Assembly (NCBI GenBank): GCA_945861715.1 | Contig: CAMAVK010000001.1 | Span: forward strand, 458,908 to 522,907 | Direction of reading: 5' to 3' | Length of the DNA: 64,000 nucleotides | Source: Candidatus Woesearchaeota archaeon | Lineage (GTDB): Archaea; Nanobdellota; Nanobdellia; Woesearchaeales; GW2011-AR9 | Part shown: positions 1 to 64,000 of the stretch, piece by piece | Layout: every line of letters starts with the position of its first letter | Position numbering within the stretch: the stretch's first letter is position 1 | Position numbers and translations under genes: made by a program | The notes under the pieces: generated by a model | What the model saw: the letters and a program-made list of their open reading frames with translations, nothing else | Told to the model about the DNA's origin: nothing | The model's database searches: none

Positions 1-340
1 GAGATGTCTCGTGATGATCAATCCAAGATATCCCTTTCTCACCTAGTTGACTAGTAATACGTTCTAAAAGGGCATATGGACTACCCCCCGCATTTGCGAG
101 AGTCCCATTTAACCCAATATCCGCAACATACAATCGTGGACTAGATGAACAAGGGTGACCAGAAGCAATATCACCCAGTCTCTTCTCTACTTTTTCAAAC
201 TCAGAGACCAATCTATCATAGCGTGCAAAAAAATGGTTACACGGATCTTCTTTAGTAATACCCAGTGCATGAATCAACAGCGCATGAGATATGATACCAT
301 CAGGATCTTCACAATGTGTAAGTATTAGAGATGTGTTCAT
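1..340 (-). CDS. DHH-family phosphoesterase (RecJ/NrnA-like). N-terminal part only; the 3' end lies outside the window.
   Basis: Minus-strand ORF starting at the ATG at 338-340 and running to the window edge. Translation begins MNTSLILTHCEDPDGIISHALL (DHH motif I-like) and reaches ...ISWIDHHE (DHH motif III). Confidence 0.5.
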   Translation of the reverse strand, partial: MNTSLILTHCEDPDGIISHALLIHALGITKEDPCNHFFARYDRLVSEFEKVEKRLGDIASGHPCSSSPRLYVADIGLNGTLANAGGSPYALLERITSQLGEKGISWIDHHETS

Positions 341-438
341 TTAAATTGATTATTTTAGTCTATATTTATAAATGTTAATTCGAGTAATTGGTTTCTTTAT
401 GATGTCTATAGTAAATCCCAATCAAAATCATACTGACA

Positions 439-555
439 TCAAATAAAATCAGAACCTACTAGAACTAATCCTACTTTTTGTAGCGCATGCGTCATAACCA
501 CTTGCGAAATAATCCCATCTGGATCTTCAGCATGCGTAATAATATTATATCCCAT
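439..555 (-). pseudogene. 38-aa remnant duplicating the N-terminal motif of the adjacent DHH phosphoesterase
   Basis: Minus-strand translation MGYNIITHAEDPDGIISQVVMTHALQKVGLVLVGSDFI then stop. It closely mirrors the N-terminus of the 1..340 gene (THCEDPDGIISHALLIHAL). No continuation in frame. Confidence 0.3.
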
Positions 556-1061
556 AATGACCAAAATAAAACTTCCTATAAAAATAGTTCTGCATATTCT
601 GAATACCTACCTCATAAAATAACATACTCAAACAATGTCACTTTATTCTCGACCAACATTGTTCGTCCAACTTGCAATGATGTTGCAATATCACACATTA
701 CCAACACAATTTCATCTAAAACTATTTGCTTCCCATGCGCACCAACCGAACAAAAGGAAACCTCTCCTACTACTCCATAATCAGCAACGCGAACACCAAC
801 TCTACTCTCCAGAAATGACTTACTTAGAATGCGATGAATTTCTTTTTCACCTTCATTAACATCAATGATTTCACCCGTTACCCTCTCAAAAGGAACATAC
901 AGCATATACATCGATTGTTGTGTAGCTATCAGCGGCAAATAAGCATCTACTTTCATACATCCTTTACTCTTATCAAAATCTTTATATCTTGCTTAGAACA
1001 ATACATCAAAATTATGGATTGTTGTTAATAAACAAACGTCCTTCCCACAATACCCTCTATT

Positions 1062-2162
1062 CTACTTCCCCCACAACCGTCGAACTGCATCATCAATTTC
1101 ATTGCCTGTTGATTTTTCACCAAGTGCCACTTTAAGAGTGCTCCCCTCTCCTATTGTATTACTATTCCCTCCCTTAGCATCACCAACTTTTTCCACAACT
1201 TTCTCTTCAACCTTCCTAGGCGTAGCGGGTGCAACATACTTCACATTCCACATCGCATCCTTAATTTTCCCACCCATCCCTGCTAGATCATATTTTGGCT
1301 GTTCTGGATTCCACACTAACCCTTGTAACCCATCCCCTTGTTTGCGTGCAATAATATGCATACACAAAAACCCATCCTTATTATCATCGGAATGACCAGA
1401 CTTCAAAATAAAATTTGTACCTTGTGGTTGCAAAACAGAAAACAGTACCGAAGAAACATATGCACAAATCGAAAAAAAGTGAATCGCTTGAGACGCACTC
1501 AACTTCTCAATAAATTTTTGTTCAATCTTAGAATATACTTCCACATGCCCCATACATATTCCTTTACCAACAGCACACACAATCAACTCCGAATCTTCAA
1601 ATAATACCAGCGACCCACGAACCCTATCCTCAACCCACGTAGAACGAGTACCCTTCTCAGGAAAAGCACCATCCCCCATACCAGCAAAATACTGTTTCAT
1701 TGCCGCAGGAAACACCCGCATCATTTGTTCTTGAACTGCAACCGTGAGTTCCACACGTGGCTTAAACAAAAAATTCAAAAATCCATCTCCTGGTTCGCGA
1801 GGAATAATATGAGTAACAAAATGGGGCATCTGTTGCCCTGCTGCACCGCCTGATGCAACAAATAAAGTAACTCCAGTCGATATGGTGGCACCCTTAATCG
1901 ATTTCACCATCTGAGGAATAAGACCATAAAACGGCGTAATCTCCTGGGGTTCATAATACATTAAAATTGGATAATGTTCTTTCGGAAAAAACAGAGTATG
2001 TCCCTTCGTAACAGGATAAACATCAAGAATCGCCTCAACCATCCGATCTTCAAATACGACTTGAGTTTGAATCTCGCGAGTTATAACTTTACAAAACACA
2101 CACTGCTTCTTCTGCTCAGCAAGTTGAGCCTTTTGTTCTGGTGAGAGTGCCATAGAATTCAA
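1062..2162 (-). CDS. Tandem HIT (histidine triad)-like domain protein
   Basis: The N-terminal half has a Hint-like CVFCKV...VVFEDRMVEAILDVYPVTKGHTLFFPKEHY followed by HFVTHIIPR. The second half repeats the pattern (LVLFED...ICAVGKGICMGHVEV...FLCMHIIARK). It starts on TTG with the first ATG 3 codons in, and ends on TAG. Confidence 0.5.
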   Translation of the reverse strand: MNSMALSPEQKAQLAEQKKQCVFCKVITREIQTQVVFEDRMVEAILDVYPVTKGHTLFFPKEHYPILMYYEPQEITPFYGLIPQMVKSIKGATISTGVTLFVASGGAAGQQMPHFVTHIIPREPGDGFLNFLFKPRVELTVAVQEQMMRVFPAAMKQYFAGMGDGAFPEKGTRSTWVEDRVRGSLVLFEDSELIVCAVGKGICMGHVEVYSKIEQKFIEKLSASQAIHFFSICAYVSSVLFSVLQPQGTNFILKSGHSDDNKDGFLCMHIIARKQGDGLQGLVWNPEQPKYDLAGMGGKIKDAMWNVKYVAPATPRKVEEKVVEKVGDAKGGNSNTIGEGSTLKVALGEKSTGNEIDDAVRRLWGK

Positions 2163-2256
2163 AACAGGACTGCAAATATAAGTTTTCCTAATCCTTGATG
2201 TCCTTTTTAACAGAACAATCTAATACAAAAAAACCAAATAACAAAAATAGAATAAT

Positions 2257-3183
2257 TTACTTCTTTTTATTCTTCTCAACATCCTTACCAAGTTTCAATT
2301 TTTTAATCAATTCTTTATATCGATTTCGAATAGTAACTTCAGTAACGCCTGCAACATCAGCAACTTCTCTTTGAGTTCGCTTCTCACCGTGAATAAGTGA
2401 GGCAACATACAAAGCCGCAGCTGCAATTCCAGTAGGTCCTCGACCTGATGTCAACTCAATATCTCGAGCCATCTCTAAAATTTCAACAGCCTTAGATTGA
2501 GTTTCAGCACTCAGTTTAAGCGCGGATGCAAATCGAGGAATATAATCTGCCGGATTACTAGGACGAATTGTTATTTCAAGTTCTCGAGTAACAAAACGGT
2601 ATGTTCGACCAATTTCTTTCTTCTCAATGCCAGACGCTTCACCCATCTCATCGAGTGTTCGTGGAATCTCATGACGTCGACATGCTGCATACAATGCTCC
2701 TGCAATAACTGACTCCATAGACCGACCACGAACTAATCCTTTCTGTACGGCAAGTCGATATATTCGAGCCGCTTCCTCTTCAACAGAACGCGGTAATCGT
2801 AAATAGGAACTCACTCTTTTCAACTCAGCTAAAGCAACCTTTAAGTTTCGCTCAATTGCCGTACTAATACGGATATTCCATTTTCGAAGTCGAAAGAACT
2901 TATCTCTTTCTTTATCCGAATCCAGTTTATAAAAATCGGACGCCGATCCTACTTCTGTTCCAAGGCCACGATCGAATTGCGTCTCAGATGTAGGTGCCCC
3001 AGTTCGTCGTCTGGCTCCTTCTCCACCATCATCATCAAAGTCCCGCCATTCTTGAGAAAAATCAACCATTCTATCTTCTAAAACAAGACCACAATCTCTA
3101 CAAGAGGTTTCACCTTTTTCAACATCCCGGTAGATATTTTTACTTGCACACTCCGGACATTCTTTAATGGTTTTGCGGATCAT
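2257..3183 (-). CDS. tfb: Transcription initiation factor IIB (archaeal TFB)
   Basis: N-terminal zinc ribbon CPECAS...CRDCGLV, then two cyclin-fold repeats with a TFB-typical C-terminus (GRGPTGIAAAALYVASLIHGEKRTQREVADVAGVTEVTIRNRYKEL). TAA stop. A GGGGAG Shine-Dalgarno-like motif sits upstream. Confidence 0.9.
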   Translation of the reverse strand: MIRKTIKECPECASKNIYRDVEKGETSCRDCGLVLEDRMVDFSQEWRDFDDDGGEGARRRTGAPTSETQFDRGLGTEVGSASDFYKLDSDKERDKFFRLRKWNIRISTAIERNLKVALAELKRVSSYLRLPRSVEEEAARIYRLAVQKGLVRGRSMESVIAGALYAACRRHEIPRTLDEMGEASGIEKKEIGRTYRFVTRELEITIRPSNPADYIPRFASALKLSAETQSKAVEILEMARDIELTSGRGPTGIAAAALYVASLIHGEKRTQREVADVAGVTEVTIRNRYKELIKKLKLGKDVEKNKKK

Positions 3184-3523
3184 ATTAATATGTCTCCCCT
3201 GTAGAACTGCATAGGTAAATGATAGTAACTTATTTTAATTGATTTATAAATATTTCGAAAAAATAATCCTATTGCTCTCAAGATATGCAAAAATTCCCCT
3301 TTATAACCCTACCCTTTGTATGTAACTATCACGGCCACCCATAATCTTTAATTTTCACCTATGATCACCTGATAATATCAAATAGATCTATCGGTTTCTA
3401 GCCTATATCACCATATGTACCTAAGTGTATAACTATATGTCTCATACGTATCCATAAATCAAAATAACGGGCCCCACTACCCAAAAAGAAACTTTTATAA
3501 ACCGTAATATTCTAACCTGCCTT

Positions 3524-3829
3524 ATGGAAAAGAGAGGTCAGCTTGCAGGTATAGAGTTTCATTATTTTATTATAGGTTTTTTTACAGGAATTGCAAGTGG
3601 TCTGCTCCTTGTTTACCTTGGAACAGCCAAAATTATTGGTTTCCAAGTTCCTGTTGTATGTGGATTCTTTAAGAATAAAAAAGCACAATTAGTTGCAATT
3701 GAATTTCATTTTGCGCTTGCTGGATTTGTGGTAGGTATAATCGGTGCTTTGATTCTAGTGTATTTAGGACAAAATGGCATCATACCTTTCCAAATACCTG
3801 TGTGCGGCATCCCAAGCCCAGCAAAATAA
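3524..3829 (+). CDS. Small membrane protein built from an internal tandem duplication (2 x ~45 aa)
   Basis: QLAGIEFHYFIIGFFTGIASGLLLVYLGTAKIIGFQVPVVCGFF is repeated as QLVAIEFHFALAGFVVGIIGALILVYLGQNGIIPFQIPVCG. Each copy has a hydrophobic TM-like core. Confidence 0.4.
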   Translation: MEKRGQLAGIEFHYFIIGFFTGIASGLLLVYLGTAKIIGFQVPVVCGFFKNKKAQLVAIEFHFALAGFVVGIIGALILVYLGQNGIIPFQIPVCGIPSPAK

Positions 3830-4027
3830 TTTTTAAATATAATTTTTTTCATTTATCATCGCCTCCTAAATCATACTTTTATTTACCTAGTCTACTGCTT
3901 TTTCCAAGGGATACTTCTCTTTTCATGTGCATATGCTCCTGTTGTATATCTACCAGTATAGAAAACATTATAAGGCACATCCCACGCAAAAAACAAAAAA
4001 CCTGAGTAAACAAAAAGAGGCGTTAAA

Positions 4028-4537
4028 ATGGATGTTGAAAGAATTCAAAAAATAAATACTCTAGCACTTGATCTTCTAAAACAAGGCTTAGCTGGTGACC
4101 GAGAAGAAGCAGTCATCATGGCTGAAAAAATATTTCGAAACCGAGATGGTTCAAACAGTGAGATTCGTGAGACCATGGGTGAAGTGCAACGTCATCAAAA
4201 TGCTCAAAGTGGTGGATCATCTTCAGAACGAGAAATGTCCCAAGACAATATTCGTCAAATTCTAGAACAAAATACAAAATTCATCGTAGCAAAGTTCAAA
4301 GAAATTCAAGAGAAAATGACCGCAATGGAACATGAAATTGCTTCTCTAAAAGGTGGACGCTCTCAATCTCCAACCACAAATCATTCTAAATTGCTGCCAA
4401 GCGATCCGCAATTACGAGGTTCAGCAAGTGCCCCACAAAGTCAGGGATCTGCAAGCTCGCCAAGTCACCCACGCTCAGGCGGATACAACGCATCAGACGT
4501 ATCAATTGAGAAATTCTTTTACATGGGCTCAAAGTAA
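4028..4537 (+). CDS. Hypothetical protein with a coiled-coil N-terminus and a low-complexity S/Q-rich C-terminus
   Basis: ORF with ATG start and a purine-rich upstream region (gagg). No recognisable catalytic motif. Confidence 0.35.
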   Translation: MDVERIQKINTLALDLLKQGLAGDREEAVIMAEKIFRNRDGSNSEIRETMGEVQRHQNAQSGGSSSEREMSQDNIRQILEQNTKFIVAKFKEIQEKMTAMEHEIASLKGGRSQSPTTNHSKLLPSDPQLRGSASAPQSQGSASSPSHPRSGGYNASDVSIEKFFYMGSK

Positions 4538-4682
4538 GTCAGTTAATTTTTTTCTTTTTTTCTATCCCCACCTAGTGGCTAATAGTCGTGAATTACCTCT
4601 TTTTTACTGAACATTTATATAATCCACACTACAAAACCTTAAAAACAAAGTAACTACTTTAAAATAAAAACTATCGGTTGGG

Positions 4683-6179
4683 GTGGGTAACATTAAATCA
4701 ACAATTTTCATCGGATTAATTATCTTATTATCTTTGGTAGGTGCGTCGCAAGTAAACGCAGCTCTCGAAATCTTAGAACAAAACGTAACTTTAGACGTTG
4801 ACTATGGCGACTTCATAAACGAAGATCAACTCACTATACGTGAAAGTTTTTCTTTTACGGTAAGAAATTCAAACAATGATGCAGCATCATTAAAATTTAC
4901 ATTCGATAGTTTACCTTCTGGCTATAACGCCTCAACAATAAATACCATCAATTTAAGTGCAGGTGAAGAACGTTCAATAACTGGTTCAATTGAAGTACCA
5001 CACACCCGCGCAACCGGTCGTTCAAATATTGGTTCTTTAGTATTACGAGATCTCAATAACGCTGAGTTAGATCGCTTAACTATTGACCAAACGACCAAAA
5101 GCATGCTTTTCATTGATAGACTAGAAGTTGATTATACTGACGTAGACGGAAACTCACAGTCCGACCGGTTTGATGCAGCTGATCAAACGCTCAATCTTGA
5201 CGAAAATGTTCGTCCCGGAAGTGAAATTACTATTACTATAACCTACAAAAATCAATTTGATCGTGATTACGATAGCGATAAATCTGTTATTGAAGATATT
5301 ACTCTTGATATAGAAGCAAGTGATAGCGACTTATTTGATGACAGTATAGATGACAATGTCGATCTTTCTGATCTGGATGCAAATGACAAAGAAGAGTATC
5401 AAATTCAAGTTAAAATCTCTGACACCATTGACGCTGATAGTTATGATGTCGAATTCACCTTAGAAGGAACTGATGGAGAAAATTTTGACCATAATGATCA
5501 AAAGACCTTAAAAATTGATGTTGAACGTCTAAGAAATGATGTTCGAGTTACCAATAGCGAAATTACCGGGCCCGTTGATAGCTGTGTCCAAAGTTTATTC
5601 TTTGATATCAGTATACAGAATTTTGGAACAAGAGATCAAAAGTATGTTGCCTTTGCTCTAACCAACACGGAGATGGGCATAAATTATAAAGTCAATGATC
5701 TCCTGCTAGAGAAATTCGATGATGACGACACATATTCCAATCATGTTGAAATTCCTCTAACTAAGACCTTGAAGGAAGGGTCACAATCAATCGATCTCAA
5801 AGTGTTCACTGATCGCGATAATCTCATTGACCAAAAAAGAATTCCACTACAAGTAACAAAGTGTACAACGGCTTCAAATACTCCTGTGCAGACAACCACC
5901 TCAACGGGTTCCAGCACGAGTGTCAGCTCTGGAAATGGAACAACTGCTGGTACAACAAGCACTAAAAACGCAACCGCAGCTCAAACTGGGGCCGGATCAC
6001 AAACAACGACTCCTTCCACATCAGATACCACTACCTCCTCTGTCCCGGTGGGAGCAAGTGTCATACAAACAGTCGAAGAACCCTACAGCACAGATGATTT
6101 CTTTGTAGGTGGCTTAATTGTTGCAATAATTGTGGTTGTGGCATTAATAGTCGTATTTTTCATACTGCTCCTTCGATAA
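4683..6179 (+). CDS. Secreted, very acidic (D/E-rich) surface protein with an S/T-rich stalk and a C-terminal TM anchor
   Basis: GTG start. Signal peptide IFIGLIILLSLVGASQVNA. Long D-rich tracts (DSDLFDDSIDDNVDLSDLDANDKEE). S/T-rich linker (TTTSTGSSTSVSSGNGTTAGTTST...). C-terminal GGLIVAIIVVVALIVVFFILLLR. Confidence 0.6.
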   Translation: MGNIKSTIFIGLIILLSLVGASQVNAALEILEQNVTLDVDYGDFINEDQLTIRESFSFTVRNSNNDAASLKFTFDSLPSGYNASTINTINLSAGEERSITGSIEVPHTRATGRSNIGSLVLRDLNNAELDRLTIDQTTKSMLFIDRLEVDYTDVDGNSQSDRFDAADQTLNLDENVRPGSEITITITYKNQFDRDYDSDKSVIEDITLDIEASDSDLFDDSIDDNVDLSDLDANDKEEYQIQVKISDTIDADSYDVEFTLEGTDGENFDHNDQKTLKIDVERLRNDVRVTNSEITGPVDSCVQSLFFDISIQNFGTRDQKYVAFALTNTEMGINYKVNDLLLEKFDDDDTYSNHVEIPLTKTLKEGSQSIDLKVFTDRDNLIDQKRIPLQVTKCTTASNTPVQTTTSTGSSTSVSSGNGTTAGTTSTKNATAAQTGAGSQTTTPSTSDTTTSSVPVGASVIQTVEEPYSTDDFFVGGLIVAIIVVVALIVVFFILLLR

Positions 6180-6217
6180 ACGCAGCATTAAAAAGCAAAA
6201 TCTATGAGGTAAATCCC

Positions 6218-9178
6218 ATGAAACATCAACTTTCCTTTATTTTCATTCTATTATGTCTTGTTTGTACTTCTGTGTATGCAGAAGTCCCTACAATTACTCC
6301 TTTTGAAAATATCTACTTTATTCAAGGTATGAGCAACACCTATCAAGTAGAAGTAGATGGTCATGGTGATCAATTAATTTACCGATTAGTTGGTGCTCCA
6401 AATGGAATGACAATTAACAACAACGGCATTATCAGCTACACTGCTAACCTTGATGATCAATTCTATTTAATAGTCGACCTCACAGTAGAAAACCAAAATC
6501 AAGAACAATCAACATTACGCTTTGTTGTAACAACGAGGTCAGCTCTCCAAATAAATAATGTCATGATTGGAACATCAGACGACGATCTTCGCCAGCTAAA
6601 TAATGGTGGCTCTAGCATTCCTTTTCATCCTGGTGAAGAGGTCTATCTTACGTTTCAATTGGATAATGCCTACACCTTAGTAAATAACCCCTATCTCGAA
6701 CACGACATTTCACCAACCATTGAATCAATTGAGTACACGCTTAGCGAACAGGTAGGGATTTCATTTTTCAATGACCATGTGAGTGTGAATCAACCAATAA
6801 GAGCCCAAGGCATGCAGCAATACATCGTAAAAGGTCGACTACCTGTTGACCTTCAACTCGGAAATTATAATATTGAACTCACTGCAACAGGGTTTGATCA
6901 AGATGTACCTGCAAACGAACAAAGGGACACATTTACATTCAGTCTCCCCATCAGACGAAATCCACACGCACTAATGCTCACACCAACAACACCAAACGAA
7001 GTACTCGATAGAGTATTAACTTGCGATGAAACTTCCCAAATAGCAATCCCAGTTACATTTGCAAATACTGGTCAAGTCGATGAATTCGTCGTTGTAACAA
7101 TTGAAGACCATCATGGCAATTTCCTTGGTGATCTGCAATACCCTATAGCTGTAGGTGATGAGACGACGCAGACTGTGGATGTATTCCTCCCACGAGAAGA
7201 TGACAACAGCGTAACTGTGTATATAGCGCGGATACAAGACCAACAGACTATTATGGATAAATACGCCTTCAGTTATAGTTCAAGCGCGTGCTCGTCATTA
7301 AGTGTTGATGGTTCAAGCCCTAACTCCAATGACCTTACCCTACGAACCGGCTCTAATCAAGGCTTTGAACTTCTTATATCCAACCCCAGCAACACACCTT
7401 ATCAAGTACAATGGCGCTACAATAATCAACTCGTAAGCAATGGCAACACTTTCAATCTTCAAAATGTTCAAACGGGAATTCATACCCTTACTGTAAATGT
7501 AATTCAAGAGGATAGTATTGTATACCAAAAAACGTGGGATATCACTGCATCCAATCTACCACTTGGCTTCGATGCATTCACTGGTCCAGCAACAACCAAC
7601 CCTGCCAATATTATCAACATTCATTCAACTCCTCTAACACTCGAAAATAACTTTGGAAAAATAGTCTTCGATGCCAACCTTGATTTAAGTAACATAGAAG
7701 ATCTCTCAAGAGTCATTTCAATTACAAGTGGAAAAGTAGCAATTGATACTATTACAGCACCTGCATTAAATCGTCCAGCTACCATCACATTGTACCGGTC
7801 CTACGCAGATCCAAAAATAATGGTACAACCTGGTTTCAACAACGGGCAACTGAGCATCTGTAATGTATGTGTCATAACTTCAAATCAAGTAAATGCACTT
7901 ACATTCCACGTTCCGAATTTCTCAACATATGTTGGGGTTGAAAACAGCGGTATCGAATTAACAATTAATGAAATTGTAGCAACCAATATCATGCCAGGTA
8001 CTTCAGGTAATACCACTATCACCATCATAAACACTGGCGCTCAAGATCTAACCAACATACGCACGACTCTTCAAAATATAAACGCTAAATACCAAGCTAG
8101 AATAATCCAACAGCCACCTGCCGTGCTACATTCAGGCGAACAAGCAACACTCACACTAAGTCTCTTCATCCCTCTAGACGAGTCAGATGCAATACATACC
8201 ATTGGTACACTTCAGTTCACTTCAACGGAATTAAGTGCATCACAGCTAATTCAAGTTGACCCCACAAGTTATATCGAAATACAAAGTATCAAAGTCAATA
8301 GCAAAAGCAATGGTGATCTCGAATTAAATTCAAACCAGATCGAGTTCAAGGTAAAGAACAATTATCCTGAAGACATGGACGACGTAACAGTTACAGTTCG
8401 CATTCTTGATGTTAATGGTGATGACCTTGAAGAAGAAGTTGACAGTTTCAAATTGAGAACTGGAGATGACAAAAAAGTCACTGTTGACTTCGACCTCTCA
8501 GGCGAAACACTTGATGAAGATAGCTATACCATTGAGATAGAAATCGAAGCCGAAGCAGATGATAACTCCAACCATGATGCCGCAACAGACTTCACTGCTG
8601 ATGTTGACCGTGATCGTCATAACGTTGTATTCACCAGAACAGATCTCTCCATATCAAAATTATCTTGTGAGATGCAAACGGCATTGTATGTTACTATTGA
8701 AAATAAAGGAGAAAGCGACGAAGATGATCTTGAAATAAGAGTTTCAAACACCAACCTTAACATCGCCGAATCAAAGCGTTCCATTGATGTAGATGATTAC
8801 AGTGGTCCAGATCAAGAATATTCCGCCATATTCCCACTTGATCTAACAGGTAAAAATATCGGTACTTACCCCATCAAAGTGGAGTTGCTTCGCGACGGGG
8901 AAGTTGACGAAACACAATCTGTAACTCTTGAGATTACCACCTGTAGCAGCGGCACAACTAAAGCTGGCAGCATAACTGTGCTTGGTGATTCCAACCGTGG
9001 TGACGCGCTGCGAAATCAACTGGATCAAGCCCTCATTCAACACCAAGGAGGATCAAATTCACAAGTGACTGCATCATTTAGAGACTCAAATGTGTACACT
9101 TTGTTCCTTGGCGGACTTGTTTTGTTTGTACTCATCGCCGTGATGTTAGGGATTGCTGTTGCAATAAAACGTAAATAG
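6218..9178 (+). CDS. Large secreted surface protein (986 aa) with a C-terminal TM anchor and short basic tail
   Basis: Signal peptide LSFIFILLCLVCTSVYA. Multiple beta-rich repeat modules. C-terminal LFLGGLVLFVLIAVMLGIAVAIKRK. Confidence 0.6.
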   Translation: MKHQLSFIFILLCLVCTSVYAEVPTITPFENIYFIQGMSNTYQVEVDGHGDQLIYRLVGAPNGMTINNNGIISYTANLDDQFYLIVDLTVENQNQEQSTLRFVVTTRSALQINNVMIGTSDDDLRQLNNGGSSIPFHPGEEVYLTFQLDNAYTLVNNPYLEHDISPTIESIEYTLSEQVGISFFNDHVSVNQPIRAQGMQQYIVKGRLPVDLQLGNYNIELTATGFDQDVPANEQRDTFTFSLPIRRNPHALMLTPTTPNEVLDRVLTCDETSQIAIPVTFANTGQVDEFVVVTIEDHHGNFLGDLQYPIAVGDETTQTVDVFLPREDDNSVTVYIARIQDQQTIMDKYAFSYSSSACSSLSVDGSSPNSNDLTLRTGSNQGFELLISNPSNTPYQVQWRYNNQLVSNGNTFNLQNVQTGIHTLTVNVIQEDSIVYQKTWDITASNLPLGFDAFTGPATTNPANIINIHSTPLTLENNFGKIVFDANLDLSNIEDLSRVISITSGKVAIDTITAPALNRPATITLYRSYADPKIMVQPGFNNGQLSICNVCVITSNQVNALTFHVPNFSTYVGVENSGIELTINEIVATNIMPGTSGNTTITIINTGAQDLTNIRTTLQNINAKYQARIIQQPPAVLHSGEQATLTLSLFIPLDESDAIHTIGTLQFTSTELSASQLIQVDPTSYIEIQSIKVNSKSNGDLELNSNQIEFKVKNNYPEDMDDVTVTVRILDVNGDDLEEEVDSFKLRTGDDKKVTVDFDLSGETLDEDSYTIEIEIEAEADDNSNHDAATDFTADVDRDRHNVVFTRTDLSISKLSCEMQTALYVTIENKGESDEDDLEIRVSNTNLNIAESKRSIDVDDYSGPDQEYSAIFPLDLTGKNIGTYPIKVELLRDGEVDETQSVTLEITTCSSGTTKAGSITVLGDSNRGDALRNQLDQALIQHQGGSNSQVTASFRDSNVYTLFLGGLVLFVLIAVMLGIAVAIKRK

Positions 9179-9189
9179 TTTTTATCTTT

Positions 9190-9870
9190 TTATTTTTTTA
9201 ACTTTTCTTTCGCCAACGTCACTTTAAAAGCATCCATTCTCTTCCACATCAAATCCATCTTTGTATTTACAAGTGCGGTGAGCCAAGAAACATCACCAGA
9301 AAAAACACAAATCCCATCTACATATAATGGCATCTCAATTATGTCCCCTCCCTTTATCTCAACAATTATCTTATTGCTCGCAGACAAGATAGCACTCCGC
9401 TTATAGTGTTCGCGACAACACAGCAACAACCAATTTGCAGTTTCAATGGTATCGCAGCAAACATGAAAAATAGAAGATTCAAATCGAATCCACACTACTC
9501 CTTTTTCTTTCACCTGTAAATCCAATCCAAAAAACGACTCTGAGATAGGATCATGACTCATCGTAACCCATTCTGTTTCATTCTTTTTCCCAGAACCTCG
9601 CCAAAGATAGACCCTCCCAGAACATGACGAAGTAGAGAACATTGATTCATACGAATTAATTGTCTCAAGAAGAGGGATAGCACGCACATCAATCCCGCCT
9701 TTCTTACTTTTGTCTATCTTAGACAAAAAGGTCTTTTTCTCATTTGCAAAGGCTTTAACAGAATGTGTTTTCATGCTGAGTTTATTTTTAACATTAGCAT
9801 CCTTCTGCATGGTTGCTTGTGGTGCATTCTTTTTGGGCATCGGATTTTGTTGTTGTTCTGTACTCTTCAT
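9190..9870 (-). CDS. taw3: tRNA wyosine-derivative methyltransferase Taw3 (TYW3 family)
   Basis: KSKKGGIDVRAIPLLETINSYESMFSTSSCSGRVYL carries the TYW3 SCSGR signature. The size beyond a K-rich N-terminal extension is appropriate. TAA stop. Confidence 0.55.
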   Translation of the reverse strand: MKSTEQQQNPMPKKNAPQATMQKDANVKNKLSMKTHSVKAFANEKKTFLSKIDKSKKGGIDVRAIPLLETINSYESMFSTSSCSGRVYLWRGSGKKNETEWVTMSHDPISESFFGLDLQVKEKGVVWIRFESSIFHVCCDTIETANWLLLCCREHYKRSAILSASNKIIVEIKGGDIIEMPLYVDGICVFSGDVSWLTALVNTKMDLMWKRMDAFKVTLAKEKLKK

Positions 9871-9911
9871 TCACTTACCTCGCAAAAATGTTATTTACAA
9901 AAGAATATATC

Positions 9912-12077
9912 TTATAATATCGGACTTCCATTTGCTACTCCGTCCACTCGTATTGCAACCCCATTACTCTCAAGAACCGCTCCTTCAAACACCACAGTAT
10001 CCCCAAGCGTTACAAGTCCTATTTTCTTAAACTCATCATAGGTAATCAGCGTTGAAGAAACAACAAATCCTCTAGGTGCAACAGCTTCACCAATCTTTAA
10101 CCCAGGAGCTCCAAGAAATGAGATTGCAGTTTTTCCATCAGCAATCATAACCATTGCTTCACTCATCTCACCACGCAATTTCGCAGGCTTCAGCGACAAA
10201 CAAAACACTGCCTCAAGTCCTATCAACTGTTCAACTGATCTATCCTTACGTAACCCCGCAACAACTTGCTTACGTCCACGTGCTCCAAAATCAACAGATA
10301 ATACATACAAACTATCGGCGTTCGAGTGCGCCCGAACATCCACAATTTTCCCAACACACAAATCGAGCGGAAATTTTTTCTCACAAGGGATAGTCTCTAT
10401 CTTAACTGCCAACATTTCTGGTTCAAACAACTGTCCTTTGAAGTGAAAAGAAATATCACTCCATTTCAAACCATGCCCACTGACATCATCGCACTCCCCA
10501 ACAGCTCGATAAACCTTTTGTGAAAATGTGGGAACAATCGGACTCACAATTATAGCAAGATTTCGAGCTAGATTCACACAAAATCCAACAATTGCTTTTG
10601 TTTGAGGATCATTCTTTGTCTTCCATGGCTCCGCTTTTTGGAACATACTGTTCCCAATATCAGATAACCGTAAAATCAACTGCACCGCTGATTTGAAATC
10701 CAAATGCAAATATTTGTCTTTGATTTCAGCAATAAGTGCATCTACCTGGAGTTGTTCTCCACGTGGTATACCCACATGTTCAATAATTCCATAATTTTTT
10801 TGTGCAAATGTGAGAGTTCGATAACAAAAGTTAGCCACATTTCCTAAATATACATTATTATTTACTGCCTGTAAATTCGCAAATGACAAATCAATATCTG
10901 ACACGCTCGTATCTAAGTGTGATGCATAGTAAAATCGAAGTGACTCGCAAGGAAATAATTTTAAAAAGTCATCTGCGGTATAAAACGTACCACGTGACTT
11001 ACTCATTTTCTGACCATTAACTGTGATAAACCCATGCGTTGAAATACGCGGAAAGGGAATTCCCATCCCTCGCAACATCGCAGGCCAAAATAAATAATGA
11101 AAATAAACGATATCTTTACCTATCAGGTGATGAGCAACTCCTCGTTGAAAATAATCCTGCCAGGTAGGGTTCTCTTGATTATGAATTGACCTTCCTTCAC
11201 CCACTCCTCGCGCTCCTCCTCCAACTCCAATGGCAGATCCATATTTAGTATCAAGGAAATTTTTTGTAGATGAAATATATCCAACAGGGGCGTCGAGCCA
11301 TACATAGAAATATTTCTTTTCTCCCATTTCTTCAAGAGATCCTGGAATTTCAAAACCAAAATATGGTCCATCTCGTGATATACACCAATCTTCAAGACCT
11401 TTATTCATCCAATCAGCAAGCCAGTTTTTAATCTCTTTTTGAATGCCAGATTCGCGTGATGCAACCCAAGTAGATAACTCATCAAAAAAAGAGCTTAACC
11501 GAAAAAAGTAGTGCTTTGAGTCCTTAGCTATTGGTCGTCCTTTAACACTATTACATAACGTGCAATAAGGATTAATCAAATCAATGCCTTTCAACACCGA
11601 TGAACATTTCTCACACACATCCCCATATTGATCTGTTGCTTGACATTTTGGACATTCACCTTTCACAAATCTGTCTGGAAGTGAGCGAGCACAATGTTCG
11701 CAATACACTACTTTCATCGAAGATACATAAATATGTCCGCGAGCTCGTAATTCTCTAAAAAAATATTCTGCTAATTCTTTATTCTCCTTTGAGTTAGTAT
11801 GATAATAATTATCAAATGAAATTCCATACTGAGTAAATGTTTTTTGATGTTCTAGCCAGTATTTTTCCGCAAATTCGGCAGCACCAATTCCCGCTTTAGC
11901 TGCATTAATCTCTATTGGTGTCCCATGCATATCTGAGCCACAAATAAAAAGAGTATCATTTCCTATCAGTCGAGAAAATCGTGCATGTATGTCTGTCTGA
12001 ATAAAACCCAACATATGCCCAATATGAATTGAGCCGTTTGCATACGGAAGCGCATATGTTATGAGATGTCGTTGCAT
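9912..12077 (-). CDS. metG: Methionyl-tRNA synthetase with an appended C-terminal tRNA-binding (Trbp111/EMAP-like) domain
   Basis: HIGH motif (SIHIGHMLGF). KMSKS motif (KMSKSRG). Zinc knuckles (CEHCARS...CPKCQ...CEKC...CTLC). C-terminal OB-fold domain (LDLCVGKIVDVRAHSNADSLYVLSVDFG...). Confidence 0.92.
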   Translation of the reverse strand: MQRHLITYALPYANGSIHIGHMLGFIQTDIHARFSRLIGNDTLFICGSDMHGTPIEINAAKAGIGAAEFAEKYWLEHQKTFTQYGISFDNYYHTNSKENKELAEYFFRELRARGHIYVSSMKVVYCEHCARSLPDRFVKGECPKCQATDQYGDVCEKCSSVLKGIDLINPYCTLCNSVKGRPIAKDSKHYFFRLSSFFDELSTWVASRESGIQKEIKNWLADWMNKGLEDWCISRDGPYFGFEIPGSLEEMGEKKYFYVWLDAPVGYISSTKNFLDTKYGSAIGVGGGARGVGEGRSIHNQENPTWQDYFQRGVAHHLIGKDIVYFHYLFWPAMLRGMGIPFPRISTHGFITVNGQKMSKSRGTFYTADDFLKLFPCESLRFYYASHLDTSVSDIDLSFANLQAVNNNVYLGNVANFCYRTLTFAQKNYGIIEHVGIPRGEQLQVDALIAEIKDKYLHLDFKSAVQLILRLSDIGNSMFQKAEPWKTKNDPQTKAIVGFCVNLARNLAIIVSPIVPTFSQKVYRAVGECDDVSGHGLKWSDISFHFKGQLFEPEMLAVKIETIPCEKKFPLDLCVGKIVDVRAHSNADSLYVLSVDFGARGRKQVVAGLRKDRSVEQLIGLEAVFCLSLKPAKLRGEMSEAMVMIADGKTAISFLGAPGLKIGEAVAPRGFVVSSTLITYDEFKKIGLVTLGDTVVFEGAVLESNGVAIRVDGVANGSPIL

Positions 12078-12265
12078 AGTGTATCAAATGAACAGCTAAG
12101 AAACATACTTTATAAACATTTCATATGACTTTTTCTACACTTGAAATAACTCAAAAATTAAAATAGTGTATATCCCTCTTCCACTAAATTTCTTTCTCTT
12201 CCCTCTCTAAAAAACCCTCCCAAGTTGCCGACACATATATATACCATAATTAACCTCTTCCACCT

Positions 12266-13573
12266 ATGAATCAGTACAAGGTGATAATGCTAAGTATAGC
12301 TCTACTTATGCTAAGCACAAGCCTTATTTATTCCATCACCATCATCTCACTAACCGGTGCTGCAACCGATTCTGCCGGTACTGTCGGTTTTTGCAAAGTT
12401 CTCTATCCACGTTTAGACACCATTCCCAATCAAATAGGTTATGTCGGAACACCTTTCACTTATCCAGTCAATGTAAGCCCAGATTGTGGGGAGAGAATTA
12501 CCTTCTCCGGAGTACCGGTTCCTGATCTCTCCTCATTTCATATTAACTCCTCAACTGGTGTCATTGATATAACTCCTCAAGCAGGCGAAGAAGGTGTGTA
12601 TGATCTCAACATCTTCGTGGTAAAAAATGGGTTCGCATTAAACACGACTGTCTTTACATTTACTATCTTAGGAACCATTCGACCAACCAATTTTACGTGC
12701 ATAAAAAACACAACCAACTCCAGTAGAGTATACCTTAATTGGGATAACGTATCCACTGCATCATATTACAAAATCTATTACGCAACCAACATCTCCCAAG
12801 TCGCAAATATGACCTCAAACACCAGTCTGGGCAGCAATGTCAGTACCATATCATTACTTAATCAAAGTGAGTGGAGCGACAACAACCATCTTGGTGTCTT
12901 AAGGCGTTATTACACTGTTGTGGCTGTAGTAAACGGAACCGAAGGATACTCAGACGAACCAGTTTGTGGAAAAATCACCTATCAATACACCGCACCAGTT
13001 TCTAGCACCTATGGTACATTAGCCTCAAACCGTATTGTCCATTATCTCAACACCACAATGGACGCAGAAACGTGGCTTCAAGAAATTCCAGAAGGAAATA
13101 ATCCTACTATCTCTCGATTGGATAAATCAAACGCCTCAGGTGAGTATTATACAACCCATGTTCGTGGTCTACTCGATGGAAACAATTTCAATGTTGATCC
13201 AACCATTGGATATTTAATCACCACAGACAACTATTATAATCAAACCGTAGTCGGAAAAATATATCGACCTCCCTATAATATCAGCTACGACGCCCCTGTC
13301 TCAACGGTGTATGGAACACTTGCTTCAAACGCCAGAGGACCGCATGATAGCATCAAATATTATTATGCTGAAACATTTTTACAAGAAATCCCTGCCGGAC
13401 TCAACCCAACCGTATCACGTTTAGATAAGGGTAATGCCGAAGGAGAATATCTAACAACTCACGTGCGTGGTTTAGATGATGGAAATAATTTTTATATGCA
13501 GCCAGGAATTGGATACCTCATAACCACAGATGGATATTATAATCACTCCACCTGTAGCATGTGTTTTAGATAA
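12266..13573 (+). CDS. Secreted protein: Ig-like domain, FN3-like domain, then two tandem ~100-aa repeats
   Basis: Signal/TM peptide VIMLSIALLMLSTSLIYS. FN3-like segment (RPTNFTCIKNTTNSSRVYLNWDNVSTASYYKIYYAT). Repeats PVSSTYGTLASN...TISRLDKSNASGEYYTTHVRGLLDGNNF... and PVSTVYGTLASN...TVSRLDKGNAEGEYLTTHVRGLDDGNNF.... Confidence 0.55.
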   Translation: MNQYKVIMLSIALLMLSTSLIYSITIISLTGAATDSAGTVGFCKVLYPRLDTIPNQIGYVGTPFTYPVNVSPDCGERITFSGVPVPDLSSFHINSSTGVIDITPQAGEEGVYDLNIFVVKNGFALNTTVFTFTILGTIRPTNFTCIKNTTNSSRVYLNWDNVSTASYYKIYYATNISQVANMTSNTSLGSNVSTISLLNQSEWSDNNHLGVLRRYYTVVAVVNGTEGYSDEPVCGKITYQYTAPVSSTYGTLASNRIVHYLNTTMDAETWLQEIPEGNNPTISRLDKSNASGEYYTTHVRGLLDGNNFNVDPTIGYLITTDNYYNQTVVGKIYRPPYNISYDAPVSTVYGTLASNARGPHDSIKYYYAETFLQEIPAGLNPTVSRLDKGNAEGEYLTTHVRGLDDGNNFYMQPGIGYLITTDGYYNHSTCSMCFR

Positions 13574-13621
13574 AGAAAAGTATATACACCCCCAAAGAAA
13601 AAATAAACTTCCGGTGAAATC

Positions 13622-14749
13622 ATGAAAAGACAACACACAAACATCAATTATCATCGCACAAATATCAATTATCATCATCTAACTTTATTTCTAACTCTAT
13701 TTCTGATTTTACTCATTCCTGATGTATTAGCCACCAGTAAACCAATCTCAAGCACCCTGCAGTTTCCAAGTGGTTCTATCCACTCAGTGCCAATTACTGT
13801 TCACGCCCAAGCAACCGGAACGGGTACTCCTCAAGAATGTATCACCAACCCTCTTGTGTACACTGGAGAGAAAGGAAGTTTTGCAACTAATTTAGATAAT
13901 CTCATAATTAAAAGTGCACCCTCCCTTCGTTGCAATGGACTATGGTCAATTGGAGATAAAATCTGGTATAGCTATACCCTCAACAATCAAGAGTATTCAT
14001 CGCCTGTTGACACCATTAAATCAGGAACCGGCTTACAAGTTCTTATACCAATGGATGTTGGTCCCCTTGTACCAAACCCTTCATCACCCCCTGGATCATC
14101 CCCTGGTAGTTCAAATGAAAACACTAACCCCTCCTCCCCCAATCCTACCACTCCACCCAACGCTGACAATAATGGCAAAATCACAGCATCGCCAGACGCA
14201 TCAACTATTGAATTATTACTTCAATCGACACCCATTGACGACATCGTAAAGGTAACTGTATTTGGCCGAGTAACAAAAGGTGATCTCACAACCGCTACAA
14301 TTCGCATCGAACTACGAAGAATGCCAGACAATAAATTAGTTGATTATAGGGAAGTTGAATCCTCATTTCCATCAACAACAGAAGTAAATTTTGATGTCTC
14401 TCAAATCAAATCTGGTTTATACCAAGTCCAAGCCACTGCTCTACAAAACGGAGTCATTATTGCCGCTTCAGCCCCTGATACATTCACCCTTCGTAGACCT
14501 AATGAAGAGATACCTGCAAAATCAAATCTTGGTGGCATGGCAATAGCATTAAAAAATAATACTTCCTCACTTTTAGACAGCCCCTATCTTGCACTAGCCT
14601 CATACTTTATCTCATTTTTCCTCATACTTATTGCGCTCCTACTTTTCATGTACAAAAGGCGACACTACGCAACACCAATCCCAGTAGAAATAATCGGGGA
14701 AACAGTTGAACAATCAGGGAAATCAGAGAAAACAATCACCAAAAAATAA
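13622..14749 (+). CDS. Surface protein with a conserved two-cysteine N-terminal module, a P/S-rich linker, an Ig-like domain and a C-terminal TM anchor
   Basis: Signal peptide LTLFLTLFLILLIPDVLA. N-terminal module TSKPI...QECITNPLVYTGEKGSFATNLDNL...CNGLWSIGDKIW...SGTGLQVLIP, shared with the 16077 protein. C-terminal ALASYFISFFLILIALLLFMYKRRH. The true start is probably internal because the first 20 codons are a low-complexity NINYH repeat. Confidence 0.55.
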   Translation: MKRQHTNINYHRTNINYHHLTLFLTLFLILLIPDVLATSKPISSTLQFPSGSIHSVPITVHAQATGTGTPQECITNPLVYTGEKGSFATNLDNLIIKSAPSLRCNGLWSIGDKIWYSYTLNNQEYSSPVDTIKSGTGLQVLIPMDVGPLVPNPSSPPGSSPGSSNENTNPSSPNPTTPPNADNNGKITASPDASTIELLLQSTPIDDIVKVTVFGRVTKGDLTTATIRIELRRMPDNKLVDYREVESSFPSTTEVNFDVSQIKSGLYQVQATALQNGVIIAASAPDTFTLRRPNEEIPAKSNLGGMAIALKNNTSSLLDSPYLALASYFISFFLILIALLLFMYKRRHYATPIPVEIIGETVEQSGKSEKTITKK

Positions 14750-14773
14750 TCAACCAAAAATAACATCTTCCCC

Positions 14774-15757
14774 CTAACATGCAGGAGTTACTTGATACGA
14801 AATAGGAATTTTTTCATTATGAAAATATAATTCCATCTGGGTATAATCAGTAATCACATCAAGCGGTGTAGGGTCAATAATAGTTACAGATAAAACATAT
14901 TCTGTTCGTTCGAGAAGTTCTTCGATTGTGTCAGGCGCGCCATCCCAACAACCAGTATTGATATGATTCAGCCATGTCTGTACTACTCCACGAGGTCTAT
15001 CCATCAAAAAATCAGGCATCATCATTTCCTCTCTAGGATCATAAACAAAGTGGGGACGAAACGTAGTAGAATATTTCAAATCTTTCAAATACATTTCTAA
15101 AAACGAGACATCCTTACATCTTCGCATTAATTGTTCCAATTCTCCATACGTATCCGCGAGCACCATATTTGTGGATTCAAACATTTCCTTTGTCAATAAC
15201 CACGGTGTACCAGGATTAAGCTCATCCATCCACTGCAACAAATGATACAATTCAACTCGTGCATATTTCGAACCAACTTTTGGAAGGGCAGGTAATCCAA
15301 GCATACAAGAAAGACCTCCTTCCTGTCTGGTTTGTACTGGTCGTAAAATTCCAACCCCATATGTTAAAATTTCGAATGCTTGCGCCACACTTGACCACAT
15401 TGGATGTACTCCTCGGCGAAGTCGAATTCCCCCAGGCCTAATATGCCTTGGATCGTGATACAAATATTCATTGCAAAGATTAACGCCACCATTTGAAAAA
15501 AACCACCCTTCTACATCCTTCTGCGATAGGACCCATGCAGGTGTTCCCTCAGGAAAAACAATTTCTGCAGCCACCGGTGTCGGGTGATGGCGCACAATGT
15601 TTCCGTTGCCAATCAACATGTCAAAATCTTTCGTTAAAATTCGATAAGGGGCGTGTTTTGGATGTTCTGGAAAAACAAATTGGTTCATATCACTTTTTTC
15701 TAATCCATATTTAAAAATCAATTCTCCTATTATGTCATTGTTCCAAAAATGGAACAA
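14774..15757 (-). CDS. Hypothetical cytoplasmic protein (327 aa) embedded in the surface-protein cluster
   Basis: Long ORF with coherent composition. No motif I can assign. Possibly a glycan or surface-modification enzyme by context only. Confidence 0.3.
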   Translation of the reverse strand: MFHFWNNDIIGELIFKYGLEKSDMNQFVFPEHPKHAPYRILTKDFDMLIGNGNIVRHHPTPVAAEIVFPEGTPAWVLSQKDVEGWFFSNGGVNLCNEYLYHDPRHIRPGGIRLRRGVHPMWSSVAQAFEILTYGVGILRPVQTRQEGGLSCMLGLPALPKVGSKYARVELYHLLQWMDELNPGTPWLLTKEMFESTNMVLADTYGELEQLMRRCKDVSFLEMYLKDLKYSTTFRPHFVYDPREEMMMPDFLMDRPRGVVQTWLNHINTGCWDGAPDTIEELLERTEYVLSVTIIDPTPLDVITDYTQMELYFHNEKIPISYQVTPAC

Positions 15758-15828
15758 TTAACCCAAAAATAAAATAATTATTTCAAAAAAGGAACATTTA
15801 AAAAGGCAAAACCCCGAACCAAGCCTAA

Positions 15829-16080
15829 ATGCCTGCAGTACTTGATGGACTATTGGATAAAAAGACCGCATCATTACTGAAAGTTCTTTTAAAAAATAAA
15901 GACGAAATATACCATCTCCACTCTCTTTCTAGGGCGTCAAAAGTACCCGTCTCCTCTACTTCTAGAATTGTAACTAAACTAATCAAATTAGATCTGATAA
16001 CAACAAGAAAAGTCGGCAATATGGTCCTATTCCAAGCATCAAATTCTGAAAAAGCAAAATTGGTGGGTGATTTGCTATGA
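15829..16080 (+). CDS. Small winged-helix (MarR/ArsR-like) transcriptional regulator
   Basis: 83 aa. Helix-turn-helix region IYHLHSLSRASKVPVSSTSRIVTKLIKLDLITTRK followed by a beta-wing (VGNMVLFQ). Its TGA stop overlaps the start of the giant surface-protein gene (ATGA). Confidence 0.5.
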   Translation: MPAVLDGLLDKKTASLLKVLLKNKDEIYHLHSLSRASKVPVSSTSRIVTKLIKLDLITTRKVGNMVLFQASNSEKAKLVGDLL

Positions 16081-19000
16081 GTCAATCCACTAAGTCTACC
16101 AAAACCGTACTCCGCCTAAGTTTATTCATAATCATCCTCCTCCTCACATCAGCAACCGTACTCGCAGCTACAAAACCTATTGCTGGCTATATTTTCAAAA
16201 CAGACGGAACAACAGTGGCACCAAACGCGAGCGTACGAGTCTACGTAAACCAAGCTTCCGTGAGTGCAGCAAACCCGTGCTACACAAACCCTGCTGTTCT
16301 CTCCGGTGTAGATGGTTCATGGTCTACTAATCTCGCAAATTTGAAGCGAGCAGATAATGGGAATGATTGCTCTGGATTTTGGGCAACAGGGGATGCAATA
16401 TGGGCAAACGCCATTGGCCAAAACGTAACTCCTGAACACGGAAACCTTTCCACTGCAAATACAACCATCGCATCAGGAACCGGACTCCAGTATCTCTCAA
16501 ACGTTAGTCTCCCTGCAGGGCCGGATCGAATCGCACCAGTAATTCGTCTCATCGCCCCACCAAACGCCACCAACAACACCAACGGCTCCATCCTCTTTCA
16601 ATACAATGTAACCGATGACAGTCTCATTAGTAATTGTAGTGTACTATTCAACGGTACAATAAATACGACAAATACCTCTATAACCAGAAACATCACCATG
16701 AACTTCAGCCTCACCAATATTGCTGATGGCCACTATAATTGGTCTGTTGGATGTTATGATAACGTTACAAATTATAACACCAGTATTGAGACATGGTTCC
16801 TAAACGTATCGAAAGTAGGTCATTATAACTTAAGTCTTGTAACCCCGACGTCCAACACCAGCGTTGAACAGAATCAATTTTTTACTTTTACTATGCAAGT
16901 GAAATGTTATGATGGAAGCTGTGGTGATACAAATGCAAGTCTTGACCCTATTATTCTTGGTGAAGATCAAACAATTGTCTCCCAGAACAAATTTCACTCA
17001 CAAGGATTCTTTGAAAAAATATGGTCTTACTTCGCTGAATTCTTTTCAGGGAATCTCATCACCGGGCAAGTAACAGGTGCGCTCGTTCCCATGGTACCAA
17101 CCACACCATTTTACACTAATATGTCAAACCCTATGAACCTAAGTAATGTAAGTTGTCTAGCTAATATGGCTCAAAATAGCGCATGCAACGTAACATGGTA
17201 TGTCAACGCGTCAGGTCCTGTTGGGACCGTAGCAGAGTTCTGGGCATTTACTAACTCTACCATATACACCGCGCTGAACAATGAGACTCCACATTTATTT
17301 ATCAGTATAGTTGAATCAATCCCACCTGCTATTATTAATTACACTCCTCGAGGAGAGACTTTTAATGTCACCCAATTAATAGAAATCAGTCTTAACACCA
17401 CCGACCCCCAAAACATATCTTTTGTAAAAGCAAACATTACATATCCTAATGCAACCGTTGACCTAATTAATCTTACTCGTGTGGGTACTACCGATAAATA
17501 CAACAGCAGTTACACCATCCCGCCAAGAACTGGGTTCTACCTAATCAAATTTTGGGTAAATGATACAGGAAACAACATCAACGGAACAACTCAAACAAAT
17601 TTCACAGGTCAAGATATTGTCCCTCCTAACGTTACCACCCTCCTCCCTGCAATTTCAACAAGCTACAACACATCCCAAATAATTCAAATATCACTTAACG
17701 CAACTGACGTAACAAATATCAGCACAACGTTTGCCACCATCACTTCACCCAACAGCACCAAAACAAACGTCACCCTAAGTCGCCAAGGCACTACATACAA
17801 ATACAATGGAACCTACACTGTTCCTCCCCGCATTGGCACATTCAACATTACCTTCTTTGCAAATGATAGTAAAAATAATATCAACAATAGTGAAGTTTCA
17901 AACTTCACGGTACTCGATGGCGAATATCCTCGCCTAGCAACCATTGTAGAAGCCCCAACTGACCCGGCAACATACGTATATAATCAAACATATTTTTTCA
18001 ACATTACTATCACTGACAATATTGGAATAAACAATGTTATCATGCAATTCAATAACACAAATTACACCGCAGAAATAAAAAATCAAAGCACCATTTTTCA
18101 ATTCAACATCTCAGATCTCGCAGCCGCAACATACAATTATGTCTGGTATGCAAATGACACCAGTGGCTACATCAATTCTACTTCCTCTACCTACACCATC
18201 AGCAAAGCATCATCAACTGTAAATCTAACTTTATATGGAAATGATAGTAACACCAATATCAGTGTAAACACACCAGTTAACCTAAGCGGGGTACGAATCG
18301 CCGGTGATGGACAAATAGAATTACTTCAAAACGGATCCGTTCTCTCACTTGGCAATACAAGTACCTCCTCGAACCAAACCTATACCACGCTAACTTCATA
18401 TAATATCAGCATTCGACACAATTCTACTCAAAATTTCACTGCAAGTCAAGAAGATCATGTCCTCGCAATAAAGGATTATATTTCACCAAACGTCACCCTT
18501 GTAACCGTAAACGCTTCAAGCGTCAATCAAACGCAACATGTCAGAATAAACGCAACGATAATTGACAATCTTCAAATTGATTCCATTAAAACACAAATTT
18601 GGTTCCCCAACGGATCGGTCCAAAATTTCACCATGAATAACATCAGCTCTTCGTTTAATACCACCTATATCACAATTCTCACATCAAACATAGGAAACCA
18701 CACTGCACAAATTCTAGCTAACGATACCTCCGGAAATAGAAATACCACTCAAAACGTAAGCTTTTGGGTGTATGACATAACTCCACCTGCAGTTACTTTA
18801 CTCATACCCGCAAATCAAACTACTCTAGGAAATGGGACTACTATCCAATTGTCATCAACAACGACAGATAATATCGCAATATCGAGTACATATGCAAATA
18901 TTACTTACCCAAATAATTCCATTCAATCTATCCCCCTCACACTTACCACCGCATCAAAATATAATTCATCCTTGCTTCTAGGTCAACAAACAGGAATTTA

Positions 19001-21080
19001 TCTGATGCAAATATTTTCCAATGATTCAAGTAACAACATCAATGCAACAGAACAAGTATTGTTCTATGTGAACGAGACGGACGGTCCTCCAAATGTAACT
19101 CTAGTTGCAGTAAACGTATCAAGCGTTAATCAAACGCAGCATGTCAGAATCAATGCAACTGTCATGGATGCAATAAGTGTAGATACCGTTAAAACGCAAA
19201 TATACTTCCCTAATGGCTCAATCCAAAATTTCACGATGAGTAATGTGAGCTCCTACTATAACACCACCTATATCACAATTCTCACATCAAACATTGGAAA
19301 TCATACCGCGCAAATTATTGCAAACGATACCAATGGAAATAGAAATACCACTCAAAACGTCACCTTTTGGGTATACGACATCACACCACCCAATGTCACA
19401 GCTTTAATCCCGACAAATCAATCCACTGTATTCACCGGAACCAGCATTCAAATCGCAGCGAATGTAACAGACAACACTGCTCTCTCAACAGTATACGCAA
19501 ATATCACCTATCCAAATAGTTCAATCACCTCATTGCCCTTATCGTTAGCAACAGGTGCCAAATACAACTCTACTCTCACCTTGGGTTCATACAATGGAAC
19601 CTACACACTCCTTATCTTTTCCAATGATAGCAGCAATAATATCAACGCCACCGAACAAACACAGTTCTTTGTAAACACCTCAGATAATGCGCCAGTTGTA
19701 ACCTTGCTAAACCCTGCAGACAGCTATACGAATACTACTTCTACCTATCTTGAGATGAACTTTTCATGTTCTGCAACCGATGATTACGCCCTACGCAATA
19801 TCTCATTATACCTAAGCAATCCATCAAACACCAATTTTAGTCAGAATCAAAGTACTCTTCTTAATGGTACAACTAACTCTACTTCATGGCTACTTAATCT
19901 TACCCAAGGCTCCTTCACCTGGAACTGTCAAGCAATTGACAACAGTACTCAACTCGATTGGGCATCAAACCGCAGTATAACCCTATCTGCCCCTTCTTCC
20001 TCAAGCAGCAGTTCAAGCTCCTCCGGTGGTGGTGGTGGAAGTAGTTCAAGTACATCGAGTAGTAGTGGCGGGCCTATACCACAAAAAAGAGTAGATGTAA
20101 ATGCAACCCCGACATGTCTATGGAATGAAAGCATCATCGCAGGAAATTGCATGTACAATGAAAGTAATGTATTGCTAAATGCTTCACCTACTGAGATCCC
20201 AATAAACTCAAACCAAGGAATATTCAATTTAGTGGGAAGAGCATTTGATATAAACATCCATGCCTTTGGTCTAGACCTTAGTCTACTTTACATTGCCTTG
20301 ATGGTATTCCTCTTGGGCTTATTAGTGCTTTTACTGACCAGACGAAAACGACCATACCTTATTATTCAAGCACCAACCATGGCCGCCCCCGGTGACACCT
20401 TTGATGTAAACGTCAAACTAGGTAATGATTATCGGCCAGTTGTATTAAGAATTTGGAGTATTTTCGTTCCTGAGGGAGAAGTTGGTCTGCTAAACATCAA
20501 AAATATTATCGGCAAAGGCCCAACCTATCGTCTCGAAGTAGACCGATCAGAAATAAGGCGTGGCACCATTCCTGTGGCTATACCAGCACAGTTTATGCCG
20601 GGGAAATATCGAATCATCACGTGTGTGCGGTGGGAATACAAGAAGACAAATGAGCCAAAATCCCTTGTAGAAAAAGGAACAACCCAAGAAAAAATAAAAA
20701 TAACTGCTCATCAAAATAAAATAACGGTTACCCAAACTAAGTTACCTATCCCACCTGCGCTTCTAGTATTAGTGGGTAAACGAAGTCGGCTTCCAGAAAA
20801 TATCGCAATCAACTTACAAACCATGCGTGAAAAGCTCGCGCCAACTGCAAACATTGTTGAACTCGCAAGAACTCGTGAAGAAATTGTACTACGTATGCAC
20901 CAAGCAGAGAAAATGCATAACTTGCGTCTCAAAAAGTTAGAAATCGAAGAGGATATGCGACACACCGAAGAAGAAGGAGTACTACAGCTTCAGTTAACGA
21001 GACTAAATAGTACATTAACTAAGAATGCGGCACCCGTGCAACGCTCAACACAAACACCCACAAAAAGGGACAGAAAGTAA
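16077..21080 (+). CDS. Giant (1667 aa) heavily sequon-decorated surface protein: signal peptide, conserved N-terminal module, about 12 beta-sandwich repeats, poly-Ser/Gly stalk, single TM, ~260-aa cytoplasmic tail with a coiled coil
   Basis: Signal peptide LRLSLFIIILLLTSATVLA. N-terminal module homologous to the 13622 protein (ANPCYTNPAVLSGVDGSWSTNLANL...CSGFWATGDAIW...SGTGLQYL). N-x-S/T sequons occur every ~5-10 residues. Stalk SSSSSSSSSGGGGGSSSSTSSSSGG. TM LLYIALMVFLLGLLVLLLTRRKRP. The cytoplasmic tail ends in a K/E/R-rich coiled coil. Confidence 0.7.
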   Translation: MSQSTKSTKTVLRLSLFIIILLLTSATVLAATKPIAGYIFKTDGTTVAPNASVRVYVNQASVSAANPCYTNPAVLSGVDGSWSTNLANLKRADNGNDCSGFWATGDAIWANAIGQNVTPEHGNLSTANTTIASGTGLQYLSNVSLPAGPDRIAPVIRLIAPPNATNNTNGSILFQYNVTDDSLISNCSVLFNGTINTTNTSITRNITMNFSLTNIADGHYNWSVGCYDNVTNYNTSIETWFLNVSKVGHYNLSLVTPTSNTSVEQNQFFTFTMQVKCYDGSCGDTNASLDPIILGEDQTIVSQNKFHSQGFFEKIWSYFAEFFSGNLITGQVTGALVPMVPTTPFYTNMSNPMNLSNVSCLANMAQNSACNVTWYVNASGPVGTVAEFWAFTNSTIYTALNNETPHLFISIVESIPPAIINYTPRGETFNVTQLIEISLNTTDPQNISFVKANITYPNATVDLINLTRVGTTDKYNSSYTIPPRTGFYLIKFWVNDTGNNINGTTQTNFTGQDIVPPNVTTLLPAISTSYNTSQIIQISLNATDVTNISTTFATITSPNSTKTNVTLSRQGTTYKYNGTYTVPPRIGTFNITFFANDSKNNINNSEVSNFTVLDGEYPRLATIVEAPTDPATYVYNQTYFFNITITDNIGINNVIMQFNNTNYTAEIKNQSTIFQFNISDLAAATYNYVWYANDTSGYINSTSSTYTISKASSTVNLTLYGNDSNTNISVNTPVNLSGVRIAGDGQIELLQNGSVLSLGNTSTSSNQTYTTLTSYNISIRHNSTQNFTASQEDHVLAIKDYISPNVTLVTVNASSVNQTQHVRINATIIDNLQIDSIKTQIWFPNGSVQNFTMNNISSSFNTTYITILTSNIGNHTAQILANDTSGNRNTTQNVSFWVYDITPPAVTLLIPANQTTLGNGTTIQLSSTTTDNIAISSTYANITYPNNSIQSIPLTLTTASKYNSSLLLGQQTGIYLMQIFSNDSSNNINATEQVLFYVNETDGPPNVTLVAVNVSSVNQTQHVRINATVMDAISVDTVKTQIYFPNGSIQNFTMSNVSSYYNTTYITILTSNIGNHTAQIIANDTNGNRNTTQNVTFWVYDITPPNVTALIPTNQSTVFTGTSIQIAANVTDNTALSTVYANITYPNSSITSLPLSLATGAKYNSTLTLGSYNGTYTLLIFSNDSSNNINATEQTQFFVNTSDNAPVVTLLNPADSYTNTTSTYLEMNFSCSATDDYALRNISLYLSNPSNTNFSQNQSTLLNGTTNSTSWLLNLTQGSFTWNCQAIDNSTQLDWASNRSITLSAPSSSSSSSSSSGGGGGSSSSTSSSSGGPIPQKRVDVNATPTCLWNESIIAGNCMYNESNVLLNASPTEIPINSNQGIFNLVGRAFDINIHAFGLDLSLLYIALMVFLLGLLVLLLTRRKRPYLIIQAPTMAAPGDTFDVNVKLGNDYRPVVLRIWSIFVPEGEVGLLNIKNIIGKGPTYRLEVDRSEIRRGTIPVAIPAQFMPGKYRIITCVRWEYKKTNEPKSLVEKGTTQEKIKITAHQNKITVTQTKLPIPPALLVLVGKRSRLPENIAINLQTMREKLAPTANIVELARTREEIVLRMHQAEKMHNLRLKKLEIEEDMRHTEEEGVLQLQLTRLNSTLTKNAAPVQRSTQTPTKRDRK
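18485..19690 (+). repeat. Near-identical 603-nt (201-aa) tandem duplication inside the giant surface-protein gene
   Basis: Unit 1 (NVTLVTVNASSVNQTQHVRINATIIDN...ITILTSNIGNHTAQILANDTSGNRNTTQNVSFWVYDITPP...FSNDSSNNINATEQ) is repeated immediately as unit 2 (NVTLVAVNVSSVNQTQHVRINATVMDA...ITILTSNIGNHTAQIIANDTNGNRNTTQNVTFWVYDITPP...FSNDSSNNINATEQ). Nucleotide strings such as caagcgt(c/t)aatcaaacgca(a/g)catgtcagaat(a/c)aa(c/t)gcaac recur at 18519 and 19122. Confidence 0.85.
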
Positions 21081-21291
21081 AAAAATGATCAGTACCAAAA
21101 AAAATAAAAAGGTGAAACAAATGAATTATATCAAAACAAAAATACGCACATCTCAACATTACAAAAATCCAGATGAAACTAAAGAAAAATCCCTGGGTAT
21201 AATATTATACAATCCAAAAGTAATAATCCCTGGAATACATTAGCATGGCAAAATCAACCAAGAAAAAATTTCAAACAAGACAGGTGCAAAC

Positions 21292-21564
21292 GTGTTAACC
21301 CTAATGTCCCTAAGTATTGGAATCAGTGGCAGCCTTGTAGCTGCTGCCTTATACCTTTTTGTATTTCATCATAGCGCTCACGTTCGTCGGATGGGTACTG
21401 TCACAGTTGAAATCGATGGCCTCTCAATTGAGTCAGAAACGCGTGTCCGTTGGATCCCATTTTTTCAACCCCAAACTTTTGAAGAACTAAGAGTACTTGA
21501 TGAAGAGAATTATTACATTTTAAGAGAAAAACATCCACTCCCAGAAATCGTAGACGAGTTGTAA
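21292..21564 (+). CDS. Small hypothetical protein with an N-terminal TM helix
   Basis: 90-aa ORF. LSIGISGSLVAAALYLFVF hydrophobic segment. GTG start. Confidence 0.25.
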   Translation: MLTLMSLSIGISGSLVAAALYLFVFHHSAHVRRMGTVTVEIDGLSIESETRVRWIPFFQPQTFEELRVLDEENYYILREKHPLPEIVDEL

Positions 21565-21644
21565 CCAGCACCCCGTGCTCAACTAAATTTGTGACTCCTT
21601 AAACGTGAGAAAAGACTTAAAAATAAACCCCTTTTAATCAGTAC

Positions 21645-22364
21645 ATGTCCAATACTAATCGACGAGAAATGCTACTATCCCTAACCTCAATTATTGTTAC
21701 ATCACTACTTGACCCTCTCCCTCAACAAGCTCAAGCAGAGACCCCGCGCGAGTTGAAAAGAAAAGAAGAAGAGCTAAGAACAATCTATCTTTTACAAAAC
21801 GCAAGAACCCAGTATCCTCTTCCCCAAGGCGTACACGTCATTGATTCAGTAAGTGGTGGCCGAGATTTTGGTGCAACCAGGTGGCGTCATGGGAAACGCG
21901 AAAGGCACAACGGTATTGATCTCTTTGTTCATCAGGGAACCGATGTCTACCCGATAATTCAGGGAAAAGTAAAATCAGTAACCAGGGAACGATACGCCGG
22001 CAAATTTGTTACTGTTGAATCTCTCTATCCTTTCAAATTCAAAAAAAGTTCTCCCATTGAAGATGCAATCATCTATACCGACTACATGCATTTACAAACC
22101 CAAACAGTTCGTCCTGGCCAGAGCGCACAATTCAACACTATTTTAGGAAAAGTAGGCAGGACAGGAGTACATGTATCTGGGCCACATCTCCATGTGCAGA
22201 TGTACACTAAACGAAACGGCGCAAAAATATTCATTGATCCACGAAAAGCGCTTTCGAGTGGTTCCTATTACAGTCTCATTGAATCCAGAGGAAAAGAAGA
22301 TGTATATCGCGAGGAATTTAATCGTATCAATTATCCTACGCAGTACGTCAGAACAACACTCTGA
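21645..22364 (+). CDS. Secreted M23 (LytM/lysostaphin-type) zinc metallopeptidase
   Basis: N-terminal signal/TM (LLSLTSIIVTSLLDPLPQQAQA). M23 HxxxD motif HNGIDLFV and HxH motif GPHLHVQMY, with the intervening glycine-rich core (ILGKVGRTGVHVSG). Confidence 0.7.
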   Translation: MSNTNRREMLLSLTSIIVTSLLDPLPQQAQAETPRELKRKEEELRTIYLLQNARTQYPLPQGVHVIDSVSGGRDFGATRWRHGKRERHNGIDLFVHQGTDVYPIIQGKVKSVTRERYAGKFVTVESLYPFKFKKSSPIEDAIIYTDYMHLQTQTVRPGQSAQFNTILGKVGRTGVHVSGPHLHVQMYTKRNGAKIFIDPRKALSSGSYYSLIESRGKEDVYREEFNRINYPTQYVRTTL

Positions 22365-22384
22365 ACTTCCATTTCCATTTTATA

Positions 22385-23335
22385 TTAATTGGGTCCTTTA
22401 TCAATAATATAAAATATCTCATTTTCAAACTCAAGTATTTCAAATGCCCATCCCAGGCGATGACATAACCATTCCATCCATCGTCGTTTCGGAGCAGTCA
22501 TGGGTTTACCTGACATGGTCTTTGTAGCAAAACTTGCAACGACAAATCGGCAAGGAATTCGTGATAGGAGCGTCTCCGAACGGGTGTGACCGGAATTTCG
22601 ATCAATCACATCCAATATTTTAAAACAAAATGCCACATCACCTTTCTCTATCTCACAACTTCGAATGTCACCCACTATTGCTAACCATTGTTGTACGGAG
22701 TTTTTTTTGCGTGAAGAAAAAAAATGATTCAAAACATCAATTTCTTTCGTATTAATATCATATCCTACATACTTTATGACTTTTAATGGTGCTACAGAAA
22801 CACTAATCGGATTAAGTCCACAAGCTAAATCTACAATTCTAACCCCTTGTTTGTACTCCTGTCCACGTAACCTTACAATGCTTGAAAAAATATCTGAATA
22901 TAATGTTGGATATATTGGCTTTCTCTCCTTTGTTGATTCATGCAGTCCCAAAAGTGTTTGTACATTTCTCACAGACGGATTCTTCAAATATGCGCTCAGA
23001 GCCTCATCAAGTTCGCTTGAGTCACGCGCTCGAAATAAACCATACGTACGACGCATTCTTTCTCGCGTGAGTTTTAAAAGCATCTTAAACTCTTTGGATT
23101 TAGTATGAATCAATGTATCTAACAAATTTGGGTCATCCTTTCCTTTAATCAGAGAAATATTTTTTACTTTATGTTTTAATATAGATGGATTTGAAATAAT
23201 GACTTTTTCAAGTTCACATAATATCACTGTAGGAGTAAGGGCCTTCAATTCTTTTTTCTTTTGAATTTCGCAAACAAGTATATCTTTCCAAGACGTTTGA
23301 CCCTGCGCCACATGTAATAACTTTGACATCCTCAA
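22385..23335 (-). CDS. FmrO-family (ArmA/RmtB-like) 16S rRNA (guanine1405-N7) methyltransferase homologue
   Basis: Blocks characteristic of the aminoglycoside-resistance methyltransferases: LLGLHESTKERKPIYPTLYSDIFS (compare ...HASTKER...LY.FIF), the SAM motif IVDLACGLNPISV (compare VLDIACGLNP), FCFKILDVIDRN, and FATKTMSGKPM near the C-terminus (compare FPT(R/K)SLGGR.KGM). Confidence 0.5.
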   Translation of the reverse strand: MRMSKLLHVAQGQTSWKDILVCEIQKKKELKALTPTVILCELEKVIISNPSILKHKVKNISLIKGKDDPNLLDTLIHTKSKEFKMLLKLTRERMRRTYGLFRARDSSELDEALSAYLKNPSVRNVQTLLGLHESTKERKPIYPTLYSDIFSSIVRLRGQEYKQGVRIVDLACGLNPISVSVAPLKVIKYVGYDINTKEIDVLNHFFSSRKKNSVQQWLAIVGDIRSCEIEKGDVAFCFKILDVIDRNSGHTRSETLLSRIPCRFVVASFATKTMSGKPMTAPKRRWMEWLCHRLGWAFEILEFENEIFYIIDKGPN

Positions 23336-23342
23336 ATAAGGG

Positions 23343-24095
23343 TTGAAGCGTATAAAAAGGTTTTTAAATTGCCCTCTCCCTATGCTTGATATGTCTCACT
23401 CATCATCTTCTCATTCTCCATCCTCTCCCACTCCATCCTCAAATCCAACTAACTGGAAATCAAAAGCGAAGCGAGCGTGGAAATTCTTTTGGCATGACGA
23501 TTCTCTTGCGAGCTGGCTTGCAAATATGGTTGTTGCTTTCTTGGTCATATATTTCATCGTCTATCCAGTTCTAGGATCCGCTCTAGGCACTAGTTTTCCT
23601 ATAGTGGCTGTATTGAGTGAAAGTATGCAACATAATATCCATGATGAAAATCTCTGCGGTCAAAGTATGGACAGAAGCACCTGGAAAGACTCTTTTGACA
23701 ACTATTGGGATCTCTGTGGGTATTGGTACGAACAACGAAATATTACAAAGGAACAATTCACTGATTTTCCTCTCAAAAATGGTTTTAACAAGGGAGATGT
23801 CATTATCCTCTACAAACCAAACAATATCCAAGTGGGTGATGTACTTATATTTCAGGGCAACCGTCCACAACCAATCATCCATCGAGTCGTAAAAGTATGG
23901 CAAGAGGATAGCAATACCTATTATCAGACAAAAGGTGATCACAATGGTGACAGTATCACGGGCGCACTTGGTGAATCAAAAATAAGCAAGGATCGCTTAC
24001 TGGGTAAAGGAGTAATACGACTCCCTTATCTGGGGTGGGTCAAAATTCTCTTTGTTGAGTTCATGTCTTTGTTTGGGATTCAAATCACCAGATAG
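23343..24095 (+). CDS. Signal peptidase I, archaeal/eukaryal Sec11 type
   Basis: N-terminal TM. Catalytic Ser box VLSESMQH. GDVIIL box. Conserved His (QPIIHRVVKV). GDHNGDS (GDN...D) box. Confidence 0.6.
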   Translation: MKRIKRFLNCPLPMLDMSHSSSSHSPSSPTPSSNPTNWKSKAKRAWKFFWHDDSLASWLANMVVAFLVIYFIVYPVLGSALGTSFPIVAVLSESMQHNIHDENLCGQSMDRSTWKDSFDNYWDLCGYWYEQRNITKEQFTDFPLKNGFNKGDVIILYKPNNIQVGDVLIFQGNRPQPIIHRVVKVWQEDSNTYYQTKGDHNGDSITGALGESKISKDRLLGKGVIRLPYLGWVKILFVEFMSLFGIQITR

Positions 24096-24264
24096 CATTA
24101 ATCAACGTTCTTTCATAATTTCTTTGATTCTTTCATAAAATATGACCCAGTGATAAAAAATGTATACCATGTGCCACTAGACATGATTTAATATTAAGAA
24201 GTATATACTATTCGAAAAATATACAGAGCAAACCCATAAATAAATTCACTTCTACTCTTTATCC

Positions 24265-25458
24265 ATGTCAAAAAATCTGAACTATTATGTTTCTCGTGGT
24301 GCAGGAGTTTTAACCTACCTCATTTCATTTAATTATTCTCCACTGAGTGTCTCACCCCATTCACCCCATCTCTCAACGAATTCCAGTTTTTTATCGCAAT
24401 CAAATGCCGAATCTGTTAGTCCATTAGAAGACCGAATATATGCACCAAATCCTGAATTTCGAAATTCAAGCTCGCAAGCAAATCAGAAAATATCAAAACA
24501 ATCTATTAGTAATGCACAAACCACAGCGCAAACAACAAACTTAGTAAGATGCTTAGAGGGAAAAACCAAAGCAGTAATTGGTCAGTATGATGGCCAAACT
24601 TTATTACTTTTCCCAGACGGTGCCCCGATTCCGGATTCCTTTTCAAGACTGTATCAGTTTAGCCTTCTTTCAGGTAATTCAAGTTATTTTATACTAGATG
24701 AGGTTGAGTCAGGAATAGTAATTTTTCCTGGAACTTCTGCTAGTTTTACTCCAGATGAATTTACTCCCCTTCCTGTTCGTGCACTTGCTAATATATTCAA
24801 GTCCATTGTTAATAGTCCTTATATTGATAATGAAGAAGAATCTCACTGGCGTACGTCATGGTCAGAATGTTTTAATTATGCAACCACCGCTCAAGAAGCA
24901 GCCAAACCACTCACCTGGATTATGACCACCCCAGAAAAACAAACTGAACCGCAAATAGACTACATCCCAATACAAGCTTTACCACCTTTGCCAAAACCAC
25001 AATACCATACATCACCCTCACACTATAAACAAGGAACGCTCACCATAAATCCTAGCGTAAATATTTACGGTAAAAAGAAACCCAAAGGAAATGATCCAAA
25101 AGACTATGCAAAATTAAATCCCTCACCCACTCAAAGAATAATTCTTCCTACCATAACACTTGAAGCACAAATTGATCCTGAACTCGCCATCTGTGCCGCA
25201 ACACCCGAAGAACAAGATAATGTTATCGAATTTCTCACCACCACCACAAATTATTTTTCACCCAACCCCTACGAAGCAGTACAAGAAATAGATGGTATTA
25301 AAGAATCTTGCCATGACATATTACATGACTACCATCTTGCTCCTAGCGACCACCATACTCTTTCCGCAACACTTGCTCTCACCACACCACCAAAATCAGA
25401 CAATTATCTAACCATTAACCGCGCAGAGTTTATAATGTCACTCGATAATGACAATTAA
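24265..25458 (+). CDS. Hypothetical Pro/Ser/Thr-rich protein (397 aa)
   Basis: Long ORF. No assignable motif. Confidence 0.3.
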   Translation: MSKNLNYYVSRGAGVLTYLISFNYSPLSVSPHSPHLSTNSSFLSQSNAESVSPLEDRIYAPNPEFRNSSSQANQKISKQSISNAQTTAQTTNLVRCLEGKTKAVIGQYDGQTLLLFPDGAPIPDSFSRLYQFSLLSGNSSYFILDEVESGIVIFPGTSASFTPDEFTPLPVRALANIFKSIVNSPYIDNEEESHWRTSWSECFNYATTAQEAAKPLTWIMTTPEKQTEPQIDYIPIQALPPLPKPQYHTSPSHYKQGTLTINPSVNIYGKKKPKGNDPKDYAKLNPSPTQRIILPTITLEAQIDPELAICAATPEEQDNVIEFLTTTTNYFSPNPYEAVQEIDGIKESCHDILHDYHLAPSDHHTLSATLALTTPPKSDNYLTINRAEFIMSLDNDN

Positions 25459-25494
25459 CGCAACCTTTTTAAATAACCATCACTTTGAACTATT

Positions 25495-25860
25495 ATGTCT
25501 AGAAAAAAACAGGAAATGCCCTATTTAATCGCCCAGCGGATTACAAGTACCTACCATTGTGTTCCTCAAGATCGCACGAGCCAAGAGACCCTCATACGTA
25601 TAAGATATACCAAACTCCGAGGCACTCCTTTAGATCAATGCTCCCAAGGTCAAATACATGCCGTAGCAGAAAAAATGTTTCATGAATCGTATTTGCGTGT
25701 AAACGGCGTAAGTTACCGTGAAGCATTCGAAGTCCCCCAATGTAGAAACGATTATCACACACGACTCTATGATATGTTTAATATCCCTGCAGAACAAAGA
25801 AATTCCTCTGTATCCGGTTATATTCATCCAGGCGAGTTAGAAAAAAGGCTTTTAGATTAA
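25495..25860 (+). CDS. Hypothetical protein (121 aa)
   Basis: ORF with ATG start. No assignable motif. Confidence 0.25.
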   Translation: MSRKKQEMPYLIAQRITSTYHCVPQDRTSQETLIRIRYTKLRGTPLDQCSQGQIHAVAEKMFHESYLRVNGVSYREAFEVPQCRNDYHTRLYDMFNIPAEQRNSSVSGYIHPGELEKRLLD

Positions 25861-25960
25861 TTCCTTAGCCACAGATTTTCCTTATTATCTGCTCTCAATC
25901 TCTTTATCTACCTCTAATTTAAACTTAAACATAAGTATGAAGAGAAGTAAGAAAAATGAG

Positions 25961-26072
25961 CGGGCCCTGAGGGATTTGAACCCCCGACCTCGTGGTACCT
26001 ATCAATTACTCATTCCTTTCGGATTAGCAATGTTAAGAGCCACGCGCTCTAGCCAGCCTGAGCTAAGAGCCC
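25961..26072 (-). tRNA. tRNA-Lys (anticodon CUU) with a ~37-nt canonical-position intron (after nt 37). CCA is not encoded.
   Basis: Minus-strand read GGGCTCT-TA-GCTC-AGGCTGGCTA-GAGC-G-CGTGG-CTCTTA[intron ACATTGC...GATAGGT]A-CCACG-AGGTC-GGGGG-TTCAAAT-CCCTC-AGGGCCC-G. All four stems pair, U33 and A37 are present, and the T-loop is TTCAAAT. Exons are at about 26034-26072 and 25961-25996. Confidence 0.85.
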
Positions 26073-26169
26073 GTTATTGAGGAAAAAACCGTATCTATAT
26101 TATAAATCTTATCACTTGGGAACATACCAACCACGTTGCTTAACCAACCACAGCTTTTTCAAATCAAAT

Positions 26170-26345
26170 AAGCAGGAATCCCCTGGATTCATCCGGGGGA
26201 GGAATGCGAGTTCCACATTGGGATTCCGCTATATTTGATTTTAGAAAATCCGTATTAGAAAAAGGGCGAAAATCCCCTCCCTTGGGGCGGGGGTATTTTC
26301 CGTAGGAAAGCTCGGAACGGCAGTGACGCTGGCCCCTTTTCAGGA
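26170..26345. ncRNA. GC-rich structured RNA candidate. Identity and strand unassigned; SRP RNA, a reduced RNase P RNA or an H/ACA-like sRNA are possible.
   Basis: An island of ~55-60% GC in a ~35% GC genome, directly beside a tRNA. An 8-bp helix GGAATCCC/GGGATTCC (26176/26220) encloses a GGAA-tgcgag-TTCC hairpin. A C-rich/G-rich hairpin CCCCTCCC-tt-GGGGCGGGG follows. Then comes GGAAAGCTCGGAACGGCAGTGACGCTGGCCCC. Confidence 0.35.
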
Positions 26346-26407
26346 TTTTCTTTAAATTTAAACCCTAATACCAAAATAATTTTAAACCCATTAGAACTTT
26401 AATCATC

Positions 26408-26965
26408 ATGACCCAAAAACAATACATCACAGCAAACGACTTTCTTCTCGATTCCTATAGACTCGCAAAACAAATTTTAGACTCAAATTTCAAGCCAAAC
26501 TTCTTAGTTGGGTTCTGGCGTGGTGGAACGCCAGTAGGTATAGCTGTACAAGAATACTTACTAACCAAAGGGGTTCCAACCGATCACATCGCCTTAAGAA
26601 CAAAGGCCTATGAAGCAATCGGCAAGATGCAGATTGAAATAAACGTTGATGGTCTCGATTATTTAATTAAACATGCAAACCAAAATGATTCGATCCTCCT
26701 AGTTGACGACGTCTTTGATACCGGTCTCTCTATGCAAGCGGTAATTGAAAAATATCAACAAGAAGCTCGAAAAAACACAGCACATGACATACGAATTGCA
26801 ACCGTCTATTTCAAACCAGAAAATAACAAAACCAAAAGACAACCCGATTTCTTCATCCACCAAACCAGAGAATGGCTCGTTTTCCCACATGAACTAAAAG
26901 ACCTAACTCCTGAAGAAATAAAAGCAGGCAAAGGTCAAGAAATATACGATTTATTGTATAAATAG
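26408..26965 (+). CDS. Type I phosphoribosyltransferase (purine/hypoxanthine-guanine PRTase family)
   Basis: PRPP-binding motif SILLVDDVFDTGLSM. Size (~185 aa) fits archaeal purine PRTases. Confidence 0.6.
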   Translation: MTQKQYITANDFLLDSYRLAKQILDSNFKPNFLVGFWRGGTPVGIAVQEYLLTKGVPTDHIALRTKAYEAIGKMQIEINVDGLDYLIKHANQNDSILLVDDVFDTGLSMQAVIEKYQQEARKNTAHDIRIATVYFKPENNKTKRQPDFFIHQTREWLVFPHELKDLTPEEIKAGKGQEIYDLLYK

Positions 26966-26969
26966 GAAG

Positions 26970-28145
26970 TTAAATAGACTTCAAATAATGTTCCAAGAAC
27001 GTCTCTGTAAACCGTTGCCGATGCGGCTCAAACACTTCAGCTCCAGACTTATTCTCCCCCCTCATACAAAAATGCCGTCGTTCAAAAAAAGTTTCAAGTG
27101 CAGTATGAGCATCCTGAACCACATCGTAAAGATTAATCAAAGTACTTATTTCTAAATGTAAGATGTTCTCCAATGAAGACAGAGTACGAACACCAAATAA
27201 ATTTCTTGGGTCATCTTGCGTCAGTTTTTTAGCTATTTTTATCTTTTGAGTCCTAATCAAATACTCTGTTTGCAACGCATGTAAACGCACAAACGCAGCA
27301 TCATAAAGTGGCGTGCCTCTATTGCTAATTAAAGAGATAGTCCTCTCTTGAAAATCTAATTTTTCTTGCAGCTCCAATAGCTTACGTTTATCAAACATAT
27401 CTTCTTCTATTAATTCAAACAACCTTGCCGTTCCAAAATCAATCACTTTTCGAGTTCCCTTAAAGTTAGACCGAAACTCATCCATACAATGACCATGATT
27501 ATAATTAATACCGAGCCCCGCAAGATCCGCATACGTTCTTGCACATTCTTCAACAATAGAACCCATCGCAGCACAATAGTGATCAAGCCGATCGGATTTT
27601 GAGTCTAGGGTTGGCAAAGTTTGTTTCGAGAGTAACTCTTCTGCATAAAATTGAGAACCAAGATGAAGTACCTTGGGCCCTATTTTACCACTTACAATCT
27701 CAAGCACTTTTTTCTCCATGGATTGATTATATTTGTCATAAGGTTTTACAACAAACTGTCCGCACGATGCACTAACGACAAGCGGAATCCTCCCACTACC
27801 TCGAACCAAACGAGCTGCATGTCCACGCCGCTTCTCAAACGCCGTTTGTTCTCGCATAAAATCAACCTGACAAAATCCCACACCCATCTCGACAAGAAGT
27901 AACTCGGCTTCACGAAAATACGCATCACTTACTTGAACATAATTTGGAACATAAACCTTATCCTGCATATCCTGATACAACTCATCTTCTGTTCTTCTAC
28001 ATTTGAACAATACTCCTTGCGGTGGTCCACGTTGATTCCCATTTGTAAGCAAAGTGTGAGTCTCCCGTGTTCGACCATATTGTTCCACATAAGTCAAACC
28101 TTGAACACCTACCATTGATCGAATCACAAGAGGTTCTGCAGTCAT
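26970..28145 (-). CDS. Divergent protein-kinase-like (ePK-fold) protein, paralogue A
   Basis: beta3-Lys-like QFVVKPYD. alphaC-like VLEIVSG. Catalytic-loop-like CMDEFRSNF (D...N spaced as in HRDLKPxN). DFG motif VIDFGTARLF (compare DFGLAR) 16 residues after the catalytic Asp. A unique ~140-aa N-terminal domain. Overlaps the next gene by 4 nt. Confidence 0.5.
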   Translation of the reverse strand: MTAEPLVIRSMVGVQGLTYVEQYGRTRETHTLLTNGNQRGPPQGVLFKCRRTEDELYQDMQDKVYVPNYVQVSDAYFREAELLLVEMGVGFCQVDFMREQTAFEKRRGHAARLVRGSGRIPLVVSASCGQFVVKPYDKYNQSMEKKVLEIVSGKIGPKVLHLGSQFYAEELLSKQTLPTLDSKSDRLDHYCAAMGSIVEECARTYADLAGLGINYNHGHCMDEFRSNFKGTRKVIDFGTARLFELIEEDMFDKRKLLELQEKLDFQERTISLISNRGTPLYDAAFVRLHALQTEYLIRTQKIKIAKKLTQDDPRNLFGVRTLSSLENILHLEISTLINLYDVVQDAHTALETFFERRHFCMRGENKSGAEVFEPHRQRFTETFLEHYLKSI

Positions 28146-29362
28146 AATCTTTGCTCCAACAGATATTCCTCTAAAAACCGTACTATGAATTTCTGTTCAA
28201 ATGGCCTAAACAAATCATACCCTGATACCTTATCAAATGACCAACCCGATTGACGACATTCAAAAAATGAACGCATTGCTCCTTTAGCACTATCGAGACA
28301 AAAATAAGAGTTCACTAACATATGAGGTGAAACTCGTTCAAAATATTCCACCGGGAATTGTTCTTTGAGTTCAAACAACGCATGACCTCCTTTATCAGTA
28401 AGTATTCCTAACAAAGAGATACATTCTCTTCGTTCATTCCAAGAAGAAAATGCGGGTTTAACAATCTCAATTTCTAACTTTTTATGAGCTTCACTTTCAT
28501 CCATCGGGATAGCCTTGCGAAGTGAAAAAGCTAAATTTAACTTTTCCTCACTCTCACGCAAAACATCAGAAGAAAAGTATGATTCATCATAAAATAATCG
28601 AGAAGTCCCAAAATCAGTAATTTTTCGGATACCAGCGAAGTTAGACCGAAATTCATCCATGCATTTTTGGTGATTATAATTTATTTCCTTCTTTGCCAGT
28701 TGTGCATAAATCACTGCTGCTTCAAGTACAATCATTTCCATCTCAGGGCAATCATGTTGTAAACCATTTGTTTGTTCAAATAGTGTTGGCATGGTGTTGA
28801 AGTCAATAAACTCCTCAGCATACATATCTTTACTAAATGCTCTGATTTTTGCACCAATGTTCCCACTAACTGTCTCCAATACTTTTCTTTCAATAACATG
28901 ATCGTAGTCATCATACTTTTTTACCACAAATTGCTCATCTGGTGTTGAGACGAGAAGTGGTATTCGTGTACTTCCTCTGACATACTTCCCTTTATTCCTC
29001 ACAAAATCAACTTCGGCTTTGACAATTCCCATGTCATGAAGGAAAAGTTCAACATTTCGAAAGTATAAATCATCAAGTGCTCGAAAGTGATACCTCTCAA
29101 TATCCTCCAATTCAGAATAATACTCATCGTTTGATCTTCTGCAATTAAAATGAACGCCTTCCTTAAAGTTCCTTTCTTGTTTTTCGCGCTCAAGAAATAA
29201 TCCAATCAGTCCGTTCCAGCTGGTTTTAGATTCTCCTTGCTGCCGTTTGGCATATGTTTGTGGAGTATATCCATCTTGCTCAGTTTGAGTTAACAACGCT
29301 AAATATTTTCTGTCCTCTGGTTCAACTGACGTAATAAGAAAAGGTTGTTGTAATAAGACCAT
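28142..29362 (-). CDS. Divergent protein-kinase-like (ePK-fold) protein, paralogue B
   Basis: Same architecture as paralogue A: QFVVKKYD, VLETVSG, INYNHQKCMDEFRSNFAGIRKITDFGTSRLF. Roughly 30% identical to A across the full length. Confidence 0.5.
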   Translation of the reverse strand: MVLLQQPFLITSVEPEDRKYLALLTQTEQDGYTPQTYAKRQQGESKTSWNGLIGLFLEREKQERNFKEGVHFNCRRSNDEYYSELEDIERYHFRALDDLYFRNVELFLHDMGIVKAEVDFVRNKGKYVRGSTRIPLLVSTPDEQFVVKKYDDYDHVIERKVLETVSGNIGAKIRAFSKDMYAEEFIDFNTMPTLFEQTNGLQHDCPEMEMIVLEAAVIYAQLAKKEINYNHQKCMDEFRSNFAGIRKITDFGTSRLFYDESYFSSDVLRESEEKLNLAFSLRKAIPMDESEAHKKLEIEIVKPAFSSWNERRECISLLGILTDKGGHALFELKEQFPVEYFERVSPHMLVNSYFCLDSAKGAMRSFFECRQSGWSFDKVSGYDLFRPFEQKFIVRFLEEYLLEQRL

Positions 29363-29436
29363 AATATCCTCATTTCTCCCTTATTATAAAAAGATTACCA
29401 CTAATAAAGAACAACTTATTCTCCCTTAACCTTTAA

Positions 29437-30705
29437 TCAAACTTTACTTCCAACAAAAATATTGTGTTTATCTCGAGCAATCTTCACTTTAATTGGCATA
29501 TCACGGCGAAACTCAACATCCGGAATAGATATTGTTCGACCCTGTGCAACCGCAATAACTCCACCCGGAAAACGATCCACTGATTTAACAATCGCATTCA
29601 CCACATCTGCTTTCTTAAATGGTTTAGGAAGTTTCTTCGTTTCACGGATTTTAAAATCATCCTTCGACCAACGCAGTTTAATCTTGTACTTTGTCTCCCA
29701 TCCTTCAATGAGCTTGTAAAATTTGTCCCATGGAATTTCTTGTGCAGGATTACGTCCCGTTTTATATCGTAAGAAATTTTGAATACCTAATTTAGGCTGT
29801 ACCTCAAGACCAGCAATCCATGCAATAACCTTTTCCATCTCAGCTTCATTGTATTTTTTTACCATCACCGGAGCTACAATCACATTCAACCGAGCAGAGG
29901 CATATGAAATAACCTCGAGCACGTGCTTAATATTATAATTAGTAATACCTGCCATCTTCTTTGCAATGTCAGGGTCAATTGCATCCAGCGACAAATTAAG
30001 TTGCAATTTAGTACACAACGCCAACCTATCAATCATAGCTTTCGAAAGCATCGTACCATTTGTGTCAATAGAAATGGTATGTATCATCGGATGCGCTTGC
30101 AAATCGGTTATCAATCCCTCAATATCTCCATACAGAAATGGTTCGCCCTGTACCCCAATGTGTATCTCAACTGGTTCACCAACAAACTCCAGTAAGGTAA
30201 ATAATTCCGAGACCATATAATCTTTCTCAACGACAAAATCATTTTTACGCGATGACAAACCCTCTGAAATAGAGCAGTACACACAATCCAAATTGCATCC
30301 ATTCATTGGTTTTATCTCAATTATACTCGATTCGCGATACACAATACCAAACGCCACATTACCAAAGAGTGGGATTCCAGAGTTACGATGAAGATACGTT
30401 GCTTTATTCCCTGTTAAACTTGTTTTCAAGGAATCCAACGCCTTCGAAAACATATGTGAAAATTTTATTTCGGCCTTTTCTTGATCAATTTTAGTGAATT
30501 CAATGGTATGGGCATCAATAAGCTTCCAAGGAGAAATTCTATCCATCTCAGAACACAAAATTTCCGTAGTGTACAACTTAAGCAAGGTAATCTTGAGTAC
30601 ATCTCCTATTTGTTGAAATGAAAGAGTTTCAAATGTGAGTATTGCCATGTATTTTGTTTTGTAAATTTTAAATATTGGATCAAGCACTATTAACGGGCCA
30701 GCCAA
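29437..30705 (-). CDS. Radical SAM enzyme with a C-terminal TRAM-like domain. Not MiaB/RimO type; the ~120-aa N-terminal domain is unique.
   Basis: CxxxCxxC cluster CNLDCVYCS. GGEP-type motif GVQGEPFLYG. SIDTNGTML. C-terminal VVNAIVKSVDRFPGGVIAVAQGRTISIPDVEFRRDMPIKVKIARDKHNIFVGSKV resembles a TRAM beta-barrel. Confidence 0.55.
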   Translation of the reverse strand: MAGPLIVLDPIFKIYKTKYMAILTFETLSFQQIGDVLKITLLKLYTTEILCSEMDRISPWKLIDAHTIEFTKIDQEKAEIKFSHMFSKALDSLKTSLTGNKATYLHRNSGIPLFGNVAFGIVYRESSIIEIKPMNGCNLDCVYCSISEGLSSRKNDFVVEKDYMVSELFTLLEFVGEPVEIHIGVQGEPFLYGDIEGLITDLQAHPMIHTISIDTNGTMLSKAMIDRLALCTKLQLNLSLDAIDPDIAKKMAGITNYNIKHVLEVISYASARLNVIVAPVMVKKYNEAEMEKVIAWIAGLEVQPKLGIQNFLRYKTGRNPAQEIPWDKFYKLIEGWETKYKIKLRWSKDDFKIRETKKLPKPFKKADVVNAIVKSVDRFPGGVIAVAQGRTISIPDVEFRRDMPIKVKIARDKHNIFVGSKV

Positions 30706-30826
30706 ATTTACCTTACATTCAAAAGAATTTTCATTTTTTAATAAAACTATTCCTCTATTTCACAAAAAATAATATCATCCTCTCATTCCGTAATCGTGTC
30801 TAATAATGTTTTTTAAAATTCTCTTT

Positions 30827-31555
30827 TTATTTCCTACCCCGGACTTCAGGTAAGCAAGTATATGCAATTTTACGTATTTGCTCAATTGTCTTTCGCTCAA
30901 CCCCACACGTCCGTTCTGCAGCAATTTGAAAATAATCCTGCACCTTAGCCATATTTTTTTTAATTTTCCCTGGTTTTCCGGAACGAGCACCTTCAACAGC
31001 GAGCCCATAATACACACGACCAAGTTCCATTGGAATGACTGAGTTCAAAGGAAAAAGTTGAATTCCTTCTCGTAAAACATCTTCTACTCTACCCACTCGA
31101 ATTTCGCATGGATTTTGAAAATACCTGGCAACAAAATTATACAATGGTTCATATACAGATATAGGCAAATTCTGCTCAGCTCCCAATTCAAATTCTAACA
31201 TATCTCCGGGTGGAATATCTAATGTTGCTCTAGTTTCCAACTTCAATAGAGCCTTAATACGTAGCTCTTGTTTTTGTTTTTCTTCAATAGCAAGCAGAGA
31301 TAATTGAACGGGGACCCGAATTACTTCTTTAACAACCGCATCACTAATCTCACCTACCTCGGCATACGCTAGTAATGTGTAGGCATCCTTCATTTCCTTA
31401 TGAAGACGATATGTATTAACCTGATCAAATGGAATTCCTTTTAAGACCTGAAGTACTTCTTCTAGCGCTGATATGTTCCTTTGTGTGCTCATATCCTTTT
31501 CAAACGGGAATCTTTTAAAAACTTGTTCCTCAAAAAGGACAAATATATGATTCAT
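30827..31555 (-). CDS. Hypothetical protein (242 aa), first gene of the rSAM/kinase-like operon
   Basis: Same strand as the three downstream genes, about 120 nt upstream of them. No assignable motif. Confidence 0.3.
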   Translation of the reverse strand: MNHIFVLFEEQVFKRFPFEKDMSTQRNISALEEVLQVLKGIPFDQVNTYRLHKEMKDAYTLLAYAEVGEISDAVVKEVIRVPVQLSLLAIEEKQKQELRIKALLKLETRATLDIPPGDMLEFELGAEQNLPISVYEPLYNFVARYFQNPCEIRVGRVEDVLREGIQLFPLNSVIPMELGRVYYGLAVEGARSGKPGKIKKNMAKVQDYFQIAAERTCGVERKTIEQIRKIAYTCLPEVRGRK

Positions 31556-31660
31556 ATGCCACCACTCATCATCCGACTATCATCTCAACTTCAGTTTTGT
31601 TTTGCCTAAACAGTAGTAATCAACACAAAGATATTTAAAAAATCAAGAAAATAGGGAAAT

Positions 31661-33538
31661 ATGGCTCTTACTAGTTCAGATATGTACACAATTCTTGGTT
31701 TAGAGCCTGGTTGTACAATAAAAGATGTACAACAAAGAAGAAGAGTACTTCAACGAAAATATCACCCTGATCAAAATCCAAACGACCCGGAAGCTGAAGA
31801 GCAAGCAAAAAAAGTAAACAACGCTGCAAGCGAACTTGAAAGAATTCTCACCCAAAGTACTACAGTACCCCCCGCACCAGAGCATAGTACACCAAGACCA
31901 TCTATGGGTAGCATTGCTCAAAGATTAGCAGCAAAAGTAAAAGCGGAAAAATCACCGTCAACTGACCATTCCTCGTTTAAAAAATACTCTCCCCCCCCCG
32001 TCAACGTTACTCGGGACATACCCCATCCTTCGCCTGCATCAAGCGAAAAAAGTATGTTTCAACAAAGACTCAACGCACCTCCCAGCATACGCGAAAATGC
32101 AGGCACAAATGCGGGAGGAAGAATAATTCTGGGTAACATCAATGAAAGTTATCGAGAGGTCTATTTTAGTCTTGAAGATAATTTTGCAAAAGCAGCTAAT
32201 CAGTATTTATTCAATATGCAAGGGACATCCGCATCAACAGTGTATGGAGAGTTACACCATCTCGATTCAGATCTTCTTATCTGCAGCTCTATTTTAGATG
32301 AGGTCTACTTAAAGAAATTTTCAAATAGCTCCCTAGAACGACGACAAAAAATAGTACTTCCATTAGTAACCCCAAAAACTGATCAATTAAAACAATTAAG
32401 TCTTGAGGATCTCATCATCGCCTTTGGAACTACTATCGCGCTTATACCTCATCCCAACAGAAATCCAATCTCCTCTCAATATGAGCAATCATTTTGGACA
32501 ATCTATAATCACATCACAACGAATATGAGAAGTGCTGAAATAGAAAATACACCCTATCTCCATCAACTAACAAATCTTGCGGGGACCATTGTTAGGTTAA
32601 GTACGGACCCCAAAATTCGAAAAGAGCTCACCTCCTTTTTACCTGATCAGCATTCGCTATTATCCCAAACACTTAATGCTATACTCCCTGTGAGTACAAA
32701 TATCTATACATGTATAACACTATTTTCTAGCTTATCAAAAGTAGCCACTAACCATACATATCTTCATTGGAGCGAAAAAAACGTAAAAGTAACCAAAACC
32801 GCCGTGGCGTTCATTAAATCCCAAGAATTAACTCTTAACCAACATACCCCTGATAACGTGCCAACACAATCGATATCACCTGATCAAAAGTGGCAAGTCA
32901 TCTGCGAAGCTACTGAATTTGTAAATGATTATGACCTGGGATTATCCAAAAACTACTACAGTACCTGGGAAGCTACTATAACCAAACTCTCCTCCTTATA
33001 TTTTTCTCCGGATTTGGAAATTCTGGTTCCACTCATTTTAACTCTCAGCGATGCAAGCCATAGGTATGAACAAGTACGATACCCTGCAAATCTCGAAGAG
33101 GCAATCACAGCGTTAACCATCTTATTACCCGTATACCAACACAAAACGGGTATAATTGAGGAAGCTTCCAAAGGTCTGTATGAATTAAAAAGAGACGCAC
33201 GTGGCAAAAAAAGCCCCCATTATACTGTCACCGCGCGTGTTGCCCGAGCAGTTGAATATATCTCCTATTGTATTGAACAATGCAATCAATATCCACACTT
33301 AGAAAATAATCTTCCTCAACTAACGGAAATTTTAGGTGGATTTGCAAAGAGTCGGTATTACCATGAACCACACCAATCTCAAAAAGTACGAGAAAAAATA
33401 GCTCCCCCAACTGACCACACCACTCAGTTAATCTATGGACGTTTAGAACAAGTTCAAACCAAACCACACGATAAAAGAACACTTTCAACTGATGATATTC
33501 ATTATATCATTGATACCTTTGTTGCAAAATTCAAATAG
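31661..33538 (+). CDS. J-domain (DnaJ-like) protein with a large unique C-terminal region (625 aa)
   Basis: N-terminal J domain DMYTILGLEPGCTIKDVQQRRRVLQRKYHPDQNPNDPEAEEQAKKVNNAASEL with the HPD tripeptide. No zinc-finger or DnaJ C-terminal domains. Confidence 0.55.
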   Translation: MALTSSDMYTILGLEPGCTIKDVQQRRRVLQRKYHPDQNPNDPEAEEQAKKVNNAASELERILTQSTTVPPAPEHSTPRPSMGSIAQRLAAKVKAEKSPSTDHSSFKKYSPPPVNVTRDIPHPSPASSEKSMFQQRLNAPPSIRENAGTNAGGRIILGNINESYREVYFSLEDNFAKAANQYLFNMQGTSASTVYGELHHLDSDLLICSSILDEVYLKKFSNSSLERRQKIVLPLVTPKTDQLKQLSLEDLIIAFGTTIALIPHPNRNPISSQYEQSFWTIYNHITTNMRSAEIENTPYLHQLTNLAGTIVRLSTDPKIRKELTSFLPDQHSLLSQTLNAILPVSTNIYTCITLFSSLSKVATNHTYLHWSEKNVKVTKTAVAFIKSQELTLNQHTPDNVPTQSISPDQKWQVICEATEFVNDYDLGLSKNYYSTWEATITKLSSLYFSPDLEILVPLILTLSDASHRYEQVRYPANLEEAITALTILLPVYQHKTGIIEEASKGLYELKRDARGKKSPHYTVTARVARAVEYISYCIEQCNQYPHLENNLPQLTEILGGFAKSRYYHEPHQSQKVREKIAPPTDHTTQLIYGRLEQVQTKPHDKRTLSTDDIHYIIDTFVAKFK

Positions 33539-33550
33539 AAAAAAGGAATA

Positions 33551-35056
33551 TTATGCATTACTTTCTAAAGCTCCCTTAGCTCTTCGCCGAAATACACCCA
33601 TACCCATTGATGCCATCTGAGATACTGATGCTGGAACTTCTACATTCAATCCGCGCAATATTTCTGCTGCCTGAGCTGCTTTTCGAGCTTTAGCAAAATC
33701 AACCGGTGCCGCAGCAAGTGCATAACGCGCCTCATCAATGAGTTCTCGCAGTGGTTCACCAACTTCATCAGCGACAAGTTCCGCAACATCTGATACCGGA
33801 ACAAGCGCTGTACTGACATCTTGAGAACTTGAAATAGCAGAATGCTCATACCCAAGCAACGCAAGCGCCTTATGAGCACTTCCAATTACTTTGGTATCGC
33901 CACCTTGAATAGATTTCACCACAGGTCCAACATGTGTAAGAGCATCAAAAGCCGCCTTTCTATTCTCACCCAAATCATATTCTAGGCGAGTAAGTAAACT
34001 CGCAAAAAAAGTATCTGTGTACGGTGTAATCTCTATAACATTATGTCCTCTATCTAATCCCTCAGATTCCAGGAATCGAACTGGTGGAGCACGTTTATTT
34101 ACTCTGCCTCGAGTGGCACTGGCTGGACCTTGTTTTTGAGGTGTATAATTTTCATTAATCAAATATAACAAACGACTCTCAAGCGGACCAACATCAAGTC
34201 GTTCCCCTACTTCTCTCTAACTTAAATCACGTGCAAGGCCAACAAGACCTGGGAGAATTTGTCCATATGTTCTCATCTCGGAACCAACAGTATACATCTC
34301 TTGACGTAGAGGTCTCATAACAAAATCAGCTCCACTCACACCACTATTAAAAAGATTACCAATTCGGCCACTATAATGATGCGAAATAGCTTCTGAACCA
34401 CGTGATCTTTTAACATACTGATTGTGATGATGTGCATTTGCTTTAGCTTCAACGCGTTCAACATAATATTCTAAACTCTTCTCCATTTGGAGCGCAATAG
34501 CAGTACAATCGCGACCTCCATACGCCGCTCGAATTTCTTCAAAAACGGAGTCATCCAATGCAGGGGCCAACTCAGAATCCTTTTCATACAAATCGATGAG
34601 TGATGAAACATCACCAGCACGAAGAACATCTGTGGCGTAGGTTAAAACACCTGTTAAAATAAAATCTCGTCTTGCATCTCGGCCTAGAGAATTAAGAAAA
34701 CCATCATCTAAACCCCACTTTTTCTCAAGCTCTCGTGTATCCATCTGATTATACGCAAGATGCATTGCAACAAATGGTGCAAGAACAGGACTTATATGTT
34801 TAGATACAAATACCCGTGAATTTCCATCTGTATCACTGTCAGAATAACCTATCTTACTATGACAAATATCACTCAACGCAGTTTGAGGTACAATATAATA
34901 TGAAATTTTCTCTTCACCAACAGTGGTTGTCCAAGGTTTTGAATGTTCTACAATCTCATCCGTAGAATATCCTACCTGTTGAGTTGGTATAAGCTTTAAT
35001 TCCAGCGTAAATGTCATACTACCCTCTAATCGGCTTTTATTTAATAATCTTATCAC
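33551..35056 (-). pseudogene. ~500-aa conserved-looking hypothetical gene interrupted by a single in-frame TAG; alternatively a stop-codon readthrough gene
   Basis: Track ORFs 34217..35056 and 33551..34171 lie in the same frame, separated only by TAG (...GLVGLARDLS*REVGERLDVGPLESRLLYLINENY...). The downstream part has no ATG or RBS of its own; the track 'M' is a TTG. Confidence 0.45.
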
Positions 35057-35145
35057 GTAAAAGTAAATAATTCACCCCCTTTAGATTATAAATCAGCAAC
35101 CTTACCACAACAATCTTTAAAATCACCTCTCCCAACCAAACACTG

Positions 35146-37638
35146 ATGACCAATAGTGTACTTGATGTTGATGAACAAAATCTTACTCCTGGGATGAAAC
35201 AATACAGGGAAGTAAAAGAAAAACATCCAGACTGTGTAGTCATGCTTCGCATGGGAGACTTCTTTGAAATGTTCTATGAAGACGCGGTCACTGCGTCAAG
35301 AGAGCTCGACATCACTTTAACATCCCGTGGTCAAGGTGAAAAACGCGCACCACTCGCAGGCATTCCCTTTCATGCTATTGAACCGTATCTAGGAAAACTT
35401 GTAAAGCGCGGCTACAAAGTTGCAATTGTAGAACAACTTGAAGATCCAAAAAAAGCCAAAGGTCTAATCAAGCGTGGAGTAGTGCGAATAGTTACCGCAG
35501 GAACTTTAGTTGAATCATCTCTTCTTACCGAAAAAGAAAATAACTATCTAGCAAGCATTGCAATTCACAACACAAGCGCAGCTCTTGCCATTGCTGACAT
35601 CTCAACAGGTGAGTTTCGAATCGAATCATTTTCAACATTATCAGACCTATTCGCATCCCTCACCCAAAATAATCCCTCAGAAATACTGCACGCGCACAGC
35701 TTAGCTGTAAACTCCGACATCATCGCCCGTCTGAAAATCATCGCTCCTCTTGAATCACTTGATGACCAACTTTACAAATATGACGCAGCAAAAAAAAGAA
35801 TCTGTGATTTCTTTAATCTAACTTCTCTAGATCCCTTTCAGCTTGAGAATCAAAAATTAGAAGTTGCGGCCGCCGCATCACTATTGAACTATCTCGAGAA
35901 AACCCACAAAACAAAACTAGTACACCTAACAAAAATAACCAGATCAAGTACCAAGCATATGATCATTGACGCAAATACCTTTCGCAGTTTAGAAATCACG
36001 AAATCCCTTAAAGACGGATCAAAAAAAGGCACGTTACTTGAAGTATTAGACGACACCAAAACAGCCCTCGGCGGACGCCTCTTGAACAAATGGCTCACAG
36101 CTCCCCTCCAAGATCAAATTCAAATGCAAGACCGCATCGCAGCCATTACTGATTTAAAGTCATCTTCTCTACGTCTCGCCCAACTCCAAAATACCCTCAA
36201 CACTATTCAAGATATCGAACGACTTCTATCGAAGGTACATACAGCCATTGCCACCCCAAAGGACATCTTAAGTTTACGTAACTCGCTGCGACCACTCCCA
36301 ATCCTCATAACTCAACTCTCACCAAAAACACTTCGTGCATTAAGATTAAAAGAAATCGCCACCTTAAATACTCACCACGAGTTGGTTCATTATCTCACAC
36401 AAGCAATGCGTGATGAAGCTCCGCACAGCACCCGTGAAGGTGACATCTTCAACTCAGAGTTTCACCAAGAACTCTCTAGTTTGAGAAACATCCGTGATCA
36501 CGCATCCGACATCATAACGAAAATTGAAGAAGCTGAAAAAAAGAAAACGGGAATTAATTCTCTCAAAGTAGGCTACACACGAATATTTGGGTACTACATC
36601 GAAATACCTCGAAAGAATACTCAACAAATCCCTACGACCTACATGCGAAAACAAACAACTGCCAACGCCGAAAGATACATAACTTCCGAATTAAAAGAAA
36701 TGGAAGACAAAGTTCTCAATGCTGATGAGAAAATAAAAGAGTTAGAATATACCCTCTTCCATGAACTTTTAAACAACATAAAATTTCATACTTCCGAGTT
36801 ACAAGAAACTGCCAAGCATATCGCAGAGCTCGACGTACTCTGCGCGCTCACCAGCGTCGCGATAAAAAATAATTATCATGCCCCAACACTATCCAACGAA
36901 AAAGATCTAATCCTTACCAACGCAAGACACCCCGTCGTAGAAACGCTTGCATCAAATTTCATCTCAAATAGTATCACGCTGCAAGACGGACATATGATGA
37001 TCATCACTGGACCAAACATGGCTGGTAAATCAACCATCATGCGACAGTGCGCATTAATAATCTACTTAGCTCATATTGGCTCCTACGTTCCAGCAACATC
37101 CGCAATCATCCCACTCACAGATAAAATATTTAGTCGAGTAGGAGCTCAAGACGATTTAGCAACAGGAAAATCAACCTTCTTAGTTGAAATGCATGAAACT
37201 GCACACATAGTAAACAACGCAACCGCCAATTCATTTATTATCCTTGACGAAATCGGAAGAGGAACAAGCACCTTTGATGGTGTCTCCATTGCGTGGAGTG
37301 TAGCTGAGTACATTCATAACCACATCCGCGCAAAAACCATGTTTGCCACACACTATCACATACTAAACAATCTCACTCAAACTCTTCCTCGAATTGAAAA
37401 CTTCAACATCGCAGTCGAAGAAAATCAAAAAGAAAATTCCATCACCTTCTTACACACATTAATCCCCGGCGGAACGGATCAAAGTTATGGGATTCACGTC
37501 GCAAAAATCGCAGGCATCCCCCAACAAATCCTCGAGCGTGCAACACAAATACAACAGACATTAGAAAAAGATGACAAAATGGTGCGTCTCCTTAAAGCGA
37601 AGCGACTCGACGACCAGAAATCAATAACTGAATTTTAA
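35146..37638 (+). CDS. mutS: DNA mismatch repair protein MutS (bacterial-type MutS1)
   Basis: Domain I mismatch-binding motif LTPGMKQYREVKEKHPDCVVMLRMGDFFEMFYEDA (Phe-x-Glu). Walker A ITGPNMAGKSTIMRQ. Walker B/ABC signature IILDEIGRGTSTFDG. HTH-like C-terminus. TAA stop. No mutL in the window. Confidence 0.88.
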   Translation: MTNSVLDVDEQNLTPGMKQYREVKEKHPDCVVMLRMGDFFEMFYEDAVTASRELDITLTSRGQGEKRAPLAGIPFHAIEPYLGKLVKRGYKVAIVEQLEDPKKAKGLIKRGVVRIVTAGTLVESSLLTEKENNYLASIAIHNTSAALAIADISTGEFRIESFSTLSDLFASLTQNNPSEILHAHSLAVNSDIIARLKIIAPLESLDDQLYKYDAAKKRICDFFNLTSLDPFQLENQKLEVAAAASLLNYLEKTHKTKLVHLTKITRSSTKHMIIDANTFRSLEITKSLKDGSKKGTLLEVLDDTKTALGGRLLNKWLTAPLQDQIQMQDRIAAITDLKSSSLRLAQLQNTLNTIQDIERLLSKVHTAIATPKDILSLRNSLRPLPILITQLSPKTLRALRLKEIATLNTHHELVHYLTQAMRDEAPHSTREGDIFNSEFHQELSSLRNIRDHASDIITKIEEAEKKKTGINSLKVGYTRIFGYYIEIPRKNTQQIPTTYMRKQTTANAERYITSELKEMEDKVLNADEKIKELEYTLFHELLNNIKFHTSELQETAKHIAELDVLCALTSVAIKNNYHAPTLSNEKDLILTNARHPVVETLASNFISNSITLQDGHMMIITGPNMAGKSTIMRQCALIIYLAHIGSYVPATSAIIPLTDKIFSRVGAQDDLATGKSTFLVEMHETAHIVNNATANSFIILDEIGRGTSTFDGVSIAWSVAEYIHNHIRAKTMFATHYHILNNLTQTLPRIENFNIAVEENQKENSITFLHTLIPGGTDQSYGIHVAKIAGIPQQILERATQIQQTLEKDDKMVRLLKAKRLDDQKSITEF

Positions 37639-37732
37639 ATGATTAGAAAATCACCACTAACTCCTATCTCCCCACCCCTTAAGCCCCTACTCCCTAAAAG
37701 ATAACTCCTTTACAGAAGTAACATTTAAATAA

Positions 37733-38113
37733 ATGGCCTACTTTTTAATAAGTATGAACACAATTGAATATACTCTTAAGTCGAATCCACACAAGCAAGT
37801 GGACGTCCCAACCCATTATGGTAAGCAGGCAGAGATTTTGGTAAATCTCGCTCTTGGTTTAGAAAGTCCTCATCAGTTAAGACAATCAATTTTTGAACAT
37901 CCCTATCTAGGTAACCAGGGCATCCTTCATAAAACGACAGAATTAATTGTAACACCACGTGGAATTCCCCTATCCATTCAGCTTCAAGACGAAGTTTACC
38001 TTCGAATTTGTGTATATGGCTGTGAAAAAATAGGCGGTTCTCATAGGGAAGAAACTGAGCAAATCAGCATTACACTTATGCAAATAATTAATTCACTATC
38101 TCATAATTTTTAG
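37733..38113 (+). CDS. Hypothetical protein (126 aa)
   Basis: ORF only. Confidence 0.25.
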   Translation: MAYFLISMNTIEYTLKSNPHKQVDVPTHYGKQAEILVNLALGLESPHQLRQSIFEHPYLGNQGILHKTTELIVTPRGIPLSIQLQDEVYLRICVYGCEKIGGSHREETEQISITLMQIINSLSHNF

Positions 38114-38191
38114 CGATAAATCATTGAGTGATAATTGTTGCTAGAATCAATATTACCAATTCATCATTAAGATAAAACAAATTTCCACCTC

Positions 38192-39274
38192 ATGATCTAC
38201 GCTACCCTCACCCAAGAAAACCGTACAGAGAACTCGTTTAGTTTAGAAGGAAACACTGCAATTGGTCGCAAGCTCCTTCCGGATAAGGACTTATTCGAGT
38301 TATGGGAACGAAGAATAACCTCTTCCAAGCACAAAAATAATGGTGCCACACGCATGGCGCCCATTTCAGTTACAGAATTACAACATCAATATTCTCAAAA
38401 AAATCTCGATCTCATAATCAGCGACAATATTGACGTATCGCGTCGTCATCTCCTATTTTGTGTGCCTAACTGGGGAATGAATGCCTATCACGTAATCGAT
38501 TTATTCAGTTATTATGGCACCACCGTAAACGGCGAAAACTTAACTCCTGCGGTGCCTAAAAAGGTAAGCCATGGTGATAGAATCACAATTCTAGGCAAAA
38601 CTGAAATCCCTTTTATATTCAAAGAAGTAGAACGCGTTACAAAGTATGAAGCAATTATTATCGCGAACCCAGACGGGACCTTAGACTGTAATGAGCCTAT
38701 CGCAGCGGAACTAGAAGATTTACTTCTCAAACGTAATTTCAAAGTAGACACATTAAAATCAAATGTTCAACTTAAACAAGTAACAAATAGTATAGCACAA
38801 AAAGCGAGATCATTACGGTCGCACGACTATTTATTATTTCTGTATCTTGGGCATGGATCAAAAAACGGCGAATTACGTTTTGCAGATAATGGTTTCGTGC
38901 ATGCCTCAAATTTATACTCCTCACTAAGTACTGTTCCCGCAAAAAAAATCATTTTATTAGATTGTTGTTATGGGAAGAATTTTCTCATTCCTGAGATTCC
39001 TCTGAACTCAGCTGTTGCCGTAAGTACATCGAGGCTAGATCTATCTTACACCAATACGTTTACCAAGGGATTAATTCGACGATTACAAGACCCGAGGGGG
39101 GGTTATTTTGAGCGTGTGATTGATGATGCTTGCCATTATGCCGAAGTAGAATTACGTCTATGTGGGATGGAACCCGGAACAAAAGCCTCAATGGTCACTT
39201 ATTTTAATACAGCAAGAGATGAAGATCGTGAACAAGCTCGCAAAGATATGAATAATTTTATTCATCAAAAATAA
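38192..39274 (+). CDS. FHA domain - caspase-like (peptidase C14, metacaspase/orthocaspase) fusion protein
   Basis: N-terminal FHA signatures: NTAIGRK, VSRRHLLF, GTTVNGENL, GDRITILG. C-terminal C14 catalytic dyad: His in LFLYLGHGSKNGELRF and Cys in KKIILLDCCYGKN (compare the DCCHSG of metacaspases). Confidence 0.65.
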   Translation: MIYATLTQENRTENSFSLEGNTAIGRKLLPDKDLFELWERRITSSKHKNNGATRMAPISVTELQHQYSQKNLDLIISDNIDVSRRHLLFCVPNWGMNAYHVIDLFSYYGTTVNGENLTPAVPKKVSHGDRITILGKTEIPFIFKEVERVTKYEAIIIANPDGTLDCNEPIAAELEDLLLKRNFKVDTLKSNVQLKQVTNSIAQKARSLRSHDYLLFLYLGHGSKNGELRFADNGFVHASNLYSSLSTVPAKKIILLDCCYGKNFLIPEIPLNSAVAVSTSRLDLSYTNTFTKGLIRRLQDPRGGYFERVIDDACHYAEVELRLCGMEPGTKASMVTYFNTARDEDREQARKDMNNFIHQK

Positions 39275-39488
39275 TTTTATCCTCATAAAGAAACGAATAA
39301 AATCAGCCCCTTTTGAAAAAAAGAAGAAAATATTTGGCAGTATAAGAAAGAAACGGGTTTAATCTCTCCTTTTTTGAAATCCATCATCCTTTTCAGCTAG
39401 AAAAACAAAAGGGAAAAGTTTTTAAGCGAATGGCATCTCAAAACGTAATTTTTCAAATATAATCATCAGAGGTCAAATCAAACTCAAC

Positions 39489-40040
39489 ATGAACGACAAC
39501 GGACAACATATATCATTAATTTGGCAAAATAACCCTAAAATCATCCTTCCTGAACTAAAAAATCAGTGGGAAACGGCAATTTCACATGCCACCTCACCTG
39601 AAATTCTTGCTAGATTAATTGGCTATGCAACCTTATGCGAACGAAATTTCAACGCTACTGAAGAATACGTACGAACGCATGACCTCACTCATCCGCGTGC
39701 CCTTGATGGAACAACTTTCATCACCGCTCCAACACTACTCAATTTATTTCCAAAGGATCAAAAACCAAATTACGAATCTCTCACCTCTACATATGGCGTA
39801 GGAAGTAATGGTGTGTGCGAAATGACTTTTATGATACTATCAAATCCATCAGGTGATGAAATGCATCTAGAAGCTCGTTTACAGTTTGACACGGATGCAA
39901 GAAATCTTCCATTGGAAGGAAGAGATCAACAGTATCGTGCACTTGCCTCAGTATTATTTGGGGAAAAACTTCCTCAGGCATTGTATACTCTACGAACCCC
40001 CCCCCCTCCGCCTACAAAAAAAAAACTTCTTGAAAGTTGA
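39489..40040 (+). CDS. Hypothetical protein ending in a poly-Pro/Lys tail
   Basis: ORF. C-terminus RTPPPPPTKKKLLES. Confidence 0.25.
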   Translation: MNDNGQHISLIWQNNPKIILPELKNQWETAISHATSPEILARLIGYATLCERNFNATEEYVRTHDLTHPRALDGTTFITAPTLLNLFPKDQKPNYESLTSTYGVGSNGVCEMTFMILSNPSGDEMHLEARLQFDTDARNLPLEGRDQQYRALASVLFGEKLPQALYTLRTPPPPPTKKKLLES

Positions 40041-40085
40041 CACAATTCGAAAACTATATAATACAAACAAACCATTCCACCACTG

Positions 40086-41330
40086 ATGATAGGTTTGGAT
40101 TTAGTGCAACGATTACTCATTGCCCTAGCTCTTGGAGCACTTATCGGACTCGAGCGAGAATACGCAACCAGTAAATCCCGAGTCAACGCCTATGCGGGTA
40201 TTCGTACATTCCCACTCATTGCCATGTTTGGCGTTCTCGCCGCATATTTTGGAGATCTCTACAGCCAATGGATATTTCTTGCTGCCATGCTTTTAATAGG
40301 ACTCCTTGTCATTACGGCATACTATCTCATCTCCGCACATTCACATCAAAATTACGGCGCAACATCAGAAATAGCCGGCTTACTAACCTTCTTCATTGGT
40401 GTTCTCGTCTATCAAAACGAAACCCTACTCGCAACTGTCATAACCATCATCATGACTGTCTTATTATATATGCGATCTGTCTTACACACCTTTGCTCATA
40501 AAATCCGCCAAGCTGAACTCACCGACACACTCAAATTTGCCATCATCGCATTTGTTATTCTTCCTTTCCTTCCGGACAAAGGATACGGTCCGCATGAAAT
40601 ATTCAATCCCTACCTTGCGTGGTTAATGGTCGTATTCATCTCCGGCATTTCCTTTGTAGGGTATTTTGCCATGAAATGGTTTGGTGAACGTGGCATTGCT
40701 TTAGCAGGAATCCTCGGCGGCCTCGTATCCAGTACTGCCGTAACAAGCAGTTTTGCGGATCGTAGCAAGAAAGAACAAAAAGTTTACTTAGCTCTCGTGC
40801 TTGGTGTCATCTTAGCTAATGTACTCATGTTTGGCCGAATAATCATAGAAGTATTTGTTCTAAATCCCCCGTTATTGCCCTATGTCATCGTACCTATTGG
40901 TCTCCTCGCTATTATCACTCTTATCTTTAGTTATTTCATTTGGGAAAAAGCAAAGAAAGTCAAAGGAAAAGTTCACCTCACATCGCCTTTCACCCTCACT
41001 CCCGCATTAAAATTTGGATTCATCTTTGCTGCGGTGCTCGCTTTAGCAAAACTAGCTGACATCTATCTCTCTTCAAAAGGAGTATACTTAGTAAGCATCA
41101 TCTCCGGAATTGCTGATGTCGATGCAATTACTGTCTCCCTCTCCCAACTTGGTGGAAAAAGCATGGCGCTTGAAACGGCAAGAAATGGAATAATCATGGC
41201 CGCCCTCACCAACGTCGCAGTAAAAGGAGGTATTGCCTTCTTTATGGGTGGAAAACAATTTGGAAGAATAATTGCTGGCTTTTATGCAATTCTTATCGTA
41301 CTAGGCGTAATATTTTTGCTAGTTTTCTAA
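40086..41330 (+). CDS. MgtC/SapB-family integral membrane protein with a DUF4010-like C-terminal half
   Basis: N-terminal MgtC signature LLIALALGALIGLEREYATSKSRVNAYAGIRTFPLIAMFGVLAAY. About 10 predicted TM helices. GTG/ATG start. Confidence 0.5.
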   Translation: MIGLDLVQRLLIALALGALIGLEREYATSKSRVNAYAGIRTFPLIAMFGVLAAYFGDLYSQWIFLAAMLLIGLLVITAYYLISAHSHQNYGATSEIAGLLTFFIGVLVYQNETLLATVITIIMTVLLYMRSVLHTFAHKIRQAELTDTLKFAIIAFVILPFLPDKGYGPHEIFNPYLAWLMVVFISGISFVGYFAMKWFGERGIALAGILGGLVSSTAVTSSFADRSKKEQKVYLALVLGVILANVLMFGRIIIEVFVLNPPLLPYVIVPIGLLAIITLIFSYFIWEKAKKVKGKVHLTSPFTLTPALKFGFIFAAVLALAKLADIYLSSKGVYLVSIISGIADVDAITVSLSQLGGKSMALETARNGIIMAALTNVAVKGGIAFFMGGKQFGRIIAGFYAILIVLGVIFLLVF

Positions 41331-41763
41331 CTCCTCTTGGTTCATTTGGAAACAAATTTCTACTTCTAGCATAACCTTCGAGTAAAAATTGTTGGCAATC
41401 CCGTAAAAATGGAGTATTCTTATACAGTCTCTCTTCTGCAAGAATGTTCTCGTATCGCATGCTATCCACGCGCTCATCCTCATTATTCATCGGTACTAAC
41501 CCATATAATAGGGCCTCAGGATATACAGAATGAATAACTCGTGCAACTTCTTCTGATAAATCAGAATATTCATCTGCAACAAAGAAATCAAGAAACCCTA
41601 TGTTCACTCCTCCTCTGCTACCAACCAAACTAAGTACGCTTTTATCATAGCCACAAATCAAATTCGCACCATCTGGGATTTTTTTCGATTCGACCATCTC
41701 TGTAAAGAATCGCTCAAACTCCAACGTGTCCTCTCGACAAGGGTCAAAATATAAAACCTGCAT
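41293..41763 (-). CDS. Hypothetical cytoplasmic protein (156 aa)
   Basis: ORF. Its 3' end overlaps the MgtC-like gene on the opposite strand by ~38 nt. Confidence 0.3.
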   Translation of the reverse strand: MQVLYFDPCREDTLEFERFFTEMVESKKIPDGANLICGYDKSVLSLVGSRGGVNIGFLDFFVADEYSDLSEEVARVIHSVYPEALLYGLVPMNNEDERVDSMRYENILAEERLYKNTPFLRDCQQFLLEGYARSRNLFPNEPRGVRKLAKILRLVR

Positions 41764-41915
41764 ACATCACTCCTTTGAAGTAGGTCCTTATATACTTTCT
41801 GAAACTAACCATTCATTTTAACTCTTCACCCCCACCTAACTAATCCCGCCTAACTCCATTCTACTCACTCAAGGTCACCTAAACACATATATATCACACA
41901 TCCTCTTTCAATAAA

Positions 41916-42359
41916 ATGGCATACGCTCGATACAAACAAAAATGTGCAATCTGCAAAACCAACATGGTTGAAATGTTTTCTGCTCGTCAATTTCCTATCT
42001 GTTCACCCTGTCAAATGAAACGTATTAATCAAGAGATAAAAGATCCAAAATTCAAAAAGTTTTTTGATATCGGCCAAGATCTCTATGAAAAATCCTCGTT
42101 CTTACGAAATATCAAAGAAGCATACTTGCGCTATGACTCATTAACTGAAAAACAAACCGAGGCATTTCTCAAGGCAGTTGAAGACGTCAAAAAACCACGC
42201 GAAGTAAAAGAGCCAAAGCCAATCGAGTTTGATGTACCAATTGATAGTAATATTTCGATGCGTGCTCAACGTGTTGCGAAAAAAGCTGCCACCGCCGCAA
42301 AGAAAGTCGCCAAAGCCGCAAAACTAGCCGAAGACAAAAAAGGAAAAGACGAAGAGTAG
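41916..42359 (+). CDS. Zinc-ribbon protein with a Lys/Ala-rich (histone-H1-like) C-terminal tail
   Basis: Zinc ribbon CAICKT...CSPCQM. Tail AQRVAKKAATAAKKVAKAAKLAEDKKGKDEE. Confidence 0.4.
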   Translation: MAYARYKQKCAICKTNMVEMFSARQFPICSPCQMKRINQEIKDPKFKKFFDIGQDLYEKSSFLRNIKEAYLRYDSLTEKQTEAFLKAVEDVKKPREVKEPKPIEFDVPIDSNISMRAQRVAKKAATAAKKVAKAAKLAEDKKGKDEE

Positions 42360-42432
42360 GTTCCTTCTCCACCCATACGGTCACTGGGCACCAAACATAA
42401 GTTTTATTAATCCCACACTGTCATTATCCTCC

Positions 42433-43632
42433 ATGAAAAAGGTGGTTGATGCTGTTATAATTATTATACTTCTATTATCACTCACATCCATCGCACTAGC
42501 TGACACCTATATCAGTGGAGTTTTTCCCACTATCAATAGTACCAACATCAACGCGTTTCAAGTCAATGGAAATGCAGCACAAACCGGAAGTGTACTCCGG
42601 CTTACTCCCGCGTCTAACAATCAAGCAGGTAGTGCATTTTGGAAATACAAAACGGATTTTCCTGCCAACCGCTCATTTGCAACTTATTTCTCATTTCAAA
42701 TAACAAGCACGGGTGGCGGCGGAGCTGACGGATTAGTCTTTGTCATACAACCCGATTCAAATACGGCTGGATCTTCAGGAGGCGGCCTTGGATTCTCCGG
42801 CATACCAAACGCATTTGGTGTCGAATTTGATACCTATCAAAACGGTGACTATGGTGATCCGAACGGGAATCACATTGGTATTGATTTAAGCCCGGGTGGT
42901 TTGGGCAGCGTTACTTCTGTAGCCACTGTTACCGTTGACTCAATCAACTCCTCGTGGTCTCTTGAAGATGGGGCAATATATCACACCTGGGTTGAATATA
43001 ACGGGAGTACCCAAAATATTACTATTCGCTTGAACCGCAACAACAATACTCGTCCAATAAATGCAGTATTAAATTACACCACAAACCTCTCCAATGTATT
43101 TGCACAGCAAGCGTACGTCGGCTTTACTGCTGCTACTGGCGGTGCCTACGAGAATCACGATATAAACAGCTTCTTCATAAATAATAACTATCTCTCTGAC
43201 GGAATAAACATTAATACGACCACTTATCAACCCTATGCATACAGGCTACTATTAAGCCAAAGTCATTTAAACGTCTCCGCCGATGGATACTCCGTCTCCG
43301 CTATAACCATCAACGCAACCGATCTTGATGGAAACTTATTACCCACTCAAAACATTTCTTTTACAACAACCTTGGGAAACATTATGCCTTTAGGGGATAA
43401 ATATGCTTCAAGTGGTTTAACTAATAGCACAGGTCAATTGTATCCAGTCTACGCTAGTTCCCATCTACCTGGAACCGCAACTATCACTGCCTCCGTCCCA
43501 GGTGGAGCATATAATATCACTACTGTGACTTTTTTAAATAGTGGTGCAACTGTTCCTGAGTTATCAACTATAGCTCTATTCCTCATCATCGCATCTGTTT
43601 TCTCTGGGTTCTTTTATATACGCACAAAATAA
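42433..43632 (+). CDS. Secreted surface protein with an N-terminal L-type (legume-lectin-like) lectin domain, a Big-like domain and a C-terminal TM anchor
   Basis: Signal peptide IIIILLLSLTSIALA. Legume-lectin signature blocks FQVNGNAAQTGSVLRLTP...NQAGSAFW...FATYFSFQITSTGGGGADGLVFVIQP...GGGLGFSGIPNAFGVEFDTYQNGDYGDPNGNHIGIDL. C-terminal ELSTIALFLIIASVFSGFFYIRTK. Confidence 0.65.
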   Translation: MKKVVDAVIIIILLLSLTSIALADTYISGVFPTINSTNINAFQVNGNAAQTGSVLRLTPASNNQAGSAFWKYKTDFPANRSFATYFSFQITSTGGGGADGLVFVIQPDSNTAGSSGGGLGFSGIPNAFGVEFDTYQNGDYGDPNGNHIGIDLSPGGLGSVTSVATVTVDSINSSWSLEDGAIYHTWVEYNGSTQNITIRLNRNNNTRPINAVLNYTTNLSNVFAQQAYVGFTAATGGAYENHDINSFFINNNYLSDGININTTTYQPYAYRLLLSQSHLNVSADGYSVSAITINATDLDGNLLPTQNISFTTTLGNIMPLGDKYASSGLTNSTGQLYPVYASSHLPGTATITASVPGGAYNITTVTFLNSGATVPELSTIALFLIIASVFSGFFYIRTK

Positions 43633-43767
43633 TTGACCTAGCATCCCAATCCCACTGTCTCATCCTCCCCGAAAACTTTATAAACAACCTACATTCTTGG
43701 TCCCTTACCGTTAAAACTACACACAGTATGCGTCATATTCTGCGTTCTGCCAATGTAGGAGGGAAAT

Positions 43768-44409
43768 ATGGAAAAAGCTGAAATTCAAAAAGCACTCAAG
43801 GAAGTAAACGCGCAACCAAAACGCAAGTTTGTACAATCCTATGAGTTAATAATTAATCTAAAAAACATTAACCTAAAACAAACATCTGTAGATTTCTCTG
43901 CAACACTTCATCACACAACAGGTCGAAAAGTAAAAGTATGTGCTTTTGTTGACAATGCACTTTTTGACCAAGCAACCAAATCCTGTGACAAAGTAATAAG
44001 AGATACTGAATTCGCTCTCTACCAGCAAGATAAAAAATTAGCAAAACAGTTAGCCCAAGAGTTTGATTATTTTGTAGCTCAATCAACTCTTATGGCTAAA
44101 GTTGCAGCTGCCTTTGGTAAAGCACTTGGAACCAGAGGAAAGATGCCAAACCCAAAAATGGGTTGCGTTGTACCACCAAACTCTGCTATGGAACCGCTTA
44201 TTAAAAGACTCAATACCACCGTAAGATTTGTTGCCAAAAAAGGTATGAATTTACAAGTACCAATTGGTAAAGAAAATCAATCAGAGGAAGAAGTAATCGA
44301 TAATATTTTTACTGCTGTTCAAACTGCAATAAAATCACTTCCAAACGAGTCCCAAAACATCAGAAACGTATTGCTCAAACCAACAATGGGCAAGCCGGTG
44401 AGGATCTAA
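43768..44409 (+). CDS. rpl1: 50S ribosomal protein L1 (uL1)
   Basis: AAAFGKALGTRGKMPNPKMG and the overall L1 fold pattern. GGAGG 8 nt upstream of the ATG. TAA stop. Confidence 0.88.
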   Translation: MEKAEIQKALKEVNAQPKRKFVQSYELIINLKNINLKQTSVDFSATLHHTTGRKVKVCAFVDNALFDQATKSCDKVIRDTEFALYQQDKKLAKQLAQEFDYFVAQSTLMAKVAAAFGKALGTRGKMPNPKMGCVVPPNSAMEPLIKRLNTTVRFVAKKGMNLQVPIGKENQSEEEVIDNIFTAVQTAIKSLPNESQNIRNVLLKPTMGKPVRI

Positions 44410-44410
44410 A

Positions 44411-45250
44411 ATGGTTAACGAGCAAAAGAAAACAATAGTTACCCAACTAGTCAGCGACATTAAATCATACCCTATTGTTGGATTAGTAAATATGTCCAGT
44501 CTTCCTGCACCACAATTACAAAAGATGCGTAGCGCCTTAAATGCTAAGGGTGTAAAAATCACCATGGCTCGAAAACGCATTTTAGAGCGTGCCTTAGGTG
44601 AATCCAAACGAAGCGGAATTGACTCACTCACCAAAATGCTTAAAGGAATGCCAGCCTTAATTTTTGCAAAAGACAATCCATTTGCGCTCTACGGCACACT
44701 TCAAAAGAGTAAATCTGAAGCACCTGCAAAAGCGGGCCAAATTGCTCCTCGAGATATCGTAGTAAAAGCTGGTGCAACAAACTTCTTACCAGGTCCAATC
44801 ATTTCCGAGTTAGCAGGAGTAGGAATCAAAACGAAGGTAGAAGGTGGAAAACTCGCAATCATCTCCGACACAACAGTAGCAAAAGAAGGTCAAATGATTA
44901 CTGGCAAACTTGCTGAGACCCTAAAACGACTTGACATCAAACCAATGGAAATTGGTCTTGACCTTGTTGCAGTATGGGAAAACGGCGAAGTCTTCGAAGG
45001 TAAAATCCTACATATTGATGAAGCAGAATTTGCAGCGAAACTTACACAAGCAGCATCATGGGCAGTTAATCTCTCCGTTGAAGCAGCATACCCAACTCAC
45101 GACACATCCGAAATCATCCTTCAGAAAGCATTCAGAGAGGCTAAAGCAGTTGCCATTGAGGGCGCTATCATCACTGAAGAAACCCGAGACGAGATCCTCG
45201 CCCGAGCCGATCGCCAAGCTCATAGTGTCCAAAAAGAGGCCAATCTCTAA
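44411..45250 (+). CDS. rpl10: 50S ribosomal protein L10 / acidic ribosomal protein P0 (uL10)
   Basis: N-terminus KKTIVTQLVSDIKSYPIVGLVNMSSLPAPQLQKMRSAL... typical of archaeal P0. Immediately follows rpl1. Confidence 0.85.
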   Translation: MVNEQKKTIVTQLVSDIKSYPIVGLVNMSSLPAPQLQKMRSALNAKGVKITMARKRILERALGESKRSGIDSLTKMLKGMPALIFAKDNPFALYGTLQKSKSEAPAKAGQIAPRDIVVKAGATNFLPGPIISELAGVGIKTKVEGGKLAIISDTTVAKEGQMITGKLAETLKRLDIKPMEIGLDLVAVWENGEVFEGKILHIDEAEFAAKLTQAASWAVNLSVEAAYPTHDTSEIILQKAFREAKAVAIEGAIITEETRDEILARADRQAHSVQKEANL

Positions 45251-45282
45251 TCAACTAAAACGAAATCACACGGAGGAAAAAA

Positions 45283-45582
45283 ATGGAATATATTTATGCC
45301 GCAATGTTGCTTCATAAGGCAAGCAAACCAATGAGCGAAGATGCAGTAACTGCTGTTTTAAAAGCAGCTGGTGTTACCGTTGACGCAACCCGAGTAAAAG
45401 CTCTTGTAGCAGCTCTTGCTAACGTAAACATCGAAGAAGCTATTAAGAAAGCTGCAATAGCTGCTCCTGTAGCTGCTGCTCACGCTCCAGCTCACGTTGA
45501 AGCAAAGAAAGAAGAGAAGAAAGAAGACAGCAAGAAATCAGAAGAAGCTGCTGCTGCTGGTTTAGGCGCACTCTTCGGATAA
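45283..45582 (+). CDS. rpl12: 50S ribosomal stalk protein L12 / P1
   Basis: [13 protein letters not shown]...[13 protein letters not shown], an Ala-rich hinge, acidic [14 protein letters not shown] and C-terminal GLGALFG. GGAGG precedes the ATG. Confidence 0.88.
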
Positions 45583-45589
45583 ACCTCAA

Positions 45590-45615
45590 GCATCATTTCT
45601 TTTTTTTATTTTTTC
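45590..45615 (+). terminator. Oligo-T archaeal-type transcription terminator after the ribosomal operon
   Basis: catttcttttttttattttttcat immediately after the rpl12 stop. Confidence 0.45.
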
Positions 45616-45695
45616 ATAGTATATTTTACAATTTACCCCCATTTTATCTTCAAAAATAATAACAAAATAAGAGCATCCAAATACGAAAGTAAAAA

Positions 45696-46559
45696 GTGTG
45701 TACCATGAATCAACCTGAAGCCCTCGAGCAACTCAAATCAAAGAGAAAAGAACTTTCTGCGCTAAAAGCTAAATTAAGCACGGCTCTACGAGTCAAGGAA
45801 GAAACATTCAAAGACCTTCGCTCAATTCGCGACAAAATAAAATCACGCTCACAAAAAATCACTAACTTGAAACAAGAGAGAAACGCGCTCACTGACGAAG
45901 TAAAAAAACTAAAAGGCGAGCGTGACAAATTAAACGATACTGTCAAAAACGCCGCAACAATGCGCAAACAAGTGGATGAAAAAAAGAAGGACATTGGTAA
46001 TGACACTTATCAAGATCCACGTAAAATAAAAATTCTAATTGAACAAATAGAGCGTAAAATTGAAACCGAAGTAATGCCATTCAATAAAGAGCAGGAATTA
46101 AACAAACGAGTAAAAGAGCTCAAAGCAGAATACAAAAAGATCTCTGAGCTTGGACAAATATTTCAAGCCGAAAAAGTAGCGGGAAAAGAGTTTGTTGAAA
46201 GTCGTAAAAAAGCTCAAGAGTCTCATAAAGAAGTACAAGAAAAAGCACATGATTCTCAAGAAAAGCACGTCGAAGTCAACAAAATGTACGAAGAACTTAA
46301 ATCACTTCGCGAGCAAGAAAAACCAATCAATGATAAATTCTCCTCTCAAAAAAAAGAGTTTGAAGATTTAAAAGTGCAAGCCGACGCAATTCAAATTCAA
46401 GTGTCTGAATTATCCAAAATATGCAACGAAGTAGAAGATAAGAGTTTCAAGGACCAAATCGTTGAAAAGACCACCGCAGTGAAAGAGAAATTAAAGAAAG
46501 GCGGAAAACTCACCACCGCAGACATTCTTGCCTTACAAGCTCTTGACGAAAGAGATTAA
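45696..46559 (+). CDS. K/E-rich coiled-coil protein (287 aa)
   Basis: Heptad-like K/E-rich sequence throughout. No catalytic motif. Confidence 0.4.
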   Translation: MCTMNQPEALEQLKSKRKELSALKAKLSTALRVKEETFKDLRSIRDKIKSRSQKITNLKQERNALTDEVKKLKGERDKLNDTVKNAATMRKQVDEKKKDIGNDTYQDPRKIKILIEQIERKIETEVMPFNKEQELNKRVKELKAEYKKISELGQIFQAEKVAGKEFVESRKKAQESHKEVQEKAHDSQEKHVEVNKMYEELKSLREQEKPINDKFSSQKKEFEDLKVQADAIQIQVSELSKICNEVEDKSFKDQIVEKTTAVKEKLKKGGKLTTADILALQALDERD

Positions 46560-46743
46560 TTAATCCCCTCAATCTTTCTCTCTCTCAATCAACGAAGTAG
46601 AATTCTCCAATCATCCAATGCAAGTTATCATTAAAAAAATTCAATAACTCAATACGGTTGGCATCGCATCACCCAAACAAGTAGAAGCATATTTCGGTGA
46701 GAGCATAATGAGCTTTTTTAATTAAAAAAATATTGTGAAGGTT

Positions 46744-47190
46744 TTATCTCTTTCTCTCAAGTCTTTCTCGAACTGCACCTTTAAGCAACTCTTGCTGCAA
46801 TCGATGTCGCTCAATTTCACGCAACCAAAGCGTCCCAATCTTAATGGTCATTTTATTAAATTTATCAGAAATTTTATACTTCTTATCATACAAATCATAC
46901 TCAATAAGACCCATTCCTCGCATCGGTGTGAGAATACGATCATAAAACTGTCTTTTATTATACGATATGCGCAACGGTCCATCACTTGAACGACCCTCGC
47001 CACCTCGCATCATCAATTTACCCTCATGAAGCTGCATGGCAAACACTCCCATCTCACTTTTACCAATCTCACCACCGCTCTCCATCATATATCGTATAAG
47101 CATTTTAGCAACAATCTCCTGCTGTTCAGTTGCAAAAATAATCTTAAAAATATCTTCTGGAAGATTGTCAAGATCAAAGAGAATAACCAT
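46744..47190 (-). CDS. Hypothetical protein (148 aa)
   Basis: ORF only. Confidence 0.3.
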   Translation of the reverse strand: MVILFDLDNLPEDIFKIIFATEQQEIVAKMLIRYMMESGGEIGKSEMGVFAMQLHEGKLMMRGGEGRSSDGPLRISYNKRQFYDRILTPMRGMGLIEYDLYDKKYKISDKFNKMTIKIGTLWLREIERHRLQQELLKGAVRERLERKR

Positions 47191-47291
47191 ATGCCAAGAA
47201 GCATTTTCTCAATATATAAATATTACGCATATGTATACTGGGGTCTAGATTTTTCTCTTAAGAGGGATGTCATCTACCCTTAACAAAGCAC

Positions 47292-48305
47292 CTATATTTT
47301 TCCCTTTAACCAACCATCAACCAAAACATATTCCTTGGGTTTATATCGAGCCCGTTGTGCTGCAAGCAACTCTTTGTATTCTCTCAAAACAGAACTTAAC
47401 TGCACGCAACTTTTTTTATCTTCTAAGTATACCATCGGGTCAATCCATCGAAGTTTCTTTGCTATCTCAAAACAAGATTCATTTACCAAAGAATCAGTTA
47501 CAACACTAAACTTTTCCGTACCTTCCAATAACAACAGTCGAGCCAGCAAATCATCTGCACCACTACGTAAAATTTTGTCCATACAATGCACATCATCAAC
47601 CCAAAAATCATCCATGGTCAATATTTTTCGTTTAATGGCAGCTTTTAACACCTCTGAAAAAAGAGCATATCGAACTATCTTATCCTGTCCGCCCCAATGT
47701 TCATCTTGTGCTTTCACATATCCTTTACTAAAATAAGTCGCTTCCTCAATATTATTAAAGCACAACTTTCCATCAACCGCAATAATACTTTGCGCACATC
47801 TAGCAACCTTACCTGCATTATCACCAAACGCAACTAACAGCTCATGTAATGTATAATCAGCTCTATCTGCACAAAGTGCCGGGGCATCCTGCTCAAGCAA
47901 CGAAAATTGATGACAATCTGCAATACGATCAAAATCAAATCCATACTTTCGCAAAATATCAGCAGCGTCCGACCGAGCAAGATATTGCTCATGATGTAAA
48001 TCTTGAAAATCCTCTTTTTCTGTATGCCCAAATACAACATCTGCAACATGTGAAAACGCGGTATGCGACGCGTCATGTAATAGCCCTGCTGCTTGTTCTT
48101 CTACGCTAGCACCAACCTTACGTAAGATGAGCATCACCCCTACACTATGATCATATCGAGAACAAGTATGAGTTCCGCAATATTGAAACGGCACTCCACC
48201 TTGACTAATACCCTTTAACCGTTGAATAGTATTGCTAGCAAGTAAATCAACAAGAACAGGTTCAGTTATATCCCATGAACCATAAATCGGACTATCTAAT
48301 CTCAT
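47292..48305 (-). CDS. HD-domain metal-dependent phosphohydrolase
   Basis: HD signature: H in YDHSVGVMLIL, HD in GLLHDASHTAFSH, and downstream His/Asp residues. Confidence 0.6.
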   Translation of the reverse strand: MRLDSPIYGSWDITEPVLVDLLASNTIQRLKGISQGGVPFQYCGTHTCSRYDHSVGVMLILRKVGASVEEQAAGLLHDASHTAFSHVADVVFGHTEKEDFQDLHHEQYLARSDAADILRKYGFDFDRIADCHQFSLLEQDAPALCADRADYTLHELLVAFGDNAGKVARCAQSIIAVDGKLCFNNIEEATYFSKGYVKAQDEHWGGQDKIVRYALFSEVLKAAIKRKILTMDDFWVDDVHCMDKILRSGADDLLARLLLLEGTEKFSVVTDSLVNESCFEIAKKLRWIDPMVYLEDKKSCVQLSSVLREYKELLAAQRARYKPKEYVLVDGWLKGKI

Positions 48306-48447
48306 ATTTTATCTAAAACCGTGATTCATTAAAAAAGTATCATCAAAAATAAATATTCTTTAAATTTAATTTTCCCCAATAAACATTAAATAATATCTCT
48401 CATTAGCCCACAATACCATTAAATATCCCCCAACAATTTAACCTTTT

Positions 48448-49359
48448 ATGGCAACTCTACTCAATCTCCCCTGGTGGGCATTTCCAATTATCATCGCACT
48501 TATTTTCATTTTCTTTGCAGGGATTCGAATTATTCGACCAACGCAACGTGCAATTCAAGAACGACTTGGAAAATACAAAAAATTCCGTCAGCCAGGTTTC
48601 GCTTGGATTATCCCCCTAGTTGACCGCCTCTATGTGGTAAACATCACGGAAAAAATGATCAACGCCGAGCCGCAAGAAATCATAACAAACGACAACCTCA
48701 ACGCACGAGTTGATGCTCAAGTCTATTTCAAAGTAAAACCGGATGAAGCAAGTGTTAAAGCATGTCAGTATAATGTCTTTGATTACGAAACACAAATCGT
48801 AAGTCTTGCGAGATCAACTCTTCGAAACATTGTAGGCACTCTTACATTAAAATCCGCAAATAGCGAACGTGATAAGATCAACAATGCCCTTATGGAAACC
48901 CTCAAAAAAGAAACAAAAGACTGGGGAATTGACGTCGTGCGAACAGAATTAAAAGAAATTGATCCACCTAAAGACGTCCAAGACACCATGAACAAAGTAG
49001 TAAAAGCAGAAAACGAAAAAATAGCAGCCGCAGACTTTGCAACCGCAAGAGAAATCGAAGCAGATGGAATACGTAGGGCAAAGATAAAAGAAGGTGAAGG
49101 AGCAAAACAATTTGAAATTCTCCAAGCCGAAGGAAAAGCTCAAGCCATCAAATCTGTAAACGAAGCCGCAAGTAAATATTTCGTAGGTAACGCCCAACTT
49201 CTCAAACGCTTGGAAGTAACAGAAAACTCCTTGAGTCGCAACACCAAAATTGTTGTACCCTCCAACACCGAATTAGTAAACGTAATTGGTGACATGGCAG
49301 GTGTTGGTCCCATGAGAAAGGCAACGAAGTCAAACAAGATGGGCAATTCGCAAGAATAA
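48448..49359 (+). CDS. SPFH/Band 7 (stomatin/prohibitin-like) membrane protein
   Basis: N-terminal TM FPIIIALIFIFFAGI. Band 7 core GFAWIIPLVDRLYVVNITEKMINAEPQEIITNDNLNARVDAQVYFKV. Coiled-coil C-terminus. Confidence 0.75.
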   Translation: MATLLNLPWWAFPIIIALIFIFFAGIRIIRPTQRAIQERLGKYKKFRQPGFAWIIPLVDRLYVVNITEKMINAEPQEIITNDNLNARVDAQVYFKVKPDEASVKACQYNVFDYETQIVSLARSTLRNIVGTLTLKSANSERDKINNALMETLKKETKDWGIDVVRTELKEIDPPKDVQDTMNKVVKAENEKIAAADFATAREIEADGIRRAKIKEGEGAKQFEILQAEGKAQAIKSVNEAASKYFVGNAQLLKRLEVTENSLSRNTKIVVPSNTELVNVIGDMAGVGPMRKATKSNKMGNSQE

Positions 49360-49522
49360 ATCGCACTTTTTTTAAATTCTTAATTCATTTCTCGTACGTT
49401 TCTCATATAACCCTAAAATGATCTTATACTCTATGCTATGATCTTTTTTTAATAGATATTTAAAACATCAAACAACAAATTTCATCAAAACCTTTAATAA
49501 TAGAAAAAATGTACTTCCCATC

Positions 49523-50080
49523 ATGGTGGAGAAATCAACAGCACATTTACGTAGCATCATCACTCAAATTCATACTCTCTCAAAGGATCTCCTCGCAAAA
49601 ATTAACGACGACATTCGAGAGAATTCTGTCACCCTAGGGGTAAGACCACGAAAATTATCAGATTTATCGGTAGCATCCAAAGGTATCCTAGAAGCCCAAA
49701 TCATAATCAAAAAGATACATAAACTCAGAACTGATATGAATGTGTATCAGGTGGTATGGGCTAAAACGCAAATCGCAGCTCTGCCACGAGAAAACATTGA
49801 AACGAGGTGGACTATCGCCGTTTCTCAATTAAATCAAGAGATTGCGCAAAGAACAACCCTCATTCAAAAAAATCTCCTCAATGCCTACGAACTCTTAGAT
49901 CATTACTCAACTAATTCAATTCAAGATCAGCATGAGCAAGGAGCTACAGATGATGATATCAACAGTTCATGGCAAACTAATCACAGCATTCTCACCGAAT
50001 TATTGCGACAAACACGACAAGCATCAGACGAAATGAGAGACAAAATTAGTACCACCCTCATGTTTTTACCAACGGCATAG
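49523..50080 (+). CDS. Hypothetical protein (185 aa)
   Basis: ORF only. Confidence 0.3.
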   Translation: MVEKSTAHLRSIITQIHTLSKDLLAKINDDIRENSVTLGVRPRKLSDLSVASKGILEAQIIIKKIHKLRTDMNVYQVVWAKTQIAALPRENIETRWTIAVSQLNQEIAQRTTLIQKNLLNAYELLDHYSTNSIQDQHEQGATDDDINSSWQTNHSILTELLRQTRQASDEMRDKISTTLMFLPTA

Positions 50081-50113
50081 GTAACTTTACAAGATCAAGT
50101 AATCATCCACTAT

Positions 50114-50797
50114 CTACTTAAACAACTGCATCACATATTTCTTCGAACCAATATACTCTTGATCCATAATCTCTCGAACTCGAGCTAACTCCATTGCAGG
50201 TTTATACACTCGTTTAGAACTAAGTGCATCATAAATATCCGCGCATGCAAGCATTTCTCCCAAGCTCAAATTAACCGCGTTGGTTTGCCTACGTTCCAAA
50301 CTCCAGTCCCTTCGATCAGACTTGGCTCGAGCATCCACCGGAACCATCAGTTCACGGTTTCTCCTTTCCTCGAGTCGACGATCATCTCCACTACGAGGAT
50401 ACGATGCAATTTGATATTCATGATGACTCACAACAATTTCTCGTACATCTTGTTTAACTCCAGTAAGAATCATAAACCCAAGTCGGGCATGAGATTGCAT
50501 CACTTTTCGCTCCGCTTCATCAAGTGGTCATGCTTTGCACAGTACACAGCCTGGAATATCTTTTTTTCCCACATCATGTAAAGTACCTGCTTCACCAATG
50601 TTTCTAAGCTGCTCATCACACAAATGATTACGCACCCCCAGATACATACTCAAACGTCCAACTCGAACCATATGTTCATAACTATCTTGATGCACTGCTC
50701 GAACCTCCTCTAAGTGTTCTTTAACCGTTTTATCTTCAAGAATGGAAGCATACATAGCAGTAACACGTAATGGAAGTGTGAATTTGTCTCTTGTCAT
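50114..50797 (-). pseudogene. HD-GYP-like (HD superfamily) phosphohydrolase interrupted by one in-frame TGA
   Basis: Upstream piece ...LHDVGKKDIPGCVLCKA, then TGA, then in the same frame PLDEAERKVMQSHARLGFMILTG...VVSHHEYQIASYPRSGDD. This matches the HD-GYP consensus HDIGK..IP..IL.KPGKLT.EEF..MK.H...G.....HHE..DGSGYP, with the stop sitting where the KPG glycine would be. Confidence 0.5.
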
Positions 50798-50903
50798 ATT
50801 AGTCTAAAAAGAGCTCTTTTTTTAAAAGATCGTTGCCTCTATTTTCAAAAAATAGTAATCTCATGATGTAATCTTTTTATAGAATATTCCTTCTCATAAT
50901 CCA

Positions 50904-51395
50904 ATGAAATATCTTGCATATTTTCAACCTAGTCCGGAACTTGCAACTCTCATCCAGACTCAGGACTGCATCATAATTCCTTCCTCTGGTTTACACACAA
51001 CACTTTGCACCTTTCACATGGAACAAAACCAAGAGTCCATCCTGATCTCAAACCTTTCGAAAATCCCCCTCAGCGCATTTGAAGTTGAAACTCAAACCAT
51101 CGCCCTTTTTGACAAAGAATCCCTCGTTCTGAAACTAACTCGTCCACCTGAATTATATCAATTACATCAAGACATCACAGAAATAGTACGTACCCACGCA
51201 ACGCCAGAATTCAACCAAAGGTATCAAACATACTTTGGACCAAAATATAACCCTCACATTACTATCTCTAAATCCTACACAGACTTCAACACGTCCACCC
51301 CTCTATTAAGCGGGCACACCTTTCGGGTAGAAAATTTTTATCTAGCAAAAAAAGTAGAAGAAAAGTGGATTGAAATTTCTAACTTTACCCCATAA
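50904..51395 (+). CDS. 2H phosphoesterase superfamily protein (LigT / 2'-5' RNA ligase-like)
   Basis: Two H-x-T/S-x motifs in the correct spacing: GLHTTLCTF and NPHITISKS. Confidence 0.6.
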   Translation: MKYLAYFQPSPELATLIQTQDCIIIPSSGLHTTLCTFHMEQNQESILISNLSKIPLSAFEVETQTIALFDKESLVLKLTRPPELYQLHQDITEIVRTHATPEFNQRYQTYFGPKYNPHITISKSYTDFNTSTPLLSGHTFRVENFYLAKKVEEKWIEISNFTP

Positions 51396-51400
51396 ATAAA

Positions 51401-52108
51401 TTACCTATCACTCAGTTCATCAATCGTCTTCGCTCTCCACTCCAATAAAGCATCATCCTCACTAGGAGCATGCCTGATAGCATAACATATCCCCGCAAGA
51501 CCAAACGATTTCCAAATCGGTTCCACAAAACATGCTGCTCGTTCATACTCGGGAATACGACTGCTCACTTTTGGAATAACTCCAGCACTTCCCGAACAAT
51601 TAATTTTACCTGTTCCATTCCCCATTAAATAGGCAAATCCTTCATCAATCATTTTTTCACCACGATTCGCTACTCTGGCATTTGGACAAATTCGCGCAAC
51701 TATAGAATGTGTTGCTTCATGACGAATCATTTCACTAATTTGCGATTTAACCGAATCCCTCAGCTGTAAAAGTTGACTATCTCTGAACTCAGCGCTAAAG
51801 AAAAATATCTCTCCTTGCTCATTTGTAACGGCAGCTATACGTGCATCTGAAAAAGGAATCCAAGGATAAGTGTTTTCATAAAAGTCATGGTCACCAAAGT
51901 AATGTGGTGCAGCAGTTATCTCACTATGTCCTAATGCCTTTGCTTGAGAAATATACTCGCTATCAAACACAGAGTCAATATACCCCTCAACCAGCTTATC
52001 TCGACCGTACTTTTCATGATAAAAATAGGTACCCCATCTGTTCACAAGTATACCAGCATACATTGCAAGTCCGAGATACATTACCTGTTTTAGCTTTACC
52101 ATAATCAT
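51401..52108 (-). CDS. Membrane-anchored putative zinc metallopeptidase (HExxH)
   Basis: N-terminal TM MIMVKLKQVMYLGLAMYAGILV. HEATH motif in ISEMIRHEATHSIVARI with a downstream EGFAY. Confidence 0.45.
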   Translation of the reverse strand: MIMVKLKQVMYLGLAMYAGILVNRWGTYFYHEKYGRDKLVEGYIDSVFDSEYISQAKALGHSEITAAPHYFGDHDFYENTYPWIPFSDARIAAVTNEQGEIFFFSAEFRDSQLLQLRDSVKSQISEMIRHEATHSIVARICPNARVANRGEKMIDEGFAYLMGNGTGKINCSGSAGVIPKVSSRIPEYERAACFVEPIWKSFGLAGICYAIRHAPSEDDALLEWRAKTIDELSDR

Positions 52109-52140
52109 AGTAACATCAGAAAAACCACTCTAAATGAAAT

Positions 52141-52294
52141 ATGCGGGGGACGTGACTTTCTCATTGTCAATCGATCATTGTCGGTGAACAATATTTGAAC
52201 ACGCGTACCCACTAAGGGACTACCCATTTGACACATTACTGTGACCTCAAGGTAGCGGATTTGACCGCTCTCCCACCCCCGCATTAGTCACGGT
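52141..52294. ncRNA. GC-rich structured RNA candidate closed by a 9-bp terminal helix. Identity and strand unassigned.
   Basis: ATGCGGGGG...CCCCCGCAT at the ends (9 perfect bp). Internal hairpin AGCGG-atttga-CCGCT. Repeated GTGAC/GTCAC elements. GC well above background. Lies in the 30-nt gap upstream of the minus-strand peptidase gene. Confidence 0.35.
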
Positions 52295-52402
52295 GAATAA
52301 ACAGTGACCTATTTAAAAAGATTCCGACGGCAATTGAAGACATAACAAAAATTAATAATGACGCAAGAAAATTAAAAATCTAAAAAAGAAAAAAACAAAA
52401 GC

Positions 52403-52708
52403 TTAACGCTTCTTAGCAGGAGACTTCTTAGCAGGAGCTTTCTTTACTGCCTTTTTAGCAGGAGCTTTCTTAGCAGCCTTTCGACCACGTGCCATCTTTG
52501 CTCGACAAACGTTTCCTTTACCATCGATAAAGTACAAATAACCAGATTCCTTCTTCACACCAGCTCGTGCAACAAGTTCTTTCTTGGTCTTACCTTTCTT
52601 GCGACCTGCTCTGCTCATTACAGCTCGGCAAACATCGCCATTCTTATCAACGAAGTATAGATACCCACCTTCTTTCTTTACAGCAGTTTTTGCTACGACT
52701 TCAGCCAT
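52403..52708 (-). CDS. Small basic protein: two 36-aa tandem repeats plus a histone-H1-like AKK-rich tail; putative nucleic-acid-binding protein
   Basis: Probable start at the ATG at 52706-52708 (MAEVVAK...). Repeat VAKTAVKKEGGYLYFVDKNGDVCRAVMSRAGRKKGK then VARAGVKKESGYLYFIDGKGNVCRAKMARGRKAAKK. Tail APAKKAVKKAPAKKSPAKKR. AGAGGTGGA is upstream. The track ORF (52403..52810) extends further upstream through a low-complexity leader. Confidence 0.5.
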   Translation of the reverse strand: MAEVVAKTAVKKEGGYLYFVDKNGDVCRAVMSRAGRKKGKTKKELVARAGVKKESGYLYFIDGKGNVCRAKMARGRKAAKKAPAKKAVKKAPAKKSPAKKR

Positions 52709-52839
52709 ATTACATCCACCTCTTTTTTGAAAAATTCTAAGTTGATGAAGAATTAAAAGTATATAAAGGTTTCGAGTACACTGTATTTTCCCCCGTCTAC
52801 AAAAGAACAAACATCAACCAGAATCACTGTTTTTATGCT

Positions 52840-54000
52840 CTAATTCAGCCCAGCATCAACCCGTTCAGGCAAATCAACTGCACTTACGTTTGGCACATCA
52901 ATCGTTGGTAACTCAGCCCGATTTTTCGTGATAGAAAGCCGATTGGATAAAATATTATACTCTTTACAAAATCGGAGTAAATTATCTGTCTTTCGTTTTT
53001 CTGGCTCACAATGCAGCACCTCACGAATAGAGTACGCAAACAAGTTCCGAGACTCCTTTGGTAACATCTGCATAAAAGGTGACCATGCAAGTGCTTGAAC
53101 AATGCGTTCAACATTGGATGTTTCTAAAACATTTGCTCTAATAAATTTTTCCACCTCCAATCCATCGCGTGATTCAAGTCGAGCAAATGGATACCTATCT
53201 AACAGTTCTAATGTTACAAGACCAAGTGCATAATAATCTGATTTCAAAGTTGGGCACCCTCGAGCCTGTTCGGGAGCGACATACTCAACCGTTCCACGAA
53301 ATGTCCCATCATCTGGTAAACAGTTTGCTTCCCCTAACCTTAATTGATCAATATTTCGAATGACTCGGCTTTCAAGTGACAGTGCAGCTGTATAATCAAT
53401 GAGTACAATACCTTCAGCTCCAAGCATGATATTACCTGGTTTAATGTCCAAGTGCATAAACCCGAGTGAGTGAAACGCATCAACTGCATCGGCTAGTTCA
53501 GAACAAAATTCTACTTTCTGTGATTTTCCATATGGTACTCGAAGATGCGAAAGTGGGTCTCCTTGTACCCGGTCCATCCCCACAAGTACACTTAACCACC
53601 CCTCATCATCAACAAATAATGTGTGGGAGCAATACCCCACCAGTCGTCCACCGTCCATTACCGAATATTTTTTTGCATCTTGTAAAATCCCAATCTCTTG
53701 GGTAATCATCTGCAATCGAACAAGCTCTGAGGGAAAGAAATCGACTATCTCTGCAAATGTCTCATCTCCAATCCTACGGCTAACCTCAAATTGCGAAAAT
53801 CTCCCCGTTTGACCAACATAGGTGCATTCTGAATCAATACTTCTCCCCTCACACCCTAATAACTTAATCTTCATTAATTTTGCAACTCGATAAGGCGACT
53901 CGGTGGCATATACAATCCCAAAACCACCTCTACCTAACTCTTCTCGTAGTCCAAAATATTCTTGAATTGTTTTCGTAACCATTTTATAAATAAGTATCAA
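52840..54000 (-). CDS. Eukaryotic-like Ser/Thr protein kinase (Hanks type) with a C-terminal extension
   Basis: Gly loop LGRGGFGIVY. VAIK Lys (RVAKLMK). Catalytic loop HLDIKPGNIML. APE motif EYVAPEQ. Confidence 0.8.
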   Translation of the reverse strand: MILIYKMVTKTIQEYFGLREELGRGGFGIVYATESPYRVAKLMKIKLLGCEGRSIDSECTYVGQTGRFSQFEVSRRIGDETFAEIVDFFPSELVRLQMITQEIGILQDAKKYSVMDGGRLVGYCSHTLFVDDEGWLSVLVGMDRVQGDPLSHLRVPYGKSQKVEFCSELADAVDAFHSLGFMHLDIKPGNIMLGAEGIVLIDYTAALSLESRVIRNIDQLRLGEANCLPDDGTFRGTVEYVAPEQARGCPTLKSDYYALGLVTLELLDRYPFARLESRDGLEVEKFIRANVLETSNVERIVQALAWSPFMQMLPKESRNLFAYSIREVLHCEPEKRKTDNLLRFCKEYNILSNRLSITKNRAELPTIDVPNVSAVDLPERVDAGLN

Positions 54001-54152
54001 ATAATCTTTAGAAACACCACCAAAACATATACTTCATATAAAAATCAATTTTATTTAAAAAGTTTCCCTCCTAAAGCACCTCACTCTCTTTTTCAAAAAA
54101 AAATCAATACCACTAGAAATCTTTATTAACTGTCCCAAACCCCAAGAACATC

Positions 54153-54707
54153 ATGGCCTCTATTCCTAAACGATATTTTCTAATCTCACTCGCCATAGCG
54201 ATCATTTACGCCTTTTTCATCGGATACGGAATCGAAGTATTTCATGAAGGGAAAAACTACGAAGATTTCTGCTCTCAACGAGTTTACGAGGCACGAAATC
54301 AAACTGCTTGCACAGAATTAAATGGAACCTGGCAATCATACCCTCCTGCCATGGATGTTAAAGCCCCTCAACCAGTTCAAATTGATCCAAGCATACAAAC
54401 TGGATCATGTTCCAACTCTTACTCTTGTCAGGAAAAATATGAAAACACATCTCTCACTCACGATCGCATTGTATTCATCGTTGCACTAATCGGATCCATA
54501 GTCGCCTTTATAATTGGAACACTTCTCTCTCGAGAAATAACCAGCACCGGTCTATATGGTGGAGCCGTTTTAACCCTACTATATGGAACAATGCGCTATT
54601 GGCAGCACGCCGACAATCTCTTGAAATTTGTACTTCTTGGGGTTGCACTTGCAATTCTCATCTGGATTGCGATAAAAAAACTCCAAGACAATAAAGGCAA
54701 AAAATAA
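54153..54707 (+). CDS. Membrane protein: N-terminal TM, Cys-containing ectodomain, two C-terminal TMs
   Basis: LISLAIAIIYAFFIGYGI; IVFIVALIGSIVAFIIGTLL; LKFVLLGVALAILIWIAI. Confidence 0.4.
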   Translation: MASIPKRYFLISLAIAIIYAFFIGYGIEVFHEGKNYEDFCSQRVYEARNQTACTELNGTWQSYPPAMDVKAPQPVQIDPSIQTGSCSNSYSCQEKYENTSLTHDRIVFIVALIGSIVAFIIGTLLSREITSTGLYGGAVLTLLYGTMRYWQHADNLLKFVLLGVALAILIWIAIKKLQDNKGKK

Positions 54708-54729
54708 TCCAGCCTCCCCCAAAAAACAG

Positions 54730-55131
54730 GTGATACCAATGTTTGAATTCCTCAAAAAATCTAAGGCCACACTTACCTTAAGCGCTGAGTCCGCTGTAAA
54801 AAACCAATCCTTTCCAGCACAAGAGTTCATTCTCAAAGAAGAGAAAATTGAAATTGGAAAAAATAAATCTCCTTTCAGCGAAAAATTCATCTCTAAAATC
54901 GGCTCAAAAATTACCATCGCAAGTAATGACCTAACAAAAAAAATAAGCATAAATCACAGTCTTCTCACCTGGGATATGAACACCAGTACCTACACCTATC
55001 AAGAACAATCTGAAAAAGGATCATTAGTCAATGGCGAACCACTTGAGAAAGGAGAAGAAACGGTTTTAGAAGATGGAAGTGAAATATTAATTCACCCCTT
55101 CAAATTCACTCTGAAGTATACTCCAAAGTAA
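54730..55131 (+). CDS. FHA-domain protein
   Basis: IEIGKNKS...ISINHSLLTWD...KGSLVNGEPLEKGEETVLEDGSEILI follows the FHA pattern G(R/K)...S..H..l...(S/T)xNGT.vNg..l...l.dGD.i. Confidence 0.5.
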   Translation: MIPMFEFLKKSKATLTLSAESAVKNQSFPAQEFILKEEKIEIGKNKSPFSEKFISKIGSKITIASNDLTKKISINHSLLTWDMNTSTYTYQEQSEKGSLVNGEPLEKGEETVLEDGSEILIHPFKFTLKYTPK

Positions 55132-55214
55132 TCACCCATTACCAATCACCTCAGCTGCTGTGCGGTCTGGTTTCATTGGTTTTCATTCCATAATCTCGCT
55201 TTTCCTACCTACCC

Positions 55215-55685
55215 ATGAAACGACTCCAACTAAGATCAAAAGAAGTACAAGACCAGGTGGAACAGTATAATATTATCATCACCAAAAAAGATAACGTAGA
55301 ACTTCTTGAAGACGAGCAACTTAAACTCATCCTTCTCAACAAAGAAATTAGTTTCTTCTATCACCAAGAAAAAATAATCCCCAGTTTACAATTCATCGTA
55401 AAACATCCAGAGATTTCAACACTGAAAAAAATAACCGTGGATATGGGTGCAATAAAACATGTGGTAAGCGGAGCTGATATCATGCGACCTGGTATCACCC
55501 ACATCGAAGAAGGAATCCACGCCCAAGATCCTGTCCTCATAATCGACCAAACACACAACAAACCAATCGCAGTTGGTCTTGCATTATTCGACTCCCAAAC
55601 TATGCAAAATCTCGACAAAGGCAAAGTTATTGAAAACATCCATTATATTGGGGATAAAATTTGGGCATTCAAAATTGTAAAATAA
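55215..55685 (+). CDS. PUA-domain RNA-binding protein (archaeal small PUA protein)
   Basis: C-terminal PUA block ITVDMGAIKHVVSGADIMRPGITHIEEGIHAQDPVLIIDQTHNKPIAVGLALFDSQTM. Confidence 0.5.
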   Translation: MKRLQLRSKEVQDQVEQYNIIITKKDNVELLEDEQLKLILLNKEISFFYHQEKIIPSLQFIVKHPEISTLKKITVDMGAIKHVVSGADIMRPGITHIEEGIHAQDPVLIIDQTHNKPIAVGLALFDSQTMQNLDKGKVIENIHYIGDKIWAFKIVK

Positions 55686-55723
55686 CCATCTAGCCACAAC
55701 AAAAATAATTCTGAATAAATCAA

Positions 55724-56050
55724 ATGATATTCAACAAAACCAAAAATATCTGCATCAGTAAAGACGAAATCAACGCCATCAGCTTGGTAAAACAAGCTCG
55801 TGGCCTCATGTTTAAAACAAAACAGAACTGCCTCATGACCTTCAAAGAGCCACAACCCATCTCACTTCACAATTTTTTCGTATTCTATTCCTTAGACATC
55901 CTTATTCTAAACAACCAGCTAAAAATAATCGAAATAAAACGAAACTTCAAACCTTTCACATTTTGGAAATCGACAGCAAAAGGAAAATATTGCCTGGAGC
56001 TTGCACACCAAAGCGAATATGATACTGGTGACGAACTCGTATTCACGTAA
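55724..56050 (+). CDS. DUF192 (COG1430)-like small protein
   Basis: ARGLMFK...HNFFVFYSLDILILNNQLKIIEI resembles the DUF192 core (GLMFR...FWMKNT.IPLDIIF). Confidence 0.35.
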   Translation: MIFNKTKNICISKDEINAISLVKQARGLMFKTKQNCLMTFKEPQPISLHNFFVFYSLDILILNNQLKIIEIKRNFKPFTFWKSTAKGKYCLELAHQSEYDTGDELVFT

Positions 56051-56102
56051 AGATTCTCACAAAATCCAAACCTTTTTATAATCAAGAACCATTAAAATAA
56101 CC

Positions 56103-56900
56103 ATGTCTACAGCCTGGGAAGTCACACTGCAACAAAAGCAACTACCAAAACTACATAATCCTCTATTAGTGGAAGGATTACCTGGAATTGGCAACGTAGG
56201 AAAGATAACCTCTGATTTTTTGGTAGAACATTTCAAGGCCAAAAAACTATACTCCTTTTATTCTCATAAATTTCCTCACAGTGTATTCGTAAGTCCGATT
56301 GGAATTATCGAGGCACCCAAACTCGATTTGTATTTCAAAGCAGGAAACGGAAAACATCGAGATCTTCTCATTTTGATTGGAGATATTCAGCCAATAGACG
56401 AAGAGAGTTGTTATTCTTTCTGTGAAGAAGTTATCCGTGTCTGTAAACGTCTTGATTGCAAAGAAATAGTAACAACTGGTGGCATTGGTTTAGAGCACGT
56501 CCAAGATCCACCCCAGGTATTCATAGCCGCAACGAGTGAAAAAGTAATCACACAATTCACCAAGCCAAAATTGGGGGTCCAACGCGATATTTTCGGAATT
56601 GTTGGGCCAATTGTTGGCGTCTCAGGAATCCTTCTCGCAGTAGGCGGCAGACGAGAAATGGACGGTGCGTGCTTACTTGCCGAGACCTACGCGCATCCAT
56701 TATATTTGGGAATCAAAGGTGCAAAACAAATCCTTTCCGTAATCGATAAAAAATATCTTCTCCAATTAAATCTCAAAAAACTCAACAAAGATATTGGTGA
56801 CATGGAAGAAGATCTCCTAAAAAAGACGCACGAGTGGTCAGAAAATGTTCTTTCATCCAAAAAAGGCAAACCTCACAAAGATCAAAATTATATTGGGTAA
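56103..56900 (+). CDS. PAC2-family proteasome-assembly-chaperone-like protein
   Basis: LLVEGLPGIGNVGKITSDFLVEHF matches the PAC2 N-terminal signature (l.EGfPGiGlVG.ia..yli). Length ~265 aa. Confidence 0.55.
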   Translation: MSTAWEVTLQQKQLPKLHNPLLVEGLPGIGNVGKITSDFLVEHFKAKKLYSFYSHKFPHSVFVSPIGIIEAPKLDLYFKAGNGKHRDLLILIGDIQPIDEESCYSFCEEVIRVCKRLDCKEIVTTGGIGLEHVQDPPQVFIAATSEKVITQFTKPKLGVQRDIFGIVGPIVGVSGILLAVGGRREMDGACLLAETYAHPLYLGIKGAKQILSVIDKKYLLQLNLKKLNKDIGDMEEDLLKKTHEWSENVLSSKKGKPHKDQNYIG

Positions 56901-57033
56901 TTATATTCCTCATCATTTTATCCACCAATGAACCCTTACTAATCATCATTGAATAATCAATCAGCATCATTCGATAATCTAAATCCATAAATAGATTCAT
57001 ATCCCTCCTACCCCCATTAAGGTAAATCCCACT

Positions 57034-57186
57034 ATGACCCTATCCTACTCTCAAATCGTGCACGCAGTCGGTCTGCCTTTTCTATTTTTACTAACTCTCG
57101 TAATTATCTTATTCACTTTCCTCATATTACTATATTTTGGCAAATCAAAGCGACACATTCGAAGATCAAGCCCGGTAAACAACTGA
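57034..57186 (+). CDS. Possible 50-aa single-TM micro-protein. Not in the ORF track because it is under 60 aa.
   Basis: ATG...TGA ORF MTLSYSQIVHAVGLPFLFLLTLVIILFTFLILLYFGKSKRHIRRSSPVNN upstream of the 57319 gene. Hydrophobic core plus a basic tail. Confidence 0.2.
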   Translation: MTLSYSQIVHAVGLPFLFLLTLVIILFTFLILLYFGKSKRHIRRSSPVNN

Positions 57187-57318
57187 GTTAAATGCACTTT
57201 TTTCCCATTCACTGCATCCACACTTATCTTCAAGCAAGTAAAAAATACTCCTTAAAGACGCTATTTCTCCCGCACAAAATAAGCAATATTTATAAACCAA
57301 ATCGACCTGCTTCAACGG

Positions 57319-59355
57319 ATGTTCCAAAAGAGGTCAGATGTAGAGGTACGTATAGCACCACCATATCTAAATTCACCTCGCAAACACCCACATTCAAGAA
57401 GACACCTCAGAAGCCACAAAGGTCAAATCACTATCTACATCATTTTAGGAATAATTATTCTATTGGCCTTAAGTCTCTTCATGGTGTTTCAATATTCTAT
57501 CACCACAAGTAAACCCGATGCTGTACTACCAGGGGGACAAGGAAAAGTGAGCAACTACCTCACCAGTTGCATTGAACAAGTTGCCAGTCAAGCCCTCTCA
57601 CATATGGGGCAACAAGCAGGCTACGTCACCGTACCAAAAGAAGTCGAACTTGACGGTGCAAAACATCTACGCACCTCACCAGTAACAGTCGCACCATTTT
57701 GGGCCTACGGAACAACCACCACAATTCCAACCCAAGATCAACTCAAAAGTCGCCTCGATACCTATATCCAAACGAACCTTCGCGATTGCGTCATGAACTC
57801 CCAAGGACTGAGAGATTCCTACAACATACTCGAAAAAAGTGAAGTTTCTTCAGACGCTAAAATCCACCCAAAAGGAATTACCTTCAGTGTAAAATGGTCA
57901 ATTGAAATACAAGACAAAGCAGGCGAAGTTATCACCCAAATAGATGATCATATCTACGAATCAAACGTCAAACTTCAAGACCTTCGGGATCTAGGAGAAA
58001 AAATAATCCTTGCCGAACTAAGTGAAATGAAACTTGAAGACTTAACTCAAGACATGATCGCTCTTGAACATCCACAACTTCCTGTTTCAGGAATCGAGTT
58101 TGCGTGCTCAAAAAAGAAATGGAAGTTTGATGAAGCAAAAGACACCTTGCAAAACATGCTTCGAGTAAACCTCGCGCAACTACAAATCAAAGGAACCAAT
58201 CCTTCAACGCCTCACACTGCAGATCTTCCTTATTATCAAAATCACTACGAATGGAACATCGGAGAATTATCGTATTCCAAAATCACTCCACAATTCCACT
58301 ATGATGCAAACTATCCATTCTCATTTGATGTGTCCCCGCGTGGCGGAAATTATTTACAAAGTGAAAACCTCATCCCCAAATCAAAATACATTTCATTATT
58401 ATGCCTTCAAACCTGGAAATTCGCATACGATGTAACCTATCCTATCATGCTTACATTAACAGACGACACCACTGGCTATCAACTTAAAATCCCCTTCACA
58501 GTTGAAATGGAAAACAATTACGCCAACCGTCATCAAACAATAAAACCAAATTCACCAATTCTCCTGAGTACTCAAACGAGTGATGACTACTGTAAAACCG
58601 CAAAAACACCTATGCTCGTAAAGACCCAAGAAATTGTGGATAACCCCTATACCGGCGTGCACACAACTCAACCACTAGACAACGCAAAGATCACCTTTGT
58701 ATGTCTCAAATATGATTGTACTATCGGACAAACCGAATATAACTACGGCGGCATGGGTGACGTCGCTGCAATCAACACTAACTTCCCTGCGTGTGTTGGT
58801 GGATACGTGCGATCTGAAAAACCATATTATACCATGGCTCAAGAACGTGTCATCATCAACTCAAATCCAAATCAAGAAGTAACCCTCAACTCTATTCCTC
58901 TCTATCCTGTAAGTTTAAACAAAATCACCATTAAAACTCACACCAATAGTGAGGATGGAATCGGTCCTGCTCAAGACTTAAAAGACAATCAAGTAGCCCT
59001 CATCAAAATCACTTTTGATCGCGGAAACGAGACATACAACCCACTCCACTTACCAAATCAAGAGTCATCACTTGTCGTATCTCCCTTACTCGACGAAAAA
59101 ACAAAATCATCGCAAACACTCGACCTCCTCGCTATGGCCGAGTTTACCTACGATGTGGATATCCAAGTGTACGAAGATGAAAACCTCATCTCTTCCTATC
59201 GTGGAAACTGGACAGTTCCGTGGGAAGACCTTGAGTACAGCTCACATATTACCTTCCATACGATTCAAGCACCAACCGAAGACGAAAAATTATACAACTA
59301 CATCGAAGATTTAGGAACCATCAGTAAAACAGTTCCCCTCCCTGAAATTCAATAA
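57319..59355 (+). CDS. Membrane-anchored large extracellular protein (678 aa)
   Basis: Basic N-terminus, then the TM helix ITIYIILGIIILLALSLFMVF. Long beta-rich ectodomain with scattered Cys. TAA stop. Directly upstream of the giant Cys-rich ORF on the same strand. Confidence 0.5.
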   Translation: MFQKRSDVEVRIAPPYLNSPRKHPHSRRHLRSHKGQITIYIILGIIILLALSLFMVFQYSITTSKPDAVLPGGQGKVSNYLTSCIEQVASQALSHMGQQAGYVTVPKEVELDGAKHLRTSPVTVAPFWAYGTTTTIPTQDQLKSRLDTYIQTNLRDCVMNSQGLRDSYNILEKSEVSSDAKIHPKGITFSVKWSIEIQDKAGEVITQIDDHIYESNVKLQDLRDLGEKIILAELSEMKLEDLTQDMIALEHPQLPVSGIEFACSKKKWKFDEAKDTLQNMLRVNLAQLQIKGTNPSTPHTADLPYYQNHYEWNIGELSYSKITPQFHYDANYPFSFDVSPRGGNYLQSENLIPKSKYISLLCLQTWKFAYDVTYPIMLTLTDDTTGYQLKIPFTVEMENNYANRHQTIKPNSPILLSTQTSDDYCKTAKTPMLVKTQEIVDNPYTGVHTTQPLDNAKITFVCLKYDCTIGQTEYNYGGMGDVAAINTNFPACVGGYVRSEKPYYTMAQERVIINSNPNQEVTLNSIPLYPVSLNKITIKTHTNSEDGIGPAQDLKDNQVALIKITFDRGNETYNPLHLPNQESSLVVSPLLDEKTKSSQTLDLLAMAEFTYDVDIQVYEDENLISSYRGNWTVPWEDLEYSSHITFHTIQAPTEDEKLYNYIEDLGTISKTVPLPEIQ

Positions 59356-59393
59356 ACCCCGCGTGCTCAATACCTAATCAAAAGACAATCAAC

Positions 59394-62300
59394 ATGAAAA
59401 CTGCAACACGTTCAAAACAATTAACGGTACTCGTTTTCCTCACTCTATTATTTCTAACCCCAATTGCGCACGCGCTCGAAATAAGTAATGTCCAAACAAC
59501 TGATATTACCCAAAATAGCGCATCTATAACCTACCAAACAGATGAACCTGCTAATACCATCATAAGCTACGGAACCGATGCAGCCCAACTCAAAACCATT
59601 GGTGATGCGCCAAAAGTCACAACGCACAAGCTCATACTCCCTGATTTAACCGCAAATACAAACTATATCTATAAAGTACAAAGCGAAGAAGTAACCAACG
59701 ATAACCAAGGAGCACTCTATACCTTCCAAACTCTTGCACCCGACACAACCCCTCCAACTATCACAGCTGACATCCAAGCCACCCTCACCGCAACCCAACT
59801 CTCATTTACGGGAACAACAGAAGCGCACACCCAAGTCATCCTCAAACTCAACAATAAATACGTGCAAGAAACAAATACCAAAGACACCACCACTTTCGAG
59901 TTCAACAATATTATTCTTCTCCAAGACGTACAAAATAATATCACTCTCACAGCTAAAGATGCTGCAAATAATGAAGCAAGTATAACCGCAATTGTTACTG
60001 CTGACATTGCAGCACCAAGAATTATCCTCGCTGAATTTCCTGAGTTTGTCTCAGACCACAAAGTCACCCTCAAAGGAAATCTCACCGAACCAGCAAAAAT
60101 TCAGATTGAAATTAATGATCGAAAACTCCAAGATGTAGATCTAACAAACACACCAACCACACTCAATCAATTCATTCCGTTCTCTGTTGATCTTCAATTG
60201 CAAGAAAACATGAATAACATCACCCTCACCGCAGTTGACGCAGCAAACCACTCAACCACCAAAGAAATCAAAATACTCTCAGATACCCAACCCCCCCAAG
60301 TAAGAATTGACATCAGTCGCGGTAAAGAATACTATGAAGGTCGAGCCACATCCACTATTGATGGACATACCGATCCACTTGCCACTCTCTACCTATATAT
60401 ATACACCCCGCAGCCTGCAGAATATTATCCTGACTTCAAACGCGCACGAGCAAAAACAACCGCCGATGAAAATGGAGACTTCACATTCAAAGACGTATCG
60501 TTTTCTGGACCAGGATTTAGAGATGCAACCTTAGAAGACTTCACCCCAAAAGAACTTCCAAGCGCATTAGTGCAAGAACCAATCTATCCATTCCAAACCG
60601 GAACAAATGCAGAGTCTAAACCCTATTATATCTATATTATTGCTGAGGACAAAGGAGGACACACCGGCTACGGAAAAGAAACCGTTCAGGTAAACTCCTG
60701 TTACTCTCCAAACTTTGATTTCTCAATTGAAAGCATGCCAGAATTCCAAGCACCACTCAAACTCATGCCTCAACTTCTCGATGACGGAAGGCAAGACATC
60801 CAAGCAACCTTCAAATTCACATATCTGGGTCAAGGCATGCCAAGCAATAATCCTAATGGCGGCCTGGAAGATCGTGGCATCAGAATTACTCAAATGGATA
60901 TCGAACCGGCATGTACCGATGGCATGGCTAAAGATGATAAATATAGTATCGGCTGCAAAATATTCCCTCGGTCTCAACCTAACCCAAAAATTCCAAACGT
61001 TGACAAAACCATATGGTATACTGGATGGAAATTATTACCTGCTGCTGACTTCTTAGAACGCGAAGACAGCACCTGGGACGACTTCAAAAAACGCCAAGTC
61101 ATCTTTCCAATCAAAGTAAAATTACGGTATTCCGAAAAAACCGCGGAAAACTCGTGGAGCGAAGCCAAAGAACAATACTTCTGTACTGACATTGGCTACT
61201 TCGTTGACATCCCTCTTGAATCCAAAGAATATATGCCTGACTTCCTCGCACACGACGCAGTCAACGCACTCAATTGGACAATTGACAAATTACATACCGC
61301 AACCCCCTATGTTGAACAAGCCTATTTAATTTCAGGCTACAGCTGTATGGGTTCCTTCTTACTCAAAACCACCGCTCGCTTCGGTCGAATCTTCACCACA
61401 AAATTAGAAGTAATATATGGGGTATTCAAAGGCTCAGCATCCAAAGCCGAGCGAGATGCCAAAAACATAGATGTAGCCAAGTGCCCAACTACTCAAGATG
61501 AATTATACCGTGAAGATGAATTAGAAAATTATCTGAAAATAAAACAAAACAATAATGATGCTTGGAATCAGTTCTTGGCCAGTTTTCCAAACACTGCAAA
61601 AGGTAAATCGAGAAAGGCCGCTCTCGAGTTAGCGTTACAATCCCCGCATGGTAAAGATTGGGAGATCATTTCCTTAGACAAACGATGCCCCAAAACAGCA
61701 ACCGCATGGACCATTGAATCCGCTTTAGATAAAGCGTACAAGTGGAGTTGTGATCGAGCATTCTGTCGAACCGTTCCCGCCGGATGGACATCGGATGTTG
61801 ATTTGGGAGCAATTGACAAAGTAATCCAATCCCAAAAGGAATGTGCCGTAACAGGTCGCGGCGTTCCTCTTGTCAAAAAAGAAAACTGTAAAGAATTAAT
61901 TAAGAGCAACGTCGTTGCAAGTTATGAATCAATTGGCGACTCTGGAACATGCTGGCAAACCGCTGATGGAAGCCTTTATGTTAATGATCAAACTGATGAC
62001 GCCGTTGAAAAAATAGAAAAATCAGGCAGTTTAAAAAGTACTATTCAAGATAATATTGAAGACCCAAATAGTGCAGGAGTATACTATTTGCGTTTCGTTG
62101 GAAAGCCACTAGAAGATTTTGTCGCCAAAAAGCCAAATCTCCTCGTGTACAAACCTGCAGGCTCCGACACTCCAATTGTTGGTCGTGATAAAACCTGTCA
62201 ACAAGTCTGTGGAGGAAACTCTCGGGTACAAGGATTTGGTGCTGATGTAAAAGATAGCCCTCCTCATGGATGTTGGGATGAAGTAAAAGATGATTTAGGC

Positions 62301-64000
62301 AAAACAATTTTCCAAAAACCAGGCACCACTGAAAAATTAGGCGATAAAACTGCTGGTGACGCAAACCAGCCAAAAAAATATCCTGCTGGGTACACCAGTG
62401 ATTGTTTTATCAAATCAAACACCTTTGTAGGTCCCCTGCAAGAAGGACAAACGTCTCGACCAGAAGATGTTGTAACAAATGAAAACGGCGAACCAATCCT
62501 CCAACAGTGTGTCTGTGTTGGAGCATCACCTGAACAATCCGAATATTCCGCTCGAACTGCAATCAAAGAGTATTCTAATGTGAAAGAAGAATGGTTCTAC
62601 CATCAAGAACAGGTATTTAGAGAAGACAAAAGTAGTGGAGTAGGTACATACTATCCAAAACAACGATATTATACTGGCCGCGACGTGTCAGGGGCCTTTG
62701 GAGCAGACTATCTCTTTGACTACATTCACACAACTGATGAGACTAAAACAGAACCAGTGGTAAGTCCTCATGCAAGTATTGTTGGAACCGTGCAAACGAT
62801 GTGCCTCTCCGGCATCCTCAAAAATATGAAAATGCTTGAAGCCATGTTAACCGGTATTCGAAATTGTTTAGTAGAAGCAAAATATACTGGACTCCAAGAT
62901 GCCGGCATGTGTAAAACATTATTCACGCAGCAAGTCTGTGGACTTCTCTACAAAGCCATTGCCTCAGCAACTTCAGGCTGTACACCATCAACATTTGAAG
63001 ATTTAGCAAAAGAGACAATCTTTGGTGATGTAGGCACCATCATCAAAGCAGGAACCGAAGGAATGGGTGAAGCCGTATCAACGAGCATCAATGACATTCA
63101 AGAGGATTATGGCAATGCCAAACTCAATGAATACTTCAAAGGTGGAACTCAAGGCTTCGCACAATCCATTTGCCTCGCTGCATTTGGATACGACATCCCG
63201 CTCTTCGACGATAGTTTCTTACTTGACGCAGCCTATAGCTTCCCTGTTCATTCCGCGGTCCTCGTCATGCCAGCAAATAGAGAACTCTCAAGCTACAACC
63301 CAGCCAAACAAACCGCTGTATATAATTATCAAGTTGGCGCAACGGTATTACCCGGCTGTAAAATGTCACATTGGTCGGTCAAACTCAAATGCATTGGCCC
63401 AGAAGACGCAACTGGTCAGGGAATCGATGAAAGCTGTGATGGTCAAGGTTGTGATTGTAAAAACATAGAGGGAGCATCCCCCTATGATAACCAACGAACA
63501 ATGATGCTCGCGCAAGACAACGCCGCACAATCAGGCAGTGTTCTCAATATTCCAATTGAAACACCAGTGCGCAGCGAAGGACCATTCAGATATGATCACG
63601 TTGTAGTTGAACTAACACTTGATGGCTCAGAAAAAGGAAACGAGGACGCGTGTTTCGATAAAGAATATTTGAATGGCAATAAAGCTACATATTACTATCC
63701 AATCTCCGATCATTCACCAAAAGTATTAGCCGGATGTTCCCCACACATTGCAACCGGTCGATTCACCTGTCCGCAACTTTCAAACCTTCTTGGTTTTGGC
63801 GCAGCATACATCGAAGCACCAGATGTATCCTGTTGGAATGAAAAAACACAAAGTAGAATGGATTGTAACACACCTAATCTCTACACCATCAACGATCGAA
63901 TTAAGGTAGGAGCACACCTTTACCTCGACGGAAAAACATACTGCCTCAAACGTACGATTACAGGTGTTCCAGGTATCGCGCGAGATGAACCACCAAAATT
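59394..64000 (+). CDS. Giant secreted cysteine-rich protein, more than 1535 aa, open to the end of the window (3' partial)
   Basis: ATG at 59394, signal peptide LTVLVFLTLLFLTPIAHA, and a reading frame with no stop through position 64000. It is absent from the ORF track only because no stop lies inside the window. FN3-like and Big-like N-terminal domains are followed by a >1000-aa region with dozens of Cys (CYSPNF, CTDGMAKDDKYSIGC, CDGQGCDC, CPQLSN, ...). Confidence 0.7.
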   Translation, partial: MKTATRSKQLTVLVFLTLLFLTPIAHALEISNVQTTDITQNSASITYQTDEPANTIISYGTDAAQLKTIGDAPKVTTHKLILPDLTANTNYIYKVQSEEVTNDNQGALYTFQTLAPDTTPPTITADIQATLTATQLSFTGTTEAHTQVILKLNNKYVQETNTKDTTTFEFNNIILLQDVQNNITLTAKDAANNEASITAIVTADIAAPRIILAEFPEFVSDHKVTLKGNLTEPAKIQIEINDRKLQDVDLTNTPTTLNQFIPFSVDLQLQENMNNITLTAVDAANHSTTKEIKILSDTQPPQVRIDISRGKEYYEGRATSTIDGHTDPLATLYLYIYTPQPAEYYPDFKRARAKTTADENGDFTFKDVSFSGPGFRDATLEDFTPKELPSALVQEPIYPFQTGTNAESKPYYIYIIAEDKGGHTGYGKETVQVNSCYSPNFDFSIESMPEFQAPLKLMPQLLDDGRQDIQATFKFTYLGQGMPSNNPNGGLEDRGIRITQMDIEPACTDGMAKDDKYSIGCKIFPRSQPNPKIPNVDKTIWYTGWKLLPAADFLEREDSTWDDFKKRQVIFPIKVKLRYSEKTAENSWSEAKEQYFCTDIGYFVDIPLESKEYMPDFLAHDAVNALNWTIDKLHTATPYVEQAYLISGYSCMGSFLLKTTARFGRIFTTKLEVIYGVFKGSASKAERDAKNIDVAKCPTTQDELYREDELENYLKIKQNNNDAWNQFLASFPNTAKGKSRKAALELALQSPHGKDWEIISLDKRCPKTATAWTIESALDKAYKWSCDRAFCRTVPAGWTSDVDLGAIDKVIQSQKECAVTGRGVPLVKKENCKELIKSNVVASYESIGDSGTCWQTADGSLYVNDQTDDAVEKIEKSGSLKSTIQDNIEDPNSAGVYYLRFVGKPLEDFVAKKPNLLVYKPAGSDTPIVGRDKTCQQVCGGNSRVQGFGADVKDSPPHGCWDEVKDDLGKTIFQKPGTTEKLGDKTAGDANQPKKYPAGYTSDCFIKSNTFVGPLQEGQTSRPEDVVTNENGEPILQQCVCVGASPEQSEYSARTAIKEYSNVKEEWFYHQEQVFREDKSSGVGTYYPKQRYYTGRDVSGAFGADYLFDYIHTTDETKTEPVVSPHASIVGTVQTMCLSGILKNMKMLEAMLTGIRNCLVEAKYTGLQDAGMCKTLFTQQVCGLLYKAIASATSGCTPSTFEDLAKETIFGDVGTIIKAGTEGMGEAVSTSINDIQEDYGNAKLNEYFKGGTQGFAQSICLAAFGYDIPLFDDSFLLDAAYSFPVHSAVLVMPANRELSSYNPAKQTAVYNYQVGATVLPGCKMSHWSVKLKCIGPEDATGQGIDESCDGQGCDCKNIEGASPYDNQRTMMLAQDNAAQSGSVLNIPIETPVRSEGPFRYDHVVVELTLDGSEKGNEDACFDKEYLNGNKATYYYPISDHSPKVLAGCSPHIATGRFTCPQLSNLLGFGAAYIEAPDVSCWNEKTQSRMDCNTPNLYTINDRIKVGAHLYLDGKTYCLKRTITGVPGIARDEPPK

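Follow-up and report, generated by a model that had tools for sequence, protein, structure and literature searches.

More than 90 proteins of DPANN archaea, each joining an FHA domain to a caspase-like protease within a single polypeptide, make up a family not described before. One of them is encoded in the window, by which we mean the whole 64,000-nucleotide stretch of DNA analysed here. Caspase homologues are abundant in prokaryotes, and to our knowledge very few of them have a known trigger. A protease hard-wired to a phospho-threonine reader therefore offers a concrete activation hypothesis, in which a kinase would produce phospho-threonine and phospho-threonine would lead to cleavage. The family adds DPANN archaea to the range of caspase-fold proteases and, since the genomes of these organisms are so reduced, its retention argues for an important rather than an accessory cellular role.

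An FHA–caspase family in DPANN archaea

An exhaustive HMMER search returned more than 100 cluster representatives of 330–370 aa spanning both domains, with the full FHA and His/Cys signature present in 91. Pfam recognised FHA in 88 and C14 in 81 of these 91 (best E=2e-16 for C14). Two alignments have to be distinguished. Members of the 91-sequence alignment (A2) were chosen for His221, Cys259, Ser83 and Gly25, so that the invariance of His221 there follows from selection; the alignment of 114 relatives is unselected, and all residue counts given below out of 114 come from it. About nine family representatives lack the His or the Cys in the alignment. All named members are DPANN archaeal, as are eight of the nine genomic neighbourhoods sampled, the ninth being devoid of marker genes.

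The family emerged only from the exhaustive search: a word-indexed search with the single protein recovered the protein itself and one relative of 45% identity, and a search of genome contigs with the same query gave no matches. From a later profile search of the word-indexed database came few further members and a single additional taxon name. Literature searches on FHA-linked orthocaspases or metacaspases and on caspases of DPANN archaea did not return this architecture; their coverage is incomplete, and the result is not proof of absence. Both the DPANN-wide membership and the divergent subclade described below are additions to the initial annotation of this DNA.

The gene and its product

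The host is a Woesearchaeota-like archaeon with a reduced genome, the latter as had been proposed: its ribosomal protein P0 is 64–81% identical to proteins of Woesearchaeota/Nanoarchaeota, and the contig measures 796,844 bp. The gene and its two domains are as follows.

38192–39274, + strand: FHA–orthocaspase fusion gene, 360 aa, stop codon at 39272–39274; open reading frame with both Pfam matches above cut-off
38192–38632, + strand: FHA domain (β-sandwich), approximately residues 1–147
38639–39271, + strand: C14 caspase/hemoglobinase-fold domain, approximately residues 150–360; six core strands, single chain, 13-residue β4–β5 connector

An in-frame stop precedes the open reading frame, which starts with the next ATG. 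This start codon is correct, because the N-terminus lines up with those of homologues (MKYAxLxQ). No transmembrane or signal-like segment was detected in the 360-residue protein (maximal 19-residue Kyte–Doolittle hydropathy 1.14), and the best reading of the sequence is that the product is soluble and cytoplasmic. The linker between FHA domain and protease comprises only about four residues. In the AlphaFold2 (AF2) model the last FHA strand (139–147) runs almost directly into protease β1 (152–158), pointing to rigid coupling of the two domains. This model was built from the 91-sequence alignment, an earlier one from a two-sequence alignment being poor (pLDDT 54.7). The intergenic regions contain AT-rich boxes upstream and T-runs downstream.

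The FHA domain

Pfam FHA (PF00498) matches residues 72–133 with E=1e-9 (39.1 bits against a cut-off of 20.7), and residues 1–147 show the FHA β-sandwich fold. Its principal features are:

38267–38269, + strand: codon of Arg26, which belongs to the FHA GR motif; R in 98/114 and G25 in 109/114 family members
38270–38398, + strand: helical insertion of 43 residues (27–69) in the FHA β3–β4 region, directly behind the GR loop; subclade motif LFxLWxxR
38438–38449, + strand: SRxH motif, Ser83-Arg84-Arg85-His86; S in 106/114, R in 96/114, H in 101/114; aligns to SRRH of GarA
38507–38530, + strand: SxNGTxxN motif, here S106-Y-Y108-G-T110-T-V-N113, with Tyr108 for the usual Asn

In characterised FHA domains, the Arg of the GR motif contacts the phosphate. 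The set of residues associated with phospho-threonine binding is kept in the window copy at G25, R26, S83, R84, H86, S106, T110 and N113, so that the predicted phosphate-contacting residues Arg26, Ser83 and Arg84 are all intact; the exception is the peptide-contacting Asn of SxN, which is Tyr108. Among the 114 relatives that column holds N in 91 and Y in only four, while S106, T110 and N113 are found in 106, 105 and 89, respectively. The second peculiarity is the insertion, for which the AF2 model predicts helices at 31–43, 50–54 and 60–68. This insertion could reshape or occlude the phosphopeptide site.

The caspase-like protease domain

That one polypeptide combines FHA and C14 domains with an intact His/Cys dyad was the central claim of the initial annotation, and it holds. 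The domain search that it called for placed both Pfam matches above cut-off, and both motifs that it quoted are present (YLGHGSKNG, residues 218–226; LLDCCYGKN, residues 255–263). The single-sequence match to Peptidase_C14 (PF00656), at residues 171–276, is nevertheless marginal (E=1.1e-5; 25.7 bits, 4 bits above the cut-off of 21.4) and spans only positions 26–131 of the 233 in the profile. The residues of interest are:

38699–38701, + strand: codon of Ile170, where the metacaspase LxGCxND motif has the second Asp of the S1 pocket; aligned to LRGCVND of Arabidopsis metacaspase-4 (AtMC4)
38852–38854, + strand: codon of catalytic His221 (YLGHGS); H in 100/114 of the unselected alignment; aligned to YSGHG of AtMC4
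38960–38968, + strand: Asp257-Cys258-Cys259 with catalytic Cys259; C in 104/114, D in 97/114; aligned to DSCHSG of AtMC4

Compared with the PDB, the 91-member family profile matched 3BIJ, the caspase-like protein GSU0716, with E=1.6e-19, AtMC4 with E=2.7e-14, and AtMC9, Yca1 and TbMCA2 with E-values of 1e-10 to 4e-7. Metacaspases are found among the best 60 of the 119 PDB matches, and no caspases. In the profile alignment to AtMC4, the family motifs GHG, DxC and LxGxxND correspond to YSGHG, DSCHSG and LRGCVND. The domain has the α/β caspase fold, with the His after β3 and the Cys after β4, and six core strands can be read from the DSSP string of the AF2 model. The connector from Cys259 to β5 is 13 residues long; the median for the family is 14.

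An acidic residue two positions before the Cys is typical of metacaspases and paracaspases. Asp257 provides it here; the acidic S1 pocket of metacaspases is nonetheless incomplete, because the Asp of LxGCxND is Ile170. The protein also differs from Asp-specific caspases (C14A) in having DCCYG in place of QACxG. In the region of the AtMC4 p10 subunit, a second HMMER stretch scored an insignificant 7.8 bits (i-Evalue 18). A β5-α-α-β6 half is nevertheless predicted by the model, in which 193 residues superpose on AtMC4. Orthocaspases, as operationally defined in the passages of the 2019 survey that we cite, have p20 and lack a match to the p10 HMM (Klemencic et al. 2019, PMC6426788). The same combination is seen here: a p20-like domain with a His–Cys dyad, no p10 detectable by sequence, and a prokaryotic (archaeal) host.

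A divergent subclade

The window copy belongs to a divergent subclade of seven members, distinguished by an enlarged FHA insert and the loss of one S1 Asp. The spacing from GR to SRxH is 52–69 residues in this subclade as against a median of 32 (IQR 30–35) in the rest of the family, and W38 and R41 of the insertion are invariant within it. The Asp of LxGCxND occurs in 73 of the 107 other members and in none of the seven. The remaining functional positions are better kept: Arg26, Ser83 and Arg84 in 7/7, His86 in 4/7 (each of the four is conserved in 83–93% of the rest of the family), Cys259 in 7/7 and His221 in 6/7. The exception to the last is P0006, which has lost the catalytic His, with GDG for GHG. 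Given this loss and that of the S1 Asp in 7/7, catalytic competence or specificity may have drifted within the subclade. The closest FHA–caspase homologue is 45% identical and is encoded in MAG GCA_053532275.1; the P0 of 81% identity comes from a different MAG (GCA_964372965.1), and the only pair usable for comparing relative rates of P0 and FHA–caspase lies on a 1.56-Mb Woesearchaeota contig.

Genomic neighbourhood

Three neighbouring genes bear on the possible function.

35146–37638, co-directional with the FHA–caspase gene: MutS1, five-domain
52840–54000, − strand: Hanks-type Ser/Thr kinase; Pkinase E=1.3e-15; motifs GRGGFG, RVAK, HLDIKPGN, DYT and APE
54730–55131, + strand: stand-alone FHA protein of 133 aa adjoining the kinase; Pfam FHA E=6.5e-6, 26.9 bits against a cut-off of 20.7

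The profile matches bear out the earlier report that the window also codes for a Hanks kinase and another FHA protein. The kinase, 13.5 kb from the FHA–caspase gene, is the only candidate phospho-threonine writer seen in the window. Signalling parts thus occur in the same genome, namely a kinase with its catalytic motifs and a second FHA protein. Across the nine other family loci sampled, we found no conserved neighbour of any kind, including a kinase or phosphatase. At one of them (L091), a second FHA protein and a metallophosphatase lie immediately downstream of the FHA–caspase gene. In eight of the nine the gene stands alone among genes for ribosomal proteins, fibrillarin, eIF-6, SRP54, aIF5B, Hef and tRNA synthetases, and in the ninth it is surrounded by metabolic genes (G6PD, transaldolase, translin). 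The orphan open reading frames flanking the window copy (126 and 183 aa) were considered as conserved partners and rejected, the contig of the closest homologue (L003) having unrelated neighbours.

Proposed function and alternative explanations

We consider it somewhat probable that the protein is a soluble orthocaspase (dyad His221/Cys259) and that its FHA domain, fixed rigidly to the protease, binds partners carrying phospho-threonine, so that phosphorylation leads to cleavage. As a rigidly mounted exosite reading phospho-threonine, the FHA domain would attach the protease to some protein that a Hanks-type kinase has phosphorylated. By analogy with GarA, FhaA and EmbR of actinobacteria, the docked protein might be the autophosphorylated kinase itself; alternatively, it might be a kinase substrate. 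Docking could place a scissile bond close by within reach of the active site, or it could bring protease domains together for activation, and in both cases Ser/Thr phosphorylation would be converted into irreversible cleavage. We infer that phosphorylation may gate the protease, and the kinase at 52840–54000 is its putative partner. The 13.5 kb that separate this kinase from the gene speak against the idea, as does the lack of a conserved kinase or phosphatase neighbour at the nine other loci. Only 13 residues connect the His/Cys half to the C-terminal half, so maturation by autoprocessing between subunits is probably not needed. Asp257, two residues before the catalytic Cys, predicts a basic P1 preference (Arg/Lys), which is uncertain for the window copy because its subclade lacks the second S1 Asp.

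This reading has to be weighed against one in which the architecture is real and independent of phosphorylation, the FHA domain being a phospho-independent interaction or scaffold module, or the subclade drifting towards a non-catalytic pseudo-protease. Tyr108 in place of Asn and the large insertion beside the GR loop of the window copy are consistent with it, as are the loss of the second S1 Asp throughout the subclade, the GDG of P0006, the roughly nine representatives without His or Cys, and the lack of a kinase linked to the gene at the other loci. However, Arg26, Ser83, Arg84 and Cys259 persist in all seven subclade members and His221 in six, a pattern of retention expected for functional phospho-threonine binding and catalysis, which disfavours decay; we regard this explanation as unlikely. 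A role in defence, as the initial annotation suggested, seems more doubtful still. In such a scenario an infection signal, possibly phosphorylation, would activate the protease and the cell would be killed or arrested, for which there are precedents in the CHAT/caspase-like proteases of type III CRISPR, CBASS and gasdermin systems. Yet PADLOC gave no match at E≤10 for the protein or the flanking open reading frames, PHROGs gave none, no relatives of the protein occur on viral contigs, and a search of 33–43 kb for flanking repeats found only low-identity chance pairs; there is thus no signature of a mobile element or defence island. The NCBIfam model of EACC1-associated caspases (NF047832) scored 28.2 bits, far below its cut-off of 140. 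Neighbours are housekeeping or metabolic, with no sensor or NTPase partner at the nine sampled loci and no STAND, SAVED or gasdermin-type neighbours at ten.

The remaining two explanations are much less probable. Eukaryotic DNA-damage signalling makes frequent use of FHA domains, and the gene lies co-directionally 553 bp downstream of mutS with one 126-aa open reading frame in between, a position that had been singled out as notable and that might suggest a checkpoint protease for DNA damage or mismatch repair. Synteny, however, is lacking, which largely refutes such a role and makes it highly improbable: mutS is absent within 7–8 kb at all nine other loci, the contig of the closest homologue has different neighbours and does not conserve the 126-aa frame, and a genome-contig search with MutS found neither a close genome nor a mutS-linked FHA–caspase. 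MutS itself is 52% identical to a protein of a Methanosarcinales MAG and otherwise 41–45% to bacterial ones, and looks like a separately acquired bacterial-type gene. The adjacency is unique to this genome, and the link to mutS is coincidental. The marginal single-sequence C14 score could, in turn, raise the suspicion that the fusion is an artefact, produced by a chimeric assembly, by a frameshift that merged two genes or by motifs that match by chance. The chance of this is negligible, since the identical protein is present on independent NCBI, Logan and ENA assemblies and the two-domain layout recurs, at conserved spacing, in 91 cluster representatives (mostly 20–26 residues from D129 to A154 in 82 family members).

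Extending the preferred reading of a phosphorylation-gated orthocaspase, we tentatively suggest, as a possibility on the doubtful side, that the family is a conserved, vertically inherited DPANN device for turning Ser/Thr phosphorylation into site-specific proteolysis and that the fast-evolving subclade of the window copy has been re-targeted. Such a re-targeted subclade, in which the FHA insert is larger and the S1 pocket altered, might act in symbiont–host interaction or in regulated cell death of the episymbiont.

Comparison with known systems

Archaeal caspase homologues are barely charted. In an earlier survey, archaeal examples came only from Euryarchaeota, and 'FHA' is absent from its main text (Asplund-Samuelsson et al. 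2012, PMC3501461). The cited passages of the 2019 survey report 93 archaeal p20 proteins, whose prevalent partner domains are FGE-sulfatase, EF-hand and Big_7, and state that pseudo-variants are absent from Archaea; these passages do not mention FHA, either among the prevalent accessory domains or elsewhere (Klemencic et al. 2019, PMC6426788). Compared with the archaeal orthocaspases described in those passages, the partner here is FHA and the hosts are DPANN. The general plan is shared with archaeal and bacterial orthocaspases, namely a prokaryotic p20-type protease with a His–Cys dyad and an extra domain. The GSU0716-type caspase-like protein or orthocaspase of Geobacter sulfurreducens (PDB 3BIJ) is bacterial, lacks an FHA domain and offers no guide to mechanism. 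Metacaspases (Arabidopsis MC4 and MC9, yeast Yca1, Trypanosoma MCA2) differ in several respects. In the FHA–caspase, p10 is not recognisable by sequence, there is neither a long linker nor a Pro-rich or zinc-finger prodomain, the second S1 Asp is missing from the window copy, and the model has six core strands as against eight.

Among FHA readers of Hanks-type signalling, actinobacterial GarA/OdhI, FhaA and EmbR and ArnA of Sulfolobus have enzyme inhibition, transcription and motility control as their outputs, whereas the output domain here is a protease and the FHA domain is unusual in its helical insertion of 43 residues behind the GR loop. From Asp-specific caspases the family is set apart by the absence of QACxG, replaced by DCCYG, and of the basic S1 pocket. 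Should phospho-dependence prove true, the family would provide a simple model for how recruitment domains gain control of caspase-fold proteases, and would parallel, in a simple prokaryotic and archaeal form, the activation of caspases through adaptors. The adaptor domains of caspase-9 (CARD), caspase-8 (DED) and MALT1 (DD/Ig) are unrelated to FHA, and metazoan caspases carry the adaptor on a flexible tether, in contrast to the very short linker of the FHA–caspase.

The FHA-orthocaspase fusion and its family

As the initial annotation had proposed, one polypeptide joins an FHA domain to a caspase-like (C14) protease, and Pfam places both domains above cut-off. The window features discussed here are the following:

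6218-9178 (+), ORF of 986 aa
16077-21080 (+), ORF of 1667 aa
25961-26072 (-), tRNA of 112 nt (Rfam, 50 bits, E=9.8e-8)
35146-37638 (+), complete bacterial-type MutS1 (domains I-V, Pfam)
38192-39274 (+), FHA-caspase fusion, 360 residues, starting at the first ATG past an in-frame stop
42433-43632 (+), surface-type lectin, 399 aa
52840-54000 (-), Hanks-type kinase (Pkinase, E=1.3e-15)
54730-55131 (+), FHA protein of 133 aa (Pfam FHA, E=6.5e-6)

With the single sequence as query, the FHA match (PF00498, residues 72-133) scores 39.1 bits (gathering score 20.7, E=1e-9) and the Peptidase_C14 match (PF00656, residues 171-276) 25.7 bits (gathering score 21.4, E=1.1e-5), the latter spanning only profile positions 26-131 of 233. 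The GHGS and DCCYG motifs noticed at the outset are present, within YLGHGSKNG (residues 218-226) and LLDCCYGKN (255-263). Judged from one sequence, the FHA assignment is safe and the caspase assignment marginal; independent support was therefore sought for the latter.

A word-indexed search of 5.8 billion proteins returned nothing beyond the window protein itself, present on NCBI, Logan and ENA assemblies (longest contig 796,844 bp), and a single relative, 45% identical. When 1.84 billion cluster representatives were searched exhaustively by HMMER with a profile built from both sequences, 316 proteins matched at E<=1e-3, 56 of them at E<=1e-10; for more than 100 proteins of 330-370 residues the match extends unbroken across the junction of the FHA and protease domains. 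Conservation was counted in a MAFFT alignment of 114 proteins spanning both domains.

Table. Conservation of signature residues (window protein numbering, n=114)
Residue, domain, conserved in
Gly25, FHA, 109
Arg26, FHA, 98
Ser83, FHA, 106
Arg84, FHA, 96
His86, FHA, 101
Ser106, FHA, 106
Thr110, FHA, 105
Asn113, FHA, 89
His221, protease, 100
Asp257, protease, 97
Cys259, protease, 104

The full signature is kept by 91 members, among which Pfam detects FHA in 88 and Peptidase_C14 in 81 (best E 2e-16). Source names are available for three members, two of Candidatus Woesearchaeota and one of Candidatus Micrarchaeota; their annotations read 'caspase family protein' or 'FHA domain-containing protein'. 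The FHA-protease unit as a whole, including the phosphate-contacting Arg, Ser and Arg of its FHA domain, is conserved across DPANN archaea. In P0006 and about eight other family representatives (P0025, P0033, P0056, P0065, P0076, P0116, P0135 and P0141) the alignment lacks the catalytic His and/or Cys and the FHA signature is kept. These look like pseudo-orthocaspases, possibly but not necessarily of archaeal origin; a 2019 survey (PMC6426788) gives none in Archaea.

Among proteins without an FHA domain, those closest to the protease domain are large (representatives P0054, P0061, P0089, P0100, P0113, P0133, P0138 and P0147) and carry one to three C14 domains alongside fn3, PKD, Ig-like, TIG, cadherin-like or Por_Secre_tail domains; they are probably caspase-like proteases that are secreted or sit on the surface.

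Relation to metacaspases and domain organization

A PDB search with a profile of the 91 full-signature members gave 119 matches at E<=0.01, including the caspase-like Geobacter protein GSU0716 (3BIJ, E=1.6e-19), Arabidopsis metacaspase-4 (6w8s, E=2.7e-14) and metacaspase-9 (9n3d, E=1.7e-10), metacaspase-1 (7qp0, E=2.3e-10) and Trypanosoma MCA2 (4af8, E=4.2e-7); no caspase sensu stricto was among the best 60. The family motifs ysGHG, DaCh and L-x-G-x-x-N-D fall on YSGHG, DSCHSG and LRGCVND of metacaspase-4, and therefore the His/Cys alignment is not spurious. Fold comparison likewise gave metacaspase-4 (193 residues aligned, score 22.0), metacaspase-9 (21.1), legumain (19.6), caspase-9 (19.4), MALT1 (19.3) and GSU0716 (18.7), and, for FHA domains, EmbR, DgcB, RNF8, Mek1, GarA and Sulfolobus ArnA (13-15).

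In the structural model, the FHA sandwich occupies residues 1-147; its final strand (139-147) is separated by about four residues from strand beta1 of the protease (152-158). The protease core has six strands, with His221 following strand 213-219 and Cys259 following strand 251-257. A beta4-beta5 connector of only 13 residues reaches beta5 (273-277), after which come helices and beta6 (329-332). The p10-like C-terminal half of the caspase fold is thus present in the model and unrecognisable by sequence, the match to the metacaspase-4 p10 region amounting to 7.8 bits. Since the 2019 survey (PMC6426788) defines orthocaspases operationally by a p20 with the dyad and without a p10 HMM match, the window protein is an orthocaspase under that definition. 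The spacing between Asp129 and Ala154, from FHA to protease, is mostly 20-26 residues and conserved across 82 members; because of this and of the high pTM, we infer that the two domains form a rigid unit and that the FHA domain is not an adaptor on a flexible tether. No hydrophobic segment was found in the window protein (highest 19-residue hydropathy 1.14), so it should be cytoplasmic.

Neither the fold nor the catalytic machinery is new, nor is the concept of orthocaspases with accessory domains. In a literature search of incomplete coverage we found no description of an FHA-orthocaspase family, an architecture that domain databases may list, nor of caspase homologues in DPANN archaea. A 2012 survey (PMC3501461) reported archaeal homologues in Euryarchaeota only; the 2019 survey (PMC6426788) counts 93 sequences from Archaea, whose commonest partner domains are FGE-sulfatase, EF-hand and Big_7.

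A divergent subclade

Together with six relatives (P0002-P0007; 24-44% identity in alignment A3), the window protein makes up a divergent subclade. Their spacing between the GR loop and SRxH is 52-69 residues, against a median of 32 (IQR 30-35) in other family members and about 14 in classical FHA domains such as GarA. In the window protein this insert is modelled as three helices (31-43, 50-54 and 60-68), and the subclade conserves an LFxLWxxR motif. In the window protein Tyr108 takes the position of the SxNGT Asn, which is Asn in 91 of 114 relatives. The Asp of L-x-G-x-x-N-D helps to form the S1 pocket in metacaspases, as established for TbMCA2 and MALT1-type enzymes; it is retained by none of the seven subclade members versus 73 of 107 others, and Asp257 by five of the seven. 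P0006 (locus L092, 7001-8068) has GDG instead of GHG. Over 242 residues the window protein shares 25% identity with the family member on a Woesearchaeota contig of 1.56 Mb; for ribosomal protein P0 the same pair of genomes shows 66%. The gene thus appears fast-evolving, the compared copies being either orthologues or paralogues.

Genomic context

Clearly archaeal housekeeping genes neighbour the fusion in eight of the nine further family loci sampled, among them S8e, S19e, L31e, L39e, L18Ae, fibrillarin, eIF-6, prefoldin, SRP54, aIF5B, the Hef helicase-nuclease and aminoacyl-tRNA synthetases; the ninth, that of P0006, has no diagnostic marker. The loci have no neighbour in common. Synteny is limited to two small, lineage-specific cases: fibrillarin ... 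PCC/PyrI in L086 and L089, and SRP54 upstream in L084 and L091. Directly downstream of the fusion in L084, a Woesearchaeota locus, ten successive same-strand genes of 166-182 aa (10690-15897), for which Pfam returned nothing, look like a tandem paralogue array.

The position downstream of MutS1, which had seemed worthy of note, lost its significance: mutS is absent from all nine further loci and the genes flanking the 45%-identical homologue are unrelated to those of the window, so the adjacency is incidental. The 126-aa ORF upstream of the fusion is not conserved on that homologue's contig either. The window MutS is 52% identical to its best genome match, a Methanosarcinales MAG, other top matches being from Clostridia or Desulfobacterales (41-45%); no MutL was found among the neighbouring ORFs scanned.

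The Hanks-type kinase and second FHA protein, also in the initial annotation, were both recovered. The kinase has GRGGFG, RVAK, HLDIKPGN and APE motifs, with DYT replacing DFG; a 184-aa membrane protein (+) separates it from the FHA protein, which has GK for GR in its phosphate-binding loop. This cluster (52840-55131) lies 13.5 kb from the fusion. L091 (8259-10504) is the only sampled locus with adjoining phospho-signalling genes: the fusion is followed by a 316-aa FHA-only protein and, on the opposite strand, a metallophosphatase, an arrangement that is suggestive, although the linkage is not conserved.

Proposed mode of action and alternatives

By sequence and model, the window protein is a clan-CD protease of one chain whose His/Cys dyad is intact. 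We lean slightly towards a reading in which its FHA domain would act as a phospho-Thr-reading exosite, docking the protease on a phosphorylated partner, either the autophosphorylated Hanks kinase or a substrate of that kinase. Such docking would either place a scissile bond in position or let protease domains come together. The actinobacterial FHA proteins GarA, FhaA and EmbR dock on an autophosphorylated Hanks kinase. Inter-subunit autoprocessing is probably not needed, because the beta4-beta5 connector is short. Asp257 would predict a basic P1 preference; the loss of the second Asp makes specificity uncertain for the window subclade.

The observation of the fusion is solid, with only a negligible chance of an artefact; its regulatory role is what we infer. 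Tyr108, the insertion beside the FHA GR loop, the lost L-x-G-x-x-N-D Asp and the pseudo-variant P0006 would all suit a phospho-independent or decaying module, which we nevertheless consider unlikely, given the conserved FHA signature residues. Fast evolution of the gene would fit the cell-death or abortive-infection effector suggested initially, but gene context and every defence and phage search speak against it: no signal came from PADLOC, PHROGs, viral contigs or a search for repeats, and the NCBIfam EACC1-associated caspase model scored 28 bits, below its cut-off of 140. A defence role is accordingly quite improbable, and a mutS-linked function, with mutS missing from the nine further loci, extremely so; neither dramatic reading is supported. 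The family offers a good experimental entry point to how prokaryotic caspase homologues are triggered.

Host and other features of the window

The window is archaeal: its genes include those for TFB, L1, PAC2, TYW3, a PUA protein and an L10/P0 that carries the archaeal insertion domain. This P0 shares 64-81% identity with proteins named by NCBI as Nanoarchaeota, Candidatus Woesearchaeota or Nanoarchaeia, and the attribution to a reduced archaeon was therefore right. The tRNA was detected by Rfam alone, ARAGORN reporting none at 25961-26072; its length suggests an intron-containing archaeal tRNA. The lectin, unusual for an archaeon, carries a signal-like segment at its N-terminus and a hydrophobic anchor at its C-terminus, besides a lectin domain of the legume type (L-type, E=5e-40) and an Ig-like domain (Big_1). 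The 1667-aa and 986-aa ORFs, with weak Ig-like matches only (Big_7, FixG_C), are probably surface proteins. GC skew is negative in all 2-kb bins of the window (-0.04 to -0.35) and its cumulative value declines monotonically to -6.1 without a switch, a strand asymmetry that is strong and uniform over all 64,000 positions.

Follow-up and report, generated by a model that had tools for sequence, protein, structure and literature searches.

Within the window, which is the whole 64-kb stretch of DNA that was analysed, a complete open reading frame on the forward strand (positions 42433–43632) runs from an ATG start to a stop codon and encodes a putative surface lectin of 399 amino acids. Its exact database match (P0001) lies on a contig of 796,844 bp. 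The lectin gene is neighboured by an MgtC gene and the rpl1 operon, and the genes directly 3' of it encode archaeal-type L1, L10 (P0 with the RL10P insert) and 60S acidic P1. Because this rpl1–rpl10(P0)–P1 operon is of archaeal type and the named L1 homologues all belong to Ca. Woesearchaeota, Nanoarchaeota or Nanoarchaeia, the host of the lectin gene was confirmed to be an archaeon, a Woesearchaeote (DPANN), which is tiny and a putative symbiont. An identical gene arrangement at the lectin locus was found in an independent Logan assembly (ERR3719144, contig of 124.5 kb), indicating that the contig is not chimeric.

The lectin gene has a GC of 0.422 and a GC3 of 0.372, which are within ~1.2 SD of the genes in the window, and a composition test for recent transfer gave no significant anomaly against those genes. 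No lectin paralogue was found within the window, and no adhesion or host-interaction genes were clustered with the lectin gene at the locus. An ORF at 13622–14749, considered as a LamG protein (compare the one in the HYV86 locus), was dropped because it had no Pfam match. A TATA-like box, TTTTATTAA (42402–42410, forward strand), was read from the sequence ~27 nt before the ATG, and TTTATAT(A) is present ~25–31 nt before the own ATG of both Woesearchaeota orthologues described below. The box suggests that the lectin gene may be transcribed from a promoter of its own, as an mRNA with little or no leader.

Domain architecture and C-terminal tail

The four-part make-up of the protein was confirmed: behind a signal peptide come an L-type (legume) lectin domain and a Big_1 Ig-like domain, and a hydrophobic anchor forms the C-terminus. 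The N-terminus, MKKVVDAVIIIILLLSLTSIALA|DT, is shaped like a signal peptide (aa 1–23; 42433–42501, forward strand), with MKK, a hydrophobic core and ALA|DT as judged from hydropathy and sequence; the AF2 model has a helix at residues 2–16, and the A-x-A pattern points to the putative cleavage site. The L-type lectin beta-sandwich domain follows (aa ~28–255; 42514–43197, forward strand). Pfam Lectin_legB (PF00139) matched aa 38–252 with an E-value of 5.2e-40 and 138 bits against a cutoff of 26.3, which bears out the initial annotation, where an L-type lectin had been called from the motifs VEFDTYQN (aa 130–137) and DPNGNHIGID (aa 142–151), both of which are present. Pfam Lectin_L-type_dom (PF18483) also matched, with 125 bits against a cutoff of 78.3, and the PDB phmmer matches included Pterocarpus lectin (1e-15) and peanut lectin (2e-14). 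When the AF2 model of the whole protein (pLDDT 87.4) was compared with the PDB by Foldseek, the top 35 matches were all legume lectins, with a TM(target) of 0.72–0.80. The assignment to a different beta-sandwich family without lectin residues, named at the outset as the case against a lectin, did not emerge, as no other such family won and the lectin residues were all present.

The Big_1 (intimin/invasin-type) Ig-like domain (aa ~271–368; 43243–43536, forward strand) was matched by Pfam Big_1 (PF02369) at aa 275–367 over 88 of the 93 profile positions, with 36.8 bits exceeding the cutoff of 34.9 by a narrow margin; the Invasin_D3 profile gave 30.3 bits over the Ig-like region, which is under its cutoff. 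The AF2 model of aa 271–368 is all-beta with a pLDDT of ~90, and the domain may act as a stalk. The order first read from the sequence, that is, a signal peptide, a lectin head, a Big-like Ig domain and a C-terminal membrane anchor on an archaeal protein, is fully borne out by the profile, sequence and fold searches. A Pfam profile search found no catalytic domain in the protein. It contains 14 N-X-S/T sequons (3.5 per 100 aa, the window mean being 0.78), a density matched by only two other predicted surface proteins in the window, and may be N-glycosylated.

The C-terminal tail (aa 374–399; 43552–43629, forward strand), VPELSTIALFLIIASVFSGFFYIRTK, consists of a hydrophobic helix (AF2 helix 378–398) and then basic residues. 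The TM anchor of the initial annotation holds to this extent, but the tail may be more than an anchor, since it has a tripartite layout, VPEL-STIALFLIIASVFSGFFYI-RTK, in which a motif and a hydrophobic helix are followed by a basic cluster at the extreme end. The tails of the two orthologues, VPEWS...RKKIE and IPEWS...NKKVD, likewise have the form (V/I)PEWS, helix and basic residues. This layout resembles a PEP/PEF-CTERM sorting signal, for which the tail is a possible candidate at sub-threshold scores: PEF-CTERM (TIGR03024, NCBIfam) gave 14.6 bits under a cutoff of 23, PEP-CTERM TIGR02595 gave 13.2 bits under a cutoff of 16, PF07589 gave no match, and the PEF-CTERM and PEP-CTERM profiles did not match the tails of the two orthologues. 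The tail of a bacterial homologue, used as the positive control for the PEP-CTERM models, scored 29.6 and 33.3 bits. The 64-kb window contains neither an archaeosortase-like multi-pass protein nor a second ORF with a PE[FLW] tail. Owing to the sub-threshold scores and this lack of a sortase-like gene and of a second substrate in the window, archaeosortase/PEF-CTERM sorting was set aside and is kept as a lead.

Residues of the lectin site

Loop A (A98-D99-G100; 42724–42732, forward strand) is predicted to carry the sugar-binding Asp and aligns with the ADG of the peanut and Pterocarpus lectins, A98-D99 being at the Ala-Asp cis-peptide position of legume lectins. All 52 homologues compared have D99 and G100, and for A98 conservation is at least 90%. 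Loop B (G116-G117-G118-L119-G120; 42778–42792, forward strand), predicted to supply the backbone Gly of the sugar triad, aligns with GGG(T)LG of peanut lectin, and its G116 and G120 are invariant in the same set. Loop C, the metal/sugar loop V-E131-F-D133-T-Y135-Q-N137-GDYG-D142-PNGN-H147-IGID (aa 130–151; 42820–42885, forward strand), is spaced as in peanut lectin, VEFDTYSNSEYNDPPTDH, with E(0) D(+2) Y(+4) N(+6) D(+11) H(+16); E131 and D133 do not vary in the same set, and conservation is at least 90% for N137 and H147. The full canonical set of Mn2+/Ca2+ ligands is therein present, with Y135 contributing its backbone, and the residues of the sugar-binding triad (A98-D99, G116–G118 and N137) are present and conserved. 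Because the canonical metal and sugar residues vary little or not at all among the 52 homologues, selection seems to have acted on a working site, and the domain is predicted to bind metal and sugar, sugar binding being well supported by the sequence.

The specificity loop, GFTAATGGAYENHDI, aligns without a gap with that of the Man/Glc-specific Pterocarpus lectin and with a 1-residue gap with that of the Gal-specific peanut lectin. A loop-length rule for the specificity of legume lectins was reportedly put forward by Sharma and Surolia in 1997. The ligand is most likely a sugar of the mannose/glucose type, as far as this can be judged for L-type lectins, whose specificity is not reliably readable from sequence.

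Bacterial relatives and strain-variable occurrence

The best 80 loci listed among the GTDB species representatives were all bacterial, which represents a strong bias and not a full count, the window's own genome and the HYV86 Woesearchaeote being outside that listing. The closest lectin+Big_1 homologues adjoin bacterial genes, such as holA and MlaD, and the bacterial proteins of this architecture have 36–44% identity over ~90% of the length. Among the matches listed, many bacterial relatives are small lectin+PEP-CTERM proteins of floc or biofilm formers such as Zoogloea, Thiobacillus and Accumulibacter, and some are very large multidomain proteins of polysaccharide degraders (for example, Paenibacillus, Cohnella and Chitinispirillaceae). 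Our literature search found no paper on lectin+PEP-CTERM proteins. Two further Woesearchaeota contigs, with EF-1alpha and S10, carry lectin orthologues, which have 54% identity and stand in a different gene context. The three Woesearchaeota lectins grouped as one clade within the bacterial sequences (monophyletic in 98 of 100 bootstraps); their distance from the bacterial lectins was 0.75–0.87, with peanut lectin at 1.24 and the Methanocaldococcus jannaschii lectin at 1.75. These comparisons of sequence show the lectin+Big_1 cassette to be of bacterial type.

The flanking genes of the lectin gene are also those of a very close relative, L089 (L1 88% and Zn-ribbon protein 88% at the amino acid level), in which the Zn-ribbon gene, 183 nt and rpl1 follow one another without the lectin gene. 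Different genes occupy the lectin slot in other relatives. The closest L1 relative (L1 89%) has a 135-aa gene fragment upstream on its contig, and this fragment is absent among the Zn-ribbon homologues. The lectin gene is thus shown to be an accessory indel that varies among strains as a presence/absence polymorphism, the direction of which, gain versus loss, we can only infer.

An imperfect direct repeat of ~30 nt brackets the lectin ORF. The left copy, AATCCCACACTGTCATTATCCTCCATGAAAA (42409–42439, forward strand), overlaps the start codon, and the right copy, AATCCCACTGTCTCATCCTCCCCGAAAA (43648–43675, forward strand), lies 16 nt past the stop codon and is fused to the conserved rpl1 promoter. 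The local alignment score of the repeat was 17, which neither 2000 shuffles (highest score 16) nor 51 control genes (highest score 14) reached. Relatives without the lectin gene have conserved the 3' part of the right copy (CCTCCCGAAAA) ahead of rpl1. When the repeat halves were compared with the strongly diverged empty-site spacers of L089 and L090 (SRR16110228, SRR24750906), the scores were 9–10, which is near chance. The repeat is a candidate for a target-site duplication, not a proven one.

Proposed function and comparison with known systems

Taken together, the best explanation as a whole, to which we give a probability of roughly 0.55, is that the protein is an exported, membrane-held and N-glycosylated Woesearchaeota lectin of bacterial source that adheres to the glycans of other cells. 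The protein would be exported via its Sec signal peptide and adopt a type-I cell-surface topology, as suggested by the signal peptide, the C-terminal helix and the sequons. The C-terminal helix would hold it in the membrane, or might be cut off and exchanged for a lipid should the VPEL tail prove to be a genuine archaeosortase signal, and the single Big_1 domain would serve as a short stalk from which the N-terminal legume-type lectin domain faces outward. Bound Ca2+/Mn2+ (E131, D133, the Y135 backbone, N137, D142 and H147) would fix the loops, which would then allow D99, the G117/G118 backbone and N137 to bind sugar. The most likely role would be adhesion to glycans of another cell, either host or partner, and the lectin+Big_1 cassette would have come from bacteria and been kept as an accessory, strain-variable gene. 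The carbohydrate-mediated recognition of a host or partner cell proposed in the initial annotation is a reasonable reading that accords with proposals made for lectin-like surface proteins of other DPANN archaea. Its sugar-binding part stands; that a host cell is the target is what we infer.

Alternatively, the lectin could bind its own cell or matrix, that is, N-glycosylated envelope proteins or extracellular polysaccharide, and thereby organise the envelope, aggregates or biofilm, which we consider a less likely reading. Because so many of the bacterial relatives (most of those listed) are small lectin+PEP-CTERM proteins of floc- or biofilm-forming groups, matrix binding is indicated as much as host binding, and PEP-CTERM systems are linked to exopolysaccharide production (for the exosortase/archaeosortase concept, see PMC6098224). 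The sequon-rich surface proteins of the window, including one of 1667 aa with ~7.6 sequons per 100 aa, are potential self-ligands. However, the lack of the gene in so close a relative as L089 would be unusual for a core envelope organiser, and, to our knowledge, DPANN genomes are small and usually without exopolysaccharide machinery of their own, which also speaks against a matrix role. A more far-reaching scenario, which we consider doubtful, is that Woesearchaeota captured a bacterial exosortase-type cassette of L-type lectin, Big_1 and PEP-CTERM-like tail, which now moves as a strain-variable insertion flanked by repeats, that its PE(L/W)S tail is recognised by an undescribed DPANN archaeosortase, and that it mediates attachment to bacterial and not archaeal partners via the glycans that its bacterial donors recognise. 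If this were true, the archaeon would have taken a determinant of its host range from the very domain to which its hosts belong.

The intact lectin site, and the origin of some large bacterial relatives in polysaccharide-degrading genera, would also suit a lectin head that tethers environmental polysaccharides or glycoproteins for degradation or uptake; this appears improbable, since the genes adjoining the lectin gene include no glycoside hydrolase, transporter or other gene of carbohydrate use and the protein itself is without a catalytic domain. Somewhat harder still to accept is a lectin fold without lectin activity, serving as a protein–protein or purely structural module. Staphylococcal Aap, SasG and Pls do contain non-canonical legume-like lectin domains (PMC9999234), but a complete canonical metal and sugar set conserved across the family is unexpected in a degenerate module. 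That a bacterial gene was misjoined to archaeal sequence in assembly or binning, as the bacterial type of both domains and the exclusively bacterial best 80 species-representative loci listed might suggest, is hardly credible: the gene is surrounded by the archaeal genes of the 64-kb window, which is part of a 797-kb contig, and the identical arrangement in the ERR3719144 assembly, the GC and GC3 close to those of the window genes, the archaeal-style TATA box and the orthologues on the two further Woesearchaeota contigs that carry EF-1alpha and S10 all argue against an artefact.

Partner recognition and attachment in DPANN archaea are largely unexplained, and most of the adhesins suggested so far are giant proteins that resemble lectins at the level of the fold only. 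The glycan-binding surface lectin that we favour is an unusually tractable adhesin candidate because of its length of 399 aa, its canonical and conserved site, its clear domain order and the presence/absence contrast between very close relatives, and its gene is a further clear example of the passage of a surface-recognition module from bacteria into archaea. No concept is changed, since archaeal legume-lectin domains (PDB 7elv) and DPANN lectin+Ig surface proteins are already on record; new here are the bacterial-type lectin+Big_1 cassette, the accessory indel with its bracketing repeat and the sub-threshold PEP/PEF-CTERM-like VPEL tail.

Compared with plant legume lectins (PNA 1ciw/2pel, Pterocarpus angolensis 1n3o, pea 2bqp and ConA), the Woesearchaeote lectin has the same fold (Foldseek E ~1e-14, TM(target) 0.72–0.80) and the same set and spacing of Mn/Ca and sugar residues at an identity of only 25–30%. 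The plant lectins are soluble, oligomeric and eukaryotic, whereas the Woesearchaeote lectin is archaeal and predicted to be membrane-anchored with an Ig-like stalk. An N-terminal L-type head displayed at the cell surface on a stalk and anchor is likewise found in bacteria, namely in Lactococcus lactis YwfG (PDB 7yl4-6), L. rhamnosus GG Llp1/Llp2, the L-lectin module of SraP (PDB 4m00) and a large set of uncharacterised lectin+PEP-CTERM and lectin+Big_1 proteins; 7yl4 and 4m00 were matched directly in the PDB phmmer/Foldseek searches. Of these, YwfG has mannose as a ligand and causes foreign cells (yeast) to aggregate (10.1101/2022.08.19.504583), and Llp1 and Llp2 promote adhesion (PMC4990349). 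The bacterial anchors are LPXTG, WxL or PEP-CTERM in contrast to VPEL-helix-RTK, and the Woesearchaeote lectin differs further in that its host is an archaeon, where its gene has a putative promoter of archaeal type and the protein is presumably N-glycosylated.

The legume lectin domain of M. jannaschii (PDB 7elv/7exo; PDB titles are cited, as the literature search found no paper on it) is also an archaeal L-type domain, with a Foldseek TM(target) of 0.80, and was the top PDB match of the family profile (E=1.2e-38). It is, however, the most distant lectin in the comparison (1.75, versus 0.75–0.87 for the bacterial homologues) and has Pro at the position of the metal-bridging Asp (D142) and Trp at that of Y135. 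This distance and the differing metal-loop residues place the two archaeal lectins far apart, and archaea have therefore probably acquired the domain more than once. Within DPANN, host recognition has been proposed for MJ1_0179 of Nanobdella aerobiophila, a lectin+Ig protein (bioRxiv 10.1101/2023.10.27.564410), and for the ConA-like/LamG surface proteins of Nanohalobium constans (PMC7443923). Compared by description, these proteins are, like the Woesearchaeote lectin, extracellular and combine a legume/ConA-like lectin and an Ig-like fold with many glycosylation sites, but MJ1_0179 has an N-terminal TM helix where the Woesearchaeote lectin has a C-terminal anchor, and the Nanohalobium proteins are LamG/ConA-like where the Woesearchaeote lectin is canonical L-type. 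With its lectin fold, Ig-like domain and many sequons, the Woesearchaeote lectin fits the literature class of DPANN lectin-like surface proteins.

Domain organization and predicted binding site

The lectin ORF (42433..43632, + strand) starts with ATG and encodes 399 aa in the ORF listing, and both motif blocks quoted in the initial annotation, VEFDTYQN (aa 130-137) and DPNGNHIGID (aa 142-151), were present. The L-type lectin domain proposed there was borne out by Pfam, in which Lectin_legB matched aa 38-252 (E=5.2e-40; score 138 bits, cutoff 26.3), Lectin_L-type_dom (PF18483, once the "bacterial lectin" family) exceeded its cutoff of 78.3 with 125 bits, and Lectin_leg-like gave E=9.5e-10; no NCBIfam model matched the protein. 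The other proposed parts were also recovered, namely a signal-peptide shape at the N-terminus (MKKVVDAVIIIILLLSLTSIALA/DT), a Big_1 domain at aa 275-367 (36.8 bits, just over the cutoff of 34.9), and, as the anchor, a hydrophobic C-terminal helix with a basic end (VPELSTIALFLIIASVFSGFFYIRTK). None of these Pfam matches and terminal features is close to chance level. The protein is probably heavily N-glycosylated, as judged from its 14 N-X-S/T sequons (3.5 per 100 aa, compared with a window mean of 0.78).

The window encodes other surface candidates. One of them, a putative giant glycoprotein of the surface or S-layer, is the product of a 1667-aa ORF (16077-21080, +) that has about 126 sequons (~7.6 per 100 aa) and, in Pfam, a single weak match, to Big_7; ORF 12266-13573 (435 aa, weak He_PIG match) is also rich in sequons (4.1 per 100 aa). 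The adjacent ORFs 4683-6179 (+, 498 aa) and 6218-9178 (+, 986 aa), essentially without Pfam match, encode further uncharacterised surface proteins, each with a hydrophobic segment at the N-terminus and a TM anchor at the C-terminus; the VPEx motif of the lectin tail is absent from both.

A PDB sequence search returned ~90 L-type lectins, led by those of Pterocarpus angolensis (1e-15) and peanut (2e-14). The protein was modelled with AlphaFold2 from 52 homologues (mean pLDDT 87.4, pTM 0.79); the model consisted of an N-terminal helix, a beta-sandwich at ~aa 28-255, a second all-beta domain at 271-368, and a C-terminal helix at 378-398, and legume lectins took places 1-35 when it was compared with the PDB by Foldseek (pea lectin 2bqp, E=7e-15, TM(target) 0.80). 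In the HMMER alignments, each functional legume-lectin residue was in register: A98-D99-G100 with ADG (loop A Asp), G116-G120 with GGG(T)LG (loop B), and VE131-F-D133-T-Y135-Q-N137-GDYG-D142-PNGN-H147 with peanut VEFDTYSNSEYNDPPTDH at identical spacing (0, +2, +4, +6, +11, +16). As in legume lectins generally, we take these residues to coordinate Mn2+/Ca2+ and to supply the Asp/Gly/Asn triad that binds sugar. Across 52 prokaryotic homologues, D99, G100, G116, G120, E131, and D133 were invariant and A98, N137, and H147 were at least 90% conserved, indicating selection on the predicted metal/sugar site throughout the family. The specificity loop (GFTAATGGAYENHDI) aligned ungapped to that of the Man/Glc-specific Pterocarpus lectin and with a one-residue gap to the Gal-specific peanut lectin, and characterised bacterial L-type lectins bind mannose (YwfG, 10.1101/2022.08.19.504583; Llp1/Llp2, PMC4990349); on the weak basis of the loop, and from these lectins, our guess is a ligand of the mannose/glucose type.

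Archaeal host and variable occupancy of the rpl1 slot

The description of the product as an archaeal surface protein proved correct. The lectin gene is followed by an archaeal-type operon for L1, an L10/P0 that carries the RL10P insertion domain, and P1/L12 of the 60S acidic type, and the named L1 homologues (57-66% identity) all belong to Candidatus Woesearchaeota, Nanoarchaeota, or Nanoarchaeia. The exact database match of the lectin protein lies on a 796,844-bp contig, the gene order is identical in an independent Logan assembly (124.5-kb contig), the gene deviates in GC and GC3 by no more than ~1.2 SD from the other window genes, and a TATA-like box (TTTTATTAA) is present ~27 nt 5' of the ATG, as in both orthologues. 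On these grounds, a chimeric assembly was dismissed.

Elsewhere in the window, a complete bacterial-type MutS with five domains (I-V; 35146-37638, +) may be another gene of bacterial origin, and in the product of 38192-39274 (+), an FHA domain is joined to a caspase-like Peptidase_C14 domain; such a coupling of signalling and protease modules is unusual for the small genome of a DPANN archaeon. An Rfam tRNA (25961-26072, -) is 112 nt long, compared with 71 positions in the model, and is not called by ARAGORN; it probably contains an archaeal intron.

Relatives were traced via L1 and via the upstream 147-aa Zn-ribbon gene. In L089 (region 530-720; Zn-ribbon protein 88%, L1 88% identity), the Zn-ribbon gene and rpl1 are separated by 183 nt, and in L090 (region 506-735) by a 220-nt spacer, without the lectin gene in either locus. 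In L086 (L1 78%), the slot is ~330 nt of non-coding sequence, a relative with L1 at 75% identity keeps the MgtC / 154-aa / 159-aa synteny with three unrelated genes including purD in the slot, and one at 69% has a 256-aa gene there, on the minus strand. The Zn-ribbon/rpl1 slot is thus a variable spot, occupied by the lectin gene only in the window's genome among the sampled relatives, and the gene is accessory, with a polymorphism of filled and empty sites that is suggestive of recent mobility. The two orthologues sit elsewhere, with GST upstream, HIT downstream, and rpl1 not adjacent. The contig of one of them (HYV86, L082) also encodes, between EF-1alpha and ribosomal protein S10, a 375-aa Laminin_G_3 (ConA-like) protein (1586-2713), a candidate second lectin-fold surface protein of that genome; the similarly sized window ORF 13622-14749 had no Laminin_G_3-type Pfam match.

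On both sides of the 1.2-kb lectin gene stands an imperfect direct repeat of ~30 nt (42409-42439, AATCCCACACTGTCATTATCCTCC-ATGAAAA; 43648-43675, AATCCCACTGTCTCATCCTCC-CCGAAAA), the gapped pattern of which occurs at only these 2 sites in the 64 kb. In a fairer test than this count, the local alignment scored 17, whereas 2000 shuffles reached at most 16 and the flanks of 51 control genes at most 14. The right copy continues into CCGAAAACTTTATAAACA, the rpl1 promoter, and this promoter is also conserved where relatives lack the lectin gene. The repeat is suggestive of an insertion or recombination scar; comparison of the junctions with empty-site spacers gave scores of 9-10, the spacers being too diverged to define junctions. 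On parsimony alone, gain of the gene is favoured over loss. Among Woesearchaeota relatives, conservation covers the rpl1 promoter and leader, downstream of hypervariable sequence (window 43669-43767; L086 275-380; L089 617-716; L090), with ACCG(T/A)TAAAACTACACAC and GTAGGAGG as further elements, and the leader could be a regulatory element, possibly for L1 binding.

Bacterial affinity and the C-terminal tail

A search of 5.8 billion proteins yielded just two close homologues, both at 54% identity (MBI2572663.1, annotated Ca. Woesearchaeota, and one on a contig with archaeal neighbours), and all others were at most 49% identical. The lectin+Big_1 architecture recurred at 36-44% identity over ~90% of the length on contigs with bacterial genes (holA, MlaD). 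With one genome scanned for each GTDB species, at least 505 loci were found, the best 80 of which were all bacterial and included Chloroflexota, Bacillota, Proteobacteria, Planctomycetota, and Verrucomicrobiota. In a neighbour-joining tree (218 columns, 160 sequences), the three Woesearchaeota sequences were monophyletic in 98/100 bootstraps, with a sister that varied but was always among bacterial sequences, and distances from the lectin protein were 0.75-0.87 for bacterial homologues, 1.24 for peanut lectin, and 1.75 for the M. jannaschii lectin domain. We conclude from these comparisons that a bacterial lectin+Big_1 cassette probably entered Woesearchaeota independently of the Methanocaldococcus lectin domain.

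The bacterial homologues are mostly small, with a canonical PEP-CTERM tail (PF07589) after the lectin domain. This dominant architecture, a single L-type lectin domain with an exosortase signal, is common in floc-/biofilm-forming Betaproteobacteria; a literature search on the protein class found no paper. At the C-terminus of the three Woesearchaeota proteins, (V/I)PE(L/W)S is followed by a helix and basic residues, the layout of exosortase/archaeosortase signals, and their bacterial relatives have true PEP-CTERM tails; one Sphingomonas tail (L081) reads VPEL, as in the archaeal tail. The window tail scored below cutoff for PEF-CTERM (14.6 bits, cutoff 23) and PEP-CTERM (13.2 bits, cutoff 16), compared with 29.6 bits for a bacterial control tail, neither an archaeosortase-like protein nor a second such tail was found in the 64-kb window, and a review places the known archaeosortases in a subset of the Euryarchaeota (PMC6098224). 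Therefore, the protein was not assigned as an archaeosortase substrate, and such sorting is kept as a lead.

Proposed role and known precedents

In the proposed mechanism, the Sec pathway would export the protein, the C-terminal helix would hold it, and the Big_1 domain would act as a stalk with the lectin head distal. Adhesion to the glycans of another cell is the favoured role, at a probability of about 0.55, because the host is a DPANN archaeon, the presence of the gene varies among strains, and the analogous YwfG aggregates yeast cells via mannose (10.1101/2022.08.19.504583). The same lectin head might instead bind glycans of the cell's own envelope or matrix, which we regard as unlikely, and substrate capture appears more doubtful. 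A role unrelated to sugars would be less probable still; the intact predicted site argues for sugar binding. That the gene is an artefact is hardly credible, given its order in the independent contig and its ordinary composition.

The protein would serve in experiments as a convenient entry point to partner recognition in Woesearchaeota. Both the protein and the idea of host recognition have precedents. An archaeal legume-lectin domain has been solved from M. jannaschii (PDB 7elv/7exo; top PDB match of the family profile, E=1.2e-38), and for ConA-like/LamG proteins of Nanohalobium and the lectin+Ig protein of Nanobdella, a role in host recognition has been proposed (10.1101/2023.10.27.564410; PMC7443923). 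The M. jannaschii domain has Pro at the aligned D142 position, whereas the site predicted here is fully canonical and closer to the plant/bacterial type. What is modestly new is this canonical site, together with the clear bacterial affinity of the cassette and the polymorphism between filled and empty sites.

Follow-up and report, generated by a model that had tools for sequence, protein, structure and literature searches.

A TGA codon at the KPG glycine of an archaeal HD-GYP-type gene, very probably a recent nonsense mutation

On the minus strand of a contig from a Woesearchaeota-related archaeon, a frame of 227 codons that reads as an HD-GYP-type phosphohydrolase carries one internal stop, a TGA at codon 90 (plus-strand 'tca', 50525-50527). 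Has the gene been broken by a mutation, or is the TGA read as an amino acid? We addressed the question in the window, by which we mean the whole stretch of 64,000 nucleotides analyzed here (64 kb of a contig of ~797 kb), and by comparison with homologues from other genomes and metagenomes. The features of the locus are collected in Table 1; all positions are those of the window.

Table 1. Positions of the interrupted gene, its parts and the window tRNA
Feature	Position	Strand	Basis
Disrupted HD-GYP-type phosphohydrolase gene, stand-alone, 227 codons	50797..50114	minus	translation, HD_5 match, intact homologues
Start ATG of the HD-GYP-type gene	50797-50795	minus	
Terminal TAG of the HD-GYP-type gene	50116-50114	minus	
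In-frame TGA, codon 90, at the KPG-motif Gly (PmGH Gly237); GGA in the sister strain	50525-50527	minus	DNA alignment with L017, nine homologues
N-terminal open piece, 89 aa (P0011), with predicted ligands D38/H42/H74/D75 only	50528-50797	minus	ORF list, 4mcw alignment
C-terminal remnant ORF (P0001), with predicted ligands H103, H125, H126, D187 and the R196/K199 pair	50114-50503	minus	ORF list
A/T-rich box TTTTAAAAAAA, ~20-30 nt upstream of the ATG	50817..50827	minus	sequence, inferred
tRNA-Lys(CUU), intron of ~39 nt after the anticodon loop	25961-26072	minus	Rfam, 50 bits

The stop lies in the context GCA-TGA-CCA, which contains no homopolymer, and the C directly 3' of the TGA makes it a UGA-C context. 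The 137 codons 3' of the TGA are still open, and there are no indels relative to the closest relative of the locus, contig L017 of a sister strain (see below). The remnant ORF, which encodes 129 aa if started at the GTG at 50503 or 128 aa if started at the ATG at 50500, has acquired no added stops or frameshifts and appears as a separate gene call (P0001) in public assemblies. Every residue that is invariant in a ten-sequence alignment (window plus nine homologues) is kept in the window copy. Upstream of the gene, the A/T-rich box may be an archaeal TATA-like promoter element serving a short-leader or leaderless mRNA. The box region is identical in L017, and TTTAAA/TTTATA-like boxes are frequent at a similar distance in the upstream sequences of a set of 38 window ORFs.

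HD-GYP features of the interrupted protein

When the frame was translated through the stop, the Pfam profile HD_5 (PF13487, HD-GYP-type) matched residues 37-128, that is, across the TGA, with an E value of 1.1e-10 and 41.9 bits; the curated cut-off of this profile is 27.2 bits, and neither half of the protein passes it alone. The match bears out the initial annotation, which had recognized an HD-GYP-like gene with an in-frame TGA. The nearest solved structures by sequence (phmmer) were PmGH (4mcw, E 3.5e-13), V-cGAP3 (5z7c), and PA4781 (4r8z). The fold was assessed on an AF2 model (pLDDT 75, pTM 0.80) of P0002, a 54 % homologue and not the window protein itself. The HD-GYP fold is defined by a five-helix HD core with extra C-terminal helices, and the best eight Foldseek matches of the model were all HD-GYP structures (4mcw, 4r8z, 9rbz; E 2e-6 to 1e-4), with PgpH and Bd1817 ranking after them. 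The model thus groups with the HD-GYP fold.

PmGH holds its metals through E185, H189, H221, D222, H250, H276, H277, and D305 (PMC4159591). Ligands were mapped by phmmer alignment to 4mcw, whose chain numbering is +6 relative to that publication. All eight equivalents are kept, as D38, H42, H74, D75, H103, H125, H126, and D187. The lysine equivalent to PmGH K225 (K78) and the equivalents of the substrate-binding pair R314/K317 (R196/K199) are also retained in the window copy.

The two signature motifs of the family depart from consensus. In PmGH the KPG motif includes Lys235 and Gly237, the backbone carbonyls of which touch the second guanine of c-di-GMP (bioRxiv 10.1101/2021.11.05.467447); their counterparts here are K88 and position 90. 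The window copy reads K-A-stop at this motif and the sister strain K-A-G; in the short subfamily to which the protein belongs, position 89 is Pro in 39 of 131 representatives and position 90 is Gly in 63 of the 131. The second motif, HHExxDGxxGYP, reads HHEYQIASYP, with no DG and with Ser replacing the Gly of GYP. The initial annotation had rightly called this motif degenerate. Across the whole short subfamily, [P/S/A]-Y-P-R is the norm, and judged by these alignments the degenerate GYP is a property of the subfamily, not decay. In PmGH, the G284A, Y285A, and P286A substitutions caused no substantial loss of activity (PMC4159591).

Its profile match, its predicted ligand set, and the modeled fold of its homologue place the protein in the HD superfamily, on the HD-GYP branch. 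Its substrate would presumably be a cyclic (di)nucleotide; no GGDEF or EAL gene was found among the window proteins scanned. In profile, ligands, K78, and R196/K199 it is like the HD-GYP phosphodiesterases PmGH (4mcw), PA4781 (4r8z), V-cGAP3 (5z7c), and DvhD (9rbz). In contrast to known HD-GYP phosphodiesterases, it is a stand-alone protein of ~227 aa without a REC or sensor domain, has HHEYQIASYPR for HHExxDGxxGYP and K-A-(G/stop) for KPG, and is encoded in an archaeal host by a copy that is cut by a stop.

A stretch rich in Arg, Glu, and Asp (…RSGDDRRLEERRNRELMVPVDARAKSDRRDWSLERRQTNAV…; residues ~135-198, window 50204-50395, minus strand) separates the xYPR motif from the last ligand helix. 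This Arg/Glu-rich insert is 24-26 residues longer than in the aligned bacterial HD-GYPs, and in the AF2 model of P0002 it is a region of low confidence (pLDDT < 50, residues 137-161).

The ancestral codon and the decoding of TGA

An exact-sequence cluster look-up placed the two fragments of the interrupted gene, P0011 and P0001, in one 90 % cluster with an intact protein of 227 aa, P0012, whose sequence around the site is '...CVLCKAGPLDEAE...'. P0012 comes from a different ENA assembly (ERZ27280328) of another metagenome, where it is encoded on contig L017 (1,229 bp). L017 aligns with window 49820-51048 over all 1,229 bp with 16 mismatches and no gaps (98.7 % identity). Codon 90 is GGA in L017 and TGA in the window, a single G>T difference. 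Within the gene the two strains differ at ten positions: five of the differences are synonymous, four are non-synonymous (V55M, G83D, P153Q, and R196L, window versus L017), and one is the nonsense change.

Uninterrupted homologues across the site are P0012 (98 % identity), P0002 (54 %, 228 aa), and an ORF of contig L002 (43 %, 215 aa). An alignment was made with homologues from a whole-database search, namely P0002 and bacterial HD-GYPs, response regulators included. In nine of nine aligned homologues a Gly stands opposite the TGA, on the Gly of 'KPGPL', so that the stop does sit at the KPG glycine, where it had been placed on first reading. The local motif is 'CKPGPLEP' in P0002, 'AKDGPLEG' in the archaeal MAG ORF of L002, and 'KPGPLD' in seven bacterial HD-GYPs. 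Because P0002, L002, and the bacterial homologues all have Gly, we take Gly to be ancestral and TGA to be derived. A scan of GTDB representative genomes returned one archaeal relative only (L002, 43 %) and otherwise distant bacterial HD-GYPs. JGI metagenome scans, with peptide patterns or with a 28-base DNA pattern around the stop that had N at the variable base, yielded no further alleles.

We then considered how TGA is used elsewhere in the window. The 45 non-overlapping long ORFs end in TAA (30), TAG (11), or TGA (4). Reading through the four TGA ends would add just 6-16 residues before the next stop, and one of the four forms an ATGA stop/start overlap with the next gene at 28142-28145. 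A radical-SAM gene (29437-30651, 404 aa) ends in '...NIFVGSKV-TGA'. At E <= 1e-10 this gene matched 1,026 homologues; among the 120 listed, the majority have a length of 403-405 aa and cover 99-100 % of the window gene, and in an alignment with 12 of the homologues, 10 end exactly where the window protein does. The initial annotation had proposed looking for TGA inside other conserved domains, and there was no in-frame TGA among the 16,331 codons of the 46 other window ORFs, the Gly codons of which comprise 934 standard ones (345 of them GGA). As regards a tRNA-Gly(UCA), the sole tRNA of the window is an intron-containing tRNA-Lys(CUU), which is not a suppressor. A scan of the window for same-frame ORF pairs with homology support returned two only, the present TGA gene and a TAG-split gene at 33551-35071.

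To judge by this 64-kb window of the ~797-kb contig, the organism uses TGA as a normal terminator. Termination by TGA in other conserved genes is what the annotation had set against recoding, and such termination was found as far as the 64-kb window allows, at the end of the radical-SAM gene and in the ATGA overlap. Two alternatives had been left side by side, a single-base pseudogene lesion and a recoding of TGA as Gly; the former is upheld by the GGA of the sister strain, and the latter is not.

A probable recent nonsense allele and its alternatives

The interruption is very probably a recent, strain-specific GGA>TGA nonsense mutation, not a recoding event. On this reading, the gene of this DPANN-like archaeon coded for a small metal-dependent phosphodiesterase of the HD-GYP type that stood alone, without further domains. 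One G>T transversion in the sequenced strain changed Gly codon 90 from GGA to TGA, and translation would end after residue 89, giving a product that would keep four of the eight metal ligands and be without the HHE, xYP, D-x-x-D-A-L, and R-x-Y-K elements. The stop divides the predicted active site into D38, H42, H74, and D75 on one side and H103, H125, H126, and D187 on the other. The activity of PmGH was all but lost when any one of six of its ligands was replaced by Ala, and it was markedly reduced by E185A and D305A (PMC4159591). The 89-aa product should be inactive, because the stop parts four predicted ligands from the other four. The outcome would be loss of function and a pseudogene of very recent origin, and the TGA allele is presumably fixed rather than polymorphic.

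The lesion looks recent, with no further stops or indels and with the invariant residues kept. Between the strains, pN/pS was ~0.22 for the HD gene (Nei-Gojobori; 4 non-synonymous changes/531 sites, 5 synonymous changes/147 sites), a two-strain value that is uninformative on the time since the lesion or on selection after it. Being well below 1, it suggests a mostly constrained shared history, though the changes are too few for a firm conclusion. Three neighboring genes of the ribosomal-protein region, compared with contig L018 of the sister strain, gave pN/pS of 0.05, 0.04, and 0.

The sister allele has peculiarities of its own, for P0012 (L017 252-935) carries R196L and P153Q. Of 131 family members, 129 have Arg at position 196, which corresponds to the c-di-GMP-binding R314 of PmGH; position 153 is Pro, invariant in the ten-sequence alignment. 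Both strains would then have a damaging change (the stop in one, R196L in the other), and the gene may be dispensable and decaying in the species, with selection possibly relaxed in the two strains alike; alternatively, R196L and P153Q may be errors in the low-coverage, 1.2-kb contig L017. The two sister contigs also differ in their distance from the window. In the ribosomal-protein region, L018 is 96.1 % identical to window 42819-45060 (pS 0.10-0.14), and around the HD gene L017 is 98.7 % identical to window 49820-51048 (pS 0.034). These unequal identities suggest uneven divergence or recombination between the strains.

Pseudogenes made by nonsense mutation are a known and ordinary phenomenon. 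The present allele is like ordinary prokaryotic nonsense pseudogenes and strain loss-of-function polymorphisms in having a single-base change as its sole lesion under the standard code; there is no notable difference, and the only special point is the small-genome DPANN-like host. Gene loss is common in small-genome DPANN-like archaea. As a routine loss-of-function allele, the gene should not be taken to mean that this lineage has an alternative genetic code, and gene callers would be right to split or flag it.

It is unlikely that the TGA is a minority allele or an artefact of sequencing or of the consensus, the real codon being GGA and the gene intact in most cells. A single-base substitution would suffice to produce it, and the evidence is at the level of assemblies, where a MAG consensus can carry minority variants. 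However, the site is not a homopolymer, and the TGA is present both in the deposited 797-kb contig and in a Logan contig (it was seen in two samples). The Logan assembly of run ERR3719144 came from a different assembler and matches the window at 100 % identity over 6,387 bp, a stretch that contains the TGA. This agreement provides independence of method, not of data, as both assemblies may use the same reads. The two fragments, P0011 and P0001, are both listed from NCBI, ENA, and Logan. An artefact of the assembler is unlikely given the identical Logan contig.

Functional read-through or site-specific recoding, with Gly inserted at the UGA or with a near-cognate tRNA (Trp, Cys, Arg) reading it often enough for full-length enzyme to be made, appears decidedly improbable. 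The 137 open downstream codons and the retention of alignment-invariant residues would agree with it, but an intact downstream frame is expected after any recent lesion. A second window gene has an in-frame TAG, and the stop has the UGA-C context. UGA-C is the leakiest stop context in bacteria and eukaryotes, and some read-through product is conceivable. Against decoding as a sense codon stand the plain GGA of the near-identical strain, the TGA at the expected end of the conserved radical-SAM gene, and the count of 0 in-frame TGA in 16,331 codons. Nor does the RNA offer a signal: the 71 nt that begin with the stop codon have no notable fold (z = -0.7), the 127 nt that begin with the terminal TAG and reach into the 3' region show no unusual one (z = +1.0 versus shuffles), and there was no Rfam match at E <= 10 in 49800-51000. 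A weaker form of the idea, in which partial UGA read-through yields some full-length enzyme and the TAG gene at 33551-35071 is rescued likewise, has a slighter chance still. If true, read-through of both genes would point to unusually leaky termination in the lineage; nothing observed requires it.

There is only a faint likelihood that we are dealing with a functional split gene, in which the 89-aa and 128-aa pieces are both made and reassemble into an active enzyme. Both halves are intact, and a GGAG lies 6-9 nt upstream of the GTG at 50503 and the ATG at 50500 that follow the stop. This GGAG and ATG also occur in the unsplit sister gene, as part of the plain coding sequence for 'EAERKVM'. 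Moreover, the break falls within the helical core, between ligand-bearing helices, and the split is younger than the 1.3 % divergence of the strains, which leaves no time for adaptation.

A genome-wide TGA>Gly reassignment, like translation table 25 of Gracilibacteria/Absconditabacteria, is extremely improbable. It would share with that code a TGA where Gly is conserved, and a single base change leads from GGA to TGA. In contrast to table 25, the present TGA is a single occurrence in an archaeal lineage (intron-containing tRNA-Lys, TFB, L10P with archaeal insert, PAC2) where TGA terminates, as seen at the C terminus of the radical-SAM homologues and in the ATGA overlap, and the sister strain has GGA. 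None of the Gly positions of the 46 ORFs is encoded by TGA, against 934 standard Gly codons. Within the 64-kb window, the codon counts, the TGA-ended conserved gene, and the sister GGA exclude a genome-wide TGA=Gly code.

A selenocysteine codon has next to no probability: the in-frame UGA does stand in an enzyme beside two Cys (CVLCKA-U), but the sister strain has Gly, the site residue is never Cys (or Trp) in 131 short-family representatives (G 63, S 23, T 13, A 9, E 8, D 7, K 3, R 2, N 2, F 1), a permissive search of 49800-51000 returned neither a SECIS element nor any other Rfam match at E <= 10, no notable RNA structure was seen, and no Sec machinery was found among the ~35 window proteins scanned.

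The archaeal host, the short family and other features of the window

The host is a small-genome DPANN-like (Woesearchaeota/Nanoarchaeota-related) archaeon, as judged by its gene content. The window proteins include TFB (TFIIB), MetRS, TYW3, MutS, ribosomal L1, L10P with the archaeal insertion domain, and PAC2, and those homologues of the radical-SAM protein that have a named source are labeled Woesearchaeota, Nanoarchaeota, or archaeon. The G+C content of the window is ~39 %. The tRNA-Lys(CUU), sole tRNA of the window, was missed by ARAGORN in bacterial mode.

The interrupted protein belongs to a large family of short, stand-alone proteins (~200-230 aa) in which 'HHE[FY][QK]xx[PSA]YPR' takes the place of the canonical GYP signature. 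At least 150 representatives of the family were found at 50 % identity (E < 1e-19). Galperin and Chou noted that archaeal HD-GYPs are, with one exception, known from MAGs only and might be contamination (bioRxiv 10.1101/2021.11.05.467447). Two archaeal contexts bear on this doubt, a matter separate from the recoding claim. The window gene lies on a contig of 797 kb (796,844 bp) amid genes for TFB, MetRS, L1, and L10P, and the L002 homologue (4980-5627) lies between a Rad51/RadA-family recombinase-like gene and the gene for ribosomal protein S2. The contigs of the family members P0142, P0144, and P0148 are just 1-2 kb long, and their context is uninformative. Because the window gene sits inside a 797-kb archaeal contig and the L002 homologue has such neighbors, the short HD-GYP-like subfamily appears to be genuinely present in archaea.

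The second interrupted gene of the window (33551-35071, minus strand) has its in-frame TAG at 34217-34219. Only one homologue could be detected, P0015 (450 aa, 27 % identity, pairwise E 2e-46); the alignment runs through the TAG without a break and puts an Ile at the stop. The two halves are singletons in the protein collection, in NCBI, Logan, and ENA assemblies, and the collection holds no near-identical strain copy that would reveal the ancestral codon. Because TAG ends 11 of the 45 other long ORFs, this gene probably carries another nonsense lesion.

A small, very basic protein is encoded at 52403-52810 on the minus strand. It has two 'KKEGGYLYF(V/I)DxxGxVCRAxM' repeats and a Lys/Ala/Pro-rich tail, matched no Pfam family significantly, and may have a role in chromatin or in binding nucleic acids. 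Finally, the plus-strand GC skew is negative in every 2-kb bin of 1-64000 (cumulative -6.1); it is unusually uniform, and the same for genes on either strand.

Follow-up and report, generated by a model that had tools for sequence, protein, structure and literature searches.

What is the GC-rich element that occupies positions 52141 to 52294 of the window, i.e., of the whole 64,000-nucleotide stretch of woesearchaeal DNA that was analysed? The original prediction described it as a structured RNA gene closed by a 9-bp terminal helix and took the minus strand as the informative one. It found neither a tRNA fold, even with several introns, nor a 5S rRNA fold, and it considered a cis-regulatory 5′ leader as a possible identity. 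Our analysis leads to another answer. With a probability of about 93%, what lies here is a functional tRNA-Leu(GAG) gene of an archaeon, carried by the minus strand (52282..52142) and interrupted by two protein-spliced (BHB) introns.

Bounds and Composition of the Element

The two ends of the element, ATGCGGGGG (52141–52149) and CCCCCGCAT (52276–52284), pair perfectly over 9 bp, as had been claimed. The outer limit proposed at 52294 is 10 nt too far; the element ends at 52284, and the gene proper extends from 52142 to 52282. The “9-bp terminal helix” corresponds to the 7-bp acceptor stem of the tRNA plus two flanking pairs. Taken alone, this inverted repeat does not stand out from chance. The window contains 58 perfect inverted repeats of 9 bp whose loop measures 60–250 nt, as compared to about 65 in Markov-1 random sequence, and two of those in the window are G+C-rich, where about 1.2 are expected. 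The repeat becomes meaningful because seven of its nine pairs form a tRNA acceptor stem.

A GC content above the local background was a further argument of the original prediction. It holds at the scale of the gene (51%, versus 39.5% for the window). At the scale of 150-nt windows, the contrast is slight, with values of only 0.41–0.45 versus about 0.39 nearby. The excess is confined to the exons (62%), the introns having a GC content of 35%. The TTCAAAT-like string reported for the minus strand was also found there (GTTCAAAT), TTCAAAT being the T-loop of the tRNA.

Anatomy of the tRNA-Leu(GAG) Gene

The complete gene with its two introns comprises 141 nt (52142..52282, minus strand). Position 1 of the tRNA is at 52282 and the discriminator base A73 is at 52142; these bounds come from the match of the covariance model R1 described below, from ARAGORN and from the 23 base pairs of the cloverleaf. 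Exon 1 (38 nt, 52245..52282, minus strand), read directly from the sequence and supported by alignment to the family, contains in order the 5′ strand of the acceptor stem (GCGGGGG), UG including U8, the D-stem strand GGA, the D-loop GAGCGGUCAAA with G18G19, UCC, and G. It ends with the 5′ strand of the anticodon stem (CUACC) and the loop nucleotides UUGAGG, in which the GAG anticodon spans 52248..52246. Exon 2 (32 nt, 52194..52225, minus strand) runs from G38 to the T-loop nucleotides UUCAAA, through the 3′ strand of the anticodon stem (GGUAG), the variable region UCCCUUAGUGGGUAC and the 5′ strand of the T-stem (GCGUG). Exon 3 (14 nt, 52142..52155, minus strand) provides U60, the 3′ strand of the T-stem (CACGU), the 3′ strand of the acceptor stem (CCCCCGC) and A73. 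The CCA end is not encoded in the gene.

Removal in silico of a 19-nt intron at position 37/38 and of a 38-nt intron at position 59/60 yields a product of 84 nt (87 nt with CCA), which ARAGORN recognizes as tRNA-Leu(gag). The earlier statement that no tRNA fold is possible, even with multiple introns, is thereby overturned. The cloverleaf is complete in the spliced sequence, with none of its 23 pairs missing; the acceptor stem has 7 bp, the D-stem 3 bp, and the anticodon stem and T-stem 5 bp each, with loops of 7 nt. The universal nucleotides are present (U8, A14, G15 with C48, G18G19, U33, G37, U54-U55-C56, A58, the G53:C61 pair and A73), and the columns of U8, A14, G18G19, U33, U54-U55-C56, A58 and G53:C61 are invariant in alignment A1. 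The 3-bp D-stem and the long variable arm, built from a 15-nt variable region with a CCC/GGG stem, are features of a class II tRNA. The leucine features are in place, namely the long variable arm, A73 at 52142, and the GAG anticodon followed by G37. A long variable arm, A73 and a leucine anticodon with G37 are established as identity elements for LeuRS. Finally, CUU and CUC together represent 45% of the leucine codons in 14 ORFs of the window. A GAG isoacceptor is therefore needed.

The Two Introns and Their Splicing Motifs

Splicing motifs were searched on the 141-nt precursor by a BHB scan, the motif being defined as a 4-bp helix that carries a 3-nt bulge at either end and is cut between the second and the third base of each bulge. 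Intron 1 (19 nt, UCACAGUAAUGUGUCAAAU; 52226..52244, minus strand; gene positions 39–57) lies at the canonical 37/38 position and shows a strict hBHBh′ motif. Its outer helix is of 6 bp, consisting of the 5-bp anticodon stem and one extra pair. Its central helix is complete (4/4, UUGA with UCAA), GG|U and AU|G form the bulges, and a GUAA loop closes the inner helix of 4 bp (CACA with UGUG). A motif of equal quality was found anywhere in the sequence in 12 of 1000 shuffles. Comparable BHB motifs are common genome-wide, with 42 on both strands of the window; it is therefore the position of this one, at 37/38 of a tRNA, that carries weight. A second strict-looking BHB motif, at gene positions 80–98, was rejected. 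Cutting there would delete the T-loop, and about three such weak motifs are expected per shuffle.

Intron 2 (38 nt; 52156..52193, minus strand; gene positions 90–127) interrupts the T-loop at 59/60 and has a relaxed BHB motif. In the unconstrained minimum free energy fold, the 5-bp T-stem is followed by a 3-nt 3′ bulge (AG|U) and a 3-bp helix (UUC:GAA), then by a 3-nt 5′ bulge in which AAA faces one A, and by a 7-bp helix internal to the intron. In the strict register, three of the four central pairs form, the fourth being A.A, and the inner helix scores 0 as it is displaced by one position. Intron 2 thus has the geometry of the relaxed motif and departs from the strict 3-4-3 definition. As both the intron and exon 3 begin with U, a cut placed at 60/61 would give the same product as one at 59/60. 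The z-score of the precursor fold is modest (-2.34). Since its second intron is of the relaxed type, the organism should have a broad-specificity endonuclease. Neither EndA nor RtcB was found among the 16 ORFs of the window that were scanned against Pfam. Group I and group II introns were also considered for the two insertions; with sizes of 19 and 38 nt and no Rfam match, both types are ruled out.

Detection by Covariance Model and tRNA Finders

The covariance model R1 was built from the spliced tRNA-Leu(GAG) of seven other organisms, the window sequence being left out, with the cloverleaf as structure. Searched against the whole window, it matches 52142–52282 on the minus strand over model positions 1–84, with a score of 76.1 bits and an E-value of 6.3e-16. 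The alignment opens an insertion of 20 nt right after G37 and one of 39 nt right after A59, with one model position counted in each. At E-values up to 10, the only other match of R1 is the T-arm of a tRNA-Lys gene (9.7 bits). When the filters of cmsearch are turned off, R1 gives a poorer, truncated alignment of 54.4 bits that closes the T-arm inside intron 2; we regard this alignment as an artefact of that mode.

Standard tools do not see the gene. ARAGORN run on the genomic locus reports nothing in default or in anticodon-intron mode. The “tRNA-Stop(tta)” that it proposes at lowered thresholds is spurious, with broken stems. Likewise, the unspliced locus has no match to the Rfam tRNA family RF00005, either at the gathering score or at E-values up to 10. 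Both misses are expected, as insertions of 19 and 38 nt have to be accommodated in a class II tRNA. At the gathering score, the Rfam scan of the window retrieves only the tRNA-Lys gene at 25961–26072. For the 451-nt region scanned at E-values up to 10, the only Rfam matches are those to ceN53 and MIR535, both at chance level; families of tRNA, 5S or regulatory RNA are absent. The rejection of a 5S rRNA by the original prediction is confirmed, since no 5S match is obtained in the window at the gathering score, nor at the locus at E-values up to 10. A generic scan was also performed, which combines two criteria, a 7-bp acceptor helix rich in G+C with U8 after it and a T-stem with a GTTCRA loop, and tolerates insertions. 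On both strands of the 64 kb, it retrieves two loci only, the tRNA-Leu(GAG) gene and the tRNA-Lys(CUU) gene at 25961–26072. It may be mentioned that the latter carries a 37-nt intron of its own.

Conservation of the Gene in Other Archaea

The exact pattern of the 5′ exon, with the stems left free (GCGGGGGT-N4-GAGCGGTCAAA-N10-TTGAGG), was sought in 185,579 representative genomes and 241 million metagenome records, and no match was found. An architecture pattern derived from the window gene was also searched, consisting of the end of the D-loop, a YUGAGG anticodon loop, GTTCRAA, 26–56 nt, and then CCCCGCA. It retrieves 31 loci, 25 of which parse as tRNA-Leu(GAG) with an insertion at 59/60. Five of the loci left out are not T-loop-intron genes (L005, L018, L020, L021 and L032) and one is cut at its 5′ end (L022). 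After splicing, ARAGORN identifies 24 of the 25 genes as Leu(gag); the exception is L023, whose first intron was mis-parsed by the script but by eye resembles that of L017. The 59/60 introns of the 25 genes measure 19–45 nt. Their hosts are Woesearchaeota, Micrarchaeota, Iainarchaeum, Aenigmatarchaeota, one Nanoarchaeota, Thor-, Heimdall- and Hodarchaeota, and Methanosarcinales MAGs; this breadth is uninformative on the frequency of the 59/60 intron, because the search pattern required an insertion there. Six of these genes have a 37/38 intron too (L009, L013, L014, L016, L017 and L023), and in 19 genes, the closest orthologue and 18 others, the anticodon loop is uninterrupted. The presence of the 37/38 intron varies among the orthologues, and the exon junctions agree with the prediction.

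This closest orthologue, L008, belongs to the MAG of Candidatus Woesearchaeota archaeon UBA10192 (DUFX01000075.1). Over the exons, it shares 79 of 84 nucleotides with the window gene (94% identity), and its anticodon stem shows a compensatory change of C30:G40 to G30:C40. It has no 37/38 intron, and its continuous loop UUGAGGG is the very loop predicted for the window gene after splicing. Its T-loop intron, of 44 nt, occupies the same 59/60 site and adopts the same fold topology with a different interior. About 26 of the 38 positions of window intron 2 align with it, and the ends of the two introns align.

In the alignment of eight spliced sequences of the family, 99.5% of the cells of the cloverleaf pairs are paired and 13 of the 23 pairs show compensatory changes. 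These values are equalled by none of 500 shuffles, and pairing falls to 40–54% when the 3′ partners are shifted by 1–3 columns. As the family was picked with a pattern derived from the window gene, the conservation of its loops is built in; the stems were left free in the pattern. The idea of a structured RNA gene was right, and the tRNA reads on the strand that had been singled out. The AGCGG-ATTTGA-CCGCT hairpin on which that idea partly drew does exist, at 52254–52269. Across the family, only 60% of its cells are paired, with zero covariation, a result matched by 500 of 500 shuffles. The hairpin is incidental, a by-product of sequence contributed by the D-loop, the D-stem's 3′ strand and the beginning of the anticodon stem.

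The relaxed geometry of intron 2 recurs in the orthologue with 94% identity and across many further lineages, which argues against a decaying or non-functional tRNA-Leu pseudogene whose T-loop insertion is no longer spliced. Such a reading would account for the BHB motif of intron 2 being of the relaxed type, where the central helix carries an A.A mismatch and the 5′ bulge departs from the canonical register, as well as for the silence of standard detectors at the locus. It would leave aside the 23 intact stem pairs out of 23 and the intact universal nucleotides, the abundance of CUU and CUC codons, and the promoter-like box and T-run that are in place around the gene (see below). Moreover, relaxed motifs at 59/60 are cleaved in another DPANN lineage (PMC3239211). 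We consider a pseudogene very unlikely, and a functional tRNA-Leu(GAG) gene the appropriate reading.

One may also ask whether the T-loop intron encodes a functional small RNA, for instance a C/D-box guide RNA. A guide RNA of this type is hosted in the tRNA-Trp intron of some Euryarchaeota. In intron 2, the string AAUGAUCGA resembles a C box with one extra base, and cmscan gives a weak match to the nematode C/D-box snoRNA model ceN53. The score of this match, 14.5 bits (E = 5.6), is far under the gathering threshold of 50, no CUGA D box is present, and the box-like strings are missing from the homologous intron of the closest orthologue. In addition, archaeal C/D sRNAs are longer than 38 nt, the size of intron 2. 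The combination expected of a C/D-box sRNA (RUGAUGA and CUGA boxes, a terminal stem and conservation) is not found in this intron, and a guide RNA appears extremely unlikely.

The roughly 26 aligned positions out of 38 between the window intron and that of the other woesearchaeal MAG, together with the 25 genes spread over several phyla, prompted a last idea on the history of this intron. The 59/60 intron of tRNA-Leu(GAG) may be old, vertically inherited and kept by selection across DPANN, Asgard and some Methanosarcinales, rather than a neutral insertion that is often re-acquired. Possible selective reasons would be the gating of T-loop folding or modification, or protection from elements that integrate into tRNA genes. 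We hold this idea to be unlikely.

Flanking Signals and Neighboring Genes

A TATA-like box, TTTAAATA (52310..52317, minus strand), ends 27 nt upstream of position 1 of the tRNA. Read from the sequence, it is a putative archaeal promoter. Comparable A/T boxes are found 26 nt upstream of the tRNA-Lys gene of the window and 25 nt upstream of the closest orthologue. On the other side, a run of five T (52120..52124, minus strand), located 18–22 nt downstream of the 3′ end of the tRNA and ahead of the next ORF, whose ATG is at 52108, may serve as a terminator.

This downstream ORF (51401–52108, minus strand) has an HExxH motif and no Pfam match. It finds no homologue but itself among 5.8 billion proteins, and its long-start form is not on record. 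The tRNA element lies 34 nt upstream of its start, on the same strand, and this arrangement is what suggested a cis-regulatory 5′ leader, or a riboswitch-like element, of the ORF. The tRNA and its introns account for every base of the element, a TATA-like box of its own precedes it by 27 nt, and the T5 run separates it from the ATG; no Rfam regulatory family is found at the locus. Furthermore, an orphan ORF cannot explain a conserved RNA, and the orthologues of the tRNA sit beside unrelated genes: the immediate neighbors of the window gene are absent from the orthologous loci, and tblastn searches with these neighbors find nothing beside them. We give the leader hypothesis almost no likelihood, and it was abandoned in favor of the tRNA-Leu(GAG) gene.

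As for the other genes of the window, several ORFs were named by eye from their N-terminal sequences (TFIIB-, MetRS-, MutS-, L1- and L10-like). Pfam identifies a PUA-domain protein, a PAC2 proteasome chaperone and a Ser/Thr kinase. The archaeal genes of the window, the woesearchaeal affinity of the closest tRNA orthologue, the GC content of 39.5% and a source contig of about 797 kb point to a DPANN archaeon of small genome, probably a relative of Woesearchaeota.

Proposed Maturation Pathway

By analogy with established archaeal tRNA processing, the following pathway can be proposed. Transcription of the tRNA-Leu(GAG) gene would be driven by its own TATA/BRE promoter, and the ends of the precursor would be trimmed by RNase P and RNase Z. 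EndA would then cut within the 3-nt bulges of the two BHB motifs, the strict one at 37/38 on the anticodon stem and the relaxed one at 59/60 on the T-stem, presumably leaving 2′,3′-cyclic phosphate and 5′-OH ends. A ligase of the RtcB type would join the three exons, and the introns would probably be circularised. Post-transcriptional addition of CCA would finally give the 84-nt (87 nt with CCA) class II tRNA, expected to read CUU and CUC.

Comparison With Known Systems

The locus is mostly of practical value, for annotation; it leaves the knowledge of tRNA introns unchanged. The gene escaped the standard tRNA finders as well as the original prediction because two short introns break it up. 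When default finders miss such genes, small archaeal genomes seem to lack essential tRNAs. Here, recognizing the locus completes the set for decoding CUU and CUC.

Archaeal multiple-intron tRNA genes are reportedly the subject of surveys by Marck and Grosjean in 2003 and by Sugahara and colleagues in 2007 and 2008. Those surveys were centred on Thermoproteales and other members of TACK, whereas the closest orthologue of the present gene is found in a MAG of Woesearchaeota (DPANN). Such genes, with BHB introns at 37/38 and at non-canonical sites, have been reviewed (PMC4090602; PMC4033280). The window gene resembles them in having short BHB introns, at 37/38 and in the T-loop, in giving a normal cloverleaf and in being missed by standard finders, and there is no mechanistic difference between them.

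With regard to the 59/60 site, one of the main non-canonical positions known, a close parallel is the pre-tRNA-Cys(GCA) of ARMAN-2 (Ca. Micrarchaeum), whose 59/60 intron has a relaxed hBH motif and is cut in vitro by an epsilon2 endonuclease (Fujishima et al., 2011; PMC3239211). The two genes share the 59/60 site, a relaxed BHB motif on the T-stem and a DPANN host. They differ in that the ARMAN-2 gene is a tRNA-Cys, described in that study with a single intron, of 13 nt, whereas the window gene is a tRNA-Leu with a 38-nt intron plus an intron at 37/38. The closest orthologue, L008, has the same 59/60 site, the same fold topology and a TATA-like box at a similar distance, but lacks the 37/38 intron and has different neighbor genes.

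The locus also implies that the organism's splicing endonuclease can cleave BHB motifs of the relaxed type. EndA of the (alpha-beta)2 and epsilon2 types, as well as DPANN enzymes of the alpha4 type with an additional specificity loop, have been associated with non-canonical introns (PMC5829648; PMC4090602). Non-canonical and multiple tRNA introns were described in Woesearchaeota, Pacearchaeota and other DPANN, in a study that also covered Asgard archaea and in which incomplete tRNA sets hinted at further undetected disrupted genes (Kaneta et al., 2018; PMC5829648). The window locus is an example of such an undetected gene. As introns cut by EndA at 37/38 and at 59/60 are already documented, this tRNA-Leu(GAG) gene is of a known kind, that of the ordinary intron-containing tRNA genes of archaea.

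Genes surrounding the intron-containing tRNA gene

The tRNA-Leu(GAG) gene (52282..52142, minus strand) is surrounded by several ORFs. The ORF at 51401-52108 on the minus strand had been originally predicted to encode a metallopeptidase. An HExxH motif (HEATH) is indeed present but the protein has no Pfam match. Compared with 5.8 billion proteins, it matched itself only, and it is therefore considered as an orphan gene. At 50904-51395 on the plus strand, a 163-aa ORF is a borderline candidate for the 2H / '2'-5' RNA ligase' superfamily (26.9 bits for a cut-off of 27). About 750 nt separate this ORF from the tRNA gene. On the other side, a very basic protein of 101 aa (52403-52708, minus strand) is built from a repeat, GGYLYF.D..G.VCRA.M, present in two tandem copies, after which comes a tail rich in KKAPAKK. 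A Pfam search with this protein gave no match; it may be a small nucleic-acid-binding protein.

An HD-domain protein is found at 50114-50797 on the minus strand, in one reading frame broken by a single in-frame TGA (50528-50530; ...GCVLCKA*PLDEAERKVMQSH...). In the window, TGA is the stop codon of 4 out of 36 long open frames, so that genome-wide recoding is not indicated. The in-frame TGA could correspond to a pseudogene, to a sequencing error or to local read-through.

Two other genes of the window carry signalling-type domains, noteworthy in an apparently small archaeal genome. One encodes an FHA and caspase-domain protein (38192-39274, plus strand) and the other a eukaryote-type Ser/Thr protein kinase (52840-53982, minus strand).

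tRNA genes and BHB-like motifs in the window

The only tRNA reported by Rfam in the window is a tRNA-Lys(CUU), encoded at 25961-26072 on the minus strand, whose anticodon loop is interrupted by a 37-nt intron. Like the tRNA-Leu gene, it was not detected by ARAGORN in its default mode. Bulge-helix-bulge (BHB)-like motifs were searched on both strands using a strict criterion (central helix 4/4, outer helix of at least 5 bp and inner helix of at least 4 bp). They are five times more common on the minus strand (35 versus 7 on the plus strand), presumably because this strand is G+T-rich and permits more G-U pairs. Such numerous and strand-skewed motifs mean that BHB geometry alone predicts introns poorly here.

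In the tRNA-Leu gene, two pairs formed by A-2 and U-1 with A73 and U+1 (52283-52284 and 52141-52142) lengthen the acceptor stem to 9 bp. These pairs are also found in the flanks of the closest orthologue (L008) and of L009, and are absent from L012 and L031, two other loci matching the tRNA-Leu(GAG) architecture. Their recurrence in L008 and L009 is probably due to chance in A/T-rich flanks.

Loci labelled Methanosarcinales

Matches to the architecture pattern included loci from MAGs labelled Methanosarcinales or Methanoperedens (L009, L015, L018 and L021). L018 was rejected as an intron-containing gene, being a normal gene with a chance match downstream. L009 (CAZOXR010000070.1) has both introns (37/38 and 59/60), and its exons are 85% identical to those of the window gene. 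An endonuclease with strict specificity is expected in Methanosarcinales; a two-intron gene is therefore unexpected there, and the label of L009 may result from mis-binning.
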